Virus record (IMG/VR): IMGVR_UViG_2671180896_000003
Coordinates: 1 to 42,003 of that record
Strand: one strand, 5' to 3'
Length of the DNA stretch: 42,003 bases
Origin: a virus
Lineage: Duplodnaviria > Heunggongvirae > Uroviricota > Caudoviricetes
In this document: positions 1 through 42,003 of the stretch, piece by piece
How positions within the stretch are numbered: position 1 is the first letter of the stretch
How the letters are laid out: each line of letters starts with the position of its first letter
The notes under the pieces: model-generated
What the model was told of the DNA's origin: nothing
Seen by the model: the letters and a program-made list of their open reading frames with translations, nothing else
The model's database searches: none
Program-made: the position numbers and the translations under genes

Positions 1-549
1 TCAGCTAGCTGGAAACTTTTTATACAGAGTTGAGAGCCCTACTCCATACGTTTTTGATACGCTTTGTCGTGATTCACCGGTTGCCATCCGCTCCCCCATT
101 TCCCGCCATTGCTCATCCGTGAACTTAGGCCTGCGACCACCAACTCGCCCTTTTGCCCTGGCTACGGCCAGCCCTGCTAAGGTACGTTCGCTATTAAGAT
201 CAGATTCATATTGTGCTGCGGAAAGGATGTTACGAAAGTTATAGCGGCCGCTGGCTGTTTTGAGATCCACGCCATCAGTAATACTGCGGAAGTTGATACC
301 CTTTTCCTGTAACTGCTGGAACATCAACAGCGCATGCAGAACGTTGCGGCCTATCCTGTCCAGCTTCCAGACCACCAGTTCATCCCCCGGCTGCATAGTG
401 GCGATCAGCCGTTTTAGAACCGGCCGATTCGATTTCCTCCCGCTGGCATGCTCTTCAAAAATTTTCTCACAACCCGCTGACTTGAGCGCCGTTAGTTGCA
501 ATTCAGTGTCCTGGTGGTTTGTTGATACTCGGGCATAACCGTAAATCAT
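1..549 (-). CDS. pin: DNA invertase, serine recombinase of Hin/Gin/Pin family
   Basis: Protein from internal Met MIYGYARVSTNHQDTELQ... is typical resolvase/invertase N-terminus with C-terminal HTH; ATG at 547-549 preceded by AGGAG; stop at 1-3. ORF track extension to 708 has no homology and is probably not translated. Confidence 0.9.
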   Translation of the reverse strand: MIYGYARVSTNHQDTELQLTALKSAGCEKIFEEHASGRKSNRPVLKRLIATMQPGDELVVWKLDRIGRNVLHALLMFQQLQEKGINFRSITDGVDLKTASGRYNFRNILSAAQYESDLNSERTLAGLAVARAKGRVGGRRPKFTDEQWREMGERMATGESRQSVSKTYGVGLSTLYKKFPAS

Positions 550-608
550 GGGATTTCTCCTGTTATGAAAACAGGAGAAACGGCGAAGCATCACCAGATT
601 TTTGATGG

Positions 609-634
609 TTATAAAAAAGGTTGGTTTGGGAGAA
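609..634. repeat. Invertase crossover site (hix/gix-like), copy next to invertase gene
   Basis: TTATAAAAAAGG-TT-GGTTTGGGAGAA: two 12-bp half-sites around a 2-bp core, resembling hix/gix consensus; 14 bp identical in inverted orientation to site at 2548-2573. Confidence 0.7.
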
Positions 635-1075
635 GCGGCAAAACGGAATGTGGGCAACGGGGAAAACCAAATCCCTGATATGTCTTTCTGGACGGTTACT
701 GGTGGCAATGGAAATTTTGTGATTCGTCAACCTGACGGGCTAATCACTCAGATGGTTACTGTAAGTATAAGCGGTCCAGTGGCGATGAATGGAATGACTG
801 ATAATGCTTATGCCATTACAGGTTCTAATAAGTCTTATATTGCCACAGCCACATTGCCCTTTGTATTTCCTAATAAGGTGCTGGGCGTTATCCCTCTGGT
901 ATCAACAACAACCTATGGTGGTGTATCCAGTAATATTACAGGTTCATACGCGACGGCGGTTTGTTCTTTTGCCGCTGTCCGGGGGAATAATACGATTGTA
1001 TTCAAAGTCGACAAACCACTGAATGCAGCCTTTCCTTCAGATACCAGCGTCTCAGCGTTAATCATTGGACGGTAA
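623..1075 (+). CDS. Alternative tail-fibre C-terminal variable domain (silent in this orientation; no own start)
   Basis: Reading frame continues from crossover core (GLGEAAKRNVGNG...); after inversion it fuses in frame to the constant fibre N-terminus. The ATG at 602 in the ORF track is probably incidental. Confidence 0.65.
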   Translation, partial: GLGEAAKRNVGNGENQIPDMSFWTVTGGNGNFVIRQPDGLITQMVTVSISGPVAMNGMTDNAYAITGSNKSYIATATLPFVFPNKVLGVIPLVSTTTYGGVSSNITGSYATAVCSFAAVRGNNTIVFKVDKPLNAAFPSDTSVSALIIGR

Positions 1076-1077
1076 TA

Positions 1078-1521
1078 ATGAACTCAGTATTCTTTTCACC
1101 CGGAAGTAAAAGTTTTTATCTACAAGAATTGTTTCCAGAATATGAGGATGCGGGAACGCTTCCAGATGATATTATTGAAATTACCCGAGAAACATATGAG
1201 CAATTTCTTGGGCTGCATCCAGAAGGGAAAGAAATTGGCGCTGACAGTTCAGGACGGCCAATATGGATTAATTCCCCACCGCCTTCAAAAGAGGATGAGG
1301 TGTTGATGGCTGAAATGAAAAAAATATCTTTGGTTTCAGAAGCCAATACCTACATCAATACCCATCAGTGGCCTGGCAAAGCTGCTATTGGTCGTCTGAA
1401 AGGTAACGAGCTGGAGCAATATAATTTATGGCTGGATTATCTGGACGCACTGGAACTGGTTGATCCCTCCAGTGCTCCAGATATTGAATGGCCTACGCCT
1501 CCGGCAGTTCAGGCCAGATGA
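1078..1521 (+). CDS. Tail fibre assembly protein (chaperone) paired with the alternative fibre domain
   Basis: 147 aa, starts 3 nt after the alternative fibre domain; C-terminal region resembles the other Tfa (shared ...LDYLDA...VD...SAPDIEWP motif); convergent with and overlapping the 1493-2095 gene by 29 bp. Confidence 0.7.
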   Translation: MNSVFFSPGSKSFYLQELFPEYEDAGTLPDDIIEITRETYEQFLGLHPEGKEIGADSSGRPIWINSPPPSKEDEVLMAEMKKISLVSEANTYINTHQWPGKAAIGRLKGNELEQYNLWLDYLDALELVDPSSAPDIEWPTPPAVQAR

Positions 1522-2095
1522 CATTCGGCGCGGTGCTGGTATCTGTTACCGTCACCGCGTCAATGTAATCCAGCACGGCGTTAAGTCGGGTTGTTTCTGC
1601 CTGCGTCAGCTTCCGCCCGGCCTGTAATTTCAGTTGAATCAGACTAATGGAAGCCATTGCAGCATCAATCAGTGACTGGCGCTGTGCTTCTGCCGCGTCT
1701 ACTGCGGCGCTATGCTGTGCCTCAGTATCGGTCACCCATTTCTCACCATCCCATTTATCGTATGGCGTTAATGGGGCGATAGTGGTTGTATTTTCAGGGT
1801 AATCACCCGGAGCGGTGATTTCTTTTGATTCTCCTGTTTTGGTGCTATAGACCGTTTCACCGCGATGGTCTGGCACATATTCCCATGAGTTAAAATCTGC
1901 AGAACGGCAGATTGCATAACCAGCCTTATGTGTGCCAGGGGCATCTAAACAGGAACATGCCGGAATGCCGATACCAACGGTAAGATATTCATTTGAAGTG
2001 GAAATATATTCCCGAGTTTCACCATCATAGCTATAGACGGTAATATTCCCCGCCTTCGTGGCAATAAGCTCGCTATTTAATACAGCGTTATCCAT
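1493..2095 (-). CDS. Tail fibre assembly protein (chaperone), currently expressed orientation
   Basis: 200 aa; start overlaps fibre stop by 1 nt; conserved Tfa C-terminal motif (LNAVLDYIDAV...TSTAPNVIWPELP). Confidence 0.75.
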   Translation of the reverse strand: MDNAVLNSELIATKAGNITVYSYDGETREYISTSNEYLTVGIGIPACSCLDAPGTHKAGYAICRSADFNSWEYVPDHRGETVYSTKTGESKEITAPGDYPENTTTIAPLTPYDKWDGEKWVTDTEAQHSAAVDAAEAQRQSLIDAAMASISLIQLKLQAGRKLTQAETTRLNAVLDYIDAVTVTDTSTAPNVIWPELPEA

Positions 2096-2829
2096 TATGC
2101 AGCCCTCACGATAAAGTTAAATGCAATATTTCGCGCACGTGTTTCCGTTGATGTTCTGGCAACACGTGATGCATCAAAATAATAATTCGCCTGTTTATAT
2201 GTACCACCTGTCGCAATTGATGCGAGATTTGGTGTCAATGTTGAAGAGGTAAATGCGCCGACAGTATTATTATTTGGCCCCGTGGTCATATCCAAAAAGC
2301 TACCTGTAATATTTTGCAGCGTATCGCTCTGAGCACTCAATAACGCTCGCCCACTGTCCACTCCACGCCCATCATCCCAGCCACGAATAAACTCACCACG
2401 TAAATCAGGCAATTTATTTGTCGGGTAAACTTTTGCCAGTTCCGGGTATTCTTCAGCAGAAAAAGCGGCACCATTGCATTTCAGCCAACCTGTTGGCGGA
2501 GTGGCTGAAGGCCACGGAACAGGGACACCAACAGGTAATGCAGAGCCTTCTCCCAAACCAAGGTTTGTGGTAATCGCTGTCGCCAGCTTTGCCACCAGTC
2601 CATCAACGTCACCATCATCGAGCGCGTCCAGTTCGGCGTTCGCGATAAACTGCCCCAGTACAGCCGCCATCGTCGACGGTTGGCGCAGCGCTTTACTGAC
2701 CTGTGCGCTGGATGCTTTACCCGAGGAGAATCCTTTCTTCAGTGCGGTTAGCGTCTCCCATTCCTCCTGCGAGGTAACATTTGCATTAGCATCTGTCGCA
2801 AACGCTTTAAAATCATTAGTTCCAGCCAT
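2095..2829 (-). CDS. Tail fibre protein (constant N-terminus about 90 aa plus invertible C-terminal domain)
   Basis: Follows baseplate genes; start ATG 2827-2829 overlaps upstream stop (TAATG); crossover site in frame at residues TTNLGLGEG; Gly/Ser/Thr-rich fibre-like C-terminus. ORF track start at 2847 is also possible. Confidence 0.75.
   Translation of the reverse strand: MAGTNDFKAFATDANANVTSQEEWETLTALKKGFSSGKASSAQVSKALRQPSTMAAVLGQFIANAELDALDDGDVDGLVAKLATAITTNLGLGEGSALPVGVPVPWPSATPPTGWLKCNGAAFSAEEYPELAKVYPTNKLPDLRGEFIRGWDDGRGVDSGRALLSAQSDTLQNITGSFLDMTTGPNNNTVGAFTSSTLTPNLASIATGGTYKQANYYFDASRVARTSTETRARNIAFNFIVRAA
2548..2573. repeat. Invertase crossover site (hix/gix-like), copy inside tail-fibre gene
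   Basis: TTCTCCCAAACC-AA-GGTTTGTGGTAA; inverted repeat partner of 609-634; lies in frame within tail-fibre ORF at the codons for NLGLGE. Confidence 0.7.
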
Positions 2830-3509
2830 TAAAGTAATCTCCCCCATGCGCCGTCATCAAAACCGGCGATGTATTCGTTATCCATGTCAAATCCAAAGAA
2901 TTTTGTTCCTTCGGACGGTGTTTCGACTGAGGGTGTTTCAACGCCGCCAGCCCATACACCAGCAGCTTTAACGGTGAGATAACCCTGTTTGATAGCGGCT
3001 ATCAGTTCGAGTGACACATCAGAAATATCAGTCTCGGGAAAAACCCAGACCGATATCGTCATGTCCTGGTTATCGACGATCTGCATCTTCAGTCCAGAGC
3101 CTGCGGTAGCAGCGTCAAGGATGGGAGGCAGAGAGTCGTTCCGACCATCCCAGTTGTTGATAGCGATTTTCGCTTTCAGAATGATGCGGTACGTCTCATC
3201 ACTCAGCGTCGTATAGCCAGAATCAGGATCATATGGCCCTTGCCAGATGCCCTGGTCATATCCGAGCCCGTCAGTGTCCCAGCTGAAATAAACGCCGCTA
3301 ATTGGCTGGCTGACTATACGACTACGCCCAATCCACAGGCCGAGGATATCGAGTTGCACGCCAACCGCCGTATCGATATCGAAGGCTGTTACAAGCCCTG
3401 ACATAGTGCTGGACACATCAATCAGCGGGCGGGTGCTCAGATCTATATGGTCAAAAAAGAGTGGCTTGGTAGCATGGTAGTTAGTGATCAGTTCGGTGTA
3501 TTTGCTCAT
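2829..3509 (-). CDS. Phage tail protein (YmfQ/DUF2313-like, gpI position)
   Basis: Protein from MSKYTELITNYHATKPLFFDH...; ATG at 3507-3509 overlaps stop of upstream J-like gene (ATGA); position between baseplate J and tail fibre. Confidence 0.55.
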   Translation of the reverse strand: MSKYTELITNYHATKPLFFDHIDLSTRPLIDVSSTMSGLVTAFDIDTAVGVQLDILGLWIGRSRIVSQPISGVYFSWDTDGLGYDQGIWQGPYDPDSGYTTLSDETYRIILKAKIAINNWDGRNDSLPPILDAATAGSGLKMQIVDNQDMTISVWVFPETDISDVSLELIAAIKQGYLTVKAAGVWAGGVETPSVETPSEGTKFFGFDMDNEYIAGFDDGAWGRLL

Positions 3510-4705
3510 GAGGTCACCGTGATAGTGACGTGACTCGCAACGCATGACGCAGATTCGTCATAAGCAATATCGATATTTCCGCTTGCGACTGAGTCAGAGG
3601 ATTTGCCGATGAGCAGCTCCTGAATGTCGTAATAGCGAGCACTGCCTCCGCTTACCACGCCAAGGTTTGCCGGGGAATAAATACGACTCAGCAGAACGTC
3701 ATCGCCAATTGCCAGGCCATTTATATAATCGGCAACAGCCTGTTTTATCTGCTCGCCGATTTGAGATGTATACCCGGTAAAAACTTTCAGGGTAATGGCT
3801 ACAAAAATTGGCACATCGGTAGAACGCGAAAAACTGATGACGTGAGGATTACCGTAAGTATCCGGCACGGTGACAGAAGTTGTACCGTAAGTTGCGGTTC
3901 CCTGCCCTTTATTCCCCCTGATGGTCTGGGCGATTTCAGTCAGATCGCCGCCATCCACGATGGCAGAGATAGAGTGTGGCGGCAGCCCATTACTGTCGGT
4001 CGTGCCGGTATCATTCTCGTAGAGCTTGTGACGTGTAACCCCTGCAACGTTCACTATCGCGCCGTCCACCCCTTCAAACGGCGTGATGGAGGGTAGCGCG
4101 ACACTCTGCCCCTGCCGGATGCGCAGCTCTGCGTCGGTTTCCGCCGGGGATCCGACGGTGGCCGCCGCGGGGTTAGTTACCGAAGTCCAGCCGCGGGTCG
4201 GTGTGTTAATGGTCGTGACCGTTCCGGACAGCGCGGCCACTGCGCCGCTATTTGAGCAGGTGGCAGTGACCGTCGCCGTCCCGTCTAAACCAATTACCAC
4301 GGAAGCCGGCATGCTCCAGACCAGGCCATTCTTATCCCTGACGGAGCCATTCGAAATGGTCGTACCGGCCGCGCCGGTAAGCAGCAAATCAACCGTTGAG
4401 TTGGTAGCCGTTCTCCTTTTAATACCGTTTATTTTCACGTTCTTGCTCAGCCCTGCGCCATAAGCGGTGGCAGGCGAAAAGCTGTTGTAAACAGCAATGG
4501 CCGTGTTGTTAGCATCGTGAATAGCCAGGGCCACCAGCGCCACCATCTGCCCGTCTTTGCTGTCAGGATCCAGATAAGCATCGCTGCCATATATCTGCTT
4601 AAAGTAGTTGGTCAGGGTGTCCAGTATTGTCTGGTAATCAGGCGCGCTGATCCCCTCAGCGGTTACCGTTGCCGATAAGCCGAGCGTGTCCAAATTGAGG
4701 GCCAT
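3506..4705 (-). CDS. Baseplate J-like protein
   Basis: 399 aa; position and size match baseplate J/Mu gp47 family; directly follows gpW-like gene. Confidence 0.65.
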   Translation of the reverse strand: MALNLDTLGLSATVTAEGISAPDYQTILDTLTNYFKQIYGSDAYLDPDSKDGQMVALVALAIHDANNTAIAVYNSFSPATAYGAGLSKNVKINGIKRRTATNSTVDLLLTGAAGTTISNGSVRDKNGLVWSMPASVVIGLDGTATVTATCSNSGAVAALSGTVTTINTPTRGWTSVTNPAAATVGSPAETDAELRIRQGQSVALPSITPFEGVDGAIVNVAGVTRHKLYENDTGTTDSNGLPPHSISAIVDGGDLTEIAQTIRGNKGQGTATYGTTSVTVPDTYGNPHVISFSRSTDVPIFVAITLKVFTGYTSQIGEQIKQAVADYINGLAIGDDVLLSRIYSPANLGVVSGGSARYYDIQELLIGKSSDSVASGNIDIAYDESASCVASHVTITVTS

Positions 4706-5059
4706 TTATGCCTCGCTGGTAAGGGTGGTTTGTCCGTAGATAGTGTTTATGGTGGCTGTGAACGTTACCCGGCGTGTCGTGCTTTCATTCACGGTATCAA
4801 AGGCCAGTATGGACAGAACGCCAGGTGTGGTGCTGATGCGATCCCTGATCGCAAGGTTATAAACCTCAGGCCTTTGCTTTCCCAGAACCGACTGGATATA
4901 GGGTGTGCCCTCGGTTGTGTCCAGAAACCATTGCCCCTTCCACAGTTCAAAGCGCGTTTTAACGGCCTGGGCCACGCACTCGGGTGAGTTGACCAGAAAG
5001 GTGTCATCGCCCTGGCCGAAGGTGTAGTCCCCGTCGTCGTCTTCGCGTCGGTATCGCAT
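4706..5059 (-). CDS. Baseplate wedge protein (gpW / GP46-like)
   Basis: 117 aa small acidic protein between spike and J-like genes, the typical gpW/gp25 position. Confidence 0.5.
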   Translation of the reverse strand: MRYRREDDDGDYTFGQGDDTFLVNSPECVAQAVKTRFELWKGQWFLDTTEGTPYIQSVLGKQRPEVYNLAIRDRISTTPGVLSILAFDTVNESTTRRVTFTATINTIYGQTTLTSEA

Positions 5060-5061
5060 AA

Positions 5062-5715
5062 TTACCCTCCCAGTGGTTTCGTATTGCTGCCGCCGACTTC
5101 CACGCCGCCATGCGTATGCTTATCAACCATGGAGCCATCCACCAGCTGCAGGCGGCCGTCAGGCAGAATTTTCAGACCGTTAAGGTTGAAGCCTCCCGGC
5201 GCGGTTCCCGTTATCGCTCCGGATGAAGGGTTAAGGCTCAGTTTTGTTCCACCGTCGTCACTGCGCAGTTCAACCGCACTGGTACTGATGCTGCTGATTT
5301 TCTGCGCCTGCGACTGCGGACCCACAATGGCAAACGCATCACTCAGGTCATGCTGGCGCGGGTCAACCGGTTCCTGCACCCCGCCGCTCTGCCACCAGAA
5401 GTCGATGCAGCGATCGGAGAAGACCAGGAGGCACTCGTCACCGGCCTTTACCGGGAAGGTTAACGTGCAGCCACCGCCGCGGGGGAACACCACTGGAACG
5501 TCTGGCAAAATCGGTATCTCCTCAGAAACCAGAGCGCCATCGTCGCTGAGCCGCTGACCGTAGATGGCTGGCTGCACGGTGCATGTCACTGTTTCAGGGT
5601 CAAAGGACTGGATGATCCCCGGCAAAGCCACGCGCAGGCTGCCGAAAATGGCGTGGCGGTGCGCCTCAAGAGTCTGCGATTCGTTGCCGTCCTGCGCGCG
5701 GGCTGATACTGGCAT
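5062..5715 (-). CDS. Baseplate assembly protein V / central spike
   Basis: Protein from MPVSARAQDGNES...; ATG 5713-5715 with GGAGAAA upstream; Gly-rich C-terminus typical of gpV/Mu gp45-like spikes. ORF track start at 5763 would overlap a terminator. Confidence 0.6.
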   Translation of the reverse strand: MPVSARAQDGNESQTLEAHRHAIFGSLRVALPGIIQSFDPETVTCTVQPAIYGQRLSDDGALVSEEIPILPDVPVVFPRGGGCTLTFPVKAGDECLLVFSDRCIDFWWQSGGVQEPVDPRQHDLSDAFAIVGPQSQAQKISSISTSAVELRSDDGGTKLSLNPSSGAITGTAPGGFNLNGLKILPDGRLQLVDGSMVDKHTHGGVEVGGSNTKPLGG

Positions 5716-5731
5716 AGCTTTCTCCAGGTAA

Positions 5732-5755
5732 TAAAAAACCCGCCGAGGCGGGTTA
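5732..5755 (-). terminator. Intrinsic terminator (minus orientation) just upstream of spike gene
   Basis: AACCCGC-CGAGG-GCGGGTT hairpin followed on the minus strand by TTTTTT. Confidence 0.6.
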
Positions 5756-5933
5756 CTGATCAAATGTCAGGATTTGAGGGTGAGTTAATGCGTGCTATTT
5801 ATCTTCATTGCAGCTCTTAATATAGGTTTTGCTTAGAACCACGGTAACGTCGTGATTTGTAGCAAGATACAGGCTGCTAAGGAAAAGCCGGTAGGCAATT
5901 TTTAGCTTCTCTCGATAGGGGCCTGAAACCTTT

Positions 5934-6284
5934 ATGCCAAAATCAGAAACAACCATAAAATTTACTCCAGCTATTTGGAAAGAGTTACTTCCTGTAATCC
6001 AGGATAACATACCCGCTAATGACTATGTAGTAAGTAAAAGAGTCAGAACGGGTGATTCTCCTGGCGCTATTGGCACAATTCTCGAAATATCTATTACCGT
6101 TATCACATCATCACCAGCTTGTATCGCCATTGCATCGATAGCGAGAAAATGGTTACAGACCAGATCATCAAAAAAAATAACGGTAACCACTGAAAAAGGT
6201 ACGATCGAAATACAAAATCTGACATCAAAGGAGCTTTCAGAAGTACTGGAGCAGTACAAAATTATAAGTTTTAAAGACGAGTAA
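5934..6284 (+). CDS. Hypothetical protein (moron candidate, antisense to late operon)
   Basis: 116-aa ORF followed immediately by a plus-strand terminator; weak RBS; one hydrophobic segment (ITVITSSPACIAIASIA). Coding status uncertain. Confidence 0.35.
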   Translation: MPKSETTIKFTPAIWKELLPVIQDNIPANDYVVSKRVRTGDSPGAIGTILEISITVITSSPACIAIASIARKWLQTRSSKKITVTTEKGTIEIQNLTSKELSEVLEQYKIISFKDE

Positions 6285-6288
6285 CTGA

Positions 6289-6314
6289 GCGCCGGTAGTT
6301 CCGGCGCCTTTATT
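6289..6314 (+). terminator. Intrinsic terminator (plus orientation)
   Basis: GCGCCGG-TAGTT-CCGGCGC hairpin followed by CTTTATT. Confidence 0.55.
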
Positions 6315-6317
6315 AAA

Positions 6318-6674
6318 TCACTTAGCCTTCACGCAGTCGTAAGTTCCAAACACTCGAGGTTCATTCATGTTCATTCTGATGGCCTCGGCATTGAGTATCC
6401 CTCTCCCATTGCGTTTTATATAATCAAGACCATAGCGCTGCCCAGAATTCTCATTCATGACAATCCATTGCATTTTAATATTGTCATAATCTCCCTCTTT
6501 TTTGAGGAATGTCACCTTCTGACTATCAGGCTTTGCTCCGTTTATCCTCGGATATCCGTCGTTGCTTGATGAGGTTGAGAAAGTAAAGGGACCACACTTC
6601 ATATAAGCGGTGTTTGCCGCTGTAGAAGAAAAGCTGACGAATGCTAAAGAAACCAAAAAAAGTATTTTTTTCAT
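6318..6674 (-). CDS. Secreted/periplasmic protein with signal peptide (moron inside tail operon)
   Basis: 118 aa; N-terminal signal peptide MKKILFLVSLAFVSFSSTAA; two Cys; start overlaps stop of baseplate hub gene (ATGA), so translationally coupled. Confidence 0.6.
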   Translation of the reverse strand: MKKILFLVSLAFVSFSSTAANTAYMKCGPFTFSTSSSNDGYPRINGAKPDSQKVTFLKKEGDYDNIKMQWIVMNENSGQRYGLDYIKRNGRGILNAEAIRMNMNEPRVFGTYDCVKAK

Positions 6675-7741
6675 TGTGGAGCCGTTCGCTGTAGGGCCGT
6701 ATTCGATTGTAAATCACGCGCCCCTCTGGCCATACACATGAGATCCATATACCACGGATTCCCTCTCGTATCGCCGGTGTAGCTGATTGACTGAACTATG
6801 TAAACGCCATCAGTTGCCACACTGGCGGGCTGCGCAAGCGTCGCGCTGCCTGTACTAAGATTACCATTATCATTTGCCTCAGTAATCCTTGCCTGTGATC
6901 TTTGGATCTCATCGTTCGGTAATTGCGAGCGATACACCGAGTCCTGGTTCAACTGAATAAGCCCGTTAACCCGAATGTTTGGATTAATGAGACAGCGCAC
7001 ATTAACGCCTGCCCCCATGGTTTGCTGAGGCATACCGACCAGGCCAGTTTTGGTGTTAAGCACGATCGCTTCATGGAGATATTTATTCTCAGGCACCATT
7101 TGCAGCTGGCCGTCGACAAATTGCCAGTTAGCCTCGCACTGCGCCGCTAGGTTGCTCATGTAGTCGCGCGTTGCGCCGAAGAAGACGCGACCGCGTGGCA
7201 TCACCCTGTCAGGGAACTGCCCGGTGATGCCCTGGGTGATGCCGTAAGGCGAAAAGTCCTTCATCAGAAGTGTATGCACGTCGGCAAGCTTATATCCTGC
7301 CGCCAGGCTGCCGGACGATACGGCTTCGTTGAACGCCTTATGACCATCTACCGACTGAATTAGCGTAAAAATATCGGTAGGATTATCGCGCCCGGTTATC
7401 GTAAAACGAATCTCCCCATCAAAAATGACTCCGTAATTTTGCCCGCGCGTCTGGCCGGTTTGCTCAGATGAAATCTCGGTAACCTGCCCAACCTCGCTTT
7501 CAGTAACCGTCGGCGCCAGGCCGTTATAACCGGCTATGATGGTAATGCGAGAAAACTCATCCCCCGTAATCCGGGTGATTGTGTCACGCTTGAGGTTGTA
7601 AATTTTAAGCGTCGCCACACGTGGCCACATCGAGTTAAACCAGTCGATTGCGAAGGTAACTTTAAAGTCCGACAGGGATATGCCATTCCCCTTGTCGTTC
7701 AGAAGCCGCAGTTCAAAATGGCGATTCCAGTTAATAGTCAT
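6671..7741 (-). CDS. Baseplate hub protein (gpD / Mu gp44-like)
   Basis: 356 aa; position after tape measure and two small tail proteins matches gpD/Mu P family. Confidence 0.5.
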   Translation of the reverse strand: MTINWNRHFELRLLNDKGNGISLSDFKVTFAIDWFNSMWPRVATLKIYNLKRDTITRITGDEFSRITIIAGYNGLAPTVTESEVGQVTEISSEQTGQTRGQNYGVIFDGEIRFTITGRDNPTDIFTLIQSVDGHKAFNEAVSSGSLAAGYKLADVHTLLMKDFSPYGITQGITGQFPDRVMPRGRVFFGATRDYMSNLAAQCEANWQFVDGQLQMVPENKYLHEAIVLNTKTGLVGMPQQTMGAGVNVRCLINPNIRVNGLIQLNQDSVYRSQLPNDEIQRSQARITEANDNGNLSTGSATLAQPASVATDGVYIVQSISYTGDTRGNPWYMDLMCMARGARDLQSNTALQRTAPQ

Positions 7742-7744
7742 GGG

Positions 7745-8050
7745 CTATTCCTGAACAAAATAAAGATGGCTCGAGGCACCAAGGTTTGTTTTCGTCGGGT
7801 ATTCAGGGGCTCCGTTGTCTGTCATGACCACCAGTGCGCCAGATATCCCCAGATCCGGATACTGAGCCAAAAGGTTAACCCCCGGCACCAGGGGGACGCC
7901 CATTAACAGAGGCTGCGCGCCGCTATCCATAACGTCCATTATCCAGCCAGCATCGTCGCGCCATAGCACGCGGAGCGTGTAGCTTATGTCGCCCAGGGTG
8001 ATGCGAAACTCCTGGTTATCAGGGATCATCGGAATCTCATTAACGCTCAT
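7745..8050 (-). CDS. Phage tail protein, hypothetical (small)
   Basis: 101 aa; tightly packed between tail genes, start overlaps upstream stop. Confidence 0.45.
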   Translation of the reverse strand: MSVNEIPMIPDNQEFRITLGDISYTLRVLWRDDAGWIMDVMDSGAQPLLMGVPLVPGVNLLAQYPDLGISGALVVMTDNGAPEYPTKTNLGASSHLYFVQE

Positions 8051-8625
8051 TATCCCCTCGCAAAATCGGCTATCTTTTGAATTACAGATGAGCTGCTGGT
8101 CGGCACCAGAGATTTCATCCCTGTATTCTGTACTGGCGCGGTGCTGACTCCCTCCTGCATGTTGGCCTTATCCGTAACAGTGATGCTCTGCGTATCCGAC
8201 ATGATCACTTCCCGCAGCGTCAGAACGCATGACAGCACATTTTCGCTGGTTCGGTCCGTCGTGGCCTCGATAGCGCGTATCAGCATATTGCTGTAGGTGC
8301 GCTTGCCGGTAACAACATCAAACGGCACCCGGGATTTCTGCAGATCCAGCAACTGCTGATAAATCTCCCTTGGGCTCTCGCCAACCCGCAAGCCTATGCT
8401 GGACAGATTTACCAGGTCGAGTACCGACCCGCCGCCGGCAAACCCGCACTCCATAGTGACCTCGCTGGCGCGCTTATAGGCGTGGTCGTTTATGGCGGCG
8501 CCAAACTCCACCGGATGTTCAGTGATTTCCAGGGCATCAACATGCTTCTCCGACACCACCACGTCAGGTACAAAAATACCTATTTTCCGAGACTGCAGCC
8601 GGAAGATGACCGATAAAATATCCAT
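8050..8625 (-). CDS. Phage tail protein, hypothetical (follows tape measure)
   Basis: 191 aa; start overlaps tape-measure stop; position of DNA-circulation/gpU-like proteins. Confidence 0.45.
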   Translation of the reverse strand: MDILSVIFRLQSRKIGIFVPDVVVSEKHVDALEITEHPVEFGAAINDHAYKRASEVTMECGFAGGGSVLDLVNLSSIGLRVGESPREIYQQLLDLQKSRVPFDVVTGKRTYSNMLIRAIEATTDRTSENVLSCVLTLREVIMSDTQSITVTDKANMQEGVSTAPVQNTGMKSLVPTSSSSVIQKIADFARG

Positions 8626-10604
8626 CAGTAGACCCTCGGTTGTAGCTGCTGAGTAAGACGGGAATTAACGCCGGATTGACGATCGGCAACCTCCCGGCCA
8701 GTGGATGCCGGGTCGCTCGCGCCGTAAATATTGATGTTCGTTTCCTGGCTGATCTGCGCGGCTGCCTGCGTAGCGGCAACGCTGGCCAATGGGGAATTCC
8801 ACTGACCGTAACCTTCCTTCCTGGACATGGCCTGCAGAAGGTTGCTGAACTGCTGCGGGTCGCTCAGGTTCAGCGTGTCCTTAGCGCCCACGCCCATCAT
8901 ATTGGCTACGAAGTTCGAATAGGCCTCGGGGTCGTTGTTGTCGCTGGCAGGTGCGTATTTGTGGATGATGTCCCATATTGACTGGAGTTTTTCATACCCG
9001 GCGGCCGCGCTTTTTCCGGTGAAATAAAGACGGATCTGCCTGGCCATTGCCATCCAACCATCAAGCGGCGTCTGATGAGAGGTAAAACCGGTGCCGCCGA
9101 CGGGGCGCAGGTTGCCAGGATTGTTGTTACGGTCGGCCAGCGTCTTGCCCGGGCCGCTCTCCTGCTGGTCTGAGCCGCCCTCTTCTTTGCCGAAAATCCA
9201 CCCGTTTATTGTTTTCCCGATGCTTCGCGGGTCGAACCCCGTCTTGCCCTCTATCCAGTCAGCAGTATTGTTAGCGCTGTCAGATACTGCAGGTAGAGCA
9301 TCCTGGCCTTGCCCTTGTGCCAGCAGGTTCTTGCCGATCGCATAAGCATCTTTCCAACGCCCCTCGTTGATGGCGTTTATCAGGTCGCCAATCATCTTAA
9401 TCATCTTGCCAAACTCACCGAACTGCTTAGTGAGGTTGTCGATGTCGCCTTTAAGGGTCCAGTTTTTGAGGTTGATATTGAGCAGCTTTGCGATTTCAAC
9501 CCCTATCGCCTTCACAGAATCCCGCAGCTCGCCAAGCGATTTCAGGGCAGCCTCTATTTCTGGCTCCCATTTATCCCAGGGCAGCAGGCTTTGACCGCCT
9601 TCTTTCCAGGTTTTGTAGTCGTCGTAAAGCGCGAACAGCGCCGAGCCTAGCGCGATTACGATACCTATCGGCGATTTGAGGAACTCAGCGTTAAGCAGCT
9701 GCCACGCCGAAACCAGCCCGGACACCAGCATGATTAGCTGCTGTATATCCGGCGGCAGCTTTTTAAACCACTCAATCAGGCCGCCTACCGCCTGCGAGAC
9801 GCGCCACGCCATCTGGGTAATGACATCAGCAGCAAAGAGCACCCCCTTCACTATCTTCGTGACCACGCCCTCTATCTTCGGCCAGTTCTCCAGCATCTGC
9901 TTGCTGAGATTGTTCAGCGTGCCGCTCAGGCCGCCGGCCAGATTCGAGCCAACCTTATCGCGCAAGATCCCCAGTAGCGAAACGAAGTTGCGCATTGAGG
10001 TCATGAACTTGTTGGACTGCTGCGCGGCCCTGTCAGCATCGAAGCCTGTCTTCTGCATCATCGACTGGTATTCAGCCGTGAAGCCGGACATTCCTCGCCG
10101 CATTGCCATCAGCGTGTTTTCGTCAATGCCCAGCATCTGCGCGAACTGATTGGCTCGATAATAGGGCATGCTGCTGAGGCGCTGGCCGACGCCGGTGAAG
10201 ATAGCCGACATGTCGCGCATCTGTCCGGAAGCGTCCCGGGTCTGCACCCCCAGGCGGTTCAGGAAGCCTTCGGCGCCGGGATTGCTGCGCATGAAGCGCG
10301 CCAGGCTCTCCAGTGAGTTCTGGGCAGCCTCGGCGCTGGAGCCGGTTTGTGAGGCAGCATAGCCAAGCGCCTTGATGCCGTTGACCGATGCCCCGGTGCG
10401 TTCCGCGGCCCAGTAGAGTTTATCAAGGCCGCTGGCGATCGAGGCGGTGAAGCCCACAATGGCCAGCCCCGTCGACTCAACTATGGCCCCCAGTTTTACG
10501 ACGTTCGCGGCCACACCTTTGAGCGTGGCTTCAAACTTCGCCTGGCCCGCGCCGTCGATATCGAACCCCAGAGAGACCAGGTAATCACGGATAGTATCAG
10601 CCAT
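8625..10604 (-). CDS. Tail tape measure protein
   Basis: 659 aa, Ala/Gly/Gln-rich with predicted helical repeats and hydrophobic central segments; preceded by chaperone gene with frameshift extension. Confidence 0.75.
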   Translation of the reverse strand: MADTIRDYLVSLGFDIDGAGQAKFEATLKGVAANVVKLGAIVESTGLAIVGFTASIASGLDKLYWAAERTGASVNGIKALGYAASQTGSSAEAAQNSLESLARFMRSNPGAEGFLNRLGVQTRDASGQMRDMSAIFTGVGQRLSSMPYYRANQFAQMLGIDENTLMAMRRGMSGFTAEYQSMMQKTGFDADRAAQQSNKFMTSMRNFVSLLGILRDKVGSNLAGGLSGTLNNLSKQMLENWPKIEGVVTKIVKGVLFAADVITQMAWRVSQAVGGLIEWFKKLPPDIQQLIMLVSGLVSAWQLLNAEFLKSPIGIVIALGSALFALYDDYKTWKEGGQSLLPWDKWEPEIEAALKSLGELRDSVKAIGVEIAKLLNINLKNWTLKGDIDNLTKQFGEFGKMIKMIGDLINAINEGRWKDAYAIGKNLLAQGQGQDALPAVSDSANNTADWIEGKTGFDPRSIGKTINGWIFGKEEGGSDQQESGPGKTLADRNNNPGNLRPVGGTGFTSHQTPLDGWMAMARQIRLYFTGKSAAAGYEKLQSIWDIIHKYAPASDNNDPEAYSNFVANMMGVGAKDTLNLSDPQQFSNLLQAMSRKEGYGQWNSPLASVAATQAAAQISQETNINIYGASDPASTGREVADRQSGVNSRLTQQLQPRVY

Positions 10605-10836
10605 TGTTCTGGGCTCTCCATTTGGCTACGCGCGCGTCGTTATCGTCACGCATATCGAGGTAATCGTTAAGCAGCGCGATGCGGCACAGGTCCACTGCAC
10701 CGCTGTCGAGGTCTTTCTGATCGAGGTTGAAGGCGAGCGCCGGGCGAAGGATGTAATCCTCACCGCCCGGCAGGGTGTTAAAGGTTATTCCGCAGGCTGG
10801 GTGTTCGTCTCGCTGGTAGGAAGTCCTTGCAAAAAA
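10598..10836 (-). CDS. -1 frameshift extension of tail assembly chaperone (gpGT-type fusion product)
   Basis: Slippery heptamer T_TTT_TTG at 10830-10836 (minus strand) in register 17 codons before chaperone stop; -1 frame stays open for about 78 codons to a TGA at 10598-10600, 5 nt past the tape-measure ATG. Confidence 0.55.
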
Positions 10837-11210
10837 TTTCCCAGCGAATCGGCGACCACCCGCGCCACAAGCTGCAGCATCACGAACAGGTCGATATCGT
10901 CAAAGGCCATGGTGCCCTGCTGGCACACCGGCACCCAGGCGCTCAAGTGTTTGCGCGCCACCACCTGCAGGCAGGGAAAAAGGATCGCATTCACATCATC
11001 ATCACTGAGGCCGGAAACGGCGCCAGCGATCTTCGGAAGAATACTTTCCATCGCGCCTTCGGTGTCTTTGGCATTCAGCTTCGTCTGGATGTTACGGAAG
11101 TCAGAAACCAGACCCGCCAGAACCGGCAGCAGCTTGCGGGATACCTTCAGCTGTTCGAAAACGCTTAACTTAGCGATACGGTACTGCTGATCCTTGATAG
11201 TAATTTCCAT
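10785..11210 (-). CDS. Tail assembly chaperone (gpG / Mu gp41-like)
   Basis: 141 aa, acidic; between tail tube and tape measure; carries the frameshift site. Confidence 0.7.
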   Translation of the reverse strand: MEITIKDQQYRIAKLSVFEQLKVSRKLLPVLAGLVSDFRNIQTKLNAKDTEGAMESILPKIAGAVSGLSDDDVNAILFPCLQVVARKHLSAWVPVCQQGTMAFDDIDLFVMLQLVARVVADSLGNFLQGLPTSETNTQPAE

Positions 11211-11213
11211 GAA

Positions 11214-11654
11214 TTAATACTCCCCCAGGAACGGGTCAATTTTGATGCAGTCGAACACCCAGGCCACCGTCCCGCCCTCTTTGGCGTTCTGCCAGTCGGG
11301 GTGCTTCTGGAAGGCGCCGCCGCGCGCGGTCATGATGTCGCCAGATGCAGTGTTGCGGAACACAAAGACGTTATTACCCCACAGCGCTGAGGACTGGCTT
11401 TGCGCGTTGTAGGCCAGAGACAGCTTTTTGTTCACCGGCGAGGTTTTCAGAAGGTTAACGGTTACCGTTCCAGCCTTGCCGGCGTGCAGGGAGTGCATGC
11501 CCTCGCCGTCAGCGCCGATCGTCATGGTGTTTTTGTTTTCGACCATGGCGATGGTAATGCCCTCTTCGGAGTTGGCAGAACCGGCGCCGAGGTCAATCAC
11601 CCCGGTGGGGCCAGTCATTGACCCCGTGATATCCAGAAAAGAATAAGTGCTCAT
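11214..11654 (-). CDS. Tail tube protein
   Basis: 146 aa directly downstream of sheath gene; size and position match contractile-tail tube proteins. Confidence 0.7.
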   Translation of the reverse strand: MSTYSFLDITGSMTGPTGVIDLGAGSANSEEGITIAMVENKNTMTIGADGEGMHSLHAGKAGTVTVNLLKTSPVNKKLSLAYNAQSQSSALWGNNVFVFRNTASGDIMTARGGAFQKHPDWQNAKEGGTVAWVFDCIKIDPFLGEY

Positions 11655-11665
11655 TCAGTGCCCCC

Positions 11666-13156
11666 TTAGCGCACCACGTCGATTAATACATCAGCGAAGT
11701 GGATAGCCCCCGCCAGTTTGGTTGCTACCTGAATCACCGGCGCCTTACGCGCTTCACGATCTGCCTGCGCCTGGGCGTTGAGCGGGTTCGCGTAAACGTA
11801 ATAGCCTTTGGTCAGCATATCGCCTGATGTCAGCTGTCCGACGTCACCGCCGTTCCAGATTCCCGGTGCCACCAGACCGTTGTTTACAGACTGGTCCATC
11901 GACTGTTCGACATTGGTCACCAGGCGCGTCACGCCCGCTTCGGTCTGCGGGATTTTGGTGGTTGAGGTGTAAAGCAGGTTCCAGAGGTTGTTCTGGACGT
12001 AATTCTGCAGCCAGTCGAGGCCGTGGCGCTCGTCGAAGAAATCGCCGTTGGACATCACGCCTTCCTGGATGATGGCGGTATCGTTGGCGTAGCGCACAAA
12101 TACGTTGCAGTTTTTTGCCTTGAGCGTATCGGCCTGCTGCGCGGTGATCGTCTCGGCAGTAATGCCCGGTTCCTGCTTGAATTTCAGGGTAATGGTGGTG
12201 TTGTTACCCAGGAAATTTACTGTGAACGCGCGACCAAAGGCAGAGGCTGCGGCATAAGGCACCTGGCTGTACTGGCAGAACGTGCGGCCATAACCGGCGG
12301 CTTTCAGCCTGTAGGCAATATCCGTGGTGCTGGTTGAGTCCAGGACCTCGGCCGCCGCAGTCGTCACACCGTACACCCGGGAATCGCTCGCAGAGCCGAT
12401 CAGGGCAGAAACATCGATATGGTCCTGGTCCGTCATTGCAGTATCGGCGATAACCAGGCCGTACCAGTCGGCTGAGTAGTTCAGCGCTGTGTTCACCGAC
12501 GGCAGCACTGAAGATGAAGCATCCTGGCCGTTTGACACGGTTGGGTTATGCGCTGAGTCAATGCCCAGCAGCGGCGCCAGGTCAGTGCCAGTGCCGGCAG
12601 CAACAGGAATACCAATTGCTGAGGTGGCCCCGGTAGTGGAAGACGTCACCACAAACTGATTCGAGCCGGCCACGTAGGAAACGGCGGTGCCGGTAAGTTT
12701 CGCAGTGATGGCCGTCGCTACTCCGGCCAGATCGGTCACCGCTGACAGGTCGATACCCGTTACGGTTTTAACAGTGCCGTCCACCGAGATCTTAATCGCG
12801 CCATCGTCAACCGCGGTGAAGTTTGCGATTGCCTGCTCTGCAGAGGTCAGTACAGCACCAGTGAGCTTGCCGGCCGTTGCCGGGCTGGAGGCGCGTTCCA
12901 GTTTTCCGATATAAAGATCGCGGGGCTGCGGCGACTGCTGGAAGTAAAGGTTTGCCGCCTTGTACTCTTCAGCGGTAGTGCCAAAGTCGGTGGCGACACT
13001 TTCGATATCCTGGTAAAGGCGCATCACTTCCGGGGCAGTGATTACGTCGGCGGTGCCGAGAACCAGCAGCGCGCCGAAGTTACGCCCGGCCGCCGCGCGA
13101 ACGGCGAGCGCGACCTGCACGCGAACGACGCGTGATACAGATAAGCCGTTAGGCAT
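11666..13156 (-). CDS. Tail sheath protein
   Basis: 496 aa; position upstream of tube gene; size typical of sheath proteins. Confidence 0.7.
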
Positions 13157-13159
13157 GAT

Positions 13160-13702
13160 TTAATCTCCGAAAAATTGTACTGGAGCAGAGAGGATGGATT
13201 TGATGCCGTACTCGCGTACCGTTTTGCGGCGTAGCGTCACAGACAGGTCGTAGCGACGCTGCCACTGGTTGTTAACGAGCTCGGGCGCCGGGATGATTCG
13301 GCCCACCTCGCCGAGCGTGAGGCCGACGCGATTTAGCTCAGCGTTGTTCTGGGACACGAACAGACCGTTACGAAACGTTTTGGCGTAAGCCTGGCCTGCA
13401 GGGCCGTAGAAACAGCAGAGCACCACCAGCGATTCGAATTGCCACTGGTAGTCGGTGTCGTCGTCCCTGGTGACCGATGCCGGGTTGGCTGTGTCCTGGA
13501 AGTCTGTGATACCAAACCCGCACCAGTTGGTGCCCAGCACCGGGATCGCTGGCTGAGGGTCAGTAAAGCGTGGTATGGCCATGCCATCCAGCAGGCCAGA
13601 AACACCGCGAATCCACCGGCTGAGCTCGCGCTCAAGCGCCTGGTCGTACTGCGGCGGCTGGCTGGTAGGCGTCAGGTATCCGGGATGTGTGGTGTCATTC
13701 AA
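13160..13702 (-). CDS. Hypothetical phage structural protein (neck/tail-completion region)
   Basis: ORF open to 13783, but a TTG at 13700-13702 preceded by GGAGG avoids an 89-nt overlap with the upstream gene; start uncertain. Confidence 0.45.
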   Translation of the reverse strand: MNDTTHPGYLTPTSQPPQYDQALERELSRWIRGVSGLLDGMAIPRFTDPQPAIPVLGTNWCGFGITDFQDTANPASVTRDDDTDYQWQFESLVVLCCFYGPAGQAYAKTFRNGLFVSQNNAELNRVGLTLGEVGRIIPAPELVNNQWQRRYDLSVTLRRKTVREYGIKSILSAPVQFFGD

Positions 13703-14081
13703 CTGGCGTACCTCCGTTAAACTCCACCAGCTCACAGTGGGCCTGAACGAACCCGGCACCATATGAGGTGTACGGATCCACAAACGTTACGCGGTAATGC
13801 CGCCCGTTGTAGAGCACCACGTCAGCATCCTGACCGGGCAGGCCCTGCGTTAAGCGGAAGGTGGTAACCACCAGGATTGCGCCGCCAATAACCTGCCCTG
13901 CCGCCATGCGCCGGGCTTCCAGCGAGCGGTCGACGGTGACCACGCCGTTAAACGGAATATCCTCCGGCGTATTGGTCACGAAGCCGTCAGCATCCTTCGC
14001 CTGGTGGTTGCGGATGCAGACCAGCGTGTAATCGCAAAAATCAGGATCCGACAACACATCGGTGACATCGAGAAAAGGCAT
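13695..14081 (-). CDS. Hypothetical phage head-tail joining protein
   Basis: 128 aa; start overlaps upstream stop; located between virion-morphogenesis gene and sheath. Confidence 0.45.
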   Translation of the reverse strand: MPFLDVTDVLSDPDFCDYTLVCIRNHQAKDADGFVTNTPEDIPFNGVVTVDRSLEARRMAAGQVIGGAILVVTTFRLTQGLPGQDADVVLYNGRHYRVTFVDPYTSYGAGFVQAHCELVEFNGGTPVE

Positions 14082-14587
14082 TATTTTTTACCTCTCACAA
14101 CGAAGGTGATCGAGCGAAGCAGATAGCCATGGTCATACAGCGGCTTAATGCCTGCGTACCCGCGCTCTCTGCGTTTCTGGATAGTGAAATCGGATATTGG
14201 TGCCAGCCGATCACCATCCGTAATAACGCGCTTCGCGGCATCCGATGCCAGCTGACCTGCGCTGGTAAGCTCGCGCTCAGCACCAGAGAAATTGCCATCG
14301 AGCGCATGACCTGCGGCCGCCTTGAGGTGCTCAGCAGTTACCTTTGCCGAATCCTCAATACCGATGTCCAGGAACGGGCGCGGCGGCAAGGTCACCTCCT
14401 GCCCACCGAGCCGGACCGTCGCCCCGGTGGATTGCAGATAGGCGATCTCAGCGTTGTTGAGATCTTCCCCATCCTCACGCACAGCGTTGGATTCAGGGAT
14501 GCCCACCAGCACATCCATGCGGGACACTCTGTCCAGCCCGGCCAGCACGGATGCGGCATTGTCTGCCCTGACCTTCACGCCGCTCAT
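14081..14587 (-). CDS. Phage virion morphogenesis / tail completion family protein
   Basis: Protein from MSGVKVRADNAASVLAGL... contains PPRPFLDIG motif recalled from virion morphogenesis family; ATG 14585-14587 overlaps upstream stop. Confidence 0.5.
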   Translation of the reverse strand: MSGVKVRADNAASVLAGLDRVSRMDVLVGIPESNAVREDGEDLNNAEIAYLQSTGATVRLGGQEVTLPPRPFLDIGIEDSAKVTAEHLKAAAGHALDGNFSGAERELTSAGQLASDAAKRVITDGDRLAPISDFTIQKRRERGYAGIKPLYDHGYLLRSITFVVRGKK

Positions 14588-14991
14588 AACAGTTGCCGCC
14601 CGCCAGCACCGAACATCAACCACCACCAGAAGAACTCCTGGCCGTATCCGGTTTTATTCCAGAATCCGGCGTCAGGGTTGATGGTGCCCGAGTTGTCATA
14701 GCTGACGCTGACCTTATCGACAGACTTCGACGACGCTACGCCGCTGCCACCGCTACTGACAAAGCCGCCAGAGGCGCCCGCCAGCGCGCGACCACGCAGC
14801 TCAACGTAATGCGCAGTGAACAGCTCCGCCAGGTAAACGAACTGGTCGCCGTGCACATCCTGATTGAGGATGGCGTCAGCCTGGCAGAGGTAAAAATTTA
14901 CCGCGGCGTCTGGATAGCGGGTGGTGTTGGCAAACTCAGGAAAGTCGGTGCGGAATTGATCACTTGTTGGCAGAAGGCTGTTTTTTGGCAT
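14584..14991 (-). CDS. Hypothetical phage structural protein
   Basis: Protein from MPKNSLLPTSDQFRTDFPEF...; GGAGG 7 nt upstream of ATG; C-terminus Gly/Ser-rich with FFWWW. Confidence 0.45.
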   Translation of the reverse strand: MPKNSLLPTSDQFRTDFPEFANTTRYPDAAVNFYLCQADAILNQDVHGDQFVYLAELFTAHYVELRGRALAGASGGFVSSGGSGVASSKSVDKVSVSYDNSGTINPDAGFWNKTGYGQEFFWWWLMFGAGGRQLL

Positions 14992-15325
14992 TGCCAGCCT
15001 CCTGTGATGCAAGCTTCTCAGTCAGATCATCCAGCTGCTGCTGCAGGCCGGCGATGGTGTCTGACTGCTCTGCGATAGTGACATCCTTATCCGTCACCTG
15101 CTGCTGCAGGCCGGCGATGGTGGATTCCAGCGCCGAGATCTTAAGCGAGAGGTCTTCGCCTCCCTGGCTCTGCTTCAGATCTTCTTCACTGATGGCCTGC
15201 GCATGCGCACCAAAAGCCCAGTGCTCGGTAACGCGCTTATCGAAGCTGTGCACGCCAGGGGTAAGTTCTACCTGCGAACCATCGGCAAAGCGCAGCACGG
15301 TCCCGGTATTAACGAGATATTTCAT
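14960..15325 (-). CDS. Hypothetical protein with C-terminal coiled coil containing a 21-aa tandem repeat
   Basis: Protein from MKYLVNTGTVLRFADGSQ...; ATG 15323-15325 with GGAGA upstream; DNA direct repeat of 25 bp at 15035-15059 and 15098-15122 encodes TIAGLQQQ twice. Confidence 0.5.
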   Translation of the reverse strand: MKYLVNTGTVLRFADGSQVELTPGVHSFDKRVTEHWAFGAHAQAISEEDLKQSQGGEDLSLKISALESTIAGLQQQVTDKDVTIAEQSDTIAGLQQQLDDLTEKLASQEAGNAKKQPSANK

Positions 15326-15362
15326 GTTCTCTCCAGAACGGCGGGTTGCCCCGCCATAGGGG

Positions 15363-16307
15363 TTAAGCTGCAGGCACGTCCATGTAGGCAATGGTGTTGC
15401 CGTACGGGGTTTCCACCTGGCCCAGGCGGCCGTAGTAGGTTGTCAGCTGATACAGGCCGCGGTATTCCAGCGGGGTATTCAGCAGCGGCACCAGCGGGAA
15501 GCGAATGAATTTCTCATCCTGGGTGTACGCTACAACGCGGTGTGCACCAGCCGCGCCGCGTTTGGATGCCCATTTCATGGACACGATTTCCAGCGGTTCG
15601 CCGTTTTCCTGGAACGCGATACAGTTAACTTTCACGTACTCCAGCACGGAGATATTGCCCGCATCAGAAACCTTCTTGCTTGCCAGCAGGCCGAATAACT
15701 CCGGCGCCAGGCCGACTTTTTTCGGGCAAATTGCGTAACCTGAAGTCACCCATGCCTGGGAGAGGATGAGGTTAAAGTCCTGTACGATTTCGTCAGGGCT
15801 GGCGGTGGCCCACGCTTTGGCTGCGCTGATCGGCGTTACCTGGGAAAGGTTCAACAGGCCGGTGATACCCATGTCGCTGTCGCCGATATAAACCTGCTCA
15901 TCGATGTCCATGTTCCATTTCAGCTGCATGGCATCATACTTTTGGCTGTCGATTGGGCGTCCAACCTGCTGCGCTGAAGCCAGTTCCGGCAAGGTCCAGC
16001 CCAGCTCCATACCCCACAGGCTAAGCGGCTGTGCGGTCTTCTCGATATAGAGATTGGTCTGCGGAAGCGCGGTGGAGTTTTTGCCTATCCAGTTTTTACC
16101 GTTCGGGTTTACACCACCAGCGGCTGCCAGATCGGTGTTGGTGAAAGATGACTGCTCGTCGGCGATAGAAACATCGCTACGCAGAGGCATATCGCGCGAC
16201 CACTTATAGCTAACCAGCGGCAGGTTGAGCGTCTGGTCGAGGCGTTCAAGTTCGCCGACCAGGAATACGCCAGCAGCGTCTACGGTGGCCTTATCAATGG
16301 TAATCAT
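15363..16307 (-). CDS. Major capsid protein (Mu gpT-like)
   Basis: 314 aa; follows protease/scaffold and a small head protein; size and position match Mu-like major head subunit; hairpin GGCGGG-TTGC-CCCGCC downstream. Confidence 0.7.
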   Translation of the reverse strand: MITIDKATVDAAGVFLVGELERLDQTLNLPLVSYKWSRDMPLRSDVSIADEQSSFTNTDLAAAGGVNPNGKNWIGKNSTALPQTNLYIEKTAQPLSLWGMELGWTLPELASAQQVGRPIDSQKYDAMQLKWNMDIDEQVYIGDSDMGITGLLNLSQVTPISAAKAWATASPDEIVQDFNLILSQAWVTSGYAICPKKVGLAPELFGLLASKKVSDAGNISVLEYVKVNCIAFQENGEPLEIVSMKWASKRGAAGAHRVVAYTQDEKFIRFPLVPLLNTPLEYRGLYQLTTYYGRLGQVETPYGNTIAYMDVPAA

Positions 16308-16318
16308 TCATCGTTCCT

Positions 16319-16837
16319 TTAGATGTTGTAGGCGATTTCAACGTTGCCGTGGGTGGTGGTGGCGCTGCTGTCCCCCGGCCCCATCACTTTGGCGATGGTC
16401 AGCTCCGGGGTGTTTTCTGCGGTAGCGTCTGGCTTGAGCACCACTGAACCAAGAGGACTGGAGGCAGTAGGCTCAGCAACGCGGATATAAACCTTGTCGC
16501 CCTTCTTGGCGGTACCGGCCTGTGCTGCTGGCACCGCTACGGCGATATAACCGCGCTTGAGGGCATCGCCGGTATAACCGCTCGTGATGCCCAGCGCGCG
16601 AGCGTCGGTCGGGTTGGTGGTCGGGTATGGGCGAATGAAGATACCGTCAACATCGTCGATATCATCACCAGCTTCCAGCGGCACAAATTTACCGTTGAGG
16701 TTTTTGCCAGCCAGACCATACGAAGGGAATGGCTTAGCGGCATCGAGAATCACCGGCTCTGCGGTGAGGTCCTGCGGGCGAGTTACGGCACCAGGGAAGC
16801 CCAGCCCCATGCGAGTTAGATAAGCTTTACCAGCCAT
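16319..16837 (-). CDS. Capsid-associated protein (hypothetical; decoration/cement position)
   Basis: 172 aa between scaffold/protease and major capsid genes. Confidence 0.45.
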   Translation of the reverse strand: MAGKAYLTRMGLGFPGAVTRPQDLTAEPVILDAAKPFPSYGLAGKNLNGKFVPLEAGDDIDDVDGIFIRPYPTTNPTDARALGITSGYTGDALKRGYIAVAVPAAQAGTAKKGDKVYIRVAEPTASSPLGSVVLKPDATAENTPELTIAKVMGPGDSSATTTHGNVEIAYNI

Positions 16838-16848
16838 TGTTGGTTACC

Positions 16849-18102
16849 TTATTTGTTACGTTTCCAGAATTCGGCGTTGATTTTGTTCAACTCAGCCGGG
16901 GACATTGGGCCGCGGGCGCGGTCGCCAGTTGGTTTGCCTGAAGGCGGGGTGATGCGGTTCTTTGCCTTACTGATCTCGACTGCAGCCTTAAACACCGCAT
17001 CGACAGTGGCCTTCGGCGCTTTGGCGAAGTCGGAAATGCCAAACGCCTTCAGGCTGTCGCCTGTGCGCAGCGCCTGGTTGAGTACCTGACGCTTCAGGCC
17101 TTTGTCGCCGGCAGGCTGGAAGCCCGGGCAGATGATCTCTGCGTCGCCGATGATGTTGCGCTTATAGGCCGCATCGCCGGTTACCTTCGCATCCTCTTTC
17201 GCGTCTTCGTCACCGGTTTTGGTTTCGTCGTCCAGATCAGCATCGCCAGTTTTGCCTTCCAGCTTATCGAGTCGAGCAATCAGAGCCTGCGCCCAGGCGG
17301 GCGCCTCTTCATCACCGGTTTTCTTTTCCGGATCGGTATCTTCATCGACCGTGGTCTTCTGGTCTGCTGGCAGCGCGGTAGCCTGTGAAGGCACGTTCAT
17401 GTTGATGGTTACGCCGGGGATGGAACCCATGCCGTCAGATGGCATGTCCGGCGCTTCATCGATGAGCTTCGTCAGCGCGTCCTCATCTTTCGTCTTAATG
17501 GCCTGAGCCAGTTTTTTCAGCCATGACATTGCAGGCTTCTCCTTTGGTTTTGATGGGGCCGAATCCCCGATTGCACAGCGGGAGCCCGCCCGGCCCTTAT
17601 CAACGATGGCCAGATGGTTTCCTGTGATTTCTGTTTGCTTGCCCTTGCCCGGGCCGATTTGCACGTACTGGGCGTCGTAGCCACAGCTGACCTGGTTTTT
17701 ACCAGCGTTGACCGCATCGATGCCTTCCTGCCGCTTCACCAGCACATCAGCGATCAACAGGTCGGTTTTATCGCCGGTGCCGCGGCGGACGTTCTGGATA
17801 TGGCCATGGGCCAGCTCCGCGAAGTTCGCCGGGTTAACGAAAACGATGTTGCCTTCGCCGTCTTCCGGGTGATCCAGCGTTACCGCCATGCCCTCGAAGC
17901 TCGCCATAGTCTCTGGAGAGAAAACCTCGTCCTCGGTGCGATAGATGACCACCAGCCCATCTGCGCCAGGCTCAAGGCCGATTTCTTCGGGAAGATAGGT
18001 TTGCGTGCCGGTGCGGGCGATCGGGACGTCTTTGCACAGCAGGGAGCCGTCCGCCAGCTGGTAGCGCGTTTCGCCAAGGCGGGTAATGAAGAAGTATTTC
18101 AT
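16849..18102 (-). CDS. Prohead protease/scaffold protein (Mu gpI-like)
   Basis: 417 aa; long acidic, Lys/Asp/Glu-rich C-terminal half typical of scaffolding domains; position between Mu F-like gene and capsid. Confidence 0.6.
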   Translation of the reverse strand: MKYFFITRLGETRYQLADGSLLCKDVPIARTGTQTYLPEEIGLEPGADGLVVIYRTEDEVFSPETMASFEGMAVTLDHPEDGEGNIVFVNPANFAELAHGHIQNVRRGTGDKTDLLIADVLVKRQEGIDAVNAGKNQVSCGYDAQYVQIGPGKGKQTEITGNHLAIVDKGRAGSRCAIGDSAPSKPKEKPAMSWLKKLAQAIKTKDEDALTKLIDEAPDMPSDGMGSIPGVTINMNVPSQATALPADQKTTVDEDTDPEKKTGDEEAPAWAQALIARLDKLEGKTGDADLDDETKTGDEDAKEDAKVTGDAAYKRNIIGDAEIICPGFQPAGDKGLKRQVLNQALRTGDSLKAFGISDFAKAPKATVDAVFKAAVEISKAKNRITPPSGKPTGDRARGPMSPAELNKINAEFWKRNK

Positions 18103-18126
18103 GGGTTACCTGCTGAATTGCGGGCA

Positions 18127-18151
18127 GTAAAAAGGCCGCGCAGTAGCGGCC
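18127..18151 (-). terminator. Intrinsic terminator (minus orientation) upstream of scaffold gene
   Basis: GGCCGC-GCAGTA-GCGGCC hairpin followed on minus strand by TTTTT. Confidence 0.55.
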
Positions 18152-18269
18152 ACTGGGGTTTATCTAATGCTTTAGCACGAGCTCTTCACCACTAATTTTC
18201 GGCCTTGACACTCTAAATTCGATAGTGAAAACATGAACATTGATTCCCACCACCAAAAGGAGTTTTGAA

Positions 18270-18467
18270 ATGAGCACTAAAGCAGAATTGTTAGCGAAGA
18301 TGGATCGCATGGCAGATGAGTGGTCACGCACCACTGGCCTCAACAATGACTATGTTGAGGGCGAGCGTTACACCAAAATCAAAGACCAACTTGCAGCGCT
18401 CGGGGTGAACGCTCGCATTGATGCCGTAGAGGGTAATTCAGCTCAATTCAGGGTTTATGTAGATTGA
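18270..18467 (+). CDS. Hypothetical small protein (moron embedded antisense in head gene cluster)
   Basis: 65 aa from MSTKAELLAKMDRMADEW...; strong RBS AAGGAG 7 nt upstream of ATG; followed by strong terminator. Confidence 0.6.
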   Translation: MSTKAELLAKMDRMADEWSRTTGLNNDYVEGERYTKIKDQLAALGVNARIDAVEGNSAQFRVYVD

Positions 18468-18482
18468 GAAAGCCTCCCTCCC

Positions 18483-18510
18483 AGCCATCCTTGTGATGGC
18501 TTTTTTATTT
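18483..18510 (+). terminator. Intrinsic terminator (plus orientation)
   Basis: AGCCATC-CTTGT-GATGGCT hairpin followed by TTTTTTATTT. Confidence 0.75.
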
Positions 18511-19263
18511 CCTGGGATTTGGCACCTGCACTTCCGGCCAGCATTTGCAGTTCGGCAGGCACCCGGCGTGCCCGGTCATACCGTCCAGCGTCGGCGGGTT
18601 ATCCCAGCGCACAAACTTATCTTTCATCCAGCGATGTGAATCGCGCGTTCCGGCCCCTTCGATGCGCCACCAGTAGCCCTCAGAGCCAATCGACTCAGCG
18701 CGCGCCTGGGTGAGCGCTGTCGTGGCCCGGCCGATTTCGGTGCGGGCGATCATCTTCGCGCGGCTCTCTGCCACGTCGCCGGACTCCATAATCATCCGAT
18801 AGAGCGCGTCGGGGCGCTCACCGTTTATGACGGCTTCCATTGCGCGCTCCTGGATGTCACGAACGCGGTCGGCAGCTTCCAGCGGAAGAGATTTAATCAG
18901 CTGCACCTGGCGGGATACGATGTCCTGAGCCACGAACCCCACCGGCGTATTGCCGACAACATCCCGCAGCCCCTCAGAGATTTCCTGCGACACAGAGCGC
19001 CACTGGTTCCACTCCTCCTGCTCAACCTGCAGGAACATGCGTTTGGCTACCCGGTCGGCCCAGTCGTCAATCAGCAGCGAGTAATCTATCAGCCGGGCGC
19101 TAACCTGCTCGGCGCTCGCTTCCGAACCATCGTAGGAGCCAGTTACTATCGCGCCGCACTGACGCGCTATCTCCTGTAGACTTTTCTGATACTGGCGCTC
19201 CGATTTGCGGCGGAGGTTCGGTTTCAGATTCAGCCTCCTCCCATTCTGCTTTGGCATCTTCAA
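18505..19263 (-). CDS. Minor head protein, Mu F / SPP1 gp7-like head morphogenesis protein
   Basis: 252-aa ORF downstream of portal; family recognised by position and C-terminal WxxxxDxRxR-like region; annotated start overlaps portal 3' end by 164 nt, so true start may be internal. Confidence 0.65.
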   Translation of the reverse strand: MKMPKQNGRRLNLKPNLRRKSERQYQKSLQEIARQCGAIVTGSYDGSEASAEQVSARLIDYSLLIDDWADRVAKRMFLQVEQEEWNQWRSVSQEISEGLRDVVGNTPVGFVAQDIVSRQVQLIKSLPLEAADRVRDIQERAMEAVINGERPDALYRMIMESGDVAESRAKMIARTEIGRATTALTQARAESIGSEGYWWRIEGAGTRDSHRWMKDKFVRWDNPPTLDGMTGHAGCLPNCKCWPEVQVPNPRK

Positions 19264-20578
19264 TATCCTTGTCGGTGATAGAGCCGCCGATACCGATGAT
19301 GTCGGACAGGTTGCGCAGGTCGTTCAGCGCGGCATGCTGCGGCATACCGATGTCGCGCACGGCAGTCGCCAGGGCGGTGGCCACGTTGCTGGCCATTGTC
19401 GCCCGGTCAGTGTCCGACATCTCCCAGAGCTTGTTGAACTCGAAGGTGAAGTCTTCCGGCAGGGGCTGTCCGAACAGGGAGCGCCAGGAGATATCCAGCA
19501 GCCAGCGGATGTGTCGGCGCAGGCGGCGCTCCTGCAGCGAGTTAACGCGGCTGTAGTAGTTCTCCAGATCCCCGTCGCCGGTGCTGAATCCGGATGGTGA
19601 CTGCCCGAACAGGCGCACCAGCGGGATCCCAGTTGCGCCGGATACCTGCTCAGCAAAGCGCAGGATGACATCAGCGATCCCGGCGAACGAGTAACTGTGG
19701 GTCTGGAACTCGTCCGACTTATCCATGATGGTCATGCCTTCTATGGTCTGGAACTCACGGATCATGTCCATGTGCTTCATCAGACCATCTTCCAGCGTGC
19801 CGCCAGTGGCCAGAATCTTACGCAATCCGTCAATGCTGTAGGTACGCAGGTGCGCCTTGTGAATCAGCTGTGTAGTGCCGACGGTTGCGGTATCGAACGC
19901 CTGAATGCGCTCGTAGATACGCTCGACTACCGACATTCCCCAGCCGTTCTCGGTCTGCGCCTGCTGGAATGGCAGTGTGTCACCTTCCATGCGGATAATG
20001 CGGCTGTGGTGAATCTTCCACGGGGGGATCCCCTGCTGGTTGGTCACCACCTTGTAGTACTTCGGCTTGCCGAACTCCGGGCCGTAATCGGTCACCAGGT
20101 CGTAATAGCTCGGGGTTACCTGCCAGCGGTCGAGGCACATCACCCCCTTGAACTGACCCTCTTTGATGCGGTCGAGCTTCAGCGGAGTGGACATGTCCTG
20201 CCCTTCCAGCAGCACCACCAGCAGCGCGCCGCCGTACAGCCGGGACCACTTCAGGGTGTCGTTCAGTCCGTCCCAGATGGCAATGTCATCCCAGAACATC
20301 TCAAATTTACCCTTCTGTCCGGGCTCGAGCTTGGAACTGATGTTTATGCCCTTGCGGGTCATATCATCGGCCATAGCGTCTACACCGGCGCCCACCAAAA
20401 ACGATGAACGATACGCAAATTCCAGCTGTACGCGGTTACGCGAGATATAGCCAGGCTGATAGCTCCCACCGCTCTGGATGTTGGATGTATAGCCGCCGAG
20501 CTTAGCCGCGAAGTTGTTGTACCCGTCACCAGTCCGGACGGGCTTTTGTGCGCCGCTCTGGCGTTTCTTTCGGGACAT
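19100..20578 (-). CDS. Portal protein
   Basis: 492 aa immediately downstream of terminase large subunit; acidic C-terminus; size and position typical. Confidence 0.8.
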   Translation of the reverse strand: MSRKKRQSGAQKPVRTGDGYNNFAAKLGGYTSNIQSGGSYQPGYISRNRVQLEFAYRSSFLVGAGVDAMADDMTRKGINISSKLEPGQKGKFEMFWDDIAIWDGLNDTLKWSRLYGGALLVVLLEGQDMSTPLKLDRIKEGQFKGVMCLDRWQVTPSYYDLVTDYGPEFGKPKYYKVVTNQQGIPPWKIHHSRIIRMEGDTLPFQQAQTENGWGMSVVERIYERIQAFDTATVGTTQLIHKAHLRTYSIDGLRKILATGGTLEDGLMKHMDMIREFQTIEGMTIMDKSDEFQTHSYSFAGIADVILRFAEQVSGATGIPLVRLFGQSPSGFSTGDGDLENYYSRVNSLQERRLRRHIRWLLDISWRSLFGQPLPEDFTFEFNKLWEMSDTDRATMASNVATALATAVRDIGMPQHAALNDLRNLSDIIGIGGSITDKDIEDAKAEWEEAESETEPPPQIGAPVSEKSTGDSASVRRDSNWLLRWFGSERRAG

Positions 20579-20590
20579 ATCCCCTCACTG

Positions 20591-21796
20591 TTATTGTTTG
20601 CCCAGGGCGGCCCAGACACCGAGATCGCCAACGCTTGTGATGTATCCATCCAGCGAGTAGCGCACGGCATCCCACAGGTGGTTATGCTTATCCACGACAA
20701 CCGGCAGCACTTCGCCGGTCATGCGGTCGGTTTTGTAGGAGTAAAGGCGCGCCTCATCGACCATGTGCTTACAGCGCTCATGGATGATGATTTCTTCGAA
20801 CCCTTTCAGGTAGGTAATGCCGTCCTCAACGCTCCCCGGCCATTTGGTAGCGCCGTCGATGATGAAGCCCTGACGCGAAAGATAACTGATGGTCTCCGGC
20901 CGGCTGCAGTCGCCGTGAATGGGCCATTTTCTGGATTCCGGGATGGAGTCATAGAACTGCGCCATTTCGTCCAGCTCGACGCCGACGCCGTAGGCTTCGT
21001 ACTCGATGTACAATCGGGTGCCGATAATGAAGCAACGGACCAGAGTGGATGGGTCGTTGGCGAAACCGAAGTCAGCCCCATAAAACAGGCGATCGGCTTC
21101 TTTCCACAGGTCGTCAGAGAATGCCTCAACCCGGTACTTGCCGGAGAAGATAACGGCCTCACTGAGCGCCTTCGGCAGCCCCAGCCAGATATGCTCGTAA
21201 GCCTCGAAGTCGATACGCTTGCAGTATTCCATCTCGTGCCTGAGCACGTCAGGGAAGAATGCGTTATCGCAGTAGTTGACGCAGGTAATAATCGCTCCGC
21301 CATCAGGGGGATCGGCGCGGTGCCGCTCCATCATGGCGTAGGTCGGGTCGGTAGCTTCGCGCGGGTTGAACGACACCCACACTTCGGATTTATTGGCGCG
21401 AACGGTCGGACCGAGGATGTCCCAGCTATCCTGCGATACGGTTTGCGCTTCCTCTACCCAGCATATTTTGATGCCGTGCATCGACTTAATGCTCTGGATG
21501 TTGTTGCGCAGACCTTTGAAGGTAAACCGCGTGCCGTTGCTGCCCTCTATCTCGTTGTTCTTGACCTTGTAGAAGTGCGCCAGGCCAAGCGAGTGGATTT
21601 CAGCGTCCAGCAGTGCCAGTACCGAATCGTTGATAGAGTTCTGGAACTCACGAGCGCACAGGATGATCATTGGCTCGATAGCGCCCAACAATACCAGCGC
21701 GCGGGCAATCTCTACCGATTTGCCGCCACCACGACCGCCATACGTCCAGCGCCAGCGGACAGAGCCTATCGGTGCGTCGTACAGCGTCCCGAGCAC
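20591..21796 (-). CDS. Terminase large subunit
   Basis: 401 aa; Walker A-like YGGRGGGKS near N-terminus; follows terminase small subunit. Confidence 0.85.
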
Positions 21797-21831
21797 CCAG
21801 TCGCTACTGAATGAGTACAGGACACCATCGA

Positions 21832-22539
21832 TTATTGTTGGGCTGTCTGCTTTCCCTCGCGCAGCTTATCCATGTGCGCTGCCCACGCTTCAGGCGGGCA
21901 GTTCGACGGCGTGACGATGCAGACCTTTCCGTAACTCAGGCCAGCCAGATCGACATTCACTTCCGTTTTGTTGCTCATGTCGATGCCGGTGAGCTGCGCG
22001 GCGTTTTTGATGTTCGGGGCTACCTGCCCAAACTTCTCAGCGTCCAGCGCGGCTTTCGCCGATTTGTAGGAGAGTTCAGCCAGGTCTTTCGCGTCGAATG
22101 ATACGAGCAGAGCGGCATCCTGACGCAGCTCTCTGATGCGCCTGCGCACATCCGGGCGTTTGAAAAGTATCGATGCCTGGGAATCAGCGCGTGAAGGCGA
22201 ATAGCCCGCGCATATCGCCGCATCTTTCTGCGGCATGCCCCGCGCGATGTTCTGCGCAAACTGCTCATGCTGTGGTTTAAGGATGCCTGCGTTTTCCTGC
22301 GCAGTATCGCCCTCAACTGGCGTAGAGGCTTCAACCACTACTACATGCGGCATCTGGCTTTGCGCAGTTTTGCGCACATCCTTTTGCGCAGTTTTTTGCG
22401 CAGCAGGCTTTTTGATGTACCTGCGCGCAGATGTATAATTCAGTCCCTGCGCTTCGCACCATTCTTTCGGCGATATACCTGTTTTGGCATGCTCGGCGAG
22501 GAACCGTCTTTGGAGGCTTCCCCAGTCCGGTTTTGCCAT
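21832..22539 (-). CDS. Terminase small subunit
   Basis: 235 aa; N-terminal HTH-like segment ([21 protein letters not shown]) and motif AAICAGYSP typical of small terminase subunits. Confidence 0.7.
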
Positions 22540-22675
22540 AAAACTCTCTGGAATATTCCAATAAACGAGGCGATAGTAACCATTGAAAATGACGAAGTAT
22601 TAGCGGCAAAAATTATTTTGCTTCTATACAAGTGTCATGTTTCAACCCTAAGAACTTTGATGCAAAGGAACGACT

Positions 22676-22936
22676 ATGTCAGATGTAGAAAAAAGAATTG
22701 CCCATCTTGAGGATTTGGTTGAAGAGTTACAGTTACACAGCCACGCTTCTCGTGTTGCTATTGCTGTATTATCAACGGCTTTAAACGGAGTTGTGGGGAA
22801 AGAAACTCACCTCGGAGATGTTTATTTAGAAGGGGTTTCTAAGGCCGACCCCATCGAATTCGACATTCCCGCTAAAGATGGATACCTAGAAAAATTAAAC
22901 GAGAGAGTCGCTGCTCTACTAGGCAGAGCACAATAA
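22676..22936 (+). CDS. Hypothetical protein (moron in the bor position, antisense to late operon)
   Basis: 86 aa; RBS AAGGAA 6 nt upstream of ATG; no signal peptide; predicted helical N-terminus; hairpins downstream. Confidence 0.55.
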   Translation: MSDVEKRIAHLEDLVEELQLHSHASRVAIAVLSTALNGVVGKETHLGDVYLEGVSKADPIEFDIPAKDGYLEKLNERVAALLGRAQ

Positions 22937-23027
22937 GCATTTTTCAAAATCATTTTTCTTAAGCCTTTTACGCATCCCCTCCGGGGGATGTAGCCATAAA
23001 GATGAGTTTGTCCATAGCGTTGACACT

Positions 23028-23050
23028 AAAAAACCGCCCGTAGGCGGTTT
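23028..23050 (-). terminator. Intrinsic terminator, bidirectional but stronger in minus orientation
   Basis: AACCGCC-CGTA-GGCGGTT hairpin flanked by AAAAAA upstream and TTTG downstream on plus strand (TTTTTT after hairpin on minus). Confidence 0.6.
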
Positions 23051-23435
23051 GTAGGTGAAAGGAAGGCCAAGCTAATGCGAATTACTACAAGGTTCAGTTA
23101 TCCCTAATGACGCGACGGACATTTCGGGGCCAAACCAAGCAGCGTCACCTGAGCCCCTTGGCTTTTCATGAATTGACCCAACAGCGTGACCTGAAAGGCG
23201 GGAGACTCCAACGTCCCAGACGCGGGTGGTAAAAATCTCAAGATGGTCATCCATCTCGGAATTCTCCCTTCGCACTATCCTCTCGATTTCTGTTACCCCT
23301 GGCTCAGGAACCCTGACGTCACGATCAACGGTTGCTTAAGGGGAAGTCCAAAAACTGGGTCAAAAAGACCTCCTTGAACTTTCCGTGGGTTAACATTTTT
23401 TATGATAGCGAAACGGGTAACTTTCGCAAATATTG

Positions 23436-23699
23436 TTATTTAAAATGAGATGTGCGTGAAAGCTCAACCTTCCATATATCAGCCTTATCCCGATTGCATT
23501 GCCCCAGCGCCGATAGCAGACTGACATTCAGATCCAGACTGTCCCCGTAGGTCAGCGGCTCGGGAATGGCAGGCTGTGGTGTTTCAGCTGTCAGGTTCGC
23601 CGGCAGGGGCACCACCGGCGCCTGCACGTAAACTGTCCGCGTATTCCCGCAGCCGGTTAGCAGCTGCAGCAGGCACAGGCCGACGAGCGCAATCATCAT
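23436..23699 (-). CDS. o-spanin (Rz1-like outer-membrane lipoprotein)
   Basis: From MMIALVGLCLLQLLTGC: lipobox LTGC; Pro-rich mature part; starts inside i-spanin gene in another frame and extends beyond it (overlapped architecture). Confidence 0.7.
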   Translation of the reverse strand: MMIALVGLCLLQLLTGCGNTRTVYVQAPVVPLPANLTAETPQPAIPEPLTYGDSLDLNVSLLSALGQCNRDKADIWKVELSRTSHFK

Positions 23700-23976
23700 C
23701 CGCAACAGCCACTTTGATATCTGCCTGGGCTCTCTGTGACTCCAGTGCGATCTTGTTCTTTGCATTCTGGTTCGCCTCTGAAATGGCGTTGATGATACTC
23801 ACGGCCCGAATCACGTTCGCGGTGACAGCATTCGCGGTCTCAGCCTGCTGTTCTGCGCTATCGGCCCGCTCCTTTTCGCTACTGGCTTTGTCGCTGTAAT
23901 ACCATGCCGACCAGCACGCCCCGCCGAACAGGCAAAGGAGGAATATGGCAATCGCAATGATGTGACGAGCTTTCAT
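23584..23976 (-). CDS. i-spanin (Rz-like)
   Basis: 130 aa; N-terminal transmembrane segment IIAIAIFLLCLFGGACWSAWYY then periplasmic coiled coil; start overlaps endolysin stop. Confidence 0.75.
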   Translation of the reverse strand: MKARHIIAIAIFLLCLFGGACWSAWYYSDKASSEKERADSAEQQAETANAVTANVIRAVSIINAISEANQNAKNKIALESQRAQADIKVAVADDDCARRPVPAAAANRLREYADSLRAGAGGAPAGEPDS

Positions 23977-24509
23977 TTATCGAGCCCCCAGCATGCCAAC
24001 GCGCTTTCTTGGTCGCGGCGTTCCACCTGACCGAAGCATCCGTTCTTCTGCCCCTTGGTTAGCCGGCAATCCCGGCCGCCATCTTTTATCCACCAGCGGA
24101 TCGCTTCGCATGCCCCTTTACGGTCACCGGCATTGATGCGCTTATAGAACGTCGAGGGGAAGCACTTACCGGGCCCGATGTTATACGGGCAGAAAGAAGC
24201 TATTCCGGCCTTTTGCGGTTCGGTCAGCGGCACCCTGATATTGCGTTCAACCCAGGCCAGCGCTTTATTTCGCTCAACGGCATTCACCTGGTCACATTTG
24301 GCCTGCGTCAGCTTCATGCCCTGGCGAACTGGTTTACCATCTACCAGCGTGGCGCCGCGGCAAATAGTCCAGACGCCGCCACCGTCCTGATAAGCAATCA
24401 GGCTGTTGCCTTCCTTCTCATTCAGGAACTGATCGAGAATAACGGGCGCTGACGCACCGGCGAGGATAAGACCTAATACCGCAGCGCTAAGCTTTGATCT
24501 GTCAGCCAC
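23973..24509 (-). CDS. SAR endolysin (lysozyme with signal-arrest-release domain), phage 21 R-like
   Basis: GTG at 24507-24509 overlapping holin stop; N-terminal SAR segment KLSAAVLGLILAGASAPVIL; motifs GVWTICRGAT and KGACEAIRWW match recalled R21 lysozyme. Confidence 0.8.
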   Translation of the reverse strand: MADRSKLSAAVLGLILAGASAPVILDQFLNEKEGNSLIAYQDGGGVWTICRGATLVDGKPVRQGMKLTQAKCDQVNAVERNKALAWVERNIRVPLTEPQKAGIASFCPYNIGPGKCFPSTFYKRINAGDRKGACEAIRWWIKDGGRDCRLTKGQKNGCFGQVERRDQESALACWGLDK

Positions 24510-24724
24510 TATTCCCCCCTGGCGGCTTTGCGCCGGTCCTCTTTGATTTTGAAATACAGGTTTGTCAGATACGTCAGCAGCCCGAACACCAGGCTGCCAA
24601 GCACACCAATGGCTGCCCACTGCGATGGTGACACCTGGTCAAGCAACTGCAGGCTCCAGTAACCAGCGTTAGTCGCTGATGCACCATAGGCGATGCCAGT
24701 GGTTAGTTTTTCCATGCGTAACAT
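24509..24724 (-). CDS. Pinholin, phage 21 S-like, with dual-start motif
   Basis: 71 aa; near-identical in pattern to recalled S21 (…TGIAYG…AGYW…[18 protein letters not shown]…[21 protein letters not shown]); two Met (M1, M4). Confidence 0.85.
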
Positions 24725-25232
24725 GCTCTCACCTCCGATTATTTCGGGGTGCTATGTGTAATGGGGATCAGGCTCTCGGGCTGCATTAACAACAAGGCTT
24801 GTTGAGGAGGTTTCCCGGAGCCTGAAAAAGAAAAGGCCCGCGTATGCGAGCCTCTATAAATTCTTTGCCACTTCCCGGAGTGGCCACGCTCATGCCCTTG
24901 AGCTGCTGTCGCATCATCGCCGCTTATCACCGGTGCGCGTCTGGCTTTCGCGCTGCTTTACCGGAGCTATTTTTAATCTATGAACCCTGACCCGTCACTA
25001 CACAGGCTCGCTCAATGGCGACTCGGGGCAGCATCATGACTGCTGCATTGCCTTTCGGCTACGGTGTGTCCGTTCTACTCTACATTTTCATACCCTCCAG
25101 AAACGGCAAAGCCCCGCGGGGTTAACCGCAGGGCTTTAAACGAAGGCAGTAACCCATCGTTGGAGAGAAATTAACACAGATTCGGGAAAAGTAAATAGCT
25201 CACGATAAAATCGACAGCGATTAATTGGTGCT
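24725..25232 (-). promoter_or_regulatory. Late-gene regulatory region between Q and holin (expected late promoter, Q-utilisation site and leader)
   Basis: 508-bp non-coding gap in the position of lambda PR'/qut/tR'; contains a long hairpin at 25108-25137. Exact promoter elements not confidently assignable by eye. Confidence 0.5.
25108..25137 (-). terminator. Long hairpin, candidate tR'-like terminator / short late leader RNA end
   Basis: AAAGCCCCGCGG-GGTTAA-CCGCAGGGCTTT, 12-bp stem with one mismatch; only a short T-run follows on minus strand, so terminator strength uncertain. Confidence 0.35.
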
Positions 25233-26063
25233 TTATCGAGTTATTGCTCGCAGTTGCGATTCGGCCCACGCTTCTTCCATGTCGAATTTGGTGATCAGCC
25301 GGTCGTAAAACGGCTTCACTGACTTTTTCCAGGTGTCCAGAGTAATGGCGTCGGTAATAAGGCAAACAGCCGCATATGCCTCAGTCGAGGGGATCCGCTC
25401 ATACCCGCGCCCGCCGCAGCGCTTGCAGTCGGCCATCACCGGCGCGCCCTGCTTTTCTGTCAGCGTCTTGCTGACAGCTTTTCCGCGCCCCTGGCAGTCA
25501 TTACATGCGCAGCTGACGACCTTCTTCCCTTTGCAGGCCGAGCACAGCACCCGGGCCACCTCTTTCACCTCACGCCGATTCTGATGCTGCGAAGGGATAA
25601 CCTTCAGCCCCCATTTTTTTGATTTTTGAATGATGTCTTTTGCGCAGCCAGAGATGCTGGTTTTCATACTAAAAACGTCAGCCTCAATGAACCCCTGCCC
25701 TGCGCAACATTCGCACCTCTTGACGCTGGCGGCGCTGCGGGAATAGTCCTCAAAAGCGAAGGTAGCAAGCTGGCGCATCACCAGCGGTTTAACCCCAGCG
25801 TCCAGTTTGCGCAGGGCAGCCACGCTATCGCATTTTGTCAGCGCATACTGGGCCAGCAGCTCGATCGCTCTCTCCCGATCGTTGTTGCTGATGCCCATCT
25901 TTCCGAGAAAGGCACTGTAGCCCATGGCGGCGCGTTCCTGGGTCATGCCCATGGCTGCCATGATGTCCGTTCCGGTCAGCGAGTCGGAGGCCGTAGCGCG
26001 CGGAGAGTCGCTAATCAGCGTCGATTTGGCGAAGTGGTATTTCACGGTGTTTTCGAGGTTCAT
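25233..26063 (-). CDS. Late-gene antitermination protein Q
   Basis: 276 aa; multiple CxxC zinc-finger motifs; position immediately upstream of late regulatory region and lysis genes. Confidence 0.8.
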   Translation of the reverse strand: MNLENTVKYHFAKSTLISDSPRATASDSLTGTDIMAAMGMTQERAAMGYSAFLGKMGISNNDRERAIELLAQYALTKCDSVAALRKLDAGVKPLVMRQLATFAFEDYSRSAASVKRCECCAGQGFIEADVFSMKTSISGCAKDIIQKSKKWGLKVIPSQHQNRREVKEVARVLCSACKGKKVVSCACNDCQGRGKAVSKTLTEKQGAPVMADCKRCGGRGYERIPSTEAYAAVCLITDAITLDTWKKSVKPFYDRLITKFDMEEAWAESQLRAITR

Positions 26064-26200
26064 GCAGCAGCTCCTGCCAACTGGTTAATGCGAATAAAAT
26101 TGCGAAGAATGCGGTAGTCCACCAGCACCGAACCCGGGCGGCGATAAATGCGGAGGCGTGTCCAGCGCATGCGGATTACCTCAATCAGTTCTGATGTCAT
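26060..26200 (-). CDS. Small protein (46 aa), ylcG-like position between rusA and Q
   Basis: Not in ORF track (below size cut-off); [22 protein letters not shown]...; start overlaps rusA stop and stop overlaps Q start (ATGA at both ends). Confidence 0.5.
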
Positions 26201-26559
26201 AAGTCCCCCAGTTCGGTGATGGTCAGCTCCAGCCTGCCGCCCCTGACGACGGGCATCCGTATAACGCGGTAGTCGTCCACCAGCTGATCGTCCTGCCAGA
26301 ATCCGGCCTTAGTAAGCGCGTCGAACGCGGCCTTCTGCAGGTTGTCCAGGTCACGGCGGCGGCGGTCAGGCATATGGCACTCGATGCGAATCTTCACCGG
26401 GCCGGAGATGCCGATATCCAGCAGCTGGTCTTTGATGATTTGGGCCACGCGGTCGCGGTAAGCCTGCCCTTCCGTGCTGATGTGCGTACGCCCGCGATTG
26501 TGTCGGTAATAGCGGTTATTACTCGGTGGCCACGGCAATGTGATTTTGTACTCGCTCAC
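26197..26559 (-). CDS. rusA: Holliday junction resolvase RusA
   Basis: From GTG at 26557-26559: [35 protein letters not shown]...[32 protein letters not shown] matches recalled E. coli RusA almost residue for residue. Confidence 0.9.
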
Positions 26560-26846
26560 GCTTTCACCTTCCCCTCTTTCAGCCAGATAACCTGCGTGCG
26601 GGCCATGCCCTCCAGCGCGCACTCCTTTGCATAATCCGCGTCGACCAGGCGAGTGCGGCGGTCGATTTCGTCGTGACAGCTGCTGCATGCAATGGTGGCA
26701 ATCAGATCAGGCGGCTTAATTCCGGTACCGCACAGCCCGGCCAGGCGAATATGCGCCAGCACGCTTGTGTCTGGGTTGCCGTTGCACACGCCGGGGATCC
26801 GAACCTGACATTCGCGACCGCGCGCAGCTTTGCGTAAATCCGCCAT
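26556..26846 (-). CDS. ybcO: YbcO-like protein (DUF1364, putative nuclease)
   Basis: From [42 protein letters not shown]...; matches recalled DLP12 YbcO; stop overlaps rusA start. Confidence 0.8.
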
Positions 26847-26848
26847 GC

Positions 26849-27058
26849 TCACCCCCAGACCTTCTGACGGAGTGACCGCGGCGTACGTTCCTGCCGGTGC
26901 GCCTCCGGCAGCCGGGCGCTGACGGTCCAGGTGACGTAATCGGGATTCAGGCTTCGCTCTACCTTCACGCCGCGGCGCCGGTATTCCGCCATGAGCTCGT
27001 CGGCCTGCTGCGTGGTGCACTCGGTGTGCTGGAACCATGTTTCTTTCATCGGCATCAC
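26849..27058 (-). CDS. Hypothetical nin-region protein
   Basis: 69 aa; start overlaps stop of upstream gene (ATGA). Confidence 0.5.
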   Translation of the reverse strand: MMPMKETWFQHTECTTQQADELMAEYRRRGVKVERSLNPDYVTWTVSARLPEAHRQERTPRSLRQKVWG

Positions 27059-27654
27059 CCCACGAAGCTCATGAGCTGCGCAGCGGCATTATCCGCGTCG
27101 CTACGGCTCTTGAATGCCCTGGACAGGATCCAACGCCACAGAACATCGAGTGCGGCCCTGTAGAGTTGCTGGAACTCGGTTTCGTCCATATTGGCGAAGG
27201 CGATGCTGCGGGGGTGTTTGCGGAGGGTGCCGTCAGGCAGCTGTATCGCGTCGTAGTGGCCGGATTCGATGGTTACCCAGGCGCGGTAGGCGTCGAATGA
27301 CTTGCAGGCGCTGATGCTGCCCGTGCGCTTATCAGCGATGCGCTCGAGATATTGCTCAGCGGCATCCAGCAGCGCCCCTTCGTTCCCGCCGTAGGAGGCC
27401 AGAAATCTGGCATAGCCGGTCACCAGCTTGCGTTCGTTGGAAGAGATCGCCCCGCCGGTTGGCTCCCAGTATTCGAACCCGAGGTTTAAAAGCGCGAAGA
27501 AGCGGCGGTGGAAAGCCGGATTGCGGACCTGTTTGAAGTCGGCTACCAGCACGGCGCCGAGTTTGATTTTTGATTGCAGAATATCGCTGGTCTCCGGCGT
27601 CGCGGGGATCAGGATTCCTGATGACTGCTTGATGAGTTGTAGTTCGTGCGCCAT
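27055..27654 (-). CDS. Hypothetical nin-region protein (possibly DUF1367-like)
   Basis: 199 aa; family assignment from memory only, not secure. Confidence 0.45.
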   Translation of the reverse strand: MAHELQLIKQSSGILIPATPETSDILQSKIKLGAVLVADFKQVRNPAFHRRFFALLNLGFEYWEPTGGAISSNERKLVTGYARFLASYGGNEGALLDAAEQYLERIADKRTGSISACKSFDAYRAWVTIESGHYDAIQLPDGTLRKHPRSIAFANMDETEFQQLYRAALDVLWRWILSRAFKSRSDADNAAAQLMSFVG

Positions 27655-27688
27655 GGTTTCTCTCCGTGGCGCAGTAGGTTACGGTTGT

Positions 27689-27937
27689 TCAGACCGTTGA
27701 TTTCATATTATCAGAAGGTTGGGTTACCCGGTAGCCGAGACGGTTAATAAACTGCATAAAACCATTAGGAGTAAAGACCTCTTCATCATCCAGCAAAGGC
27801 CGCATAGAAACCATGCCATTGACGCGATAAATTAGATGCCTGCCCGATGAAGGAAAGCTAAACACCACGCAGCCGTCAGACCTTCTTACAATGTCATACC
27901 AGTTGTCTTCTGACGTTTGCAAAGCTGAATCACTCAC
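27689..27937 (-). CDS. Hypothetical small protein downstream of dinI-like gene; candidate antirepressor
   Basis: 82 aa; GTG start preceded by AGGGAGAA; same strand and immediately downstream of SOS-box/dinI-like unit with no terminator between. Confidence 0.5.
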   Translation of the reverse strand: MSDSALQTSEDNWYDIVRRSDGCVVFSFPSSGRHLIYRVNGMVSMRPLLDDEEVFTPNGFMQFINRLGYRVTQPSDNMKSTV

Positions 27938-28054
27938 ATTTATGTTCTCCCTTCGAGCGACTAACAGACGCGATTAAAGATTGTCGGCAGCAGCATCAGA
28001 GGGTTACGCAAATTGCGGTATTCTGAAAAATGCGCGCCAGCCTTAAGCGCAATT

Positions 28055-28288
28055 CTAATAAAACCAGTCGTCAGCGCTTTCCCAGGTATCCTGGAGGATT
28101 GATTCAATTTTCTTTTTATCGTCCTTGTCACCACCAAAAACACTTAACCCATCGGCCCCGGCACGGCGGATTGTGAGCCTGCAATTGTCATAGTGATCAT
28201 TCAGGCGCTTAAGCAGTTCTTTCTCCAGTGCTGGTACTGCGCCTTTAGGAAGTTCTTTCATGCGATCAATGGTTAATTCAACTTTCAT
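28055..28288 (-). CDS. dinI: DinI-like protein
   Basis: From MKVELTIDRMKELPKGAVPALEKELLKRL...ESILQDTWESADDWFY; matches recalled E. coli DinI pattern including C-terminal ETWESADDWF. Confidence 0.85.
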   Translation of the reverse strand: MKVELTIDRMKELPKGAVPALEKELLKRLNDHYDNCRLTIRRAGADGLSVFGGDKDDKKKIESILQDTWESADDWFY

Positions 28289-28306
28289 AATGGCCCCCAT
28301 TGCATG

Positions 28307-28326
28307 TACTGTGTTTTTATACAGTA
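28307..28326 (-). promoter_or_regulatory. LexA operator (SOS box) in dinI-like promoter
   Basis: TACTGTGTTTTTATACAGTA: CTGT-N8-ACAG, 19 bp upstream of the dinI-like ATG; candidate -35 TTGATC and -10 TATACT overlap it on the minus strand. Confidence 0.8.
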
Positions 28327-28388
28327 TACCTATGCGCGGAAATGATCAACGTTTTAAGAACACAAATTGTTAATTTTCTGTCAGTAGT

Positions 28389-28416
28389 AAAAAAAGAAAA
28401 CCCGCCGTAGCGGGTT
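28389..28416 (-). terminator. Intrinsic terminator (minus orientation) between accessory island and dinI-like unit
   Basis: AACCCGC-CGTA-GCGGGTT hairpin followed on minus strand by TTTTCTTTTTT. Confidence 0.6.
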
Positions 28417-28779
28417 GAATTAGCAGTGTTATATTAAGCGGCAATTTCTTTCTGCCGGCACAATCCCGAGAGATTCGCCCTCTGTATCGCATCATCAATG
28501 AGCACCTGTATGACCATGAGGCAAAGCGTTATCCAACTTGCATTCATCTTTTTCAATCAGCAAAGGAGTGGTTAGTGCTGTGAGTGGGCTTTGTTCACTT
28601 CATGGTAGATAAATCAGCTATGGATAAGTGATAAGAGGTGAAATCAATCCGAATTAACAACCTGAAGCACATTAATCGGAACACAGATATTAAAATCCTA
28701 AAGTCTAGTAACAAATAGCCGATATGAGATATTGCTTATCAGTTTAAAAATAATCTATTGAAAAAATGGGGGGGAGGCG

Positions 28780-29343
28780 TTGAAGCGAGTAGAGCGCGAT
28801 TTTATCTGTCTGTTTAATTGTGTGTGGTATCAAGATTTCCCTGTGTTCAAAGGTGAATATATCAACCGTTCCAACTGGACCATTCATGTTGGCCTGGTCA
28901 TGCGCGAGTGTGCAAAGTTAATGGGCGCAAGAACATTTTTTGAACAAGGCGGGCGTACCGATGCGGTCCTACAATATCCAGACAATCAAATTTTAACCTA
29001 TGTTGAGTGGGAGTATAATCAGGCAGACAGAGATAGCGTTAACGAGTTAGACAAACTGCTTGAAAAAAACGACAAGTGCTATTTCTCCACATTCATCTCA
29101 TATTGTCAGCATGAAAACATCAATATTGTTATTGAAAAAGCAAGTAGAATATGGAGTGAAGCAAGCAGGCCTTTGATTTTTTTTCTTATCACCTATGAGC
29201 CTCAAACGAAAAAACGCCGCCATTTTTTAGAACTCAGAACTTATTTTTTCTCAAACGGCAAAAGAAAACTAGTTCGCAAACAACCTGCGCTTCCATGGGA
29301 TATTGAGCAACGAAAATACAATGTCGAAGAAGATGCAGGATAG
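28780..29343 (+). CDS. Hypothetical protein, 187 aa, AT-rich accessory cargo (defence-like candidate)
   Basis: TTG start with GGGGGGAGG RBS; AT-rich codon usage unlike flanking phage genes; about 350 bp non-coding upstream; no family recognised. Contains YPD...YVEWEY segment that might be a degenerate nuclease motif (speculative). Confidence 0.6.
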   Translation: MKRVERDFICLFNCVWYQDFPVFKGEYINRSNWTIHVGLVMRECAKLMGARTFFEQGGRTDAVLQYPDNQILTYVEWEYNQADRDSVNELDKLLEKNDKCYFSTFISYCQHENINIVIEKASRIWSEASRPLIFFLITYEPQTKKRRHFLELRTYFFSNGKRKLVRKQPALPWDIEQRKYNVEEDAG

Positions 29344-29382
29344 AAGAGACATAAGGTTTTCACGACAGTCTCGTTTCGAGCC

Positions 29383-29764
29383 CTAACTAAAATATTCTGT
29401 TCGGAGCAACCAAATAGCTCTGGCTTTGCTGTGACCATGTTCGCGGTACCAACGCCTCTCTAGGTCCGCTTCTCGCTCATGGTGGACCAAAATCAAATCT
29501 AAAATGACGTGGCTAAGCGGGAGTACATAGTGAATGACAGGATGCTCCGGGCAGCACCATACTAATTCAGTTCCCGTCAGAGGTAGGCGTTGCTTCATGA
29601 TGGGATGAGCGCTCCCTCCAGACAATCCATGCGACAGCCGCCTCCCATGATATATATCCATTACCGCCATTTTTCGCTCTGCGGAGATTAACTGCATCAC
29701 CAAACCTTTCAATGATGAATTTTTCAAATTCTATGCGTTTTTCTTCGTCGATTGTTGAATCCAT
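29383..29764 (-). pseudogene. Two overlapping minus-strand ORFs in different frames (65 aa and 114 aa); possible frameshifted gene
   Basis: ORF 29567-29764 (MDSTIDEEKRIEFEKF..., RBS GGGGAAGG) and ORF 29383-29727 overlap by 161 nt in frames offset by one; together they would give about 120 aa. Confidence 0.35.
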
Positions 29765-29981
29765 ACCTTCCCCAGAAGAGTCCTACGAATCGCTCTTATT
29801 GCATAAAAAATAGCATATACAATAGAGAGTGAAAAACCGACGTAGCGGGTTAACTTTATGTTACTCATGAGTCTTGTCTCGCTGCGACTTAAAAGCGGAA
29901 CATTCTCGCGCAAGTTGCGTTGCTAAAGCTACGGGGTTGAATGGCTCTCCATGCCCATTTAAGAAGGCATGCGGTGTGTAG

Positions 29982-30010
29982 TTGAACGTTATTTAAAACA
30001 CAGATAGAAT
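29982..30010 (+). promoter_or_regulatory. Sigma70-type promoter for secreted-protein gene
   Basis: TTGAAC (29982-29987), 17-bp spacer, TAGAAT (30005-30010); about 35 bp upstream of ATG at 30044. Confidence 0.55.
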
Positions 30011-30043
30011 CAAGAAAAATCCTAAATAAATGGAATATTGTTT

Positions 30044-30424
30044 ATGGCTAAGAAAATCGCATTACTGGGCTTTTCTGCTCTTTTTGTTGCAAGTGTTGCT
30101 TTTGCTGAAACGACAAGTAACTGGGTTGAGGTTACTACAGCTGATGATGGCATTTTTTCAGCAAAAAAAGGCACATTTAGAAATGTAAAAGGTGATTCAT
30201 CTGCCTTGTTCATGTATCAAACAAAAAATAAAAAAGTAGAGTACTACAAAGTTAGTATTAAAGATGCCGACTGTGATAGTGGATATGGGGAGATAAGATT
30301 CTTCTATATGGATGGGAAATTAGCTTTCAAAGGTGATTATGTTGCTGATGGGAACAGTGTTGGCGCAGGTATTGGTGATTTTATGTGTGGGGTCAGAATT
30401 GGACTTAACACACAAAAAAGTTAA
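30044..30424 (+). CDS. Secreted/periplasmic protein (lysogenic-conversion candidate)
   Basis: From MAKKIALLGFSALFVASVAFA|ETT: signal peptide with AFA cleavage motif; mature about 105 aa with two Cys; own promoter. Confidence 0.7.
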   Translation: MAKKIALLGFSALFVASVAFAETTSNWVEVTTADDGIFSAKKGTFRNVKGDSSALFMYQTKNKKVEYYKVSIKDADCDSGYGEIRFFYMDGKLAFKGDYVADGNSVGAGIGDFMCGVRIGLNTQKS

Positions 30425-30464
30425 ATGAGGGGCATTTGTTAAAAAACAATAGCCCCACATTAGA

Positions 30465-30666
30465 TCAATATTGGCTCCGGCATTTCTGGATAAAAGCTTC
30501 TATGCTACGGCGCTCATAGCGAACAATCTTAGCGCTGAACTTTACACGGGGCCAATGTAGACCGGTGTCGGTGTTCTGTATTCCATTTACATAATGTTTT
30601 TTGCGTAATTCCCAGCTTCTGGCATACCTCGCCCGGAGTGAGGAGATCATCAGGTTGCTCAGTCAT
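30465..30666 (-). pseudogene. AlpA/Xis-family HTH regulator, frameshifted
   Basis: ATG 30664-30666 (RBS GAGG): MTEQPDDLLTPGEVCQKLGITQKTLCKW then premature stop; frame shifted by one continues with HWPRVKFSAKIVRYERRSIEAFIQK, the usual AlpA C-terminal pattern. Confidence 0.6.
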
Positions 30667-30838
30667 GTTATGCCTCGCTGTTATCTGGGGTGATGATTAG
30701 CAGCTTCCAGATGGCTGAGACATACATAGCCTGATGTTTCGCATCGACTAGGGCATTATGCATGTCACCTTCAAACGGCATGTCCCGAGTTCTCCCTTTT
30801 CGCCGCTTTCGCGTCGCATATTCTCCAAACGGTATTTA

Positions 30839-31396
30839 TCAATCATTACTGTTATCCTCGCAGTAGTAGTGCCGTCCCTCTGGGTCAGTAGATACATGTC
30901 CGCAGATATCGCATTCAATTCCAGGAAGCACCGATTCTGACTGCGCTTTGATATGCAGTCGCGGTTCACCGTCTTTCGGCTCTGGCCACTGGCGGTTTTT
31001 GTTAACCGCCAGCTTTTCTACCATCGCCAGGGTAATCTGCTTATCACTGATACCGGCACGACGTTGCGCATCCCATAACAGGAATTGCATGTCAGCCCAT
31101 TCGCTCATCTCGTCTGGTTCCGCAGCAGCCTCGATAGCTTCTTTGGAAAGGTGCTTCAGCGGACCAACTGGACCGACATCGCCGAATGTTTCATCTGACC
31201 ATGCTGCATGTTCACAGCGTACCTGCTCACGGGCTATCGACTCCAGAACCCCATCAATCACCTTCACTGCATCAGCCATTGCGTAGCCGAGATTACCGCC
31301 GTCGCTTTGTGCTGCTGCTTTGCTGAGTATTTCGCGTACCTGGTGCAAGCGATCAAGTGATACAGGACCGTGCGCCGGGTGGTTGTTAGTTGTCAT
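30839..31396 (-). CDS. Hypothetical early protein (possibly DUF550-like)
   Basis: 185 aa; C-terminal Cys/His cluster (CDICGH...YYCED); family recollection weak. Confidence 0.45.
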   Translation of the reverse strand: MTTNNHPAHGPVSLDRLHQVREILSKAAAQSDGGNLGYAMADAVKVIDGVLESIAREQVRCEHAAWSDETFGDVGPVGPLKHLSKEAIEAAAEPDEMSEWADMQFLLWDAQRRAGISDKQITLAMVEKLAVNKNRQWPEPKDGEPRLHIKAQSESVLPGIECDICGHVSTDPEGRHYYCEDNSND

Positions 31397-31399
31397 GGG

Positions 31400-31600
31400 T
31401 TAGTCCTCTACCTTGTTTCCGCAATGCGGGCAGTAATTGAACTTATGGGCGAATCCAGGATGCGGAACGGCAAAGCGTTTGGTTTTCTCGTTCCAGTCAG
31501 CAATTACGATTTCAAAATTTACGACCGCATTAGCCCAGTCACTGGAAAGAACTGGCTGCGACCCAATCAGGCCGACTATACAGCGATTACATTTTTCCAC
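31400..31600 (-). CDS. Small zinc-ribbon-like protein
   Basis: 66 aa with CxxC...CxxC (CNRC...CPHC). Confidence 0.5.
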   Translation of the reverse strand: MEKCNRCIVGLIGSQPVLSSDWANAVVNFEIVIADWNEKTKRFAVPHPGFAHKFNYCPHCGNKVED

Positions 31601-31604
31601 TGAC

Positions 31605-31799
31605 TCACCCCCCCTTCACGCCAATGCCAGCAGTAAATCGCGACGGTGACCAATCGCAATATGTGTTCGACTCCGTGTGTCCAAAAATTGCTTTACAACG
31701 ATGGATATGGTGGCAATTACCACATGTTATGCCAGCCGGTAATCGCATCTTGTCGGGATCGGCTGGGTCATAATTCAACGCCAGTTTTTCGGTTGTCAT
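31605..31799 (-). CDS. Small Cys/His-rich protein
   Basis: 64 aa with CGNCHHIHRC...C; start overlaps upstream stop. Confidence 0.5.
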   Translation of the reverse strand: MTTEKLALNYDPADPDKMRLPAGITCGNCHHIHRCKAIFGHTESNTYCDWSPSRFTAGIGVKGG

Positions 31800-32134
31800 G
31801 CTGGCATCCTCCCCACGATATCTATAACCCGACGCATAACCGCACTTCCCCGAAAATCTGCTGGTAACTCAATCAGAGGCTTACTCGAACCGTATGAGAA
31901 TCGTTGGAGATCGAAATCAATTACAGCCTTTGGGTCCCTGAACAAATCTAGACGACCGTAACGAATGAGTTCGCCGCGTTCGGCTGCTACGCGGAAATAC
32001 TTCTCAGCAGTCTGACGATGCAGCGACAACATCTGTGATGCCTCGCTAACGGTTAAGCGTCCACGGATTTTCACCTCTTCGATGATCACCCGGATAAGTG
32101 CCGCCTGCTCTTCTGGTGTATTTGGTCTTGGCAT
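31796..32134 (-). CDS. Hypothetical protein following replication initiator (HTH-like segment)
   Basis: 112 aa; segment TVSEASQMLSLHRQTAEKYF resembles an HTH; too short and unlike a lambda P or DnaC-type loader. Confidence 0.45.
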   Translation of the reverse strand: MPRPNTPEEQAALIRVIIEEVKIRGRLTVSEASQMLSLHRQTAEKYFRVAAERGELIRYGRLDLFRDPKAVIDFDLQRFSYGSSKPLIELPADFRGSAVMRRVIDIVGRMPA

Positions 32135-32136
32135 GC

Positions 32137-33048
32137 TTACCCCCTGAATCCGGGTGGGATTGTTTTGTCTGGCTCAGAAATGCGGTTCACATCCCTGCCC
32201 GTTTTGCGAGCGTTGAGAGCGAACTTCGGTTTAAACAGTCCCTGGTACCCGTTGGCGATACTGGTGTTGATCACATCAACGGGGTCATGCCCAGCGTCCA
32301 GGCAAGCCTTGAGCAACTTGAATGCTTTGGTGACCGTCATTTCGGTCTTGATGGCTTTGCCAGACTGTTGGCGGTAGGCCACCCACTCACTCCAGGACAC
32401 AGAATCAAGCCACTCAGGAACGGGAATCGTCAGCGGGTCAAACTTACCCTTCCCCTTTGGGGGATTAGAGGGGGTTAGATCTGTATTTATATTTGTATTT
32501 GGAAGAATGTCTTTGGTGTTCCCTGTTTTCAGGGATACCTCTCCCTGTTTTTGGGGATGGTTATCCCCGTTTTCAGGGATGATTGAAGGGGTAAAATTGC
32601 TATCCCTGAATTCAGGGATGGTAATAACCCATGTGACAACTTCAGCAGCAGGAAACACCGCTGGACACTTCATGCAATTTGGCTTGGTATACGCCCATTT
32701 ATCCAGGCTGGTATTAATCCCTATGTATCTGGTTTGCCCAATGCGGCGCAGGATGATGATGTTCCGATAGGCAAGGCTCAACACGGCTTCAGAGACGTGT
32801 TTCACCTTCAGCGTCGTTTTATCTGCAATGAGGCTATTGGCGATGCGGTCAGAACTCTTAGACCAGCCATAGGTCAGACGAACGATAGCATTCAGCACCC
32901 GGAACTCGCGCCCGGATAGTTCGACGATACACAGGGCATCCTGAATCTGGTTGGCCAGGCGCAAATAGCCTTTCTCCAGTTCAGCCATGCTGCTCTCCTG
33001 TTTCCCCTGCTGTGTGGGGAATTTGAATATTTCAGCGGTATTTGACAT
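32137..33048 (-). CDS. Replication initiation protein, lambda O-like N-terminal domain
   Basis: From MSNTAEIFKFP...: GYLRLANQIQDAL...REFRVLNAIVRLTYGW...DRIANSLIA parallels recalled lambda O N-terminus; ori iterons lie inside the gene; C-terminal domain unlike lambda O. Confidence 0.8.
   Translation of the reverse strand: MSNTAEIFKFPTQQGKQESSMAELEKGYLRLANQIQDALCIVELSGREFRVLNAIVRLTYGWSKSSDRIANSLIADKTTLKVKHVSEAVLSLAYRNIIILRRIGQTRYIGINTSLDKWAYTKPNCMKCPAVFPAAEVVTWVITIPEFRDSNFTPSIIPENGDNHPQKQGEVSLKTGNTKDILPNTNINTDLTPSNPPKGKGKFDPLTIPVPEWLDSVSWSEWVAYRQQSGKAIKTEMTVTKAFKLLKACLDAGHDPVDVINTSIANGYQGLFKPKFALNARKTGRDVNRISEPDKTIPPGFRG
32520..32618. repeat. Replication origin iterons (four about 16-bp dyad repeats) inside the O-like gene
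   Basis: TCCCTGTTTTCAGGGA (32520), TCCCTGTTTTTGGGGA (32542), TCCCCGTTTTCAGGGA (32564), TCCCTGAATTCAGGGA (32603); 22-bp spacing for the first three; AT-rich stretch at 32480-32510 on the O-downstream side, as in lambda ori. Confidence 0.75.
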
Positions 33049-33132
33049 ACTGTTCTCCGCAATTACGCACAGTTTTTGCACCTGAAAGCCGTTGGTGTTC
33101 GAGCACCGCGGCTTTCGCCATTTCTGAGCCCG

Positions 33133-33690
33133 TCATAGCGCACCACCCAGCATCGTTGTAACCATCGCCATAATGGGCGCCACAGAATCAGGTCCGTCCA
33201 GGTAGAGCTTGGCTACGATGCTCTCGCTGATTTCCTTCATCCGTTCGTGTCTGGGGGCTTTGAGGACGACAGCCTGTATCGCCTCAGCGTCTTCTTTCAC
33301 CGACCTGGCGACACGAACCGCAAAGCAGTCGTGCTTAATCACGCGATCCCGGTACGCCAGCGGCAGAACCGAAATTATTACCGGCGCCAGCTGCTCGACG
33401 TTCGCCCGGTAGGCCGGTGATTTCTCGTGGTTGTCCAGCCAGCGAAACAGCTTCACGTTCCACACATCGGCGCTGCCGGTCATGTCAATGCTGTCAAGCT
33501 CGGCCTGTTCGGCAGCCTCTTTAATCGCCAGAGCGACCGCCACGCGGCCCTCTGCCGCCGCCCAGGCGCGGACGGCAGAACAGATAGCCCGGTGATCGAC
33601 CGGCTGGCCTTCAGCCTCACTGTGTTGATACTGGAATTTCAGGTGCTCTGATGGCGCTCTGTTATTCTGTTGAAAAGAAAGTGTTTGCAT
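33133..33690 (-). CDS. Hypothetical early protein in cII/YdaT position
   Basis: 185 aa immediately downstream of cro-like gene; weak resemblance to YdaT-like proteins from memory. Confidence 0.4.
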   Translation of the reverse strand: MQTLSFQQNNRAPSEHLKFQYQHSEAEGQPVDHRAICSAVRAWAAAEGRVAVALAIKEAAEQAELDSIDMTGSADVWNVKLFRWLDNHEKSPAYRANVEQLAPVIISVLPLAYRDRVIKHDCFAVRVARSVKEDAEAIQAVVLKAPRHERMKEISESIVAKLYLDGPDSVAPIMAMVTTMLGGAL

Positions 33691-33701
33691 TGTCAGTGCT
33701 C

Positions 33702-33920
33702 CTACTTTGGTAATCCGTCAGTGGGATTTGGATAGAGATCAGGGCGCAGCTCGTGGGGGGTTACGCCTGTCATTTTGAAAATCGGGAAGATATAGCTTGG
33801 CGGGACGATCCCTTGGTCACGATTCTTCCAATGACTTACAGACATACTCGTCACACCAAGCGCGATGCTGAGCTTTCTGGCAGAGCCAGCGGCTTTAATT
33901 GCTTTATCGAGTGCGGACAT
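33702..33920 (-). CDS. Cro-like HTH regulator (YdaS/Cro family)
   Basis: 72 aa; HTH segment ARKLSIALGVTSMSVSHWKNR; divergent from repressor gene; RBS AGGAG 7 nt upstream of ATG. Confidence 0.65.
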   Translation of the reverse strand: MSALDKAIKAAGSARKLSIALGVTSMSVSHWKNRDQGIVPPSYIFPIFKMTGVTPHELRPDLYPNPTDGLPK

Positions 33921-34022
33921 GTGCTTCTCCTGCTTATTGATAGCAGAAGTAAACCACAGATTTATACTTCATGCAAACTTTGGATTTATTGCGTGCATAA
34001 ACCAAATATTTACAATGACCAT
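33921..34022. promoter_or_regulatory. Immunity-region divergent promoter/operator interval
   Basis: Two related about 18-bp sites TAAACCACAGATTTATAC (33950) and TAAACCAAATATTTACAA (33998) with partial dyad symmetry; PRM-like -35 TTGCGT / -10 TACAAT ending 6 nt before the cI-like ATG (possible leaderless mRNA). Confidence 0.5.
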
Positions 34023-34412
34023 ATGAGAAAAGAAGAACCCAACCTCGTTCTGGTGGAGCGCCTTACTGAGATCACTGATCGCGGCGTTACCAAAGCAGAC
34101 ATGGCAAGAATAGCTGGAGTCACCCCTCAGGCCGTAAACGGCTGGTTCAAAAAAGGCGTGATTAGTAAGAAATCGGCACTGGCCATAGCCGACGCTGTTG
34201 GTATTTCTGTCGCCTGGCTACTCGGTGAAGACGTTGGGGAGAAAGACGGTCTCAAACCGGACGAACAGCGTTTGCTCGAGCTCTACCGCCAGTTACCGGA
34301 AGAAGAGCAGCAGAACATGCTCCGCATTTTTGCGCTTCGCCTGAAAGAGTTAGATGAGCTGTACGAGAAGTACATGAAGGGTCGGATTCGATCGCAAGGT
34401 GAGCAAACCTAA
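34023..34412 (+). CDS. cI-like repressor, short form (XRE-family HTH, no LexA-type peptidase domain)
   Basis: 129 aa from MRKEEPNLVLVERLTEITDRGVTKADMARIAGVTPQAVNGWFKKG...; divergent from cro-like gene. ORF track upstream extension to 33753 crosses the operator region and is unlikely. Confidence 0.7.
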   Translation: MRKEEPNLVLVERLTEITDRGVTKADMARIAGVTPQAVNGWFKKGVISKKSALAIADAVGISVAWLLGEDVGEKDGLKPDEQRLLELYRQLPEEEQQNMLRIFALRLKELDELYEKYMKGRIRSQGEQT

Positions 34413-34476
34413 ACCAGTAGTATCTAATTCCATGTAATAAAAATATTTCAAGATTTAATATCTTCTGGAGGATTCG

Positions 34477-34758
34477 GTGTCTAAAGAAACAACCGTCGAA
34501 CTTATGCATCTTAATGATGTAATCGAAGCGAAAAATTTCATCGAGACCAATGCTGACGGTGTCGTAACAATCGGCACACAAAATGCCGGTTACGAAGTTT
34601 ACAATTTTGTGTTCCTGAATAGCAGCCCGATCATCGGTACGGATAATGCGGATATAGTCGTCAAGGGCATGCAGCGAACCAAAGTTGTGTCTGTGACTTT
34701 AAGCAAACAAAAGGCTTATGATTTTTATCAATCCTTAAAAAGTATGTTTGAGGAATAA
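34477..34758 (+). CDS. Hypothetical protein, gene 1 of repressor-linked cassette
   Basis: 93 aa; GTG start with GGAGG 5 nt upstream; same strand as and 64 bp downstream of the repressor gene; no family recognised. Confidence 0.6.
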   Translation: MSKETTVELMHLNDVIEAKNFIETNADGVVTIGTQNAGYEVYNFVFLNSSPIIGTDNADIVVKGMQRTKVVSVTLSKQKAYDFYQSLKSMFEE

Positions 34759-34764
34759 TAATTG

Positions 34765-35286
34765 ATGGATGCGGCTCAATCATCTCTTGGTGAAGGGAAG
34801 TTATTGATTGCATATTCAGACCATAGCGGAGCTACAGTAGGCTTAGAGTTTTCATCAGTAGCTTCGAGCCAAGCAACCTTCCTTATGGGTGCTTGTAGTT
34901 TTGCCGCTTCGGATAAACAAAAACGGATTGTCACATCAGTTGCTATGGATGATACTGAAATCATTCATACGTCAACTGAAGATGGAGGTGACGACATGGA
35001 AAAGAGATTGGCTATTCTTGAGGTTGAAGTTGCCCACATCAAGAAAGATGTTGCCGAGATAAAAAACACAGTTTCAAAAGTTGATACGACAGTGAATTCA
35101 CTGGACAAAAATATGGCTGTAGTTTTGGAGAGGCTGTCTAGTATCAAAGAGTCTGTAGACAAAAAGCCCTCATCAGACACAGTGGACAAGAAAATCTCTG
35201 ATGCTAAATTGGCGATTCTCTTAGGTGTCCCTGCGATTATCGCCATTGGTACAGGGCTGTACAAAGCTTTTATGCACTTCTTTTAG
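34765..35286 (+). CDS. Hypothetical membrane-anchored coiled-coil protein, gene 2 of repressor-linked cassette
   Basis: 173 aa from ATG 34765 (RBS GAGGAA); N-terminal about 75-aa domain, central coiled coil (LAILEVEVAHIKKDVAEIKNTVSKVD...), C-terminal transmembrane segment LAILLGVPAIIAIGTGLYKAFMHFF. Confidence 0.6.
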   Translation: MDAAQSSLGEGKLLIAYSDHSGATVGLEFSSVASSQATFLMGACSFAASDKQKRIVTSVAMDDTEIIHTSTEDGGDDMEKRLAILEVEVAHIKKDVAEIKNTVSKVDTTVNSLDKNMAVVLERLSSIKESVDKKPSSDTVDKKISDAKLAILLGVPAIIAIGTGLYKAFMHFF

Positions 35287-35358
35287 TCAGATTTGGTCAA
35301 TACGCCTGAGTTATAAGGCTCTCAGCTACTAACTCTGTCGCCTTCCCCGAACCTTCTC

Positions 35359-35387
35359 ATCCCGACCACGCGTCGGGATTTTTTTTG
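35359..35387 (+). terminator. Strong intrinsic terminator ending the repressor/cassette operon
   Basis: ATCCCGAC-CACGC-GTCGGGAT hairpin followed by TTTTTTTT. Confidence 0.8.
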
Positions 35388-35460
35388 CCTGCGATTCTGC
35401 AGACGTGTCACAAAACCCAGCCACATAAACCTCAGATTTACAATTAACACCAACCTTAAG

Positions 35461-35489
35461 TTGACATATATATAAACCAGTGATTTAAT
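35461..35489 (+). promoter_or_regulatory. Strong sigma70-type promoter (PL-like, early-left operon)
   Basis: TTGACA (35461-35466), 17-bp spacer, TTTAAT (35484-35489); directs transcription toward recE/recT/xis. Confidence 0.6.
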
Positions 35490-35741
35490 CTAACTCACCA
35501 AGACGCACCACGAACCACCCAGGCATGGAGCCCACGAAGTAGCCGTCCGGGGCATACGAAAACCGGAATGAGGTGGTGATATTAACGCGCAGTAGGTTTG
35601 AAACGTTCCGCCAGCCTGGCGACAAGGGCAAACACAGAAGTGAGCTTCGCGGTGGTGAATTGCAGAGTTAAAACGCTCAACTGTGAAGATCAGCGTCACG
35701 GCACCACCAGCGAAGTTCACTCAGCAATAGTGGAGAACATC

Positions 35742-35948
35742 ATGGTTCATCAGCACTACGGTACACAGACAGTAAACCGCGGCGCAGTTCAGCCGGGGAT
35801 GCTTGTAAAACACAAAGACTCAACCTGGACCGCATCTGCTAACGCACGCGGTCGCCTGTATCTTCACCGTGGCATCGAACGTACCTACACCAAAGATTTG
35901 CTGGTTGAGGTTTATCTAAACGGTTTAGGACATGGCCTTAGCCATTAA
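35742..35948 (+). CDS. Hypothetical small early protein (68 aa)
   Basis: ATG 35742 with GGAG 6 nt upstream; first ORF after the PL-like promoter. The ORF track TTG start at 35598 has a poor RBS. Confidence 0.4.
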   Translation: MVHQHYGTQTVNRGAVQPGMLVKHKDSTWTASANARGRLYLHRGIERTYTKDLLVEVYLNGLGHGLSH

Positions 35949-35959
35949 CGGAGTGAGTT

Positions 35960-36121
35960 ATGCAGGAGAAAAAATGCGCGTACTGCCGCAAGCCGATCAA
36001 GCAAGGGAAGGAAGTTAAAAACGAACTGCTCTTTATCCACGGCACGCAGTTGAAACGCGAGCAACGTGATTACTGTTCAGTACGTTGCGCTTCGTTCGAC
36101 CAGATGGCCCACGAAGCATAA
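35960..36121 (+). CDS. Small zinc-finger-like protein (53 aa), not in ORF track
   Basis: MQEKKCAYCRKPIKQGKEV...YCSVRCASFDQMAHEA; CxxC...CxxxC; RBS GGAG 8 nt upstream of ATG. Confidence 0.4.
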   Translation: MQEKKCAYCRKPIKQGKEVKNELLFIHGTQLKREQRDYCSVRCASFDQMAHEA

Positions 36122-36256
36122 CGAAAACCCCGCGCAAGGCGAGATTCACGTCCGGTGCCACCGACCAAAGTTACACCGGAATTTATACCAAACCAAAAAA
36201 CATCCAATGGGCGCTATCTCTGGCCCGGGGATTCTAACACTCAAAAAAGAGGATCT

Positions 36257-39169
36257 CACATGGAATTTTTCCATCTGATAAAAGCCAGTCAGAAGTCTGG
36301 CAAGAAAGATGCAGTGATTTGGTTCACTGCGAAAAGTGTAGCGCGCGCCAATCTCCAACTCGATGTGGCACTGGAAGAAGCCGGAATTGAAGAAACTGGC
36401 CGCGGTAAAGATTATGCCAAACCAATCCGCACCGATTTCCCGGTATATGACGACCTGCCGGAAGAAGGCGCAGTGGATTACACCTGGTGCAAACGCTACG
36501 AACTGCAGAACGATGACCGCACCTGGATGCCAAAAGTCACAGCTGAAAACTCTGACGAGAAAACGGCTCAGACCGTTGATAGTCACATAACTACTGAGTC
36601 AACGCTGCCAGAAACCGCTGGCATCACGCTGGACGAACACGACGACGACTCAACCCTCTACCCGGTAGTGCAGATGCCGTTTCGTAAGCAACTGCTTTCC
36701 CAGTTCACCGCCGACGAACTGCGCCACCACGTAACCCGCGAAGAGTACGAAGCTATCGGCGCGCTGGAGATGGACACTGATAACAGTTACGTCCAGAACT
36801 TGCTGTTAGCTGCTGAGAACTGCCCGGACGTGAAGGGTTACGACACCAAAGACCTGTGGCGCTACACCGATGCCATTCGCAAAGTGTTCAGCCAGGACAA
36901 GCGTCACGAACTCGCGCTGGTACTCCGTTTCACCAGAATGTGGGCGGCGACTGATTACATTGACCGTGGCATCCTGGCGCGTGAATGGGCTGCCGGTAAT
37001 CACATCAGTAGTGTTCAGCGTACTGATTCCGGAACCAATGCCAACGGCGGTTACGTCACTGACCGTGGACCTGATGCATACCATACCCTTGACACTCTCG
37101 ATTTAGAGATTGCATGTGCCCTTCTGCCTATGGACTTCAACCACTTCGAGATCCCGGGCAGCATTCTTCGTCGCGCTAAAGAAATCGTGACCAAAAAAGA
37201 AGAACCGTGGAAATCATGGAGCAGCATTCTGCGCAATCAACCCGGCGTTCTTGGCGTTAACCGCACAGCTATTTTTAACCTGATACGTATCGCGCCGGAA
37301 AATATTCATCTAACTCCTGTCGCTCACCTGGAGTTTGTTAACCGGACCATGACTGCTGCGTTTAATGCTGCTGTTGAGTTATTGCCATTGCATGAAGCTG
37401 AGCCCGCAACACAGGAAATTCCCCAACCTGAAAGTAAGGAGTCTCCACGCAAACCCTTCTGCACTCACGAAGAGAACCTGCAACGCGTACGTGAAGAAGA
37501 AGCACGCCGCCGCGCAGAGGAAGCGACAGCACAACCACATAAAGCCGAACAAGAACTGGTTAAAAATGTCGGCAACGGAATATTCGATGTTACGGCTTTA
37601 CTGCAGAACTCAGCAACTCATGGCACGAAACAGGCTACGGAAACCACCAGCAATGTGCAGGTTCAAGAAACTGTCAGTGATGAAAAAAATGTTGGTAATG
37701 AAATGCAGTCAGGCGAAAGCAGTCTGGAAACTGGTGAAGAGTCACATCCCGGCCAGCAGGCCGATGTAAACCAAAATACGGAATCTGTCGCTCAAAATAG
37801 CGATTCTGTAAACCAGACTGAACCAGTTTTGGCACACGTCGAGCCAGAGGCGCAATCTGACGAACAAGCTGTTTTTTACCCCGATTACTTCGAGCCTGGG
37901 CGCTATGAAGGTCTGCCGAACGAGGTTTACCACGCTGCCAACGGCATCAGTTCCACCCAGGTAAAAGATGCGCGCGTTTCGCTGATGTACTTCAATGCGC
38001 GCCACGTTGAGAAAACCATCGTCAAAGAGCGCTCCTCAGTGCTGGACATGGGAAACCTGGTACATGCGCTGGCGTTGCAGCCAGAACAGCTCGATGAAGA
38101 ATTTAGCGTTGAACCCGTAATTCCGGAAGGTGCATTTACCACCACGGCAACGATCCGCGCGTTTATTGATGAGTACAACGCCAGCCTGCCAGCGCAACTG
38201 AGCGCAGACGATATCAAAGCTTTGCTGGATGAATACAACGCCACCCTGCCAGCGCTGGTGCCGCTGGGCGCTAGCCTGGATGAAACGGCGCAGAACTATA
38301 TGGCGCTGCCAGCTGAATTCCAACGTATCGATGCAGATCAGAAGAAGACAGCAACAGCAATGAAGGCGTGCATCAAAGAGTACAACGCCACCCTGCCAGC
38401 GCAGATTAAAACCAGCGGCAGCCGCGACGCACTACTCGAACAACTTGCGATTATCAATCCTGACCTGGTCGCGCAGGAAGCTCAGAAGCTGCAACCGCTG
38501 AAAGTCTCTGGCACGAAGGCCGATCTGATTCAGGCCGTGAAGGCAGTCAAACCAGATGCAGTGTTCGCCGACGAGCTGCTCGATGCGTGGCGCAACAACC
38601 CGGAAGGGAAAGTGCTGGTTACCCACCAGCAACTTGCCACCGCGCAGGCAATTCAGTCAGCACTGCTCTCGCACCCGACCGCAGGCATGCTGCTAACCCA
38701 CCCGAGCCGCGCCGTTGAGGTGAGCTACTTTGGCTTTGACGAGGAGACGGGACTGGAAGTTCGTGTGCGCCCTGACCTTGAGATCGACCTAGACGGCGTG
38801 CGTATCGGTGCTGACCTGAAAACCATCAGCATGTGGAATGTTAAGCAGGAAAGCCTGCGCGCCAGGCTACACCGGGAAATTATTGAACGTGATTATCACC
38901 TGAGCGCGGCTATGTACTGCGAAACCGCAGCGCTGGATCAGTTCTTCTGGATTTTCGTCAACAAAGACGAGAACTACCACTGGATCGCCATCATCGAGGC
39001 ATCCGCTGAACTACTGGAGCTGGGTATGCTCGAGTACCGCAAAGCGATGCGCAATATCGCAACCGGATTCGACACAGGTGAATGGCCAGCGCCAATCACT
39101 GCTGACTACACCGACGAACTGAACGACTTCGACCTGCGCCGCCTTGAAGCGCTGCGTACTCAGGCATAA
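36257..39169 (+). CDS. recE: Exodeoxyribonuclease VIII (RecE-like)
   Basis: 970 aa from MEFFHLIKAS (RBS AAGAGGA); segments DFPVYDDLPEEGAVDYTWCKRYEL and YIDRGILAREWAAGNHISSVQRTDSGTNANGGYVTDRG parallel recalled E. coli RecE; C-terminal nuclease domain expected. Confidence 0.85.
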   Translation, partial: HMEFFHLIKASQKSGKKDAVIWFTAKSVARANLQLDVALEEAGIEETGRGKDYAKPIRTDFPVYDDLPEEGAVDYTWCKRYELQNDDRTWMPKVTAENSDEKTAQTVDSHITTESTLPETAGITLDEHDDDSTLYPVVQMPFRKQLLSQFTADELRHHVTREEYEAIGALEMDTDNSYVQNLLLAAENCPDVKGYDTKDLWRYTDAIRKVFSQDKRHELALVLRFTRMWAATDYIDRGILAREWAAGNHISSVQRTDSGTNANGGYVTDRGPDAYHTLDTLDLEIACALLPMDFNHFEIPGSILRRAKEIVTKKEEPWKSWSSILRNQPGVLGVNRTAIFNLIRIAPENIHLTPVAHLEFVNRTMTAAFNAAVELLPLHEAEPATQEIPQPESKESPRKPFCTHEENLQRVREEEARRRAEEATAQPHKAEQELVKNVGNGIFDVTALLQNSATHGTKQATETTSNVQVQETVSDEKNVGNEMQSGESSLETGEESHPGQQADVNQNTESVAQNSDSVNQTEPVLAHVEPEAQSDEQAVFYPDYFEPGRYEGLPNEVYHAANGISSTQVKDARVSLMYFNARHVEKTIVKERSSVLDMGNLVHALALQPEQLDEEFSVEPVIPEGAFTTTATIRAFIDEYNASLPAQLSADDIKALLDEYNATLPALVPLGASLDETAQNYMALPAEFQRIDADQKKTATAMKACIKEYNATLPAQIKTSGSRDALLEQLAIINPDLVAQEAQKLQPLKVSGTKADLIQAVKAVKPDAVFADELLDAWRNNPEGKVLVTHQQLATAQAIQSALLSHPTAGMLLTHPSRAVEVSYFGFDEETGLEVRVRPDLEIDLDGVRIGADLKTISMWNVKQESLRARLHREIIERDYHLSAAMYCETAALDQFFWIFVNKDENYHWIAIIEASAELLELGMLEYRKAMRNIATGFDTGEWPAPITADYTDELNDFDLRRLEALRTQA

Positions 39170-39174
39170 GGGGA

Positions 39175-40293
39175 ATGATGATGGAAAACACGAATATCGT
39201 AACCGCTGAACAGCAGACTCCAAACACGATCTCAGCCAGCAATGCCATTTTCAACGTGCAGGCTTTAACCCAGCTTCAGTCTGTCGCCGGGTTGATGGCA
39301 CAGGCAGCCGTAACGGTGCCTGAGCACCTCCGCGGCAATCCGGCAGACTGCATGGCCATCATCATGCAGGCGATGCAGTGGGGTATGAACCCTTACGCCG
39401 TGGCGCAAAAGACGCACCTGGTTAACGGTGTCCTGGGATACGAAGCGCAACTGGTTAATGCGGTGATCTCCAGCTCAAACGCCATCGTTGGCCGCTTTCA
39501 CTATGAGTACGAGGGCGACTGGTCGAAATGTGCCAGCAGCCGCGAGATAACCGTTAAAAAGCCTGCGAAAGGTGGCGGGACGTACGACAAGAAAGAAATG
39601 GTACGCGGTTGGGAAAGTGCTGATGAACAAGGACTGTCGGTACGGGTAGGTGCCGTTATTCGCGGTGAAAGTGATATCACCTGGGGAGAGCCTGTTTTCC
39701 TCTCCAGCGTAATCACACGTAATTCTCCACTTTGGGTATCAAACCCGAAACAGCAGATCGCTTATCTGGCACTCAAATACTGGGCGCGCCTGTATTGCCC
39801 TGCAGTTGTTCTTGGTGTGTACACCCCTGATGAGATTGAACAGCGCACAGAAAAAGAGATCAACCCAACGCCGCAACGCGTTAGCCTGGCTGATATCTCA
39901 GGTGACACCGTCACAACCACGCAAAGCGCACAGGAATCGTCGGTAAATGTCGACTCTCTTGCCGATGATTTCCGCGAACGCATCGAATCTGCTCAGGACG
40001 TGGATAGCGCCAAATCGCTGCGTGCCGACATTGAAACGGCGAAAGCTACGCTGGGATCCGCACTATTCACCGAGCTGAAAAACAAAGCCGTAAAGCGTTA
40101 TTACCTAGTGGATGCACGCAACAAGGTTGAGGAGGCTATTAAATCCCTGCCCCAGCCCGACGAGCCGCATGCATCCGAACGGTTCGCTGAAGCCGAGCGC
40201 ATGCTTGCATCTTCAAAGCGTCACTTAGGCGATGAACTGCACGATCAATTCAGCATCACCCTAGCGGATATGAAACCGGAATACGTGGCCTGA
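39175..40293 (+). CDS. recT: RecT-family single-strand annealing protein
   Basis: 372 aa directly after recE; segment ADCMAIIMQAMQWGMNPY...GYEAQLVNAVISSSNAIVGRFHYEYEGDW parallels recalled RecT core; long acidic C-terminal extension. Confidence 0.7.
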   Translation: MMMENTNIVTAEQQTPNTISASNAIFNVQALTQLQSVAGLMAQAAVTVPEHLRGNPADCMAIIMQAMQWGMNPYAVAQKTHLVNGVLGYEAQLVNAVISSSNAIVGRFHYEYEGDWSKCASSREITVKKPAKGGGTYDKKEMVRGWESADEQGLSVRVGAVIRGESDITWGEPVFLSSVITRNSPLWVSNPKQQIAYLALKYWARLYCPAVVLGVYTPDEIEQRTEKEINPTPQRVSLADISGDTVTTTQSAQESSVNVDSLADDFRERIESAQDVDSAKSLRADIETAKATLGSALFTELKNKAVKRYYLVDARNKVEEAIKSLPQPDEPHASERFAEAERMLASSKRHLGDELHDQFSITLADMKPEYVA

Positions 40294-40331
40294 CGAGACC
40301 GGGAGGGGTAACCCTCCCTCAAGGAGATTAT

Positions 40332-40574
40332 ATGCGACTGATCAATCGAGGAAGTAAGCAATCACCTTTAGCTCGCCAAGCATGCGACATCGCGCTGGCA
40401 GCTCACTTGCAAACATATGGCGACTATGGGCGAAGCAAGATGAAAGAGACTTATACGGTGAAGGTTGAAGGCGTGAAAGTCTGGGTGGAGGTGGTGAACC
40501 GAAAGGCGAGCTACGTGGCCACAGCGATGACCGGCATGCGCCGTCTCCGCTCCCTGCCCGGGCAGGTTGGTTGA
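40332..40574 (+). CDS. Hypothetical protein
   Basis: 80-aa ORF between recT and xis; start uncertain. Confidence 0.4.
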   Translation: MRLINRGSKQSPLARQACDIALAAHLQTYGDYGRSKMKETYTVKVEGVKVWVEVVNRKASYVATAMTGMRRLRSLPGQVG

Positions 40575-40615
40575 AAAAGATTTTGAATGGCCCGAACGGG
40601 CAACTGGAGAGAGCT

Positions 40616-40813
40616 ATGGATGATATTTTGGTAACGTCAGACCTGACCAGTCGCTACAAAATTTCACGCAAAACCCTTTGGTCATGGCAAAGTGCAGACA
40701 CAATGCCTCGGGGCTTCGTATGCCCGTTCCCACCCCCTGACTGGCCCGGCAACCCTAACCGCTGGCGCTCTGAGTCAATCAAAGAGTGGGAGGATAAAAA
40801 GAAGATAAATTAA
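40616..40813 (+). CDS. xis: Excisionase / AlpA-family DNA-binding protein
   Basis: From [24 protein letters not shown]...: AlpA-like HTH; RBS GGAGAGAG; stop overlaps integrase stop on opposite strand. ORF track TTG start at 40571 is less likely. Confidence 0.6.
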
Positions 40814-42003
40814 CTGAAGGGCTCTCCGATGATCTCTTCAAGATGGCTCTGCCAAACGCGGAGCCAGTGTTTCTGATCATCGATATAGTCATGAAGGTTG
40901 TAATGCGCCATAACCCCCACCATCTGATGCCCGAGCAGCTTTTCAATTACGTGCGGCGGGCAACCTAACTCAGAGAGATTTGTGGCTATCGTCCGCCTCA
41001 TATCATGAAGCGACCACTCTGCCATACCTGTTCCATTCCAAATAGAACGGGCGTAATTGGATGCCACAGGTGAATGAACGGGCGAATCTTTGATCCCGCC
41101 ATCAATTTTACGTTGTGAAGTCACCAGGTGATTGGTGTTTATTTTCTTGAGGTGATTTCTGACCAGGTTAACGGCGGCGTCTGAGAGTCCCCTTCTAATA
41201 TGTACCCGAGTTTTATAACTGCCCGCAGGCACGACCCACTCATTATCATCCAATCGAAACCATGATCTCTCACTAAGTCGAATCTCAGCCGTACGGCATC
41301 CGGTAAGCATAATAAATTTCACCAGGAAAACGGACTCTATCGACATATGGCTTTTCAACCACTGATAGATTTTGCGCAGATCGTCATCGTCCATCCTGCG
41401 AGTTCTCTTTTTAGGCTTTTGCCCGACATCAGATGGCAGTAATCCCTCGAGTGGGTTTGAGGCGATCACACTTCTGTTAACGCAGAACCTAAAGGCCCGT
41501 TTGCACAGCGAAAGCATGTAATGAGCCATCACCCTGCTTTCTATAGAATCGAAGACGTTGATCCAGTGCATTTTCGCTGTGTTATCGACTTTGACATTCT
41601 TCATCGGTTCGGCGATATGTTTCTCAAACACCTGGCGATAGTAATCGACTTTAACTAGCCCGTTAGCGATACAGTGCCTTTCAATCCAGTAATTGAACGC
41701 TTCGGCAACGGACATCGCTTCCTGTCGGGTCTGCTTATCCAGCTTCACCTGCTCTCGCGGATCCAGTCCCTCAGTTAACCAGTTTCTGAATTGTTGGCGA
41801 CGCTCTCTTGCCTGGGTGATACTCATTGCAGGATAATCACCAACATTGAGTTTTACCGCTTTACCGGCCCAGCGATACCGATAGAAAAATGATATTTTTC
41901 CGGCCTGGCTGATTCTGGCGTTGAGCCCGTGCGAATCAGAAATAATCTCGATATCATCTCTTTTCTTGCCGAGCGCCTTCCTGAGCTTTGTGTCGGTGAT
42001 CAT
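40810..42003 (-). CDS. int: Tyrosine integrase (P4-like family)
   Basis: 397 aa; N-terminal [10 protein letters not shown]...[20 protein letters not shown] arm-binding-like domain; C-terminal catalytic region with R...HxxR...Y pattern (HDMRRT...[11 protein letters not shown]); start codon at window edge. Confidence 0.85.

Follow-up and report, generated by a model that had tools for sequence, protein, structure and literature searches.

The window, by which we mean the whole 42,003-nucleotide stretch of DNA analysed, is a complete 42-kb temperate myovirus-type prophage located between yciI and kch. Its integrase gene was confirmed at 40810–42003. For the prophage of E. coli CH468, about 98% identical over the aligning parts of positions 1–4000, the annotation lists genes for head, tail, lysis, replication, repressor, and integrase. 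The left end of the window contains a tail-fibre gene with two alternative C-terminal ends, each carrying its own Caudo_TAP chaperone, and a serine DNA invertase gene just outside the segment that holds them (Table 1). The neighbour of the fibre gene on the other side encodes a DUF2612 baseplate-wedge protein; in a published survey, DUF2612 neighbours were enriched beside predicted programmed inversions (PMC9881135).

Table 1. Features at the left end of the window, in window coordinates
Feature	Position	Strand	Description
Serine DNA invertase gene	1–549	−	182 aa; ORF complete, stop codon at 1–3
Candidate Fis-consensus-like 15-mer	516–530	−	GAGTATCAACAAACC; centre at CDS nt 27, some 100 bp away from that of the left site
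12-bp hairpin in the invertase 5′ leader	553–581	−	Pairs with the Shine-Dalgarno sequence AGGAGA
Left (invertase-proximal) crossover site	609–634		Outer half 609–620, core TT 621–622, inner half 623–634
Invertible segment	621–2561		1941 bp between core dinucleotides
Silent alternative fibre C-terminal domain	623–1075	+	150 aa plus stop
Chaperone of the silent C-terminus	1078–1521	+	Caudo_TAP, 147 aa; Pfam PF02413, 1.1e-26
Chaperone of the expressed C-terminus, TfaE-like	1493–2095	−	200 aa; Pfam PF02413, 9.6e-32
Expressed variable fibre C-terminus	2095–2561	−	155 aa, phage tail collar domain; Pfam Collar PF07484, 7.5e-15
Right crossover site, within the fibre gene	2548–2573		Inner half 2548–2559, core AA 2560–2561, outer half 2562–2573
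Constant fibre N-terminal part	2562–2829	−	About 89 aa from ATG 2829; longest ORF reaches 2847
DUF2612 baseplate-wedge gene, directly upstream of the fibre gene	2829–3509	−	Pfam PF11041, 1.9e-46

The two inverted 26-bp sites had been placed correctly in a first-pass annotation of this DNA. The left site reads TTATAAAAAAGG TT GGTTTGGGAGAA and the right site TTCTCCCAAACC AA GGTTTGTGGTAA; 21 of the 26 positions are identical when one site is compared with the reverse complement of the other. The inner halves are the same, and the cores (TT and AA) are compatible. The 14 identical base pairs noted at first are present, but the exact run is in fact 15 bp (621–635/2547–2561), the longest inverted repeat within positions 1–4000. 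From its length alone the repeat is only moderately improbable: among 200 dinucleotide-preserving shuffles of 1–4000, one reached 15 bp and six reached at least 14 bp. It is convincing because of its context. Both ends of the e14 P segment carry exactly the same 14 bp of inner half and core, and the 12-2-12 layout, already likened to hix and gix in the first-pass annotation, aligns with verified hix, gix, cix, and e14 sites (the hix sites used for this check came from a Salmonella H-segment contig). Exact copies of the 14-mer are confined to the two sites, with a chance expectation of 0.22 matches at two or fewer mismatches. The outer half of the left site is imperfect (CCTTTTTTATAA read outward), with CC rather than GG beside the core; it agrees with the consensus half at 9 of 12 positions. 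This core-adjacent CC is kept at the invertase-proximal site in seven species loci of the invertase clade, where the site is conserved in the asymmetric form AAACC AA CCTTT. No third crossover site was found within the window, the only other weak match (at 35444) having nine mismatches, and the system has two states only. A shufflon, which would need extra sites, was rejected since the window holds only these two. The match at 35444 was put down to chance, and so were two 14-nt half-site look-alikes in recE (36183 and 36412), which lie 229 bp apart as direct repeats.

The fibre gene most likely starts at ATG 2829, which would give a protein of 244 residues as compared to 250 for the longest ORF. 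This ATG overlaps the stop codon of the upstream DUF2612 gene as TAATG and matches the annotation in relatives. The PHROG matches to tail-fibre N-termini span residues 1–96 of the longest ORF, and those to the expressed C-terminus start at about residue 90, the position of the crossover; the domain boundary at residues 90–96 coincides with it. The right site, read on the minus-strand fibre, is in frame as ...TTNLGLGE..., and the left site reads ...KKVGLGE... in the plus-strand ORF, which is listed as starting at TTG 602 or ATG 605. Joining the two at the core in silico gave an in-frame fusion of 741 nt and 246 residues, in line with the first-pass reading that both frames pass through GLGE. 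That reading also had about 150 C-terminal residues exchanged together with a dedicated chaperone, and the variable parts measure 155 and 150–151 residues. The chaperone genes are convergent and overlap by 29 bp, again as first described, and the overlap of tfaP and tfaE in e14 is equal. The chaperone on the silent side shares 56% of 123 aligned residues with e14 TfaP; the one on the expressed side is 94% identical to e14 TfaE.

The silent and expressed C-termini are unrelated in sequence. The silent domain has a weak match to Gp53-like_C and also matches PHROG 12714 and tail-fibre PHROGs. No Shine-Dalgarno sequence was found upstream of its listed start (602/605). Neither for this ORF nor for the invertase gene did we find a convincing promoter: the consensus matches are weak, and their number (9) is not above that in shuffled sequence (5.1 ± 2.2). 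In five E. coli genomes, two of which were inspected, and in a Logan contig, the silent cassette is joined in frame to a homologous fibre N-terminus, with its chaperone coming next; the Logan protein is 97% identical over 98% of the predicted fusion. The silent cassette is evidently a working fibre end in these other prophages. For annotation, the 'hypothetical protein' beside the recombinase would be a silent fibre end.

The invertase gene is adjacent, as had been recognised at the outset, and it is intact. The protein has Pfam Resolvase (3.6e-39) and HTH_7 (1.5e-9) domains, matches PHROG 125 ('DNA invertase'), and aligns over residues 1–181 with the Gin crystal structures 3UJ3 and 4M6F (E 1e-56). 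The catalytic residues Y5, R7, S9, D64, R65, and R68 are all conserved. Identity is 55% to PinE, 51–52% to Gin and Cin, and 100% to the invertase of phage mEp237. A PinR/PinQ-like identity was rejected, the protein being only 36% identical to PinR. By sequence comparison we place it in a large uncharacterised Enterobacterales clade that is separate from Pin and comprises more than 120 protein clusters of 79–100% identity from many genera. The term 'Pin-type', used at first for the whole segment, stands for the sites (inner half and core are those of e14) and for one cassette (that with the TfaE-like chaperone); it does not hold for the enzyme, whose clade lacks hallmarks of Fis control. The RNA fold of 540–625 on the minus strand has an energy of −23.1 kcal/mol (z = −5.3), and the leader hairpin sequence is kept in relatives from Trabulsiella, Pseudocitrobacter, Shimwellia, Apirhabdus, and Kluyvera as well as in mEp237. 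The hairpin is a possible translational brake on the invertase; as it lies over the ribosome-binding site, expression of the enzyme may be very low.

The strongest evidence for inversion comes from nature, where both orientations of the segment occur, with breakpoints at the sites; the comparison is between genomes and records past events. In E. coli G3/10, window positions 1–635 (99.8%) and 2547–4000 (98.5%) are collinear, and 1480–2149 and 2323–2561 are on the opposite strand. In E. coli ES5, 1–635 is collinear (99.7%), and 621–2155 and 2347–2561 are inverted. G3/10 provides both flanks and one shared cassette, and ES5 provides both cassettes and the left flank only. Both strains carry the prophage of the window, at the same yciI locus, and the strand switch falls at 621–635 and 2547–2561, inside the 15-bp repeat. 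A reverse-complemented segment between collinear flanks, with its switch points in the repeat, is the signature of inversion, and the event that the first-pass annotation predicted has taken place naturally at exactly these sites. CH468 and Res13 share the orientation of the window, opposite to that of G3/10 and ES5. Among 5426 complete E. coli genomes, the flipped left junction was found in 52 and the present left junction in 2; a flipped 3.6-kb query with both cassettes and both flanks found no match at 80% coverage or more in the same set.

We consider it highly probable that site-specific inversion of the segment switches the phage between two host-range states. The constant N-terminus of the fibre (about 89 residues) would anchor a short tail fibre to the baseplate, and the C-terminus (about 150 residues) would bind the receptor. 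Dimers of the invertase would bind the two inverted 26-bp sites and make 2-bp staggered cuts at the AA/TT cores; rotation of one subunit pair by 180° and religation would then invert the 1941 bp between the cores. We infer this cleavage chemistry by analogy with the Hin/Gin family. In the present orientation, the fibre ends in the tail-collar domain, and the TfaE-like chaperone comes next. Inversion would connect the same promoter and N-terminus in frame (...NLGLGE...) to the gp53-like domain and its own chaperone, and the collar/TfaE-like pair would lie silent beside the invertase gene. A population of lysogens would in this way yield two kinds of virion that differ in receptor specificity. 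The predicted difference in host range follows from homology and from the unrelated C-terminal domains; the switching rate and the cofactor needs, considered below, we likewise infer.

A switch that is ancestral but no longer flips, its invertase inactive or barely expressed or its left site unused, would leave the fibre permanently of the collar type. Frozen versions are known: in several E. coli prophages the segment is retained with a recombinase gene reduced to 123 bp, and one Logan contig has a single cassette and a mutated site. The hairpin over the Shine-Dalgarno sequence of the invertase and the lack of a clear promoter would fit such a relic, but weak expression is usual for DNA invertases. 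In the window, the invertase ORF is intact with all its catalytic residues, its clade is conserved across the many clusters described above, and the two sites still have the same inner half and compatible cores. Moreover, the opposite orientation is found beside a near-identical invertase region (99.7–99.8% at the nucleotide level over 1–635). We regard a frozen relic as unlikely. It is quite unlikely, too, that the switch mainly serves the lysogen, with one orientation making a fibre-derived protein that blocks the adsorption of other phages. This idea draws on e14, where the StfE2 fusion made after inversion of the P segment inhibits T2 adsorption (PMC12529663), and on the homology of the expressed end and its chaperone to e14 stfE/tfaE (95.7% nucleotide identity over 2363–2569; 94% for TfaE). 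Against it, the prophage seems complete and inducible by gene content, the fibre gene lies in a late tail operon whose expression in an uninduced lysogen is not expected, and several families of free phages carry the module in conserved form.

The segment is clearly also a module that has been exchanged horizontally, to judge from its homology to P2-like phages and e14, which starts and stops at the sites (621–2567), and from the many relatives that carry other cassettes beside the same invertase. That general recombination between phages, rather than the invertase, replaced cassettes and so made the orientation differences is nevertheless very improbable, as G3/10 and ES5 contain the same sequences reverse-complemented between collinear flanks with the switch inside the 15-bp repeat. 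Efficient RecA recombination needs a longer match than 15 bp. Inversion and cassette exchange can both operate.

The switch belongs to the long-known Mu G/e14 P kind, to which P1 C and p15B Min also belong, and the sole unusual part is the recombinase branch without the hallmarks of Fis control. The e14 P/PinE system has the same order of fibre N-terminus, variable C-terminus, chaperone, convergent chaperone, silent C-terminus, and invertase. The two share the 14-bp inner half and core at both ends, the 29-bp chaperone overlap, the expressed end with its TfaE, and a conserved 3′ end of the other chaperone. They differ in the invertase, which in the window belongs to another clade, in the second cassette (gp53-like in the window, StfP in e14), in the fibre N-terminus, in the baseplate neighbour (DUF2612 as compared to DUF2313 YmfQ), and in the outer half-sites; the window system also resides in a complete prophage, integrated at a different attachment site. 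Inversion of the e14 P segment is experimentally documented (PMC4272514; PMC12529663), and its reported length is 1797 bp (PMC12529663) as compared to 1941 bp in the window.

Like the window, Mu G/Gin and P1 C/Cin have a crossover within the fibre ORF, 26-bp sites, an adjacent invertase, and a tail-fibre assembly protein for each of two alternative C-termini, in convergent arrangement. Their segments, however, are 3–4 kb in length and encode long fibres, GA forms the gix core, and the canonical Fis site of gin and cin is not recognisable in the window. The P1 site lies across the 3′ end of cin and not on its 5′ side. Salmonella Hin/H resembles the window in its small serine invertase, in 26-bp sites of the same layout with a similar distance from site to ATG, and in having one imperfect outer half with a non-consensus dinucleotide beside the core (TTTTCCTTTTGG AA ...). 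Hin, in contrast, inverts a promoter and not coding cassettes, and its Fis-contact and helix-E residues are not conserved in the window enzyme. The host-range switch itself is textbook biology. In practice, the predicted host range of the prophage should be annotated as bimodal, and for phage engineering a defined 26-bp site would allow the cassettes to be exchanged.

The canonical distal Fis position is at CDS nt 71–85, window 465–479. Here hin, gin, cin, and pinE match the consensus at 7 of 7 positions, whereas the window, the 12 other clade loci, and mEp237 have C, not G, at −7 of what is a degenerate consensus; the window also has A at +7. The only conserved Fis-like 15-mer in the 5′ coding region of the invertase is the candidate listed in Table 1. 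When 13 clade loci were scanned, it scored 6–7 of 7 against GNNYRNNWNNYRNNC in 11 of them, and likewise in mEp237. The centre of the left site is 72.5 bp from the ATG, as compared to 74.5 bp in the hin contig. Synonymous variation among 13 clade genes dips at codons 1–20 only (normalised entropy 0.40–0.59, mean 0.75). Ordinary constraints on translation initiation could also explain this dip.

In Hin, Q151, R154, and L155 are reported to contact Fis and to be invertase-specific, and the basic residues 47, 48, and 51 contact Fis or the enhancer (PMC3798978). The equivalents of the first three in the window invertase are E150, E153, and R154. The K51 position is occupied by alanine, and K46 and R47 of helix B are retained. 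Hin, Gin, Cin, and PinE all have the same residues at the Fis-contact positions, which vary across the clade. In helix E, the Hin residues F105, H107, M109, L112, and M115 lock the dimer in its inactive form, and the substitution H107Y also makes Hin Fis-independent. At these five positions, all 121 clade sequences have N, R, I, A, and Y, respectively. F105 is among the regulatory residues of helix E, and the F105N variant of Hin supported Fis-independent inversion (PMC4513852).

Strict Fis dependence of the Hin/Gin kind, with a two-site enhancer in the 5′ part of the invertase gene that has drifted past recognition by consensus, has in our estimate a little under an even chance. The preserved geometry between site and ATG, the conserved 15-mer about 100 bp from the site, the reduced synonymous variation, and the retained helix-B residues are all consistent with it, and Fis sites are highly degenerate. 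The C at −7 in 13 of 13 clade loci and in mEp237, the E, E, and R at the Fis contacts, which vary within the clade, and the invariant Asn and Arg at the positions of Hin F105 and H107 argue against it. Fis-independent control of the invertase is possible. We propose tentatively, while leaning against it, that the clade, as a sister of the Hin/Gin/Cin/Pin enzymes in Enterobacterales phages, may have shed control by Fis and the enhancer, and that the switching rate would be set by enzyme level and site asymmetry rather than by the nucleoid protein of the host. The proposal is made because the invariant Asn/Arg pair, the non-conserved Fis contacts, the absence of a canonical distal site, the asymmetric left site, and the hairpin occur together. 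Should inversion by the clade prove not to need Fis, its enzymes would be the natural equivalent of the 'hyperactive' Hin and Gin mutants made in the laboratory and informative on how serine invertases are held in check. They could also provide a compact, cofactor-independent inversion tool for hix-like sites.

The identical invertase of the lambdoid phage mEp237 (JQ182730) has the same leader hairpin and adjoins a phi80-type attachment site and integrase module, as in the window. Our literature search found no functional study of this enzyme. The phage is a siphovirus, unlike the window prophage, and has one good site only (TTCTCCCAAACCAACCTTTCAAATAT), upstream of the invertase gene. The sole candidate for a partner site is weak, has a different core, and is located in the side tail-fibre gene. 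The mEp237 invertase looks orphaned.

The fibre gene is split between the invertible segment and the flanking DNA, and a Caudo_TAP chaperone gene stands behind each of the two variable ends. The longest fibre ORF extends to 2847; relatives are annotated instead from the start that overlaps the stop of the upstream neighbour, a DUF2612 gene. DUF2612 genes were found in a survey to be enriched next to predicted programmed inversions (PMC9881135). On the minus strand, the fibre frame passes through the right crossover site as NLGLGE. The PHROG profile matches to the fibre divide at this site, with an N-terminal fibre module on one side and a C-terminal tail-collar module on the other. The silent C-terminus is unrelated to the expressed one (E = 0.62) and gives weak gp53-like and tail-fibre profile matches. 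There is no Shine-Dalgarno sequence before ATG 605 of the silent ORF, and promoter-like matches in the region do not exceed their frequency in shuffled sequence. The chaperone genes are convergent and overlap by 29 bp. Flipping the segment in silico, with the cut at the cores, gives an in-frame fusion of 741 nt (246 aa). The first-pass annotation had claimed an in-frame right site, a promoterless alternative domain whose frame passes through GLGE, the overlapping convergent chaperones and an adjacent invertase gene; all of these were confirmed. Its predicted swap of about 150 C-terminal residues with the chaperone is supported. At window positions 682–686, the comparison is with other gp53-like silent cassettes, found beside the same invertase in many E. 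coli prophages. These are similar for about 60 bp past the crossover site (encoding AAKRNVGNGENQIP) and divergent after, which suggests a conserved linker common to one cassette class.

Features of the switch and the phage end, in window coordinates
Feature	Position	Strand	Details
Serine invertase	1-549	-	complete ORF, 182 aa; Resolvase and HTH_7 domains
Leader hairpin	553-581	-	12 bp; UUUCUCCUGUUU pairs with AACAGGAGAAAU
Left crossover site	609-634		TTATAAAAAAGG TT GGTTTGGGAGAA; core TT
Silent C-terminus	from left site	+	frame ...VGLGE... then 150 residues
Chaperone of silent end	1078-1521	+	Caudo_TAP
Chaperone of expressed end	1493-2095	-	Caudo_TAP
Fibre gene	2095-2829	-	likely start ATG at 2829, overlapping upstream DUF2612 stop as TAATG
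Right crossover site	2548-2573		TTCTCCCAAACC AA GGTTTGTGGTAA; core AA
Integrase	40810-42003		

Both crossover sites are where they had been placed, with a 12-2-12 layout that agrees with Mu gix, P1 cix and Salmonella hix (the hix reference sites were verified here in a contig carrying fljB and hin). Compared as an inverted pair, they are identical at 21 of 26 positions. The 14 identical bp claimed earlier are present, but the exact run is actually 15 bp (621–635 / 2547–2561), the longest inverted repeat within the first 4 kb. Dinucleotide-preserving shuffles reached 15 bp in 1 of 200 cases and at least 14 bp in 6 of 200. As the repeat is only moderately improbable on length alone, the case for crossover sites rests on context. 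No further member of the exact 14-mer pair occurs beyond the two sites within the 42-kb window. Two look-alikes of the inner half of the site (TTGGTTTGGTATAA and TTGGTTTGGCATAA, 36183–36196 and 36412–36425, two mismatches each) lie 229 bp apart in a recE-like ORF (36155–39169). They are minus-strand matches in direct orientation with no full 26-bp site around either, and are probably chance matches rather than extra crossover sites.

Inversion of the segment is supported by differences between genomes. E. coli G3/10 has this prophage too, inserted at the same locus. Its sequence is collinear with 1–635 (99.8%) and 2547–4000 (98.5%), while 1480–2149 and 2323–2561 (TfaE-like chaperone and collar C-terminus) are on the opposite strand, adjoining the invertase. 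In E. coli ES5, 1–635 is collinear (99.7%) and 621–2155 and 2347–2561 are inverted; therefore, both cassettes are present in flipped order. The strand change falls within the 15-bp repeat in both strains. Among 5426 complete E. coli genomes, the left junction is flipped (invertase then collar cassette) in 52 and as in the window in 2. The silent cassette and its chaperone are joined to a homologous fibre N-terminus in five E. coli genomes, and the recombinase gene is truncated in the two inspected (GPT24-02 and 23S01245-7). A Logan contig also has the fused silent cassette; over 98% of the length, its protein matches the predicted fusion at 97% identity. Judged from these sequences, the silent cassette is a working fibre end elsewhere.

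The segment is most closely related to the e14 P segment, which has the same gene order, a tfaP/tfaE overlap also of 29 bp, the same 14 bp (TTGGTTTGGGAGAA) at both ends, and a TfaE 94% identical to the TfaE-like chaperone. Inversion of e14 P is established by experiment (PMC4272514; PMC12529663). Homology of the segment to P2-like phages and e14 begins and ends at the crossover sites. Sites of this kind are known as joints for fibre-module exchange, and the homology limits fit that role. The reading as a complete host-range switch of the Mu G / e14 P type is supported; this kind is well known and the segment is a further example. The label Pin-type suits the sites and one cassette but not the enzyme, which is 55% identical to PinE, 51–52% to Gin and Cin, and 36% to PinR.

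The switch occupies the extreme end of the tail operon. In E. coli CH468, a closely related prophage that shares about 98% identity with the alignable parts of 1–4000 is inserted between yciI and kch, with this invertase at one end and a tyrosine integrase at the other. It combines SEN34-like myovirus head, tail and baseplate modules with lambdoid lysis, replication, repressor and RecET modules. Given this gene content, the yciI-kch locus and the integrase of the window, the window is an entire, apparently intact temperate phage. An EACC1-domain gene (PF19953, 1.1e-6) lies at 5934–6284 (+), within the baseplate operon but on the opposite strand. DUF4236, HEPN or other genes occupy this slot in related prophages, and the position resembles a variable hotspot for cargo or defence genes.

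The recombinase clade is the specialist-level lead from this switch. The invertase aligns full-length with Gin crystal structures and retains Ser9 and the catalytic Arg/Asp residues. Its clade comprises more than 120 protein clusters (79–100% identity) from Escherichia, Citrobacter, Klebsiella, Enterobacter, Salmonella, Serratia, Morganella and others. The invertase of lambdoid phage mEp237 (L008; sites 4916–4941 and 2917–2942) is 100% identical and appears orphaned: a single good crossover site lies upstream of it, the sole candidate partner is weak, with a different core (GA), inside the side tail-fibre gene, and mEp237 has no alternative cassettes. In clade loci from other species (L012–L023; Trabulsiella, Kluyvera, Erwinia, Citrobacter, Morganella and others), segments measure about 1.7 to 3.4 kb where both sites are recognised. 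Several of these loci gave no proximal or no distal site at up to 3 mismatches, and some may be degenerate or multi-site systems.

Because helix E, the Fis contacts, the Fis-site DNA, the left site and the leader hairpin combine, it is a reasonable though tentative hypothesis that the invertase is Fis-independent or otherwise differently regulated. Helix E is invariant over 121 clade sequences (GRYNFRNILSAAQYE versus GRFFFHVMGALAEME in the classical enzymes). The Hin F105 position is Asn in the clade, and Hin F105N inverts without Fis (PMC4513852). Arg occupies the position of Hin H107; the standard mutant of Hin that works without Fis is H107Y, and in Sin an Arg at the corresponding position causes hyperactivity (PMC4817059). 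The reported, invertase-specific Fis contacts Q151, R154 and L155 of Hin (PMC3798978) are E, E and R here; these positions vary within the clade but do not change among Hin, Gin, Cin and PinE. The genes hin, gin, cin and pinE have a perfect Fis core consensus match at the homologous distal position in the 5' coding region. There, C replaces G at −7 in all 13 scanned clade loci and in mEp237; published consensus forms agree on G at −7 and C at +7. One Fis-like 15-mer is still conserved about 100 bp from the left site, and synonymous variation in the invertase gene is lowered at codons 1–20 only. The invertase-proximal site keeps an asymmetric form, AAACC AA CCTTT, across the clade. The leader hairpin folds at −23.1 kcal/mol (z = −5.3); through its pairing, the Shine-Dalgarno sequence of the invertase would be masked in the predicted fold. 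It is conserved in subclade relatives and mEp237, and weaker versions lie upstream of pinE and gin.

Follow-up and report, generated by a model that had tools for sequence, protein, structure and literature searches.

The 959-bp gap between the hub gene and the spike gene in the minus-strand baseplate operon of the window (the whole 42,003-nucleotide stretch of DNA analyzed here) is most likely a prophage cargo hotspot that combines a protein acting on the envelope with a self-contained cassette for suicide or defense. The island consists of three genes (Table 1): a hub-coupled gene for a 118-aa predicted exported protein, a gene on the opposite strand for a 116-aa protein that we assign from its sequence to the EACC1 family of predicted pro-toxins, and a gene for a 53-aa partner; the mobile unit is the cassette formed by the last two. 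We lean slightly towards a reading in which a cargo slot in the late operon carries two independent units, namely, the envelope protein and an abortive-infection or defense module composed of the EACC1-like and 53-aa proteins.

The host element is a SEN34-like temperate myophage prophage that adjoins yciI in E. coli and whose far-end integrase adjoins kch. A gene for a Q-like antiterminator shares the strand of the late genes and is located upstream, and late transcription is presumably antiterminated by its product. The hub protein matches NCBIfam NF047561 (E 8.5e-52) and reaches 26.7 bits against the Pfam E217_GP41 baseplate hub, slightly below the 27-bit cut-off, and the spike protein carries the Pfam PF18352 spike N-terminal domain (E 1.8e-43). 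A spike start at TTG 5763 was rejected, since translation would read through a terminator and both the RefSeq start and a GGAG Shine-Dalgarno sequence favor ATG 5715. Between these two genes, GC content falls to 0.385-0.445 (about 40%) over positions 5700-6699, versus 0.50-0.64 in the flanks. The gap, the signal-peptide ORF, the opposite-strand 116-aa ORF, the terminators and the ATGA junction reported in the first-pass annotation are all located where it placed them; both of the genes that it counted are real, and it overlooked the third, which encodes the 53-aa protein. All three ORFs are under purifying selection (dN/dS 0.07-0.17). Variable columns are distributed over the codon positions as 37/21/85 in the 116-aa ORF (dN/dS 0.12-0.17) and as 11/5/30 in the 53-aa ORF (dN/dS 0.07-0.16), and we reject the explanation of spurious ORFs on the basis of this codon-position pattern together with the dN/dS values.

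Table 1. Coordinates of the features in and around the hub-spike gap
Feature	Position	Strand	Basis or detail
Baseplate spike gene, 217 aa (downstream flank)	5062..5715	-	ATG 5715, RefSeq start
Intrinsic terminator of the 53-aa gene unit	5729..5754 (hairpin 5754-5737 + U-run)	-	dG -13.7, z -3.2
Invariant non-coding motif ATCCTGAYATTTGATCAGT, directly upstream of the terminator	5755..5773	-	Alignment of loci
53-aa gene MVVSDFGIKVSGPYREKLKIAYRLFLSSLYLATNHDVTVVLSKTYIKSCNEDK	5795..5956	-	GGAG motif 8 nt upstream of ATG
116-aa EACC1-family protein, predicted pro-toxin	5934..6284	+	Pfam PF19953
A8 homopolymer in the EACC1-like gene, codons K80 and K81	6169..6176	+	Frameshifted in some copies
Intrinsic terminator of the EACC1-like gene	6289..6307	+	7-bp all-GC stem, dG -15.1 kcal/mol, z -3.7
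118-aa predicted exported protein	6318..6674	-	N-terminal signal peptide MKKILFLVSLAFVSFSSTAA; mature part ~98 aa
Baseplate hub gene, 356 aa (upstream flank)	6671..7741	-	ORF

Among related prophages, the interval between the hub-coupled gene and the spike gene varies in content and may hold an opposite-strand DUF4236 gene, a KilA-N gene, a pair encoding 243 and 142 aa, a HExxH protein or small membrane proteins. Mulock, SEN34, ST11-OXA48phi15.1, E. coli Sx181, ST361 and GZ2408P all carry different cargo in the slot, and in one Klebsiella locus (L013) every extra cargo gene has its own terminator. The cargo has a GC content of 0.39-0.49, compared with 0.51-0.53 for the whole loci. The earlier proposal of a non-structural island within the tail operon is thus borne out by related modules, which carry unrelated genes in this slot. 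The hub-spike junction of SEN34-like tails represents a cargo hotspot in which the first position always encodes a predicted exported protein, and it offers a compact search ground for exclusion and defense genes in prophages of E. coli, Klebsiella, Citrobacter and Salmonella.

In the window, this first position is occupied by the 118-aa gene. The signal peptide called in the first-pass annotation is a typical one, and structure prediction yields a confident model of a small eight-stranded beta-barrel for the mature part. Across the 46 homologues of the family, the hydrophobic N-termini vary and Cys27 and Cys114 are invariant. The combination of signal peptide, cysteine pair and barrel model fits a periplasmic, non-virion protein; the product would be exported through its signal peptide, would fold as a small disulfide-bonded beta-barrel and would be made alongside the hub protein through translational coupling. 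The hub stop and the 118-aa start share ATGA at 6674-6671, and the same 4-nt overlap is usually found in related loci. The comparison of tail modules gave a divided answer on inserted DNA: the cassette is indeed extra DNA, but a homologue of the 118-aa gene follows the hub gene in nearly all relatives, namely in SEN34, Mulock, Klebsiella, Citrobacter and E. coli prophages (18 of 19 annotated loci and most IMG/VR loci), and the claim that this gene is an insertion therefore fails. On this sequence comparison, the 118-aa gene is conserved in its lineage, looks like a late gene and is not a recent insertion. A sigma-70 search with default and relaxed thresholds found no recognizable promoter of its own, so that the classical definition of a moron probably does not apply to it.

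The location of the gap between hub and spike, together with the conservation and hub coupling of the 118-aa gene, could also be explained if one or more of the gap genes served the structure or the assembly of the baseplate. We give this explanation next to no weight. The signal peptide and the invariant cysteine pair speak against it, as does the replacement of the 118-aa protein by unrelated exported proteins in some tails: in loci without this family, the post-hub position encodes a lipoprotein in L017 and L040 and another signal-peptide protein in L050 and L052, and such substitution argues that the 118-aa protein is accessory rather than structural. The EACC1 cassette, for its part, is missing from most related tails and is also found outside a tail context. 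The SEN34 paper (PMC5261728) contains no virion proteomics.

The 118-aa protein probably acts in the cell envelope, and its most likely role would be to keep related phages from entering or to shield the infected or lysogenic cell in some other way. Signal-peptide proteins and lipoproteins that act at the cell envelope are encoded among the tail genes of several phages, including Llp of T5, Cor of phi80 and N15, and Lom and Bor of lambda. The post-hub slot of the SEN34-like lineage resembles these cases in that it always encodes a predicted exported protein, but the 118-aa gene differs from them in its coupling to a late structural gene, whereas theirs are expressed early or in the lysogen. 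No sequence or fold match was found between the 118-aa protein and known exclusion proteins, HK97 gp15, Llp, Cor or Lom/Bor, or the periplasmic lysozyme inhibitors MliC/PliC. The low GC content and the lack of a match to exclusion proteins would also suit a factor that serves lysogenic conversion or host fitness, through serum resistance, adhesion or envelope stress in the manner of lambda Bor and Lom, and is unrelated to exclusion, and a predicted exported barrel encoded among tail genes recalls lambda lom (PMC3594210). We nevertheless regard such a factor as improbable, because its hub coupling, which most relatives share, and the lack of an own promoter point to late rather than lysogenic expression, and because the constant presence of some exported protein at the post-hub position suggests a function linked to the tail or to infection.

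The second unit is built around the 116-aa ORF, which had been recognized, correctly, as an opposite-strand gene with its own terminator; the first-pass annotation had not identified it as a member of the EACC1 family. The protein matches Pfam PF19953 (EACC1) over residues 37-106 only, scoring 29.1 bits (E 1.1e-6) and so exceeding the gathering score of 23.6, and RefSeq gives it the name EACC1. In the alignment of its relatives, 13 of 22 also match PF19953 (best E 3.9e-9). At 29 bits, the hit is modest. The ORF is described here as an EACC1-family protein and a predicted pro-toxin. A genome-collection scan with the EACC1 alignment gave one locus, and scans of IMG/VR were the main source of relatives. 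The N-terminal beta-alpha-beta module (residues 1-38) leads into a linker in which T39-x-D41 is conserved; residues 59-70 (SSPACIAIASIA) form a hydrophobic stretch with many small side chains, and the C-terminal part consists of beta strands. The core of SSPACIAIASIA is invariant in close relatives, and the small-residue patch is retained in distant ones, in which the linker aspartate also persists. The trait that characterizes the family, a single hydrophobic helix with a small-residue patch and short alpha+beta flanks, is thus present. The AF2 model (pLDDT 67) shows a beta-alpha-beta / loop / beta-helix-beta-beta-alpha-beta arrangement, with the lowest confidence in the loop bearing D41, and this predicted topology matches the published description of EACC1; a fold search with the low-confidence model was uninformative.

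EACC1 was described in 2020 and characterized in 2025, both times as one half of an effector-protease pair, the EACC1-caspase two-gene conflict system (Kaur et al. 2020, PMC7159879; Evans et al. 2025, bioRxiv 10.1101/2025.11.14.688446). It contains a transmembrane-like helix with small residues (PMC7159879) and is an autoinhibited pro-toxin, which is cleaved by the adjacent caspase-like protease, whereupon membrane pores form (bioRxiv 10.1101/2025.11.14.688446). In the characterized protein, the N-terminal fragment pairs with the C-terminal strands, the cut falls at Asp49, and both toxicity and the permeabilization of liposomes reside in the C-terminal fragment (bioRxiv 10.1101/2025.11.14.688446). 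The protein in the window shares with this system a standalone length of about 116-125 aa, PF19953, the hydrophobic small-residue segment, the N-terminal alpha+beta module and a linker aspartate, Asp49 in the characterized protein and Asp41 here, where cleavage is a prediction. The known systems belong to defense loci of actinobacteria, cyanobacteria and multicellular bacteria, whereas the present gene lies in a prophage tail operon of Enterobacterales. In those systems, the 3' neighbor encodes a cysteine protease of the caspase-like type to which sensor domains are fused; here, no caspase-like or other cysteine protease gene adjoins the EACC1-like gene, and a head-to-head gene for a 53-aa partner is found instead. 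The EACC1-like gene is followed by its terminator and then by the convergent 118-aa gene. No protease gene adjoins any of the EACC1-like copies checked (about 45 loci with flanking tail genes and one non-tail copy), and no protease partner is annotated anywhere in the prophage. A 467-aa hypothetical gene beside the repressor in COL60J was considered as the protease partner and rejected, as searches of Pfam, PADLOC and PDB gave no match for it; this gene is absent from the window, whose early region follows NCTC11023. PADLOC returned no defense model for any of the three gap proteins. In the EACC1 clade of enterobacterial prophages, the protease has been lost and a strictly linked 53-aa partner has been gained, which raises the question of what licenses a protease-gated pore-former that lacks a protease gene of its own.

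The 53-aa gene is real, despite its being missing from several genome annotations; it has 14 homologues and is represented by RefSeq WP_016243572.1 in other genomes. The first 23 nt of this gene and of the EACC1-like gene overlap on opposite strands, so that the two are arranged head-to-head. The linkage is strict: each of the 13 tested loci combined the 53-aa gene with an intact EACC1-like ORF, the partner was kept in every relative examined, and a partner ORF of about 52-55 aa is present even beside EACC1 relatives with 28-37% identity. All copies but one occupy the hub-spike slot, and the sole copy outside the tail operon (L041) also pairs an EACC1-like gene with a 53-aa partner. Neither family nor fold searches gave a significant match for the 53-aa protein, and there was no Pfam hit at E <= 1. 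Its identity as a ribbon-helix-helix (RHH) repressor or antitoxin was considered and rejected: the best PDB hit, the RHH N-terminus of PutA, is in register and covers only residues 1-23 without significance (E 0.25), and hhalign against an RHH alignment of six sequences, four of them reconstructed, gave a probability of 0.5%. We keep the RHH resemblance as a suggestive lead only.

The cassette spans about 580 bp (about 5729-6310) with a terminator at each side. The insulation by terminators that had been noted earlier holds, as there are two strong hairpins with U-runs, one for each direction of the cassette. Terminator-like hits as such are not in excess in the region (2 found versus 3.7 expected from shuffles); the positions of both hairpins are conserved among related loci. 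The terminator of the EACC1-like gene is one-directional because the minus strand lacks a U-run, and its stem is kept in relatives, with a compensatory change from C-G to T-A in L008 and L009. The minus-strand terminator consists of AACCCGC-CUCG-GCGGGUU followed by a U-run and ends the 53-aa unit 22 nt upstream of the spike ATG; SEN34 (L006 5276-5295) and Klebsiella L013 have a matching stem ahead of their spike genes. The invariant motif next to it, ATCCTGAYATTTGATCAGT, includes a GATC site and a CTGA-N7-TCAG inverted repeat, and the exact 15-mer TGATCAGTARCCCGC is present in 45 of 53 loci. Rfam contained no RNA family matching this motif or any part of positions 5500-6900.

The cassette moves as a unit: it is 80% identical in DNA among prophages whose flanks fall short of that level, and, between L012 and the window, identity reaches 90% for the EACC1 protein and 96% for the 53-aa protein but only 44% for the 118-aa protein. 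Of 5426 E. coli genomes, 13 carry it; SEN34, Mulock and ST11-OXA48phi15.1 lack it, and it was found in none of the 50,697 phage records. A moron is defined by extra DNA, deviant GC content, an own terminator and an own promoter that allows expression from the repressed prophage (Juhala/Hendrix, PMC3594210). The cassette is extra DNA with deviant GC content and its own terminator; a search for sigma-70-like promoters of the three gap genes with default and relaxed thresholds and a conservation check revealed nothing convincing in a useful position. The gp15 moron of HK97 encodes an inner-membrane protein that is made from the prophage and excludes superinfecting phages at the step of DNA entry (Cumby et al. 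2012; PMC3594210). The gap resembles the gp15 region in having extra non-structural DNA within a tail operon, deviant GC content, a terminator and small proteins directed to the envelope, the last of these being predicted here. In contrast, there is no sequence relationship, the HK97 site is the chaperone/tape-measure junction rather than the hub/spike junction, and the 118-aa gene is conserved across its lineage and is not an obvious addition.

We infer that the EACC1/53-aa unit is most likely an abortive-infection or defense module carried by the prophage. By homology with Ktedonobacter EACC1, we would expect the 116-aa protein to be a monomer that is autoinhibited; a cut in the linker at the conserved Asp41 would free the C-terminal ~75 residues, and the freed fragment would oligomerize into membrane pores and thereby cause cell death. 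Bacterial gasdermin-protease modules follow a similar course, in which a single proteolytic cut in an autoinhibited pore-former leads to cell suicide, with the protease encoded next door. The logic is the same by analogy only, as the fold and family are unrelated. The absence of a caspase-like protease gene implies either activation in trans, by a protease of the infecting phage or of the host, or gating by the 53-aa protein as a repressor or antidote; the activation step is speculative, because the protease, the defining partner of EACC1, is missing. A more specific and rather doubtful possibility is that the protease-less EACC1 serves as bait: a protease that is brought in or induced by the superinfecting phage, for example its head-maturation protease, would cut at Asp41 and trigger host suicide, and the protein would otherwise be kept silent by the 53-aa partner and by antisense late transcription. 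Late transcription, presumably antiterminated, runs antisense through the EACC1 gene and would be expected to silence it during the lytic growth of the prophage itself. If the trigger is indeed the protease of an invading phage, then abortive infection would here rely on a sensing principle that is new, and the bait arrangement, housed in a tail-operon slot dedicated to cargo, would turn an essential enzyme of the competitor into the suicide trigger and dispense with the sensor-protease.

The strict linkage and the overlapping divergent 5' ends, conserved over deep divergence, the mobility of a terminator-insulated unit between prophages and genome positions, and the absence of the protease partner would also be expected of a toxin-antidote (addiction) pair that stabilizes the prophage or the cassette and is not directed against phages. 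In such a pair, the 53-aa protein or the antisense overlap of the 5' mRNA ends would silence the pore-former, and the cell would die if the cassette disappeared or was no longer expressed. We consider this unlikely, though it deserves attention. The N-terminal prodomain and the linker aspartate are retained under purifying selection, which argues that proteolytic licensing is still in use, as a constitutive toxin needs neither; moreover, the 53-aa protein lacks a match to any antitoxin family, and the order and orientation of the genes are unlike those of classical type II operons.

The defense reading of the cassette also has to be weighed against a role in lysis or release of the phage itself, in which the EACC1-like protein would be an accessory holin-like pore that is activated late, for example by a prohead protease. 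The head-gene block of the prophage encodes a DUF2213 protein, and we take this family to include prohead proteases. The formation of membrane pores by EACC1 fragments (bioRxiv 10.1101/2025.11.14.688446) would be compatible with such a role. We judge it very unlikely, since the gene is antisense to the late operon, whose transcription should oppose its expression, the prophage already has holin, lysozyme and Rz1-like spanin genes, and the cassette is missing from most of the relatives that share this tail. In COL60J, the Rz-like DUF2570 gene exists only as a pseudogene, and the NCTC11023 annotation does not list it. Within the EACC1-like gene itself, the A8 homopolymer has one A fewer in NCTC11023 and one A more in the IMG/VR locus L037, and both copies are truncated at about 81 aa; these two independent frameshifts in close relatives may mean that the gene is dispensable or counter-selected, or they may be sequencing errors.

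The prophage in the window is complete, with lambdoid regulation and a contractile tail; it adjoins yciI in E. coli and carries its integrase at the far end, beside kch. Four of 5426 complete E. coli genomes are 99.9-100% identical to it over 5000-7800, and strain NCTC11023 is collinear with it over the full length. Its late genes all lie on the minus strand with a Q-like antiterminator gene upstream, and its tail module is common to Salmonella phage SEN34 (Brunovirus), Klebsiella phage Mulock and many Klebsiella, Citrobacter and E. coli prophages. The gap between the hub and spike genes of this module was found to contain three genes. The first-pass annotation, made by a model from the sequence alone, had described two ORFs of 118 and 116 aa there, and all of the gap elements that it listed were confirmed in the window sequence, including the ATGA overlap of the hub stop with the 118-aa start, the 116-aa ORF on the opposite strand with its own terminator (hairpin -15.1 kcal/mol, z -3.7 versus shuffles) and the minus-strand terminator before the spike gene (-13.7 kcal/mol, z -3.2); what it had missed is a third gene, of 53 aa.

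Features of the tail operon and of the hub-spike gap, with the tail genes in transcription order (Pfam, RefSeq and NCBIfam assignments)
Feature	Coordinates	Strand	Remark
Tape measure gene	8625-10604	-	first listed
Dit-like protein gene	8050-8625	-	after tape measure
Plug gene	7745-8050	-	after Dit-like gene
Hub gene	6671-7741	-	after plug; followed by gap
Hub stop/118-aa start overlap	6674-6671	-	ATGA
Terminator of 116-aa ORF	6289-6307	+	hairpin
116-aa ORF	5934-6284	+	EACC1-like
53-aa ORF	5795-5956	-	GGAG motif 8 nt before ATG
Non-coding motif ATCCTGAYATTTGATCAGT	5755-5773	-	19 nt, just upstream of terminator
Terminator before spike	5729-5754	-	hairpin 5754-5737, then U-run
Spike gene	5062-5715	-	after gap; PF18352 N-terminal domain
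Sheath initiator gene	4706-5059	-	after spike
Baseplate J gene	3506-4705	-	after sheath initiator

Conservation as strong as in coding sequence extends over the 170 nt that precede the 116-aa ORF, and in the 53-aa frame the variable columns among six loci fall 11/5/30 on codon positions 1/2/3 (37/21/85 in the 116-aa ORF). Pairwise dN/dS is 0.07-0.16 in the 53-aa gene, compared with 0.12-0.17 in its 116-aa neighbor. The RefSeq annotation includes the 53-aa gene in some genomes (as WP_016243572.1) and omits it from those identical to the window. The two genes are divergent, the first 23 nt of each overlapping, and the minus-strand terminator comes after the 53-aa gene; a divergent pair with a terminator at each end thus makes ~5729-6310 a self-contained two-gene cassette. 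Terminator-like sites are not more numerous here than expected by chance; both terminators keep their positions in homologous loci, and the stem of the plus-strand one has undergone a compensatory C-G to T-A change. The GC content is ~0.39-0.45 within 5700-6700 versus 0.50-0.64 outside. Of the features that define a moron (PMC3594210), the cassette exhibits extra DNA, deviant GC and its own terminator; promoter searches at the default and at a relaxed threshold gave no convincing sigma-70-like match. A spike start at a TTG upstream of the minus-strand terminator was considered and rejected in favor of the RefSeq ATG at 5715.

The 116-aa protein matches Pfam EACC1 (PF19953) with 29.1 bits, the gathering score being 23.6 bits; NCBI also names it EACC1, and 13 of 22 relatives match the same family. 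In the two-gene system defined by Kaur et al. (PMC7159879), EACC1 is the constant 5' member and the 3' gene encodes a caspase-like peptidase; EACC1 carries a conserved TM-like helix with a small-residue patch. A Ktedonobacter EACC1 is an autoinhibited monomer that is cut at Asp49 by its partner protease, toxicity and liposome permeabilisation being properties of the C-terminal fragment alone (Evans et al., bioRxiv 10.1101/2025.11.14.688446). Like these proteins, the 116-aa protein possesses a small-residue hydrophobic core (SSPACIAIASIA) and an N-terminal module of ~38 residues, and the linker that joins the two contains an Asp, D41, in a T-x-D-S context, comparable to Asp49. In alignments, D41 is invariant in close relatives and retained in most relatives down to ~25% identity; an AlphaFold2 model (pLDDT 67, indicative only) places it in a loop between a beta-alpha-beta unit and a beta-helix-beta-beta-alpha-beta unit. 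The Pfam match and these shared features together support membership in the EACC1 protein family. Membership of the cassette in the two-gene system is not supported because there is no protease gene: unlike in that system, the ORF is followed 3' by its own terminator and then by the convergent 118-aa gene. No protease gene neighbors the EACC1-like gene in related loci, and the prophage annotation contains none, with the possible exception of a DUF2213 gene in the head block, a family that we take to include prohead proteases.

An A8 run in the EACC1-like gene (6169-6176) is one A shorter in NCTC11023 (~6161-6175 of that locus) and one A longer in the IMG/VR prophage L037 (~5228-5243), and each change truncates the protein at ~81 aa; strain ES7 is also one base short somewhere in this stretch. 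These changes could represent recurrent slippage inactivating the gene, or homopolymer sequencing errors.

A word-based homology search returned only nine close relatives of the 116-aa protein, an exhaustive profile search of 1.84 billion representatives yielded 24 clusters, nearly all of 112-127 aa, and IMG/VR scans gave 29 distinct viral loci with relatives of 28-100% identity. With one exception, the EACC1-like gene of these loci occupies the same slot and orientation: it lies on the opposite strand, flanked by the spike gene and the hub-coupled gene of a tail of this type. Its pairing is strict: all cases examined, even those of the most distant types, have an ORF of ~52-55 aa in head-to-head overlap with the start of the EACC1-like gene. 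The small partner proteins can be aligned gap-free for the first ~50 residues, except that the two most distant show a gap of one residue close to the N-terminus. In the exceptional locus, L041, the pair lies among antirepressor-like early genes, and its being kept intact outside the tail indicates an autonomous unit. Judged by sequence comparison, the cassette moves independently of its neighbors: the cassette DNA still reaches 80% identity in E. coli prophages with flanking tail genes that fall short of a match at this level, and a Citrobacter locus shares with the window 90% identity in the EACC1 protein and 96% in the 53-aa protein, as against only 44% in the 118-aa protein. The cassette is rare, occurring in 13 of 5426 E. 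coli genomes and in none of 50,697 deposited phage genomes.

The motif ATCCTGAYATTTGATCAGT and the adjacent terminator stem are essentially invariant among loci. The exact 15-mer TGATCAGTARCCCGC, which spans both, is present in 45 of 53 loci, even where the identity of the neighboring EACC1 and 53-aa proteins to those of the window is as low as 17-37%; neither cassette-free tails nor the non-tail copy L041 have this motif. Within the motif there are a GATC site and an inverted repeat, CTGA-N7-TCAG. Covariation is absent, no Rfam family matches, and candidate roles are those of an operator, a recombination boundary or an RNA element of the 3'-UTR.

The first-pass annotation had regarded the whole gap as an insertion, which holds for the EACC1 cassette and not for the 118-aa gene. 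A homologue of the latter directly follows the hub gene in 18 of 19 annotated loci and most IMG/VR loci, where the 4-nt overlap is usually kept as well, and this presence in nearly all related tails shows that the gene is not a recent insertion. The protein belongs to phrog_3443, a PHROG of unknown function; all 46 Enterobacterales homologues have a variable hydrophobic N-terminus of signal-peptide type, as had been proposed, and Cys27 and Cys114 are among the invariant residues. An AlphaFold2 model (pLDDT 87.7, confident) predicts a small all-beta barrel beginning after the signal peptide. In some tails, the family is replaced after the hub by a lipoprotein of 230-242 aa (L017, 2739-3431; L040, 5431-6159) or by a different signal-peptide protein of at least 158 aa (L050, 5443-5988; L052, 5448-5924), and L024 (5389-6279) has a lipoprotein with a 118-like domain fused at the C-terminus; the lipobox of these lipoproteins is LASC or LTGC. 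The first position after the hub gene is, from these sequences, reserved for some predicted exported protein. Being replaceable and predicted to be exported, the 118-aa protein is not structural. An exported protein coupled to a tail gene, at a position reserved for such products, is the pattern expected of proteins with an entry-related action on the envelope, such as T5 Llp, Cor and HK97 gp15 (PMC3594210); the exclusion or host-modifying role suggested earlier agrees with this pattern, although the likeness is one of analogy and not of demonstrated relationship.

Between the exported-protein gene and the spike gene, the cargo varies. Some relatives carry none, and others carry a TM protein (Mulock gp21, SEN34 gp21), a 61-aa gene plus a 188-aa HExxH protein (ST11-OXA48phi15.1), an opposite-strand DUF4236 gene (E. 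coli ST361), a 243 + 142-aa pair (E. coli Sx181) or the EACC1 cassette with or without an extra KilA-N gene (Klebsiella). Slot cargo is consistently lower in GC than its own locus, and additional cargo genes carry their own terminators; SEN34, too, has a terminator with the same stem (AACCCGCC...GGCGGGTT) ahead of the spike gene. The 188-aa protein of ST11-OXA48phi15.1 (5544-6110 of that locus) has no Pfam match, only phrog_36675, and its HEAGH motif suggests a metallopeptidase. A pair of 243/244-aa and 128/142-aa genes is found both in the Sx181 slot (4281-5440) and in L041 (2500-3620), ~1.2 kb from the non-tail EACC1 cassette; the smaller protein carries a HEPN-like RAYYGMYH motif, and family matches are to PHROGs of unknown function only. 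The occurrence of this pair in both places suggests a shared pool of mobile cargo modules.

The sequence comparisons establish the gene structure, the selection on the genes, the family membership, the lack of a protease gene, the strict pairing, the mobility and the conservation of the slot; the mode of action is inferred from them. In the most likely reading, the 116-aa protein would be a latent pore-former that needs a cut near Asp41 for licensing. As the cassette encodes no protease, the cut would be made by an enzyme in trans, or gating would depend mainly on the 53-aa partner. The prodomain and the linker Asp have been kept by purifying selection, which speaks against a simple constitutive toxin. 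The head-to-head overlap renders the EACC1 and 53-aa mRNAs antisense to each other at their 5' ends, and the late-operon transcript is antisense to the whole EACC1 gene, so the prophage's lytic programme should oppose EACC1 expression; a role in the phage's own lysis is unlikely, as is one in virion structure. Defence or abortive infection is the most likely role of the cassette, a pure addiction module being the main rival. No PADLOC (2023) model covers the 116-aa, 53-aa or 118-aa protein, and neither PMC7159879 nor bioRxiv 10.1101/2025.11.14.688446 mentions prophage-borne or protease-less EACC1 copies. EACC1-type systems and hotspots of this general type are already known, so that the prophage-borne, protease-less form, with its predicted mechanism, is a variation on them and not categorically new.

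Elsewhere in the prophage, the sole Pfam match of the tape measure is a weak PhageMin_Tail, with no SLT domain match, whereas counterparts in L002, L003 and the Klebsiella locus L013 bear a lytic-transglycosylase annotation or a PF01464 domain; the lineage is therefore variable in the C-terminal domain of this protein. Within ~393-2830, a gene for an invertase-type recombinase lies beside opposed tail-fibre-tip and tail-fibre-assembly genes (collinear NCTC11023 annotation), and this is probably an invertible host-range segment. The early region (~28000-35500 in the window) is not common to all four genomes with 99.9-100% tail-region identity: that of the window matches the NCTC11023 arrangement and not that of COL60J, in which 31000-37000 is a different replication and immunity segment that includes a 467-aa phrog_5990 gene beside the repressor. 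Such differences among near-identical tails indicate that the prophage is a mosaic.

Follow-up and report, generated by a model that had tools for sequence, protein, structure and literature searches.

A small gene antisense to the head genes of an Escherichia coli prophage: a predicted, autonomously transcribed moron in an exchangeable slot

A small gene that points against the direction of a phage late operon raises the question of whether it is a transcription unit of its own, what its selected product is and when in the life of the phage this product is made. Such a gene, which encodes 65 amino acids, is located on the plus strand of the 42,003-nt stretch of DNA analysed here as a whole (IMG/VR record IMGVR_UViG_2671180896_000003, referred to as the window). 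The window represents a prophage of E. coli that combines an early region of the lambdoid type with a head and contractile-tail module of the E217/Pa193 type. Its late genes lie on the minus strand in the order Q-type antiterminator, lysis, terminase, portal, Mu F-like, DUF2213, capsid and tail genes (Table 1). The initial annotation, made from the sequence alone, placed the 65-aa ORF antisense between the Mu F-like and scaffold genes, noted a strong ribosome-binding site (RBS) and a terminator on each side, and suggested expression independent of the late operon, for example in the lysogen. We found the ORF and its RBS as described. Both flanking genes were confirmed by Pfam, although the name scaffold is only approximate for the left neighbour, since PHROGs label the relatives of the DUF2213 gene as 'head maturation protease'. 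The intergenic region between the Mu F-like and DUF2213 genes measures 402 nt from stop codon to start codon and includes the 65-aa ORF. The RefSeq form of the Mu F-like gene is shorter (18505-19038).

Table 1 Features of the 65-aa gene cassette and of the surrounding late region (positions in the window)
Feature	Position	Strand	Basis or remark
Inserted cassette (very probable moron), ~353 nt, from the backbone hairpin to the Mu F stop codon	18152..18504	+	Empty-site relatives, GC content
CDS, 65 codons + stop, annotated as WP_053271619 'hypothetical protein'	18270..18467	+	ATG 18270, TGA 18465-18467
Upstream block TCACCACT, TCAC(C/T)ACT(A), ~12 nt before -35	18185..18193	+	Kept in seven aligned sequences
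Predicted -35 hexamer TTGACA, 6/6 consensus	18205..18210	+	Invariant across lineages
Predicted extended -10 TGaAAACAT (TGnAAACAT), 18 nt after -35	18226..18234	+	Longest invariant non-coding run
Shine-Dalgarno AAGGAG, 7 nt before start	18257..18262	+	AAAGGAG or AAAAGGG in all homologous loci
Predicted intrinsic terminator of the cassette, stem 18483-18501 (7-bp) then TTTTTTATTT	18483..18510	+	Invariant arms
Backbone hairpin GGCCGC-6 nt-GCGGCC (18151-18134) then TTTTT	18129..18151	-	31 nt upstream of DUF2213 start
DUF2213/Pa193_gp24-type head gene (protease/scaffold type), left neighbour	16849-18102	-	Pfam 2e-42; phrog_1961 6e-156
Mu F-like head morphogenesis gene, right neighbour	18505-19263	-	Pfam Phage_Mu_F 5e-13; phrog_324 2e-78
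Portal gene	19100-20578	-	Late operon
Strong tR'-like terminator	24855-24832		Between Q gene and late genes
Q-type antiterminator gene	25233-26063		Late operon starts here

The comparison with relatives that carry the same two head genes indicates that most of this intergenic region is inserted DNA. In the Klebsiella phage ST405-OXA48phi1.2 and in E. coli ST361, the gap between the two genes is 51 nt as against 402 nt in the window. When Klebsiella prophages and the E. coli ST361 and ST540 prophages were aligned with the window, their flanks were 76-79% identical and the matched span was 351 nt shorter than the query. The base composition of the segment also deviates from that of its surroundings: its GC content is 0.46 compared with 0.58-0.60 in the flanking genes, and the GC3 value of the ORF is 0.50 compared with 0.69-0.74. 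Since the gap of the relatives is only about 51 nt, the approximately 350 nt of lower-GC DNA represent an insertion.

The site of the insertion, between the Mu F stop codon and the minus-strand hairpin, was found in four states: empty, occupied by the 65-aa gene, occupied by a filler of approximately 260 nt without a conserved ORF, and occupied by an unrelated 139-aa ORF. The filler, which gave nothing above noise in an Rfam scan, is common to E. coli 25-06685 and a phage deposited as Elizabethkingia phage EKP1, and the 139-aa ORF fills the slot on the late strand in E. coli GZ2408P. On either side of the slot, the EKP1 phage shares 90% identity with one of the contigs that bear the moron, but inside the slot it carries the filler, which argues that cassettes are exchanged between fixed borders. 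As judged from these sequence comparisons, the junction of the Mu F-like and DUF2213 genes is a hot spot where accessory DNA is exchanged, and a conserved hairpin forms its border. A transposable unit with flanking repeats was considered as well and rejected, as only short matches at chance level were found.

The hairpin on the minus strand (-14.4 kcal/mol, z = -2.2 vs shuffles) was previously taken as a minus-oriented terminator (18127-18151) that brackets the 65-aa gene together with the terminator on the other side. The stem and the T-run do exist, but they belong to the phage backbone: the hairpin and the same DUF2213 5' UTR are also present in the insert-free Klebsiella phage ST405-OXA48phi1.2 and E. 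coli ST361. The hairpin is present in prophages with other inserts as well, and the similarity among all of these sequences stops exactly at its outer edge. The notion of a gene bracketed by two terminators therefore had to be given up. In view of its orientation, the hairpin can neither insulate nor affect the plus-strand transcript, and it is best described as a terminator-like element of the late strand that marks the left border of the variable slot. In a Q-dependent late operon, as known from lambda biology, the antiterminated polymerase would read through such a hairpin.

Close homologues of the 65-aa protein were collected by a search of 5.8 billion proteins, which provided seven clusters at the 90% identity level with 71-100% identity to the query. 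All close homologues (71-98% identity) are exactly 65 aa long and the alignment contains no indels. Wherever the contig could be read, site and orientation of the gene were the same: it lies between a Mu F-like and a DUF2213 gene and is antisense to both. It is missing from other related prophages with the same flanking genes. The ORF thus proved to be conserved in related prophages, and it is conserved under purifying selection: the pairwise dN/dS values (Nei-Gojobori) are 0.07-0.2, with dS at or near saturation (>1), and the variable columns at codon positions 1, 2 and 3 number 27, 12 and 50, respectively. In every lineage, the other five frames contain stop codons. One lineage uses GTG instead of ATG as the start codon at the same position and keeps the RBS. 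Purifying selection acting on the protein while the synonymous sites are saturated implies that the selected product is the protein and not only an RNA.

The alignment of the whole cassette comprised eight sequences, one of them a duplicate, which leaves seven non-redundant loci and about five distinct lineages (three sequences are near-identical). Conservation in the non-coding parts is very uneven. At the start of the insert (18152-18184) only 3 of 33 columns are invariant, followed by 32 of 50 in the promoter zone (18185-18234) and 3 of 20 in the leader (18235-18254). The third codon positions of the gene contain 15 invariant columns out of 65, the 3' UTR none out of 15 and the plus-strand terminator 20 out of 28. 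The longest invariant non-coding runs are CTTGACA (18204-18210), TGAAAACAT (18226-18234) and the terminator arms GCCATC and GATGGC.

A promoter was looked for between the hairpin and the start codon (18152-18269), and a conserved combination of a -35 hexamer and an extended -10 element was found there (Table 1). The -10 hexamer AAACAT matches the consensus at three of six positions and keeps the A at position 2 and the T at position 6. A generic promoter scan of the region reported no promoter. It missed this sequence because at least four of six matches were needed in each hexamer, and the promoter call therefore rests on conservation rather than on a consensus score. There is good sequence evidence that 18205-18234 is a σ70-type promoter with a consensus -35 and an extended -10 element. 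The conserved block upstream of it may be an UP-like element or a regulator site; a second copy, which could point to an operator, was not found in the window beyond chance matches. From these elements we infer a transcript from about 18241 to about 18506 (approximately 265 nt) with a leader of approximately 30 nt.

The strong plus-strand terminator noted previously stood up well, with a predicted hairpin of -9.6 kcal/mol (z = -2.5 vs shuffles) and invariant arms. Terminator-like sites are no more frequent in the region than expected by chance (3 vs 1.8 +/- 1.7 in shuffles), and the significance of the terminator derives not from this count but from conservation, since its arms are invariant in sequences with saturated synonymous sites. 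The T-run of the terminator overlaps the stop codon of the Mu F-like gene (18505-18507), and complementarity of the cassette RNA to the late mRNA would therefore be limited to the intercistronic stretch. An Rfam scan of the cassette gave nothing above noise. The idea of independent expression consequently fits what is seen at the sequence level, i.e. a promoter, an RBS and a terminator of the cassette's own together with the insertion pattern; of the two terminators invoked for it, only one belongs to the gene.

Several other reading frames were considered and discarded. The in-frame TTG at 18240, which would give a 75-aa form, is an implausible start because the RBS serves the ATG at 18270 and transcription would start at roughly the position of this TTG; the lineage with GTG at the 18270 position argues against it as well. 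A minus-strand mini-ORF starting from the invariant CAT (18232-18234) is shortened to 11 codons in one of the lineages, and no RBS is conserved in front of it. A 60-aa antisense ORF (18164-18346) was rejected because every reverse frame contains stop codons in the homologues.

The 65-aa protein has a mass of 7.3 kDa, a pI of 5.0 and a GRAVY value of -0.57; it is free of cysteine and has no hydrophobic segment. Neither a transmembrane segment nor a signal peptide nor a lipobox was detected (the Kyte-Doolittle mean over 15 residues reaches 0.79 at most). These properties imply that the protein is cytoplasmic and is neither a lipoprotein of the Bor/Cor type nor a membrane protein of the gp15/SieA type. 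AlphaFold2 predicted, in two runs that agree, the order helix 4-22, helix 28-43, strand 48-52 and strand 60-64. The alignments used in these runs comprised 7 and 15 sequences and the confidence of the models is low (pLDDT 65-66, pTM ~0.3), with the inter-helix loop as the part of lowest confidence. The statement that no family is recognised was borne out by scans against Pfam, PHROGs, NCBIfam and PADLOC, which gave no usable match. The best PHROG matches were weak (E = 0.024 and 0.16) and both were regarded as noise. A sequence-profile search of the PDB and a fold comparison gave no match either, and a literature search for the accession found nothing usable.

Distant relatives were obtained with a profile that was run exhaustively against 1.84 billion cluster representatives and returned 12 clusters, 11 of them new sequences; two more profile searches added a few members from Janthinobacterium, Marinomonas, Methylobacter, Aeromonas and metagenomes. 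Residues W18, E30, L7 and L41 are invariant across the family members and the stretch L-S-N-D-Y-s-E-G-x-R-Y is nearly so. The most conserved motif of the family, L-S/H-N-D-Y-x-E-G-x-R-Y, corresponds to the inter-helix loop.

The distant relatives are rare, and all those examined except the Methylobacter copy, which is chromosomal with no phage genes nearby, occupy prophage accessory slots. The homologue of Marinomonas sp. TW1 is located in a cargo island in the tail region of a P2-like prophage, near a gene of the nSTAND3/Mrr type. On a metagenomic phage-like contig, the homologue follows a Gp49/HTH_37 (HigBA-type) toxin-antitoxin pair. Aeromonas prophages carry it directly behind the Q antiterminator gene, beside AAA_15+HNH and other ATPase genes; this is a classic cargo position of prophages. 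Most of these contexts are those of a mobile accessory gene from the variable regions of prophages, frequently in the company of conflict genes. In a single cluster on two short contigs (P0016), the domain of the 65-aa family is fused to a domain of 160 aa. Stand-alone copies of the latter have a sub-threshold Pfam HEPN match (E = 0.06) and occur near a PIN_10 gene; Pfam, NCBIfam, PADLOC and PDB searches of the 160-aa domain revealed nothing beyond this match. No small gene was found beside the stand-alone copies, and the lead that the fusion provides towards HEPN proteins stays weak for this reason. On the evidence of these sequences, the 65-aa proteins form a rare, undescribed family of small proteins, the novelty of which is modest.

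The moron concept reportedly goes back to Juhala and co-workers in 2000, with gene 15 of HK97 as its founding example. As defined for HK97 and HK022, a moron is extra DNA between two late genes that adjoin each other in related phages; it is equipped with a promoter and a terminator of its own and deviates in GC content (Cumby, Davidson & Maxwell 2012, PMC3594210). The cassette analysed here unites all that is expected of a moron at the level of sequence: extra DNA, a predicted promoter, a predicted terminator and a deviating composition. The morons of HK97 and HK022 likewise encode a small protein and are presumed to be expressed from the repressed prophage. In contrast to HK97 gp15, an inner-membrane superinfection-exclusion protein that is related to YebO and encoded in the tail operon, the 65-aa protein is soluble, acidic and not related to gp15, and its gene is antisense in the head cluster.

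The closest architectural precedent is Tab; the likeness concerns the design and not the family. Tab (gp31) of Pseudomonas phage JBD26 is a soluble protein of 83 aa with no known domain, which is produced constitutively from the prophage and blocks the tail assembly of invading phages (PMC10884400). Like the 65-aa gene, tab lies within the late operon but on the other strand, is served by a promoter of its own (a predicted one in our case) and is present in some relatives only. When the Tab sequence from the JBD26 record was compared with the 65-aa protein, BLASTP gave no alignment and hhalign a probability of 0.1%. Tab also differs in that its gene lies between the terminase genes and never occurs without an anti-Tab gene on the late strand. 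No conserved anti-Tab-like ORF was found on the late strand of the cassette, where the reverse frames contain stop codons in every lineage; lineage L010 alone has an extra late-strand ORF of 66 aa.

The lambda bor gene (lom/bor type) lies within or next to the late region, antisense to the late operon, and is expressed from its own promoter in the lysogen. Unlike the 65-aa protein, which has neither signal peptide nor lipobox nor Cys, Bor is secreted as a lipoprotein and influences serum resistance. In Mu-like Pseudomonas phages, the JBD26 gene map shows small accessory genes in an analogous slot after the Mu F/G-type head genes, which we take to be the anti-CRISPR locus. Anti-CRISPR/aca loci resemble the present slot in that they are variable, adjoin a Mu F-like gene and contain small unrelated genes with their own promoter. 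However, such loci are co-oriented with the late operon and include an HTH regulator aca, whereas the 65-aa gene is antisense and single. No aca-type HTH neighbour was found in the window or in the homologous loci, and there was no PHROG or Pfam match to Acr families. A partner gene of the type II toxin-antitoxin or HEPN-antitoxin kind was not found either; the gene is a single-gene unit in all enterobacterial loci.

Taken together, it is very probable that the cassette is a moron with a real protein product. The gene is likely to be expressed in the lysogen, as the architecture of the cassette suggests, and the cassette as a whole is probably a moron that is transcribed on its own and has been selected for a small protein which the lysogen makes. 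The σ70 RNA polymerase of the host would transcribe the cassette in the repressed prophage, and the terminator would end the transcript at the Mu F stop codon, so that the head genes would be spared antisense read-through. After induction, Q-modified polymerases starting from pR' would cross the cassette head-on and damp its expression by transcriptional interference, so that its product would be mainly a protein of the lysogen. The small size, the charge and the conserved loop without a confident fold make binding to a partner protein the most likely mode of action, and the protein would then be neither an enzyme nor a membrane protein nor a DNA binder. The function would be one of lysogenic conversion that benefits the lysogen, and resistance to other phages would be the most probable choice, with an architecture like that of Tab but without shared ancestry. 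Such a role in phage defence is suggested by the analogy with Tab and the accessory, defence-rich neighbourhoods of the distant homologues; we regard it as possible but doubtful. A more far-reaching proposal is that the 65-aa protein founds a family of cytoplasmic conflict proteins of prophages, acting either as Tab-like blockers of assembly (perhaps of heads) or as inhibitors of HEPN-like effectors, and that its antisense placement serves as a safety switch. The gene would be on in the lysogen and silenced by the Q-antiterminated late transcription, which would replace the antidote gene that Tab needs. This proposal is speculative and, in our opinion, rather unlikely.

Two alternatives retain a protein as the product but assign it another target. 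The protein made in the lysogen might bind a regulator or an enzyme of the host and alter stress tolerance, growth or division. Morons are known for diverse host-directed roles (PMC3594210), and a modulator of host physiology would share the expression architecture with the defence protein and would be in keeping with a soluble, acidic and very small protein without an enzymatic motif. Similarity to known modulators was not found, however, and the occurrence of the family in such different hosts as Escherichia, Aeromonas, Marinomonas, Methylobacter and Janthinobacterium means that any host target must be widely conserved. Precedents for small modulators encoded by prophages are those of the anti-adaptor type and of the DicB/KilR type. 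On balance, we consider a host modulator unlikely. The protein might instead serve the phage early after infection or induction as an inhibitor of host defence or immunity, directed against a nuclease or an abortive-infection effector or acting in an anti-CRISPR-like manner. The fusion with the 160-aa domain, with its sub-threshold HEPN match (E = 0.06) and the PIN_10 gene nearby, and the small accessory genes in the analogous slot after the Mu F/G genes of JBD26 would agree with such an inhibitor. On the other hand, no aca-type HTH or partner gene adjoins the 65-aa gene, the stand-alone 160-aa domains have no small gene beside them and the fusion is confined to one cluster on two short contigs. 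Moreover, PHROG and PADLOC matches are absent, and the antisense orientation fits expression in the lysogen better than expression at the time of infection. An anti-defence role is therefore quite unlikely.

The remaining alternatives seek the reason for the cassette in the late operon itself. Transcription from the convergent promoter, or the antisense RNA of approximately 265 nt, could tune the late operon with the ORF being incidental; the ratio of Mu F to DUF2213 products would be set via transcriptional interference or RNA duplex cleavage. The unit indeed points head-on into the late operon, and its transcript would be complementary to the Mu F-DUF2213 intercistronic region. An RNA function is difficult to reconcile with the strong purifying selection on the protein at saturated synonymous sites and with the conservation of the RBS and the start codon. 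Relatives assemble their heads with an empty slot or with unrelated inserts, homologous proteins are encoded at quite different genomic positions and an Rfam match is absent, all of which makes this reading highly improbable. It is also conceivable that the protein is an accessory factor which this phage itself uses in head assembly, e.g. as a chaperone or for decoration, and that its coding on the other strand is accidental; its position amid the head-morphogenesis genes, conserved in all close homologues, would fit this view. Against this stand the lack of the gene in related phages with the same head genes, the orientation opposite to the late operon, the predicted σ70 promoter of its own and the foreign base composition. 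Furthermore, distant homologues are located in tail-region cargo islands, after Q genes or on the chromosome and not beside head genes, and a role in head assembly thus appears extremely improbable. The pattern of selection, the empty sites and the varied contexts of the homologues largely exclude cis-acting, structural and spurious readings, and the moron producing a small protein in the lysogen is the explanation that we prefer.

Morons are the main route by which prophages provide their hosts with new traits, and most small moron proteins lack a known function. The cassette is a minimal case, consisting of one predicted promoter, one gene of 65 codons and one predicted terminator, for which relatives with an empty site and with alternative inserts are natural controls. 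It is of a known kind; new are the rare protein family, a precise and conserved predicted promoter and the slot between the Mu F-like and DUF2213 genes. Since the cassette occurs in obtainable strains, e.g. NCTC11023, it lends itself to testing whether a gene placed antisense in a late operon is expressed during lysogeny only. Its product may be a novel small protein that acts in defence or modulates the host, and if it is inert, the cassette would be one more hypothetical moron. The interest in it would grow if the protein turned out to be a new defence or anti-defence factor or the antisense placement a lytic off-switch.

The cassette is rare in the current collections. A tblastn search with the 65-aa protein against 50,697 phage GenBank records gave no match, nor was the protein found in GTDB species representatives, and IMG/VR contains only two identical copies of the gene. 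Among 5426 complete E. coli genomes, the gene is present in five, in which both the segment 18100-18520 (421 nt) and the wider segment 17600-19000 (1401 nt) are 99.8-100% identical to the window. One of these five genomes is that of E. coli Res13-Sevr-PER07-33, in which the prophage adjoins tonB/yciI.

The 5' UTR of the DUF2213 gene and its GC-rich hairpin, which marks the left border of the slot between the Mu F-like and DUF2213 genes, are far more strongly conserved than the surrounding coding DNA. Of its 49 columns, 37 are invariant within the moron-bearing set, and even phages whose flanks are just 76-79% identical retain it. Its stem arms are fixed and its loops are variable. It might act as an attenuator, affect mRNA processing or stability, or serve as a border for recombination. 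In one moron-bearing lineage (L010), the extra 66-aa ORF on the late strand shares 4 nt with the start of the DUF2213 gene. This ORF matches no family and could be a lineage-specific partner or just one more insertion.

Locations of the features discussed
Feature	Location	Strand	Remarks
DUF2213 5' UTR + GC-rich hairpin	window 18103-18151; L001 3087-3137; equivalents in L022, L023, L021		TTACCTGCTGAATTGCGGGCA...GGCCGC-loop-GCGGCC
Extra 66-aa ORF	L010 4716-4916	- (late strand)	between conserved hairpin/UTR and DUF2213, one moron-bearing lineage
Alternative slot insert, ~260 nt	L023 (E. coli 25-06685) 2219-2479; L032 ('Elizabethkingia phage EKP1') 3479-3743		AT-rich
Unrelated 139-aa ORF in slot	L021 (E. 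coli GZ2408P) 2041-2460	late strand	
Distant homologue P0030	L026-L029 (Aeromonas prophages) 8001-8219		first gene after Q-type antiterminator
Fusion homologue P0016	L017 1676-2383		homologue of the 65-aa protein joined to 160-aa domain
160-aa domain family members P0022-P0027	L019 4001-4486; L020 4001-4474		
Second antisense moron, 116-aa protein	window 5934-6284	+	inside baseplate/tail cluster
Own GC-rich terminator of second antisense moron	window 6289-6307		
Terminator listed with second antisense moron	window 5754-5737	-	
Third plus-strand ORF, 86 aa	window 22676-22936	+	between small terminase gene and lysis genes, against late operon
Terminator near 86-aa ORF	window 23050-23031	-	

The ORF found in the slot of E. 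coli GZ2408P gave no match in Pfam. Added to the empty, moron and filler (~260-nt insert) states, it brings the alternative states of the Mu F / DUF2213 junction to four. The ~260-nt insert is common to E. coli 25-06685 and EKP1, with an identity of 75-80% as estimated by eye on the alignment rather than computed. Neither copy contains a conserved ORF and no match was found in Rfam; the insert could represent a small RNA or have a regulatory role. EKP1 (OM284015.1) was deposited with a host from the Flavobacteriia. Judged from sequence similarity, this assignment looks doubtful because the EKP1 head genes share ~90% nucleotide identity with L004, a prophage contig of unidentified host from a Logan SRA assembly, and the remaining matches of this contig are Escherichia and Klebsiella phages.

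Where the Mu F-like gene (window 18505-19263, minus strand) starts is ambiguous. The longest ORF begins with TTG and encodes 252 aa, of which the PHROG alignment covers residues 1-250; its overlap with the portal gene (19100-20578, minus strand) amounts to 164 nt. Shorter forms are given by the RefSeq annotation (177 aa) and by gene callers on related contigs (194-225 aa).

The 160-aa domain of the fusion homologue P0016 represents a separate uncharacterised family (P0022-P0027) with the invariant motifs RPTH, GHKL and PHGQ. Its sole hit was a sub-threshold one to HEPN (E = 0.06). In Methylobacterium, the gene for this domain lies downstream of a PIN_10 gene. The Aeromonas homologue P0030 is followed by variable cargo. 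Some strains have AAA_15+HNH (Septu-like) genes and a gene for an 881-aa SMC-like ATPase there; another strain has two genes for N6/N4 methyltransferases.

Two further plus-strand ORFs run against the late operon in the window. The 86-aa ORF has a GC content of 0.43 and no family match. The second antisense moron has a GC content of 0.37, and its 116-aa product matches the EACC1 domain (PF19953, 1e-6), a domain described from conflict systems.

What the first reader, a model, noticed from the sequence alone, without database searches (positions are those of the whole stretch)
22540..23052. Opposite-strand 86-aa gene between lysis cassette and terminase (the lambda bor slot), with flanking hairpins
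ORF 22676-22936 has a good RBS and lies antisense to late transcription, between o-spanin and terS. It is followed by two hairpins (22973-22990 and the terminator at 23028-23050). It has no signal peptide or lipobox, so it is not Bor-like, and its function is unknown. The adjacent 23053-23435 interval is non-coding and could hold the packaging site.
Basis: partly seen in the sequence, partly recalled or inferred. Interest (0 to 1): 0.45.

Follow-up and report, generated by a model that had tools for sequence, protein, structure and literature searches.

The report
Orphan gene beside undescribed structured prophage RNA
The flagged 86-codon gene is a real but ordinary orphan prophage gene, whereas the neighbouring "non-coding spacer" is a conserved gene of about 367 nt for an elaborately folded RNA that matches no catalogued RNA family and is not a DNA-packaging site.

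Summary
The window is an E. coli Rac-like lambdoid prophage with its late genes on the minus strand. ORF 22676-22936(+) is a real gene (dN/dS 0.09-0.17) from a family of about 21 representatives, all 80-104 aa. It is helical and acidic, has no signal peptide or TM segment, and matches no known family or fold. In three phage lineages it lies head-to-head with unrelated terS genes. It is an ordinary orphan accessory gene.

The main result lies next door. Positions ~23394->23028(-) form an RNA gene of about 367 nt. It has a conserved sigma-70 promoter (TTGCGA-16/17-TATCAT), and the "terminator" at 23028-23050 is its own, with the U-run on the minus strand. I found about 25 homologues in prophages of Escherichia, Citrobacter, Serratia, Pseudescherichia and Rahnella. 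They always lie after the lysis cassette and next to at least six unrelated terminase types, including lambda Nu1. This refutes the cos/pac idea.

Covariation supports an ornate fold: 95% of cells pair and 35 pairs carry compensatory changes. The fold includes a 6-bp loop-loop kissing interaction seen in seven co-varying sequence versions. There is no Rfam match, no coding signal and no literature match. Its function is unknown. My best guess is a lysogen-expressed, moron-like structured RNA.

The parts
22676..22936 (+). 86-aa protein gene. The product is acidic (pI 5.0) and all-helical. It belongs to an orphan family (phrog_16546).
   Evidence: ORF list. PHROG hit at E = 5e-36. 21 family representatives. 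dN/dS 0.17 and 0.09. AF2 pLDDT 80 with three helices. No Pfam, NCBIfam, PADLOC, PDB or BFVD match.
22664..22669 (+). Shine-Dalgarno-like AAAGGA, 6 nt before the ATG of the ORF.
   Evidence: Read directly from the sequence.
22973..22990 (+). Stable 8-bp hairpin (CAUCCCC-UCCG-GGGGAUG) 3' of the ORF, with no U-run. It is probably a 3'-end or stabiliser structure of the ORF transcript.
   Evidence: Fold at -15.6 kcal/mol, z = -3.4. Not called a terminator.
23028..23394 (-). Structured non-coding RNA gene of about 367 nt. Its 5' end (inferred from the -10 box, +/-2 nt) begins GUUAACCCACGG. Its 3' end lies in the U-run after the terminator.
   Evidence: nhmmer footprint 23396-23027. Alignments A2, A3 and A6. 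Covariation counts. No Rfam hit. No coding signal.
23424..23429 (-). -35 hexamer TTGCGA of the RNA promoter.
   Evidence: Consensus scan. TTGnnn is kept at fixed spacing in nearly all of the 23 homologues examined, amid otherwise variable sequence.
23402..23407 (-). -10 hexamer TATCAT of the RNA promoter.
   Evidence: TAnnAT is conserved in nearly all homologues examined, 6-8 nt before the conserved RNA 5' end.
23341..23384 (-). P2: a long, nearly invariant hairpin. It holds AAGGAGGU and a 12-codon UUG mini-ORF of doubtful significance.
   Evidence: 98% of cells paired, little variation. Mini-ORF analysis.
23309..23333 (-). Hairpin A. Its 6-nt loop CGUGAC (23323-23318) is one partner of the kissing interaction.
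23176..23199 (-). Hairpin B. Its 6-nt loop GUCACG (23190-23185) is the other partner of the kissing interaction.
   Evidence: 5 of the 6 loop-loop pairs carry compensatory changes, and 99% of cells pair. Seven loop versions, each with an exact complement.
23148..23308 (-). Central domain closed by P4 (23308-23301 with 23155-23148). It contains P5, P5a (capped by a GNRA tetraloop in most homologues), P5b, hairpin B and conserved purine-rich junctions.
   Evidence: GNRA loops GCGA, GUGA, GCAA and GUAA are read from alignment A6.
23090..23137 (-). P6: a hypervariable hairpin in which all 8 stem pairs show compensatory changes.
   Evidence: helix 12: 8 of 8 pairs changed on both sides.
23057..23075 (-). 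3' segment that pairs back into the body in three places. UUAG (23075-23072) pairs with the 5' end (P1). CUUGGC (23071-23066) pairs with GCCAAG at 23162-23157. UCCUUUC (23063-23057) pairs with GAGAGGA at 23284-23278. The last two are pseudoknots relative to P4.
   Evidence: helix 11: 100% paired. The Rahnella copy has GCUAAG/CUUAGC. The junction-tail helix is 92.5% paired with 3 compensatory pairs.
23028..23050 (-). Intrinsic terminator of the RNA gene: 8-bp GC-rich stem, UACG loop and U6 run. Read on the plus strand it could also stop the convergent ORF transcript, but only weakly.
   Evidence: It is conserved with the RNA in about 20 loci and has one compensatory variant (CUCC/GGAG in L044).

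Best explanation
The flagged stretch holds two independent, convergently transcribed accessory units. They sit in the variable slot between the lysis cassette and the terminase genes of a Rac-like lambdoid prophage of E. coli.

(1) ORF 22676-22936(+) encodes a genuine 86-aa cytoplasmic, helical, acidic protein. It belongs to a small orphan family that repeatedly sits head-to-head with terS. It is transcribed against the late operon and so behaves like a moron. I infer only that it acts through protein-protein contacts in the lysogen. No specific activity can be assigned.

(2) The 'non-coding' interval is a gene on the minus strand (about 23394->23028) for a non-coding RNA of about 367 nt. It has its own near-consensus sigma-70 promoter and its own intrinsic terminator, which is the 23028-23050 hairpin.

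Shown: the RNA is conserved as a self-contained module in about 25 prophages of at least five genera of Enterobacterales. Its helices are maintained by compensatory changes. Two 6-nt hairpin loops 130 nt apart are always exactly complementary (seven versions). The 3' tail pairs back into the core.

Inferred: the RNA is made constitutively in the lysogen, and also as part of the Q-antiterminated late transcript. It folds into a compact body locked by the loop-loop contact and the pseudoknots. It acts as a structured RNA, for example as a scaffold or decoy for a protein or ligand, or possibly as a self-associating particle. It is unlikely to act as a base-pairing sRNA, an mRNA or a DNA site. Its target and its benefit to phage or host are unknown.
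For: Gene order and strands.

ORF is a real gene:
- PHROG match at E = 5e-36.
- Homologues of 59-69% identity and identical length.
- 21 representatives in 1.8e9 clusters.
- dN/dS 0.17 and 0.09.
- The same head-to-head position next to three unrelated terS genes.

ORF and RNA are independent:
- The RNA is absent from all other ORF-bearing loci.
- The ORF is absent from all other RNA-bearing loci.

RNA module:
- 78% identity to E. coli strain 53 inside an otherwise unrelated prophage, with nothing annotated there.
- 19 or more IMG/VR contigs.
- Serratia, Citrobacter and Pseudescherichia genomes.
- Metagenome contigs.
- A Rahnella megaplasmid prophage.

Promoter: TTGnnn-16/17-TAnnAT is kept in nearly all of the homologues examined while the flanks vary.

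Terminator: the U-run is on the minus strand and the hairpin is conserved with the module.

Structure:
- On A2, 97.6% of cells pair, 20 pairs are compensatory, and 0 of 500 shuffles reach this.
- On A6, 95.4% of cells pair against 31-50% for slid controls, 35 pairs are compensatory, and 0 of 500 shuffles reach this.
- The kissing helix is the top covarying helix in an unbiased scan. It has 5 of 6 compensatory pairs and seven versions.

Not coding. Not a known RNA. Not found in the literature by sequence string or keywords.
Against: - No expression data exist. The promoter, the 5' end and the 3' end are inferred from sequence alone.
- The MFE z-score of the single window sequence is only -1.97. 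The case for structure therefore rests on covariation, and many of the sequences are closely related.
- Pairing of the 5' end (P1) is not convincingly maintained in the most divergent homologues L043-L045.
- A 12-codon mini-ORF behind a perfect AAGGAGGU is open in every homologue, so a small translated element cannot be excluded.
- The constant position and sense orientation within the late operon would also fit a cis-acting role.
- Nothing found here points to a molecular target, so the functional part of the statement is inference.
- For the ORF, no convincing sigma-70 promoter was detected upstream. The AF2 model is only moderately confident.
Confidence: 0.8

Rival explanations
1. The interval 23053-23435 is the DNA packaging recognition site (cos or pac) of the phage. 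The conserved sequence would then be a terminase-binding DNA element.
For: It lies upstream of terS in the direction of late transcription, where lambda has cos. It is non-coding.
Against: The same element occurs next to at least six unrelated small terminases: Terminase_2, lambda Nu1, DUF2280, Sf6-type, DUF1441 and unclassified ones. The large terminases also differ. One to five variable genes often lie in between. The sequence changes are compensatory between distant segments, including two hairpin loops, which is an RNA signature. The element carries a conserved promoter and terminator. In P22/Sf6-type headful phages the pac site lies inside terS (established knowledge). Here terS contains four TTGCGCA repeats at 22360-22402.
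Confidence: 0.03
2. The RNA is a cis-acting part of the late transcript and not a free-standing gene. It would be a structured leader or inter-cistronic element. It could control read-through, processing or stability at the boundary between the lysis genes and the morphogenesis genes. Possible modes are riboswitch/attenuator-like, HK022 put-like, or a sib-like RNase III retroregulator.
For: The position is invariant, after the last lysis gene or lysis-associated gene. The orientation is always the same as the late operon. A large conserved fold is followed directly by an intrinsic terminator, as in riboswitches. The 3' tail just before the terminator docks into the core. The long, nearly perfect P2 helix could be an RNase III substrate (inference).
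Against: A sigma-70 promoter is conserved immediately upstream in nearly all of the homologues examined. This is unnecessary for an element that is read through from pR'. What lies downstream is not conserved, and in the window it is a convergent gene on the other strand. I found no covarying anti-terminator alternative: the L044 terminator variant CUCC/GGAG has no matching change upstream (by inspection). These phages have Q antiterminators, whose modified polymerase ignores intrinsic terminators (established lambda biology).
Confidence: 0.15
3. The complementary loops pair between molecules, not within one. The RNA would then assemble into dimers or rings. The loop versions would act as specificity types.
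For: Covariation cannot distinguish intramolecular from intermolecular pairing. The loop pair changes much faster than its surroundings: L010 and L011 are 96.7% identical outside the loops, yet differ at 4 of the 12 loop positions. The two main versions recur across deep branches. This is what selection for specificity would give. The gene lies next to the packaging genes. Phage-borne large RNAs are known to form homo-oligomers (PMC12286853, seen).
Against: Both loops are in one molecule on adjacent helices, because hairpin A abuts P4, which encloses hairpin B. An intramolecular contact is therefore kinetically favoured. The RNA travels with at least six unrelated terminase and portal sets, and most lambdoid phages lack it. 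A structural role in the packaging motor is therefore unlikely. There is no match to the Rfam pRNA, ROOL or GOLLD models.
Confidence: 0.1
4. The element is an mRNA. Its product would be the 12-aa peptide MTQFLDFPLSNR, which follows a perfect Shine-Dalgarno sequence, or the ORF of about 50 aa starting at the AUG in P5a. This could make it a small toxin or type I TA-like locus.
For: AAGGAGGU followed by UUG and an open 12-codon frame ending at the same stop position occur in all 21 aligned homologues. UGA becomes UAA in L026. An ORF of 46-67 aa recurs in many homologues.
Against: The longer ORF is not conserved. Its end varies from 20 to more than 85 codons, it is lost in the divergent homologues, and variable columns are spread 20/19/16 over codon positions. 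In the mini-ORF most substitutions are first-position and non-synonymous, and they are explained by pairing partners in P2 and hairpin A. Its SD and start codon are buried in the P2 stem. No hydrophobic toxin-like peptide is encoded. Coding would not explain 250 nt of covarying structure downstream.
Confidence: 0.05
5. ORF 22676-22936 is a chance open frame and not a gene.
For: It is short, has no known domain, and no clear promoter was found by the consensus scan.
Against: Homologues down to about 30% identity keep the length (80-89 aa) and the motifs. dN/dS is 0.09-0.17. The position is conserved in three phage lineages. A PHROG family exists.
Confidence: 0.02

Closest known systems
Lambda bor and other 'morons' (independently transcribed accessory genes inserted in the late operon of lambdoid phages)
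   Same: Both units occupy the same slot, between Rz/Rz1 and the terminase genes. The ORF is on the opposite strand, like bor. The RNA unit has the classic moron anatomy: its own sigma-70 promoter, one gene and its own intrinsic terminator.
   Different: The ORF product has no signal peptide, no lipobox and no Bor domain. The second unit encodes a large structured RNA and not a protein. Expression in the lysogen has not been tested.
phi29 packaging RNA (pRNA)
   Same: A phage-encoded structured RNA with two loops that are mutually complementary and co-vary between related phages. The gene lies near the packaging genes.
   Different: There is no sequence or model similarity: no Rfam hit of any kind. 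It is about 367 nt against about 120-174 nt, and the loop pairing is 6 bp against 4 bp. It is found in lambdoid phages with conventional terS/terL of many types, and most of their relatives lack it. Whether the loops pair in cis or in trans is unknown.
GOLLD / ROOL / OLE-type large 'ornate' bacterial and phage RNAs
   Same: It is a large non-coding RNA with many covarying helices, pseudoknots, a GNRA tetraloop and a loop-loop contact. It is carried by prophages and its function is unknown (PMC12286853 listed).
   Different: It is unrelated in sequence and model, with no Rfam match. It is smaller (about 370 nt against 580-800 nt). It occurs in Enterobacterales, not in Firmicutes or environmental lineages. 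It has a fixed location after the lysis cassette and a clearly defined promoter and terminator.
HK022 put RNAs and riboswitch-type leaders (cis-acting structured RNAs followed by terminators)
   Same: A structured RNA in a lambdoid phage lies directly downstream of a promoter and upstream of a terminator. The 3' tail next to the terminator takes part in the fold.
   Different: put elements are two stem-loops of about 70 nt with no terminator of their own. Here the downstream genes are not conserved and may be on the other strand. No alternative anti-terminator pairing is supported.
Small phage immunity or regulatory RNAs (P1/P7 c4, P4 CI, P22 sar, lambda oop, prophage sRNAs such as DicF and IpeX)
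   Same: They are prophage-encoded, independently transcribed non-coding RNAs that end in intrinsic terminators.
   Different: Those RNAs are 60-170 nt and act through exposed antisense or seed sequences. Here almost every conserved segment, including the 3' tail, is engaged in intramolecular pairing. There is no c4 or other Rfam match.

Membership tests
Lambda Bor lipoprotein family | N-terminal signal peptide with a lipobox cysteine | tested here: not met
   The N-terminus MSDVEKRIAHLEDLVEEL is acidic. The protein has no Cys at all, and the highest 19-residue hydropathy mean is 1.15.
Lambda Bor lipoprotein family | Sequence match to the Bor domain (Pfam) | tested here: not met
   Pfam returns only sub-threshold coiled-coil noise: SlyX at 16.9 bits against a cut-off of 30.
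Moron (autonomous accessory transcription unit in a late operon): the RNA unit | Own promoter and own factor-independent terminator flanking a single gene inserted between late genes | tested here: met
   TTGCGA-16-TATCAT and a GC-rich hairpin with a U6 run are conserved with the module in about 20-24 homologues. This is sequence evidence only.
Moron: the RNA unit and the ORF | Expression from the repressed prophage | not testable with these tools
   No transcriptome data are available for any carrier strain.
Moron: the 86-aa ORF | Own promoter and terminator | tested here: inconclusive
   No sigma-70 consensus hit lies in 22540-22675. The window and L038 share a conserved TTTCAACCCTAAGAA motif about 30 nt upstream of the start codon. 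L038 has a clean terminator of its own, whereas the window has a hairpin without a U-run plus the shared reverse terminator.
cos/pac packaging site | The sequence co-varies with, and is specific to, one terminase family | tested here: not met
   The element lies next to Terminase_2, Nu1, DUF2280, Sf6-type, DUF1441 and unclassified terS genes.
cos/pac packaging site | Virion DNA ends or a packaging-series start map to the site | not testable with these tools
   This needs virion DNA sequencing.
Any Rfam 15 family (including pRNA, ROOL, GOLLD, c4, CsrB, RNase P, tmRNA, riboswitches) | Covariance-model score at or above the gathering threshold | tested here: not met
   There are no hits at gathering threshold in the window or in 7 homologous loci. 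There is nothing within the RNA at E <= 10 or E <= 1. ARAGORN finds no tRNA or tmRNA.
phi29-type pRNA | Two mutually complementary loops that co-vary | tested here: met
   Seven loop versions, and 5 of 6 pairs are compensatory.
phi29-type pRNA | Intermolecular (ring-forming) loop pairing, and association with a phi29-like portal and gp16 ATPase | tested here: not met
   The associated packaging genes are ordinary terS/terL/portal genes of several families. Oligomerisation itself cannot be tested here.
Hfq-type base-pairing sRNA | Intrinsic terminator with a U-tail plus an accessible conserved seed | tested here: inconclusive
   The terminator and U6 run are present. However, the conserved 3' tail CCUUUC and the CUUGGC segment are predicted to pair inside the molecule. 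Protein binding has not been tested.
Type I toxin-antitoxin (hok/sok-like) locus | A conserved small hydrophobic toxin ORF within a highly structured mRNA | tested here: not met
   No conserved ORF other than the hydrophilic 12-codon frame, and no Sok or other Rfam hit.
SlyX (PF04102): the 86-aa ORF | Pfam score at or above the gathering cut-off (30 bits) | tested here: not met
   16.9 bits. Only 4 of 21 family members give any hit.

The most novel reading that the evidence does not exclude
The RNA of about 367 nt may be the founding member of a new functional class. It would be a prophage-encoded, protein-independent structured RNA whose fast-switching complementary loop pair acts as a specificity code. 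The code could direct self-assembly into RNA-only particles, or type-specific recognition between the lysogen's RNA and the identical element in the late transcript of an induced or superinfecting phage. The consequence could be exclusion, control of late gene expression, or a new catalytic or ligand-sensing activity.
Probability: 0.2. Interest if true: 0.9.

Novelty: new variant of a known kind. Interest (0 to 1): 0.66.

Why it matters
E. coli and its lambdoid prophages are the most intensively annotated genetic systems known. Even so, this RNA gene of about 370 nt is left blank by RefSeq/PGAP in every carrier genome examined, is absent from Rfam 15, and was not found in the searchable literature.

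Its anatomy is unusually clear for a computational find. It has a promoter, a terminator, more than ten covarying helices, pseudoknots, a GNRA cap and a six-base-pair kissing contact with seven natural "alleles". It sits in genetically tractable hosts, and one carrier, NCTC11023, is a culture-collection strain.

Questions about what large ornate phage RNAs do therefore become directly testable by deletion, mutate-and-rescue and cryo-EM.

There is also a practical annotation lesson. The gap between the lysis and terminase genes should not be assumed to be cos/pac. The 86-aa ORF adds one more conserved orphan to the moron slot, and on its own it is of modest interest.

Tried and rejected
- **Known RNA family.** Rfam was searched at gathering and at permissive E-values, on the window and on twelve homologous loci. 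ARAGORN was also run. Nothing was found.
- **GenBank phage collection.** Searched in near and distant modes. There was no match, so no cultured phage in that set carries either unit.
- **Protein function of the ORF.** I tried Pfam, PHROGs, NCBIfam, PADLOC and a PDB profile search. I made AF2 models with 4 sequences (pLDDT 58, unusable) and with 21 sequences (pLDDT 80). I ran Foldseek against PDB and BFVD. Only generic coiled-coil noise came back. The third fold search was not used, because a three-helix model returns only generic hits.
- **Coding potential of the RNA region.** Rejected.
- **Hok/Sok-like type I TA.** This idea was prompted by a literature hit. It was rejected because there is no toxin ORF and no Sok match.
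- **CsrB-like sponge.** GGA motifs are only mildly enriched, and the one hairpin-loop GGGAUA lies in the non-conserved P6 (by inspection). Not pursued.
- **Anti-terminator alternative involving CCCGCC and the terminator 3' arm.** There is no covariation with the L044 terminator variant. Rejected.
- **Pairing of the 5' end with the GGGGUAACAG junction instead of P1.** The registers are inconsistent among divergent homologues. Left unresolved.
- **ORF and RNA as a functional pair.** Rejected, because each occurs without the other.
- **ncALC220 of Yersinia entomophaga (PMC10101115).** This is a different AT-rich element upstream of holA and is unrelated.
- **L027, L028, L030 and L032.** These were chance 19-20-mer hits.
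- **Full-length covariance model.** Not attempted.
Full report
**Setting**

The window matches 17 of 5,426 complete E. coli genomes at 99.8% identity or more. Its right-hand 32 kb is a Rac-like lambdoid prophage. It carries RecE/RecT, a Q antiterminator, RusA, a class II holin, a lysozyme, Rz/Rz1, terS, a PBSX-type terL, a portal and head and tail genes. All late genes are on the minus strand. The finding covers the gap between Rz1/LysC (23436-23765, -) and terS (21832-22539, -).

**Checking the observation**

- ORF 22676-22936(+) exists. It has AAAGGA six nt before its ATG and is annotated by RefSeq as a hypothetical protein.
- Both hairpins fold as described: 22973-22990 at -15.6 kcal/mol (z = -3.4), and 23031-23050 at about -14.5 kcal/mol (z about -3.5).
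- The protein has no signal peptide, no cysteine and no TM segment. The highest Kyte-Doolittle mean is 1.15 and the pI is 5.0.

The literal observation is therefore confirmed, with one correction. The U-run of the 23028-23050 terminator is on the minus strand.

**The 86-aa ORF**

It is a real gene.
- It matches phrog_16546 end to end (E = 5e-36).
- A word-indexed search of 5.8e9 proteins gave only five hits, two of them full-length at 69% and 59% identity.
- An exhaustive profile search of 1.8e9 cluster representatives found 21 members. All but two truncated or mis-started ones are 80-104 aa. They share the motifs LxLxLHAxRVAIT.LS and GY.EKL..V..LL.
- dN/dS against the two closest homologues is 0.17 and 0.09.
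- In Pantoea-type loci (L034-L037) and in a second metagenomic lineage (L038-L041), the homologue again lies on the strand opposite the late genes. It is immediately upstream of, and divergent from, terS. The three terS genes are unrelated.

No function could be attached. Pfam, NCBIfam, PADLOC and a PDB profile search gave only sub-threshold coiled-coil noise. An AF2 model built on the 21-sequence alignment (pLDDT 80) shows one long helix (residues 3-40) and two short helices. It has no significant Foldseek match in PDB or BFVD. I read it as an ordinary orphan accessory ("moron-slot") gene.

**The "non-coding" interval is a conserved module**

A megablast of 22400-23600 against E. coli genomes returned three further genomes in which only positions 23060-23416 match, at 78% identity. 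The match lies in an unannotated gap of a prophage whose lysis genes and terminase are different.

Exact-word scans with conserved 19-22-mers then recovered the element in many other places:
- about 21 IMG/VR contigs;
- Serratia, Citrobacter and Pseudescherichia genomes;
- three metagenome contigs;
- a prophage on a Rahnella aceris megaplasmid, found by blastn.

nhmmer confirmed full-length homology, with scores of 220-447 bits, and exposed four chance word hits. None of 50,697 GenBank phage records has the element.

**Anatomy of the module**

All copies align from a GC-rich hairpin with a U-run to the motif GUUAACCCACGG. Just beyond this motif the sequence becomes variable, except for TTGnnn, a 16-17 nt spacer and TAnnAT. 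In the window these are TTGCGA at 23429-23424 and TATCAT at 23407-23402, on the minus strand. The -10 box sits 6-8 nt before the conserved block. This pattern is kept in nearly all of the 23 homologues examined, including the most divergent.

The unit is therefore promoter, then about 367 nt, then an intrinsic terminator. It reads on the minus strand from about 23394 to about 23028.

**Structure of the RNA**

RNAalifold predicted 82 pairs, 15 of them with compensatory changes. An unbiased scan of all column pairs ranked one long-range helix first, in both the 17-sequence and the 20-sequence alignments. It joins the 6-nt loop of one hairpin (CGUGAC, 23323-23318) to the 6-nt loop of another hairpin 130 nt downstream (GUCACG, 23190-23185).

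Across the family the two loops occur as CGUGAC/GUCACG, CUCGAC/GUCGAG, CGUUAU/AUAACG, GGCGAC/GUCGCC, CAUAAC/GUUAUG, CGCUAC/GUAGCG and CUAGAC/GUCUAG. They are always exact complements.

For the full model of 97 pairs, including this kissing helix and one pseudoknot:
- 97.6% of cells pair on A2, and 95.4% on the more diverse A6.
- Partners slid by 1-3 columns give only 31-50% pairing.
- 20 pairs (A2) and 35 pairs (A6) carry changes on both sides.
- No shuffle out of 500 reaches the observed value on any measure.

Further features:
- A hypervariable hairpin, P6, has 8 of 8 compensatory pairs.
- P5a is capped by a GNRA tetraloop (GCGA, GUGA, GCAA or GUAA) in most members.
- The 3' segment pairs back three times. 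UUAG pairs with the 5' end. CUUGGC pairs with GCCAAG at 23162-23157 (100% paired; it becomes GCUAAG/CUUAGC in Rahnella). UCCUUUC pairs with the purine-rich junction at 23284-23278 (92.5% paired, three compensatory pairs).

The single-sequence MFE z-score is only -1.97, so the argument rests on comparative data. Pairing of the extreme 5' end is unclear in L043-L045.

**It is not coding**

The recurrent ORF of 46-67 aa has no conserved end and is lost in divergent members. Its variable columns show no codon periodicity (20/19/16).

A 12-codon frame (UUG after AAGGAGGU, peptide MTQFLDFPLSNR) is open in all members. However, its substitutions are mostly first-position changes with pairing partners, and its SD and start codon are buried in the P2 stem. 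I regard it as probably fortuitous, but it is not excluded.

**It is not a packaging site**

In 18 or more loci the module sits just downstream of the spanin genes. In two loci a few small genes intervene. These spanins and endolysins fall into at least three unrelated protein clusters each. Downstream lie 0-5 variable genes and then a terminase. The small terminase subunits belong to Terminase_2, lambda Nu1 (a cos phage), DUF2280, the Sf6 type, DUF1441 or no family. A terminase recognition site cannot be shared by all of these, and DNA sites do not show loop-loop compensatory changes.

The module also does not travel with the 86-aa ORF. The ORF is unique to the window phage among RNA-bearing loci, and the RNA is absent from all other ORF-bearing loci.

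**Is it known?**

No Rfam 15 model matches, in the window or in twelve homologous loci, even at E <= 10 or E <= 1. ARAGORN finds nothing. RefSeq leaves the region blank. Searching full texts for six characteristic 15-16-mers, and four keyword searches, gave nothing relevant. These searches do not cover subscription journals.

**How it probably works**

Shown: the RNA is an autonomous promoter-RNA-terminator module with a compact, pseudoknotted, kissing-loop-locked fold, and it moves horizontally among lambdoid prophages of Enterobacterales.

Inferred:
- The promoter is near-consensus sigma-70 and has no obvious operator. The RNA should therefore be made in the lysogen, like a moron, and again within the Q-antiterminated late transcript.
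- Almost every conserved segment is engaged in intramolecular pairing. It is therefore more likely to work as a shaped RNA, such as a protein or ligand binder, a decoy, a scaffold, possibly a catalyst or a self-assembling particle, than as an antisense regulator.
- The loop pair evolves about ten times faster than its surroundings. L010 and L011 are 96.7% identical elsewhere but differ at 4 of the 12 loop positions. The two main versions recur on deep branches. This hints that the loop sequence is a specificity determinant, which keeps an intermolecular (pRNA- or ROOL-like) reading alive.

The main rival is a cis-acting role at the lysis/morphogenesis boundary. It is favoured by the fixed position and sense orientation. 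It is disfavoured by the conserved private promoter, the non-conserved and sometimes antisense downstream genes, and the presence of Q.

**Verdict**

- The ORF finding as written is correct but ordinary.
- The cos/pac suggestion is refuted.
- The real interest of the locus is a previously unannotated structured RNA family, which is apparently undescribed.

I score overall interest at 0.66. I class it as a new variant of a known kind: the moron architecture, and phage-borne ornate RNAs. I give a 20% chance that it represents something functionally new in kind.

Noticed in passing
window 22360-22402 (inside terS, 21832-22539 minus strand): Four direct copies of TTGCGCA lie within 43 bp, spaced 10-14 bp apart. 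The whole 42-kb window has only 16 copies on both strands. They encode a repetitive AQKTAQK linker in terS.
   Followed up: partly
L002 7990-8341 (E. coli strain 53, NZ_CP048359.1; also strains 205 and OZ121084): This copy of the RNA element looks decayed or recombinant. Its two kissing loops do not match (CGUGAC with GUCGAG), P4 has two mismatches, the CCUUUC tail is changed, and the terminator is missing.
   Followed up: partly
L003, L005, L011, L016, L017: about 5-40 nt beyond the RNA terminator (aligned with window 22995-23025): Several homologues have a second, long, nearly perfect hairpin (for example CAUUACGAUGGG-GCUA-CCCAUGGUAAUG) just after the U-run. The window has only a weak remnant. 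It may be a tandem terminator or a module boundary.
   Followed up: no
window 22640-22655 and L038 about 30-45 nt upstream of the ORF homologue: The window and the 69%-identical homologue share the motif TTTCAACCCTAAGAA upstream of the 86-aa ORF, although the rest of the intergenic region differs. It could be a promoter or an operator of this gene family.
   Followed up: no
window 9530-11561: A small serine recombinase gene (9530-10078, -) lies next to oppositely oriented tail-fibre and tail-fibre-assembly genes (10134-10987 + and 10959-11561 -). This looks like a Pin/Cin/Gin-type invertible host-range segment. The adjacent tail genes include pseudogenes (12942-13334), so the prophage may be defective.
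   Followed up: no
window 1-5276: The end of a second prophage remnant of Qin/Rac type is present. It carries ydfC, dicB, a DUF1482 gene, a 2.5-kb exonuclease gene, an excisionase and an integrase. Host genes ompW to yciI separate it from the main prophage.
   Followed up: no
L035 2861-3372 (also L036, L037; Pantoea-type prophages carrying the ORF homologue): An unannotated gap of about 510 bp occupies the same relative position, between the post-lysis small genes, as the RNA module does in the window. It has no similarity to the RNA module and no Rfam hit.
   Followed up: partly
L044 and L045, 0.5-3.3 kb downstream of the RNA: In two divergent carriers the RNA is followed by a conserved trio: a DUF2560-like small gene, a large glycosyltransferase-like gene (485-683 aa) and a 200-aa gene. 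These come before an HNH or terminase region. This is unusual cargo for the slot.
   Followed up: no

Follow-up and report, generated by a model that had tools for sequence, protein, structure and literature searches.

How does a prophage respond to DNA damage when its repressor has no domain for self-cleavage? The question is raised by a 42,003-nt stretch of viral DNA (IMG/VR record IMGVR_UViG_2671180896_000003, hereafter the window), in which a LexA operator is followed by a dinI-like gene and an ORF of 82 aa. By analogy with the Gifsy prophages of Salmonella, the first-pass annotation proposed that the small protein is an antirepressor of the short repressor encoded in the same window.

Anatomy of the dinI unit

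Three E. coli chromosomes, PSJ-22, ES7 and NCTC11023, are 99.9% identical to the window over a 2-kb test segment. The PSJ-22 annotation displays a lambdoid prophage flanked by kch and yciI and, judged from this 99.9%-identical locus, the window prophage appears to be integrated at kch/yciI in E. coli. Genes of the PSJ-22 prophage include an integrase, RecE/RecT, an HTH repressor, Cro- and YdaT-like regulators and replication genes, as well as a nin-type region with RusA and Q, and lysis, head and tail genes. The dinI-antirepressor unit is encoded on the minus strand, in the direction of early-right/late transcription, and reads in the order terminator, promoter/LexA box, dinI, spacer, 82-aa GTG ORF and DUF1367/irsA (Table 1). 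The same gene order is found in the Gifsy dinI-antirepressor-irsA operon (PMC3121763). We searched IMG/VR with the 5' primer sequence of gfoA, the Gifsy-1 antirepressor gene, and then with the family alignment; relatives of the 82-aa protein are encoded on at least 393 contigs, and 80 of these loci were analysed. In 80 of 80 loci the antirepressor gene is flanked by dinI and DUF1367. Among 5426 complete E. coli genomes, 75 match the 2-kb region around the 82-aa gene.

Table 1. Coordinates of the dinI unit and of the repressor region in the window.
Feature	Position	Strand	Remarks
irsA homologue (DUF1367), 199 aa, third gene of the unit	27055..27654	-	Pfam PF07105, E = 6e-93
Predicted antirepressor gene, gfoA/gfhA type, 82 aa	27689..27937	-	GTG start at 27937
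dinI-antirepressor spacer, 117 nt	27938..28054	-	Conserved; hairpin and palindrome inside
dinI homologue, 77 aa, first gene of the unit	28055..28288	-	Pfam PF06183, E = 4e-26
LexA operator (SOS box) TACTGTGTTTTTATACAGTA	28307-28326		Gene strand reads TACTGTATAAAAACACAGTA
Putative sigma-70 promoter P_dinI	28323..28349	-	-35 TTGATC (28349-28344), 15-nt spacer, -10 TATACT (28328-28323)
Intrinsic terminator, AACCCGCTACGGCGGGTT then TTCTTTTTTT	28399..28416	-	Terminator scan; 7-bp stem, 5 GC pairs
Cro/YdaS-like regulator, 72 aa, first early-right gene	33702..33920	-	phrog_35, 4e-21; divergent from the repressor
Direct repeats (family D1) TAAACCAnAnATTTA, two copies	33950-33964 and 33998-34012		Repressor-cro intergenic, 48 bp apart
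Prophage repressor, GfoR/GfhR (DicA-like) family, 129 aa	34023..34412	+	Predicted antirepressor target

The canonical LexA operator that had been reported 19 bp ahead of dinI is present at the coordinates of Table 1, with a gap of 18 nt between the box and the dinI ATG (28288). It is the sole match in the 42-kb window to TACTG(TA)5CAGTA at ≤3 mismatches (shuffled sequences, 0 of 100) and also the sole CTGT-N8-ACAG. Each of the 80 related loci has a CTG-N10-CAG box, of which there are 13 sequence variants; it lies upstream of dinI at a distance of 18-19 nt in 79 loci and of 35 nt in the remaining one. The dinI genes of Gifsy-1 and Gifsy-2 have one SOS box each, 19 bp from the ATG, and nalidixic acid raised their expression 23- and 14-fold (PMC8072944). 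The -10 element of the putative P_dinI overlaps the LexA box, and alignment reveals the same geometry in the promoters of Gifsy-1 and of Gifsy-2. We base the tentative assignment of P_dinI on this alignment because a consensus scan, which requires a spacing of 16-18 nt, called no sigma-70 site at P_dinI, where the spacing is a non-optimal 15 nt. Immediately upstream of the promoter lies a strong terminator that insulates the SOS unit from early-right transcription. In each of the three Gifsy prophages, too, a Rho-independent terminator-like palindrome lies ahead of the LexA box (Lemire et al., PMC3121763). A moron-like gene, a 187-aa ORF (28780-29343, plus strand), points away from the dinI promoter and runs antisense to early-right transcription; searches of Pfam, PHROGs, NCBIfam and PADLOC gave it no match, and PGAP names it 'hypothetical protein'.

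The dinI-like assignment of the gene downstream of the box is borne out by its Pfam DinI match, which scores 91.5 bits against a gathering cutoff of 24.2. The NCBIfam DinI match (3.7e-26, 91.4 bits) lies under the 111-bit equivalog cutoff. PGAP annotates a 'DinI family protein' with the 77-aa start MKVELT, and the ORF list adds an 81-aa version from 28300. The 82-aa ORF was described as following on the same strand with a good ribosome binding site, and we indeed find AAGGGAG 9 nt upstream of its GTG. Variable sites among its 34 DNA alleles are distributed over the three codon positions as 22/11/55, a coding signature indicating purifying selection. The DUF1367 gene follows after 34 nt; its N-terminus, MAHELQLIKQS, is the sequence encoded by the Gifsy-1 irsA deletion primer pp644.

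The first-pass annotation had also stated that no terminator intervenes between dinI and the 82-aa ORF. This does not strictly hold, since the terminator scan finds a weak terminator-like hairpin followed by T5 in the spacer (28051-28033; 6 pairs, 7-nt loop); a Gifsy spacer of ~92% identity is, however, read through. When P_BAD replaced the region upstream of dinI, Gifsy-2 became arabinose-inducible (PMC3121763), and strain D23580 produces no Gifsy-1 owing to a single SNP in the -10 of P_dinI-gfoA (PMC5322425). It has thus been demonstrated for Gifsy that transcripts begun upstream of dinI extend into the antirepressor gene (PMC3121763; PMC5322425), and by this analogy the hairpin would attenuate expression at most.

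The spacer is the best-conserved segment of the locus, with nucleotide identities of 86-100% in 64 haplotypes, and it also contains an 11-bp palindrome, CGCAATTTGCG, at 28007-28017. It is ~92% identical to the spacer of LT2 Gifsy-1 and Gifsy-2, although the antirepressor type downstream differs there, and the 5' part of dinI drops to ~63% identity in the same comparison. In comparisons that span both E. coli and Salmonella and both antirepressor types, the spacer exceeds the genes on its two sides in conservation. It may act as an attenuator or a processing site, setting the threshold of SOS induction, or serve as a linker for the exchange of antirepressor-allele cassettes. A structured RNA was also considered and found unsupported (stability z = 0.35; no Rfam match).

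The 82-aa protein and its relatives

The Gifsy antirepressors are products of a small ORF with a non-canonical start, namely GftA from Gifsy-2, GfoA from Gifsy-1 and GfhA from Gifsy-3 (PMC3121763). We reconstructed the ends of GfoA from the primer tables of that study (PMC3121763). Primers le175/le117 encode ATG-AGT-AAT-TCA-GCT-TTG-CAA-AAG, or MSNSALQK, at the N-terminus, and primers le163 and pp867 give the C-terminal end RRLGYRVTPPSDI; the window ORF reads MSDSALQT...NRLGYRVTQPSDNMKSTV. One viral contig, L073, matches exactly six Gifsy-1(14028) primers, namely pp754 (upstream of dinI), pp752 (LexA-box region), gfoA 5', le108/le101 (gfoR 5'/3') and pp644 (irsA 5'), and matches le163 at 38/40. 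The antirepressor encoded by this contig is LSNSALQKSEDSWYDIVRRSDGCVVFSFPSSGRHLIYRVNGMVSMRPLLDDEEVFTPNGFMHFIRRLGYRVTPPSDNMKSTA, and the window protein is identical to it at 70 of 77 residues (91%) over the length of GfoA. Because the antirepressor identified by these primers is so similar, the 82-aa ORF is an orthologue of gfoA/gfhA. Furthermore, the isolated coliphage mEp237 encodes a 96% identical copy (gp49) in the same context.

The alleles differ at both ends of the gene. The window ORF starts with GTG, as against TTG in the Salmonella alleles among the analysed loci, and encodes 82 aa, as against the 77 aa ending in SDI that the 14028 primers imply. Those gfoA primers end TCTGATATA (SDI, then the tag), and the window (27700-27712) and all loci analysed read TCTGATAATATGAAA (SDNMKST-); the gfoA 3' primer sequence had 0 exact matches in IMG/VR. 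The 14028 allele thus appears to differ by a 1-nt indel that gives SDI-stop instead of SDNMKSTV. The last five residues seem dispensable, as GfoA of 14028 would be 77 aa long.

The 82-aa protein had no match in Pfam (E ≤ 0.01), NCBIfam or PADLOC, and it falls in phrog_340 and phrog_1813, both listed as 'unknown function'; with no matching model and no label in PHROGs, the first-pass annotation could not recognise it. The ANT and KilA-type (Bro-N/KilAC) domains of large antirepressors like P22 Ant were likewise absent from it (Pfam, E ≤ 0.01). A Foldseek search of the PDB with its AlphaFold model (pLDDT 66) gave no match, the best E being 2.6.

LT2 phage records carry only the GftA type, and GfoA and GfhA have been described as 'more distantly related' to GftA (PMC3121763). 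Pairwise BLASTP between the 82-aa protein and the GftA of LT2 Gifsy-1 and Gifsy-2 found nothing (E = 0.94), and the two fall in different PHROGs (4847 for GftA). Four results nevertheless point to distant homology between GftA and the 82-aa family. Alignment of the two family profiles with hhalign gave 58 co-linear columns over the full length (P = 1.4e-4, probability 53%). When the profile of the 82-aa family was used by itself in an exhaustive search, 42 representatives were reached. One of them, the protein P0082, bridges the two families with a direct match to GftA at E = 3e-8. In the AlphaFold models, each family displays four strands and then a helix at matching positions, at modest confidence (pLDDT 66 for the 82-aa family and 59 for GftA). 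Set beside the known Gifsy antirepressors, the window protein aligns directly with the reconstructed GfoA, and with GftA only by profile and by way of the bridging protein. Synteny, the 91% identity and the family of the repressor all support the Gifsy analogy from which the antirepressor assignment had started; for the E. coli prophage we infer antirepressor function from this orthology.

The short repressor and its candidate operators

The claim that the cI-like repressor has 129 aa and lacks a LexA-like autocleavage domain agrees with our analysis. In Pfam, HTH_3 is the sole match above the curated cutoff, and a Peptidase_S24 domain (the type with a Ser/Lys dyad and an Ala-Gly cleavage site) gave no match at E ≤ 0.01. 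PGAP prefers a GTG start at 33993, giving 139 aa; at either length (129-139 aa) the C-terminus is ~50 residues and helical. A sequence search of the PDB with the repressor returned low-complexity ubiquitin artefacts only.

Primers le108/le101 give the GfoR termini MKEKTHQ... and ...EKYMKGRIRTRED, which identify the repressor of L073, and primers le110/le111/le103 give those of GfhR (MTKVKHH... or MSDNTL..., and ...AKYMSRRIKGEGA), which identify the GfhR-class alleles. The window repressor is ~62% identical to GfoR (L073 and L014) and ~73-75% to GfhR-class alleles, and is a different immunity allele from both. Over the full length it is 26% identical to GftR/GtgR (E = 3e-7), and it is 28% identical to DicA (E = 5e-12), the C-terminal LPE-EQ helix included. 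Among 67 repressors recovered beside GfoA-type antirepressors, 66 belong to the window family at near full length, the exception being one GftR.

Comparison of the 43 distinct repressors that neighbour GfoA-type antirepressors revealed two halves of unequal conservation. The HTH half (residues 1-66) has a mean pairwise identity of 61% (minimum 39%), and residues 67-118 have a mean of 88% (minimum 69%); the variation in operator specificity is therefore carried on a C-terminal module that is conserved. The C-terminal half of the window repressor is 73-100% identical to that of all alleles travelling with a GfoA-type antirepressor. In the repressors of the window and of loci L014-L093, only the last ~10 residues vary freely. 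This conservation suggests a shared docking or dimerisation module, and the near-invariant half may be the surface on which the antirepressor docks. Such docking would account for the ability of a single antirepressor type to serve many immunity alleles, and it would fit the published observation that both heteroimmune repressors are inactivated by GfoA as well as by GfhA (PMC3121763). If true, one GfoA-type protein could fire many heteroimmune prophages at once. The joint reading, in which the C-terminal half is the docking surface and the spacer is a functional element, is tentative, and we put it a little short of an even chance.

Between the repressor gene and the divergent Cro/YdaS-like gene, the two TAAACCAnAnATTTA repeats are candidate operators of the window immunity type. 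PGAP names the Cro/YdaS-like gene 'transcriptional regulator', and it co-occurs with the repressor in related loci. Downstream of the repressor and on the same strand lies a 174-aa ORF (34762-35286, plus strand), which may be an accessory gene expressed in lysogeny; its faint PADLOC matches to LmuB-like coiled-coil regions (E ~1e-3) probably reflect compositional similarity.

A proposed induction switch and competing explanations

Together, these results make it very probable that this segment serves an E. coli lambdoid prophage of the Gifsy type as its induction module, in which a LexA-controlled antirepressor inactivates a short, non-cleavable repressor. The anatomy of the module, the uniqueness and conservation of its box, the orthology of both partners to Salmonella proteins and the lack of an S24 domain are established here. 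In Salmonella, the Gifsy repressors are not cleaved and lexA3 blocks induction (PMC3121763). P_BAD-driven gfoA or gftA induces prophage, and GftA releases GtgR from DNA (PMC3121763); a complex has been demonstrated for GfoA-GfoR, and a complex together with a gel shift for GftA-GtgR (PMC3121763). By extension from these experiments, the window unit would be under LexA control and co-transcribed through the spacer, and its product would physically inactivate the window repressor.

In the lysogen, host LexA would bind the SOS box over the -10 of P_dinI and keep the dinI, gfoA-like and irsA genes silent, the upstream terminator shielding the unit from other transcription. Upon DNA damage, RecA-stimulated cleavage of LexA would allow the unit to be transcribed. 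The 82-aa protein would then accumulate and form a complex with the dimer of the short HTH repressor, which would be released from its operators (the TAAACCAnAnATTTA repeats being the candidates), and the early operons would be derepressed. As the repressor would not be destroyed, such a switch would in principle be reversible and open to cross-talk with other prophages. The specificity of an antirepressor for its repressor is not predictable from sequence, as illustrated by GtgR, which is insensitive to GfoA (PMC3121763), and by the locus L075 (IMGVR_UViG_2724679262_000001). In the latter a GfoA-type antirepressor (10001-10246) accompanies a repressor (3785-4192) that is 100% identical to GftR/GtgR. 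L075 looks like a naturally mismatched pair and may depend on another prophage for its induction.

Such mismatches lend some weight to an alternative in which the antirepressor acts mainly in trans on co-resident prophages, or is a mismatched passenger, and the window prophage is induced otherwise. Cross-talk of this kind is documented, as GfoA and GfhA act on heteroimmune repressors and Fels-1 FsoA induces Gifsy-2 (PMC3121763); L075 and the indifference of GtgR to GfoA document mismatch, and the locus is mosaic. Yet the window repressor, at ~74% to GfhR, is closer to it than GfoR appears to be (66.4% similarity, PMC3121763), and both of these are inactivated by GfoA and GfhA. The high identity of its C-terminal half to alleles that travel with the antirepressor, and the 66 of 67 neighbouring repressors that belong to its family, further argue against this alternative, which we regard as improbable.

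We consider it more improbable still that the spacer hairpin truly terminates transcription. In that case LexA control would be confined to dinI, and expression of the 82-aa gene would come from antiterminated early-right transcription, its product reinforcing induction, like RstC or FsoA, and not triggering it. The hairpin does resemble a terminator and carries its T5, and the strong conservation of the spacer suggests a function, but the stem is weak, with few pairs, a 7-nt loop and only 5 T, and its T-run is broken in 5 loci. Moreover, the essentially identical Gifsy spacer is transcribed through, as seen with P_BAD upstream of dinI and with the P_dinI -10 SNP, and the strong terminator at 28416-28399 would stop early-right read-through unless this was antiterminated. 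Least probable of all, in our judgement, is that the ORF is a nin-region gene with an unrelated function or none, its similarity to GfoA being without consequence in E. coli. In favour of this reading, the protein has no Pfam, NCBIfam or PADLOC model, no PDB structural match and an uninformative PHROGs label, but against it stand the 91% identity to an experimentally validated antirepressor, the purifying selection on its codons, a synteny fixed in 80 of 80 loci and the presence of the module in coliphage mEp237.

The predicted induction module of the E. coli prophage is thus the orthologue of a system characterised in 2011 in Salmonella, whose mechanism was worked out there. Lemire et al. (2011) had already pointed out homologues and a conserved dinI-irsA region in Escherichia (PMC3121763); our search of the available literature library found no publications specifically on the E. 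coli version. The biological gain is small, and the practical value lies in annotation, as the family has no functional label in the libraries tested and RefSeq names the 82-aa gene 'hypothetical protein'. Naming the antirepressor family would flag prophages as SOS-inducible by a reversible, cross-talking route and not by repressor cleavage, which bears on the prediction of prophage induction by DNA-damaging antibiotics.

Among known systems, GfoA/GfhA of Gifsy come closest, sharing with the window the operon layout, the distance of the box from dinI and an antirepressor of 91% identity. Their repressors GfoR and GfhR are of the same family as that of the window, with a short HTH protein, a helical C-terminus and no cleavage domain. 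The differences include the host, here E. coli, and the repressor allele (~62% to GfoR, ~74% to GfhR). GftA-GtgR(GftR) of Gifsy-2 and LT2 Gifsy-1 resembles the window in position, control and spacer (~92% identical), and GftA shares distant homology and the predicted fold topology with the 82-aa protein, its repressor GftR being 26% identical to that of the window. However, GftA has no pairwise BLASTP similarity to the window protein and belongs to PHROG 4847 as against 340/1813, and the specificity of the two types differs, since GtgR is insensitive to GfoA.

Rem-DicA of the cryptic prophage Qin in E. coli K-12 (PMC10448788) also consists of a small antirepressor (83 aa) that relieves a short DicA-type repressor, but unlike the window it has no linkage to dinI or LexA (PMC10448788). 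The published link to Rem runs via a PSI-BLAST chain; hhalign of Rem against the 82-aa family profile detected no similarity (P = 0.37). Tum of coliphage 186, with the split tum genes of PSP3 and Fels-2, and AntC of N15 are antirepressors under LexA control and bind a repressor that is not cleaved, as in the Gifsy type, and differ from the window in phage type (P2-like for Tum, N15 for AntC). From the self-cleaving repressors of the lambda CI and LexA type, which carry an S24 peptidase, the window repressor is set apart by the lack of that domain. Tum, like the window unit, links antirepressor and DinI-like sequences; in Tum the two are fused, with the DinI-like part behind the antirepressor part, whereas the window has them as separate genes, dinI leading (PMC3121763).

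What the first reader, a model, noticed from the sequence alone, without database searches (positions are those of the whole stretch)
28417..30460. AT-rich accessory island in the early-right operon, bounded by two copies of a terminator-like motif
Between the replication/early genes and the dinI-like unit the minus-strand operon is interrupted by about 2 kb of low-GC DNA whose ORFs are mostly on the opposite strand. These are a 187-aa protein with a long non-coding leader (28780-29343), a pair of overlapping minus-strand ORFs, and a secreted protein with its own promoter. The island is flanked by two related hairpin motifs, AAAACCCGCCGTAGCGGGTT at 28397 and the degenerate AAAAACCGACGTAGCGGGTT at 29832, suggesting insertion by recombination at a terminator. 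The 187-aa protein has no family I can assign; a YPD...YVEWEY segment could be a degenerate nuclease-type motif, but that is speculation.
Basis: partly seen in the sequence, partly recalled or inferred. Interest (0 to 1): 0.7.

Follow-up and report, generated by a model that had tools for sequence, protein, structure and literature searches.

The report
Prophage cargo stack with orphan nuclease
A low-GC patch in a lambda-like E. coli prophage is a stack of separately acquired accessory genes, and one of them, an unclassified restriction-enzyme-like nuclease, sits in a hairpin-bounded slot that holds known anti-phage defence genes in related prophages.

Summary
The observation largely holds. 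Bases 28417-30460 are the lowest-GC 2 kb of the window. The stretch is in only 3 of 5426 complete E. coli genomes and in no sequenced phage.

It is not one island bounded by two terminators. It is a mosaic:
- a stub of a Dcm-type methylase gene
- a 0.9-kb cassette carrying ORF187
- a small conserved lambdoid gene (ORF65)
- a separate cassette for a secreted protein

The first hairpin is a real terminator. The second is a decayed copy lying inside the island. Relatives show that this terminator does mark module boundaries.

Its cassette is delimited by two related 24-nt palindromes. In other lambdoid prophages these bracket at least 24 alternative cargos, including PD-T7-1, DarG and NsnA.

Best reading: a stand-alone nuclease gene, probably anti-phage. 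The function is inferred, not shown.

The parts
28055..28300 (-). dinI-family gene. It is backbone, not part of the island.
   Evidence: Pfam DinI, E 4e-26. Shared at 94-98% identity with about 48 other E. coli prophages and phage mEp237.
28307..28326 (.). LexA-box-like palindrome TACTGTGTTTTTATACAGTA, just upstream of dinI
   Evidence: Read from the sequence. It has 3 mismatches to TACTGTATATATATACAGTA. Function is inferred.
28389..28416 (-). Intrinsic terminator 1 of the minus-strand operon: stem AACCCGC/GCGGGTT followed by a U-tract
   Evidence: Terminator scan. Fold -12.8 kcal/mol, z -4.0.
28434..28556 (-). 3' stub of a phage Dcm-type cytosine methyltransferase gene (remnant)
   Evidence: RefSeq marks the homologous stretch as a truncated DNA (cytosine) methyltransferase pseudogene in relatives. 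mEp237 has a partial C-5 methylase in the slot. Homology to relatives reaches 28455, 28482 or 28578.
28566..28589 (+). Degenerate 'A-type' boundary palindrome, the left junction of the ORF187 cassette
   Evidence: Three-way alignments place the switch here from phage-type to cassette-type sequence. Intermediate forms are GGTTAGTGCCAAAAGCGGAC in L063 and ATCCGCTCTGTGCCATAAGCGGAC in L014.
28575..29488 (+). ORF187 cassette: about 205 nt upstream region, the gene, and about 145 nt downstream
   Evidence: 86% identical over 917 nt to non-phage enterobacterial chromosomal loci L014-L016. Related phages L063 and L066 share both flanks but carry a CdiI immunity gene instead.
28780..29343 (+). ORF187: stand-alone protein with a restriction-endonuclease fold and E55...D61...E76-W-E78
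29464..29487 (+). 'B-type' boundary palindrome GTCCGCTTCTCGCTCATGGTGGAC, the right junction of the ORF187 cassette
   Evidence: Shared by phages with other cargo (L063, L065-L067) and by chromosomal cassettes (L014, L016, L021). Homology switches here.
29567..29764 (-). ORF65: small conserved lambdoid gene on the operon strand
   Evidence: RefSeq CDS. Homologues of 79-100% identity in 22 viral contigs. Weak hits to SfV orf28 and phrog_660.
29832..29851 (-). Decayed copy of the same terminator, upstream of ORF65
   Evidence: Intact as AACCCGCTACGGCGGGTTTTT in front of ORF65 homologues. A pair-preserving variant (one G-U wobble) occurs in others. Homology between phage groups breaks exactly 5' of it. 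The window copy does not fold.
29981..30461 (+). Secreted-protein cassette: promoter-like site 29982-30010, CDS 30044-30424, hairpin 30424-30461
30529..30666 (-). 45-aa HTH ORF on the operon strand, inside the unique stretch
   Evidence: phrog_4745 DNA-binding protein, E 7e-13.
30668..30787 (-). Remnant annotated by RefSeq as a truncated 3'-5' exoribonuclease-domain gene
   Evidence: Pseudogene call in the identical E. coli PSJ-22 locus.
30839..31396 (-). DUF550 (dATP/dGTP pyrophosphohydrolase) gene. Homology to related prophages resumes inside it, at 30936-30948.
   Evidence: Pfam E 7e-41. BLAST breakpoints.

Best explanation
SHOWN

The low-GC stretch is a stack of accessory modules. It sits in the variable slot between the replication genes and the dinI/nin genes of a lambdoid (mEp237- or Rac-like) E. 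coli prophage. Read along the minus-strand operon, the order is:
1. DUF550 gene, gene remnants and a small HTH ORF.
2. A self-contained cassette for a secreted protein, antisense to the operon.
3. A decayed terminator followed by the small gene ORF65.
4. The ORF187 cassette, antisense to the operon.
5. A Dcm-methylase gene stub, an intact terminator, then dinI.

ORF187 is a real gene under strong purifying selection. It belongs to an unclassified family of stand-alone proteins of about 190 aa.
- The family is found in Pantoea, Pseudomonas and Dehalococcoidia genomes, in megaplasmids, and in unrelated Pseudomonas prophages.
- The structure model has the restriction-endonuclease (PD-(D/E)xK) core.
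- D61 sits at the start of strand 2, and E76-x-E78 lies on strand 3. This is the rare D...ExE variant that I recall from BamHI.
- No methyltransferase or other partner is conserved next to it.

The cassette is delimited by two related 24-nt palindromes of the form GTCCGCT-N10-AGCGGAC, here called the A and B types.
- In other lambdoid prophages the same pair brackets a hypervariable slot holding at least 24 different cargos.
- These cargos include the known defence genes PD-T7-1, DarG, NsnA and PDC-S39, and a TIR protein.
- In the closest phage relatives the very same position holds a CdiI immunity gene.
- In the window, both crossovers map inside the palindromes.

INFERRED

- ORF187 is a Mg2+-dependent DNA endonuclease.
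- It is expressed from its own upstream region in the lysogen.
- It cuts incoming foreign DNA, which would make it a single-gene defence or superinfection-exclusion nuclease.
- It tolerates host DNA because its target is a modification, a structure or a rare site.
- The cassette entered by short-homology recombination at the boundary palindromes, or by site-specific recombination there.
For: Rarity and mosaic structure:
- The full stretch is in 3 of 5426 E. coli genomes. No phage record matches any part of the reported island 28417-30460, even at low stringency.
- GC is the lowest of the window.

ORF187 as a gene and a family:
- dN/dS is 0.05-0.08.
- 34 close clusters and 185 representatives match it.
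- No Pfam, NCBIfam, PHROG or PADLOC model matches.

Fold and residues:
- pLDDT is 88, with a helix followed by three strands, then a helix and a strand.
- E55, E76 and E78 are invariant across 70 sequences of 20-60% identity. D61, W77, E89 and K92 are at least 90% conserved.

Solitary gene:
- No conserved neighbour appears in 32 loci.

Carried on mobile elements:
- In Pseudomonas prophages it lies on the opposite strand between the HNH and small-terminase genes.
- It occurs in megaplasmids and an ICE-like plasmid.
- It occurs in an accessory island with SRA-HNH and RES-Xre genes.

The slot:
- A- and B-type palindromes flank ORF187 in L014 and L021.
- The A-type pattern is in at least 120 viral contigs.
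- A B-type copy lies within 3.2 kb downstream of 56 of 120 A sites, against 6 upstream.
- 24 cargo clusters lie between A and B.
- Cargo matches include PD-T7-1 (4e-157), DarG (2e-79), NsnA (2e-56) and PDC-S39 (3e-102), plus TIR and protease effectors.
- A CdiI gene occupies the homologous position in L063 and L066.
- The crossovers lie inside the palindromes.
Against: - Nothing tests activity or phenotype.
- No known defence model matches ORF187.
- I could not superpose residues, so the equivalence of E55/D61/E76/E78 to BamHI E77/D94/E111/E113 rests on topology and pattern only.
- A restriction-like nuclease without a methylase should be toxic unless its specificity is unusual.
- Several Pseudomonas species keep the gene at one conserved chromosomal site, between a dehydrogenase gene and a cytochrome c gene, with no mobile-element signs.
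- In megaplasmids it lies near a plasmid recA and an ERCC4 nuclease gene, which points to recombination or repair.
- The promoter scan found no strong sigma-70 site upstream of ORF187.
- The A-type palindrome in the window is badly degraded.
Confidence: 0.5

Rival explanations
1. ORF187 is a structure-specific recombination or repair nuclease that serves the mobile element itself, for example by processing branched or damaged DNA. It is not an anti-phage weapon.
For: In three Pseudomonas megaplasmids the homologue lies 0.7-2.8 kb downstream of a plasmid-borne recA. In two of the three an ERCC4 nuclease gene is also nearby. In the window it lies beside dinI, a RecA modulator, and the nin recombination genes. 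Lack of a methylase partner fits a nuclease that does not read sequence. It holds a conserved chromosomal position in several Pseudomonas species.
Against: The megaplasmids share one backbone, so they count as one context. Elsewhere the neighbours are unrelated. The prophage already has RusA and a NinB-like protein. The slot it occupies carries conflict genes in relatives.
Confidence: 0.2
2. ORF187 is a selfish, homing-type endonuclease. It cuts empty A/B palindrome sites and so drives copying of its own hairpin-bounded cassette into them.
For: The same cassette of about 0.92 kb, bracketed by direct A-type palindromes, sits in unrelated chromosomal contexts and in a phage slot. The gene is solitary. 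Its distribution across phyla is patchy.
Against: At least 24 unrelated cargos, most with no nuclease, are bracketed by the same palindromes, so mobility of the slot does not need ORF187. Pseudomonas and Dehalococcoidia homologues were not found with these palindromes.
Confidence: 0.1
3. ORF187 is not a nuclease. It is a nucleic-acid-binding or regulatory protein that merely keeps the restriction-endonuclease-like fold, as is suspected for YaeQ.
For: Foldseek's best matches are YaeQ proteins of similar size (E 1e-5). The canonical lysine of the D...(D/E)xK motif is missing.
Against: Four acidic residues at the canonical positions are invariant or nearly so across 20-60% identity. From memory, the ExE variant is catalytically active in BamHI. 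No member matches the YaeQ Pfam model.
Confidence: 0.1
4. One reading: the whole stretch 28417-30460 is a single island inserted by recombination between two copies of a terminator.
For: Two related copies exist. The terminator is a genuine module boundary in relatives.
Against: Backbone homology continues past terminator 1. Copy 2 is internal and belongs to the ORF65 module. The three cargo units have separate relatives and separate junctions.
Confidence: 0.05

Closest known systems
BamHI/OkrAI/BstYI/BglII group of type II restriction endonucleases
   Different: There is no detectable sequence homology. There is no cognate methyltransferase in any of 32 loci. Specificity and activity are unknown.
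YaeQ family (PD-(D/E)xK-like proteins of unknown function, about 180 aa)
   Different: TM-scores are low (0.31-0.40). No member of the ORF187 family hits any relevant Pfam model.
Prophage defence hotspots (P2 and P4 hotspots: Rousset et al. 2022, PMC9122126; Vassallo et al. 2022, PMC9519451)
   Same: It is a fixed position in a temperate-phage genome. Conserved flanks enclose many alternative cargos, including validated defence systems.
   Different: Here the phages are lambdoid, and the slot lies after the replication genes. The boundaries are two specific 24-nt palindromes, which can also form B-A junctions between tandem cassettes. I found no description of this. Strings of the A-type hairpin and its reverse complement occur in no searchable paper. 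The B-type string was not searched.
Morons of lambdoid phages (from my own knowledge, as defined for HK97/HK022)
   Same: They are extra genes with their own expression signals, deviant GC and patchy distribution, lying between operon genes.
   Different: Several units are stacked here. One of them has defined palindromic junctions.
Integron gene cassettes (attC-bounded arrays)
   Same: Single promoterless or self-contained genes are separated by imperfect palindromes. Arrays of the form A-cargo-B-A-cargo exist.
   Different: No integrase is associated. The palindromes are conserved in sequence and lack the attC core. The mechanism is unknown.
Haemophilus influenzae Protein E (compared with the secreted 126-aa protein only)
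   Different: There is no Pfam hit. The signal peptide is a plain AFA-E type without a lipobox cysteine (read from the sequence).

Membership tests
PD-(D/E)xK (restriction-endonuclease-like) superfamily | Core fold: helix, three strands, helix, strand, in a mixed sheet | tested here: met
   [not shown]
PD-(D/E)xK (restriction-endonuclease-like) superfamily | Acidic residue at the start of strand 2, and a (D/E)-x-K motif on strand 3 | tested here: inconclusive
   D61 precedes strand 62-65, and E76-W-E78 lies in strand 71-81. The lysine is replaced by glutamate. From memory, this variant is known in BamHI. K92 on the next helix is at least 90% conserved. No residue-level superposition was possible.
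PD-(D/E)xK (restriction-endonuclease-like) superfamily | Metal-dependent phosphodiester cleavage | not testable with these tools
   Needs biochemistry.
BamHI-like type II restriction enzymes | Detectable sequence or profile homology to the family | tested here: not met
   hmmsearch of two family profiles against all PDB sequences found no nuclease. hhalign against a BamHI sequence recalled from memory gave probability 1.4%.
BamHI-like type II restriction enzymes | Adjacent cognate DNA methyltransferase | tested here: not met
   No conserved neighbour in 32 loci. Annotated neighbourhoods show none. The Dcm stub beside it in the window is backbone, shared with phages that lack ORF187.
Known anti-phage defence systems (PADLOC-DB 2.0) | Match to a defence protein model | tested here: not met
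   No hit at E up to 1 for ORF187, ORF65, ORF114 or the secreted protein.
NucC or HamA type effector nucleases | Partner signalling or helicase genes (CD-NTase, HamB) | tested here: not met
   [not shown]
Prophage moron or hotspot cargo | Present in some and absent from other closely related phages at the same position, with alternative genes in the slot | tested here: met
   Present in 3 of 5426 genomes, against about 48 with the same flank and other content. Alternative cargo is seen in L002, L003, L013, L063 and L066.
Prophage moron or hotspot cargo | Deviant base composition and own expression signals | tested here: inconclusive
   Composition is clearly deviant. The secreted gene has a promoter-like site and a hairpin. 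ORF187 has a conserved upstream block of about 200 nt and a strong Shine-Dalgarno sequence, but no consensus promoter was found.
Surface adhesin Protein E family (secreted protein) | Sequence membership (Pfam) and lipoprotein signal | tested here: not met
   No Pfam hit. The signal peptide lacks a lipobox. There is fold resemblance only.

The most novel reading that the evidence does not exclude
Lambdoid prophages, and some enterobacterial chromosomes, may carry an integron-like cassette system. Two conserved 24-nt palindromes (A and B, joined as B-A between tandem cassettes) would act as exchange sites for single-gene cargos. ORF187 would be a new single-protein defence nuclease of BamHI-like architecture that works without a methylase.
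Probability: 0.25. Interest if true: 0.8.

Novelty: new variant of a known kind. Interest (0 to 1): 0.6.

Why it matters
If ORF187 protects against phages, it adds a compact single-gene nuclease family to the defence repertoire. It is about 190 aa, has no Pfam model, and occurs in prophages, megaplasmids and chromosomes of several phyla. It would also raise the question of how a methylase-free, restriction-like enzyme spares its host.

Separately, the boundary palindromes give a simple sequence handle for finding cargo. The A-type copy, together with about 45 nt of the backbone upstream of it, is present in about 41% of complete E. coli genomes. At least 24 cargo types already lie between A- and B-type copies, many of them uncharacterised. 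The palindromes may also point to a mechanism for the module exchange that has long been noted in lambdoid phages.

Tried and rejected
- Pfam, NCBIfam, PHROG and PADLOC scans of ORF187 found nothing. None of 70 diverse family members matches a relevant Pfam model.
- Profile searches against PDB sequences gave only chance hits, to ceruloplasmin and clostripain.
- hhalign against BamHI found no signal.
- The AlphaFold-database fold library was not available.
- Rfam found no family in 28000-31200, nor at the palindromes in 14 loci.
- I looked for a small partner ORF or antitoxin in the ORF187 flanks. No convincing conserved ORF was found.
- ORF114 (29383-29727) has no homologue and was dropped as spurious.
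- Homology around the two terminator copies does not extend further. The similarity is confined to 21 nt.
- A promoter reading of the TTGACAT...TAGAGCT block upstream of A-type palindromes was considered and left open, because the -10 match is poor (read).
- RNA-structure selection on the B palindrome was considered unlikely. The arm on the cargo side decays without compensating changes (read).
- Look-ups that failed: P0005 and the 128-aa start variant are not on record. The diverse alignment A2 was too variable for a locus search.
Full report
**Setting.** The window is a lambdoid prophage of E. coli.
- Its early-right operon runs on the minus strand: replication protein, DUF977, DUF550, then dinI, a DUF1367/NinB-like gene, DUF1364, RusA and the antiterminator.
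- Window 28300-30500 is 100% identical to E. coli PSJ-22 and nearly so to two other complete genomes. extends this to 99.97% over 27901-31000 in PSJ-22.
- Six IMG/VR contigs carry the same region at 95-99% identity over the part each contig covers.

**The observation.**
- GC of 28417-30460 is 0.406, against 0.531 for the window. It is the lowest-GC 2 kb of the 42 kb.
- The whole stretch occurs in 3 of 5426 complete E. coli genomes.
- About 48 other genomes and phage mEp237 share only 28300-28455/28482. That part holds the dinI promoter region, a terminator and the end of a methylase pseudogene.
- Homology to relatives resumes at 30936-30948, inside the DUF550 gene.
- No part of the reported island, 28417-30460, matches any of 50,697 phage records, even with the sensitive search.

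**The two terminator motifs.**
- On the minus strand, 28416-28399 is a canonical intrinsic terminator. It lies in front of an SOS-box-like palindrome and dinI.
- The copy at 29832-29851 differs at 2 of 20 positions. That is unlikely by chance, but it no longer folds.
- Relatives explain it. ORF65 homologues in many prophage contigs are preceded by an intact AACCCGCTACGGCGGGTTTTT. One group has a variant whose stem still pairs through a G-U wobble.
- Sequence similarity between phage groups stops exactly at the 5' edge of the hairpin.
- Contig L063 has three copies, two of them attached to the methylase stub, and each sits in front of a different small gene.
- The terminator is therefore a recurrent module boundary. 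In the window, however, it does not delimit the island.

**A mosaic, not one island.** BLAST against fetched loci separates three units.
1. 28575-29488 (ORF187 with its flanks) is 86% identical to non-phage chromosomal loci of an enterobacterium (L014-L016).
2. 29464-29851 (ORF65 with its terminator) is shared with many prophages.
3. 29981-30422 (promoter plus secreted-protein gene) is 78% identical to part of a tRNA-Thr island in E. coli XYEH3934, where it lies next to yecR.

Phages L063 and L066 share both flanks of unit 1, up to 28578 and from 29464. In between they carry a 126-aa gene on the operon strand. It is a CdiI immunity protein (PF24172, E 5e-34).

**ORF187.**
- The TTG start, the Shine-Dalgarno sequence and about 200 nt upstream are conserved in Pantoea and other enterobacterial copies.
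- dN/dS against three homologues is 0.05-0.06, and 0.08 between two of the homologues.
- The word-indexed search found 34 clusters of 52-96% identity. An exhaustive profile search found 185 representatives, nearly all stand-alone proteins of about 190-215 aa.
- Genomes carrying it include Pantoea, many Pseudomonas, Dehalococcoidia and one Bathyarchaeia bin.
- No Pfam, NCBIfam, PHROG or PADLOC model matches it. None of 70 diverse members matches a relevant Pfam family.
- The AlphaFold model is confident (pLDDT 88, pTM 0.86).
- Across 70 sequences of 20-60% identity, E55, E76 and E78 are invariant. D61, W77, E89 and K92 are at least 90% conserved.
- In the model, D61 precedes the second core strand and E76-W-E78 lies on the third. 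These are the canonical catalytic positions, with glutamate in place of lysine. From memory, BamHI has the same arrangement.
The 'VEWEY' segment is the real motif.

**Context of the family.**
- Clustering all neighbouring ORFs in 32 loci found no conserved partner and no methyltransferase.
- Contexts are heterogeneous:
  - a fixed chromosomal site in the P. proteolytica, P. gessardii and P. brenneri group
  - an accessory island with SRA-HNH, RES-Xre and toxin genes in P. reidholzensis
  - next to a resolvase gene in P. putida, and among transporter and acetyltransferase genes in Pantoea
  - pQBR57-type megaplasmids, near a plasmid recA and an ERCC4 nuclease gene
  - an ICE-like Pantoea plasmid
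  - Pseudomonas HK97-like prophages, on the opposite strand between the HNH and small-terminase genes, a classic moron position

**The cassette boundaries.**
- At both ends of the ORF187 cassette, the phage-type and cassette-type sequences overlap in a short palindrome, GTCCGCT-N10-AGCGGAC.
- Two loop types recur: A (yTGTGCCAnn) and B (TTTTCGCTCAwA).
- In L014 and in Pantoea wallisii, ORF187 is bracketed by direct A copies about 920-935 nt apart. A B copy lies just before the downstream A.
- In the window the B copy is good (29464-29487) and the A copy is degraded (28566-28589).
- The exact A pattern occurs in at least 120 viral contigs. Only the 24 nt are conserved, and the sequence downstream is unrelated between contexts.
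- A 73-nt segment holding A and its usual upstream flank is present in 2226 of 5426 E. coli genomes. There is usually one copy, it is unannotated, and in both genomes inspected it lies right after the DUF977 gene at the end of the replication module.
- A B copy lies within 3.2 kb downstream of 56 of 120 A sites, but upstream of only 6. In most contexts the sequence beyond B is a conserved stretch, taken to be backbone. In the two annotated genomes hokD lies downstream of the cargo.
- Between A and B there are 24 unrelated cargo clusters. They include PD-T7-1, DarG, NsnA, PDC-S39, a TIR protein, a protease effector and an ORC/CDC6-like ATPase.
- Tandem arrays of the form A-cargo-B-A-cargo exist.
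- I found no description of these palindromes. The A-type strings are absent from the searchable literature. The main E. coli hotspot papers deal with P2 and P4.

**Interpretation.**
- ORF187 occupies a bona fide cargo slot that elsewhere carries validated defence genes and an immunity gene.
- It recurs as an opposite-strand moron in unrelated phages.
- It has the fold and conserved acidic residues of a restriction-type nuclease, and it has no partner.
- The most economical reading is a single-gene nuclease used by mobile elements against competing DNA.
- This is inference. Nothing here shows activity, expression or phenotype.
- The conserved chromosomal site in some Pseudomonas, and the link to recA in megaplasmids, keep a repair or recombination role alive. 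A homing role is possible but not needed to explain the slot.

**The other genes.**
- ORF65 is a genuine small lambdoid gene of unknown function.
- The secreted protein (126 aa from the ATG at 30044) belongs to a family found only in Enterobacteriaceae.

**Verdict.** The finding is real and more structured than described. It is an ordinary kind of object, a stack of prophage cargo. It contains an unclassified nuclease family and exposes a palindrome-delimited cargo slot that appears not to have been described.

Noticed in passing
window 28566-28589 and 29464-29487; loci L014, L021, L063, L089-L208, L209, L210: Two related 24-nt palindromes bracket a hypervariable cargo slot in lambdoid prophages. 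They are GTCCGCTyTGTGCCAnnAGCGGAC (A type) and GTCCGCTTTTCGCTCAwAGCGGAC (B type). The A copy with its upstream flank is in 2226 of 5426 E. coli genomes. At least 24 cargo types lie between A and B, including PD-T7-1, DarG and NsnA. Tandem A-cargo-B-A-cargo arrays exist.
   Followed up: partly
loci L089-L208 and L210, 26-27 nt upstream of A-type palindromes: In 37 of 75 unique contexts a decamer TGGCACAG(A/G)G lies at a fixed distance upstream. It is complementary to the left arm and loop of the A palindrome. Only 1 of 75 contexts has such a match downstream. In L210 an A-to-G change upstream is matched by a T-to-C change in the loop. This suggests an alternative pairing of unknown role.
   Followed up: partly
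window 28307-28326: A LexA-box-like palindrome, TACTGTGTTTTTATACAGTA, lies between terminator 1 and the dinI start. dinI therefore looks like an insulated, SOS-regulated unit.
   Followed up: no
[not shown]
   Followed up: partly
window 5735-5754: A third hairpin of the same type, AAAACCCGCCGAGGCGGGTT, has intact arms and 2 mismatches in the loop region. It lies elsewhere in the prophage. It is probably another terminator, and it shows that this stem sequence is reused.
   Followed up: no
loci L211-L213 (Pseudomonas megaplasmids, including pQBR57): ORF187 homologues of 35-37% identity lie 0.7-2.8 kb downstream of a plasmid-borne recA and 1.4-1.8 kb upstream of a DUF4942 gene. In L211 and L212 an ERCC4-domain nuclease gene is also nearby. 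This hints at a link to recombination or to the plasmid leading region.
   Followed up: partly
locus L063 2542-4621: One prophage contig carries three copies of the terminator, two of them attached to the methylase stub. Each copy precedes a different small gene: a cysteine-rich secreted peptide, ORF65 followed by a CdiI immunity gene, and dinI. It looks like a stack built by repeated recombination at the terminator.
   Followed up: partly
protein P0101: A 1950-aa protein matches residues 43-80 of the ORF187 profile in 15 separate stretches. It appears to be a repetitive protein that reuses the segment holding the catalytic strands.
   Followed up: no
loci L040-L055: Homologues of 31-37% identity over the full length (up to 52% in short partial matches) occur in many Dehalococcoidia bins and one Bathyarchaeia bin. 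This is an unusually disjoint distribution for a family otherwise seen in Gammaproteobacteria.
   Followed up: no
window 30461-30947: The far end of the unique stretch holds a 45-aa HTH ORF (phrog_4745), a remnant that RefSeq calls a truncated 3'-5' exoribonuclease gene, and a divergent C-terminus of the DUF550 gene. These are signs of earlier rearrangements in the same slot.
   Followed up: no
loci L033-L036 5558-5869: In four Pseudomonas loci a 103-aa ORF starts immediately after the stop codon of the ORF187 homologue. It could be a lineage-specific partner.
   Followed up: no
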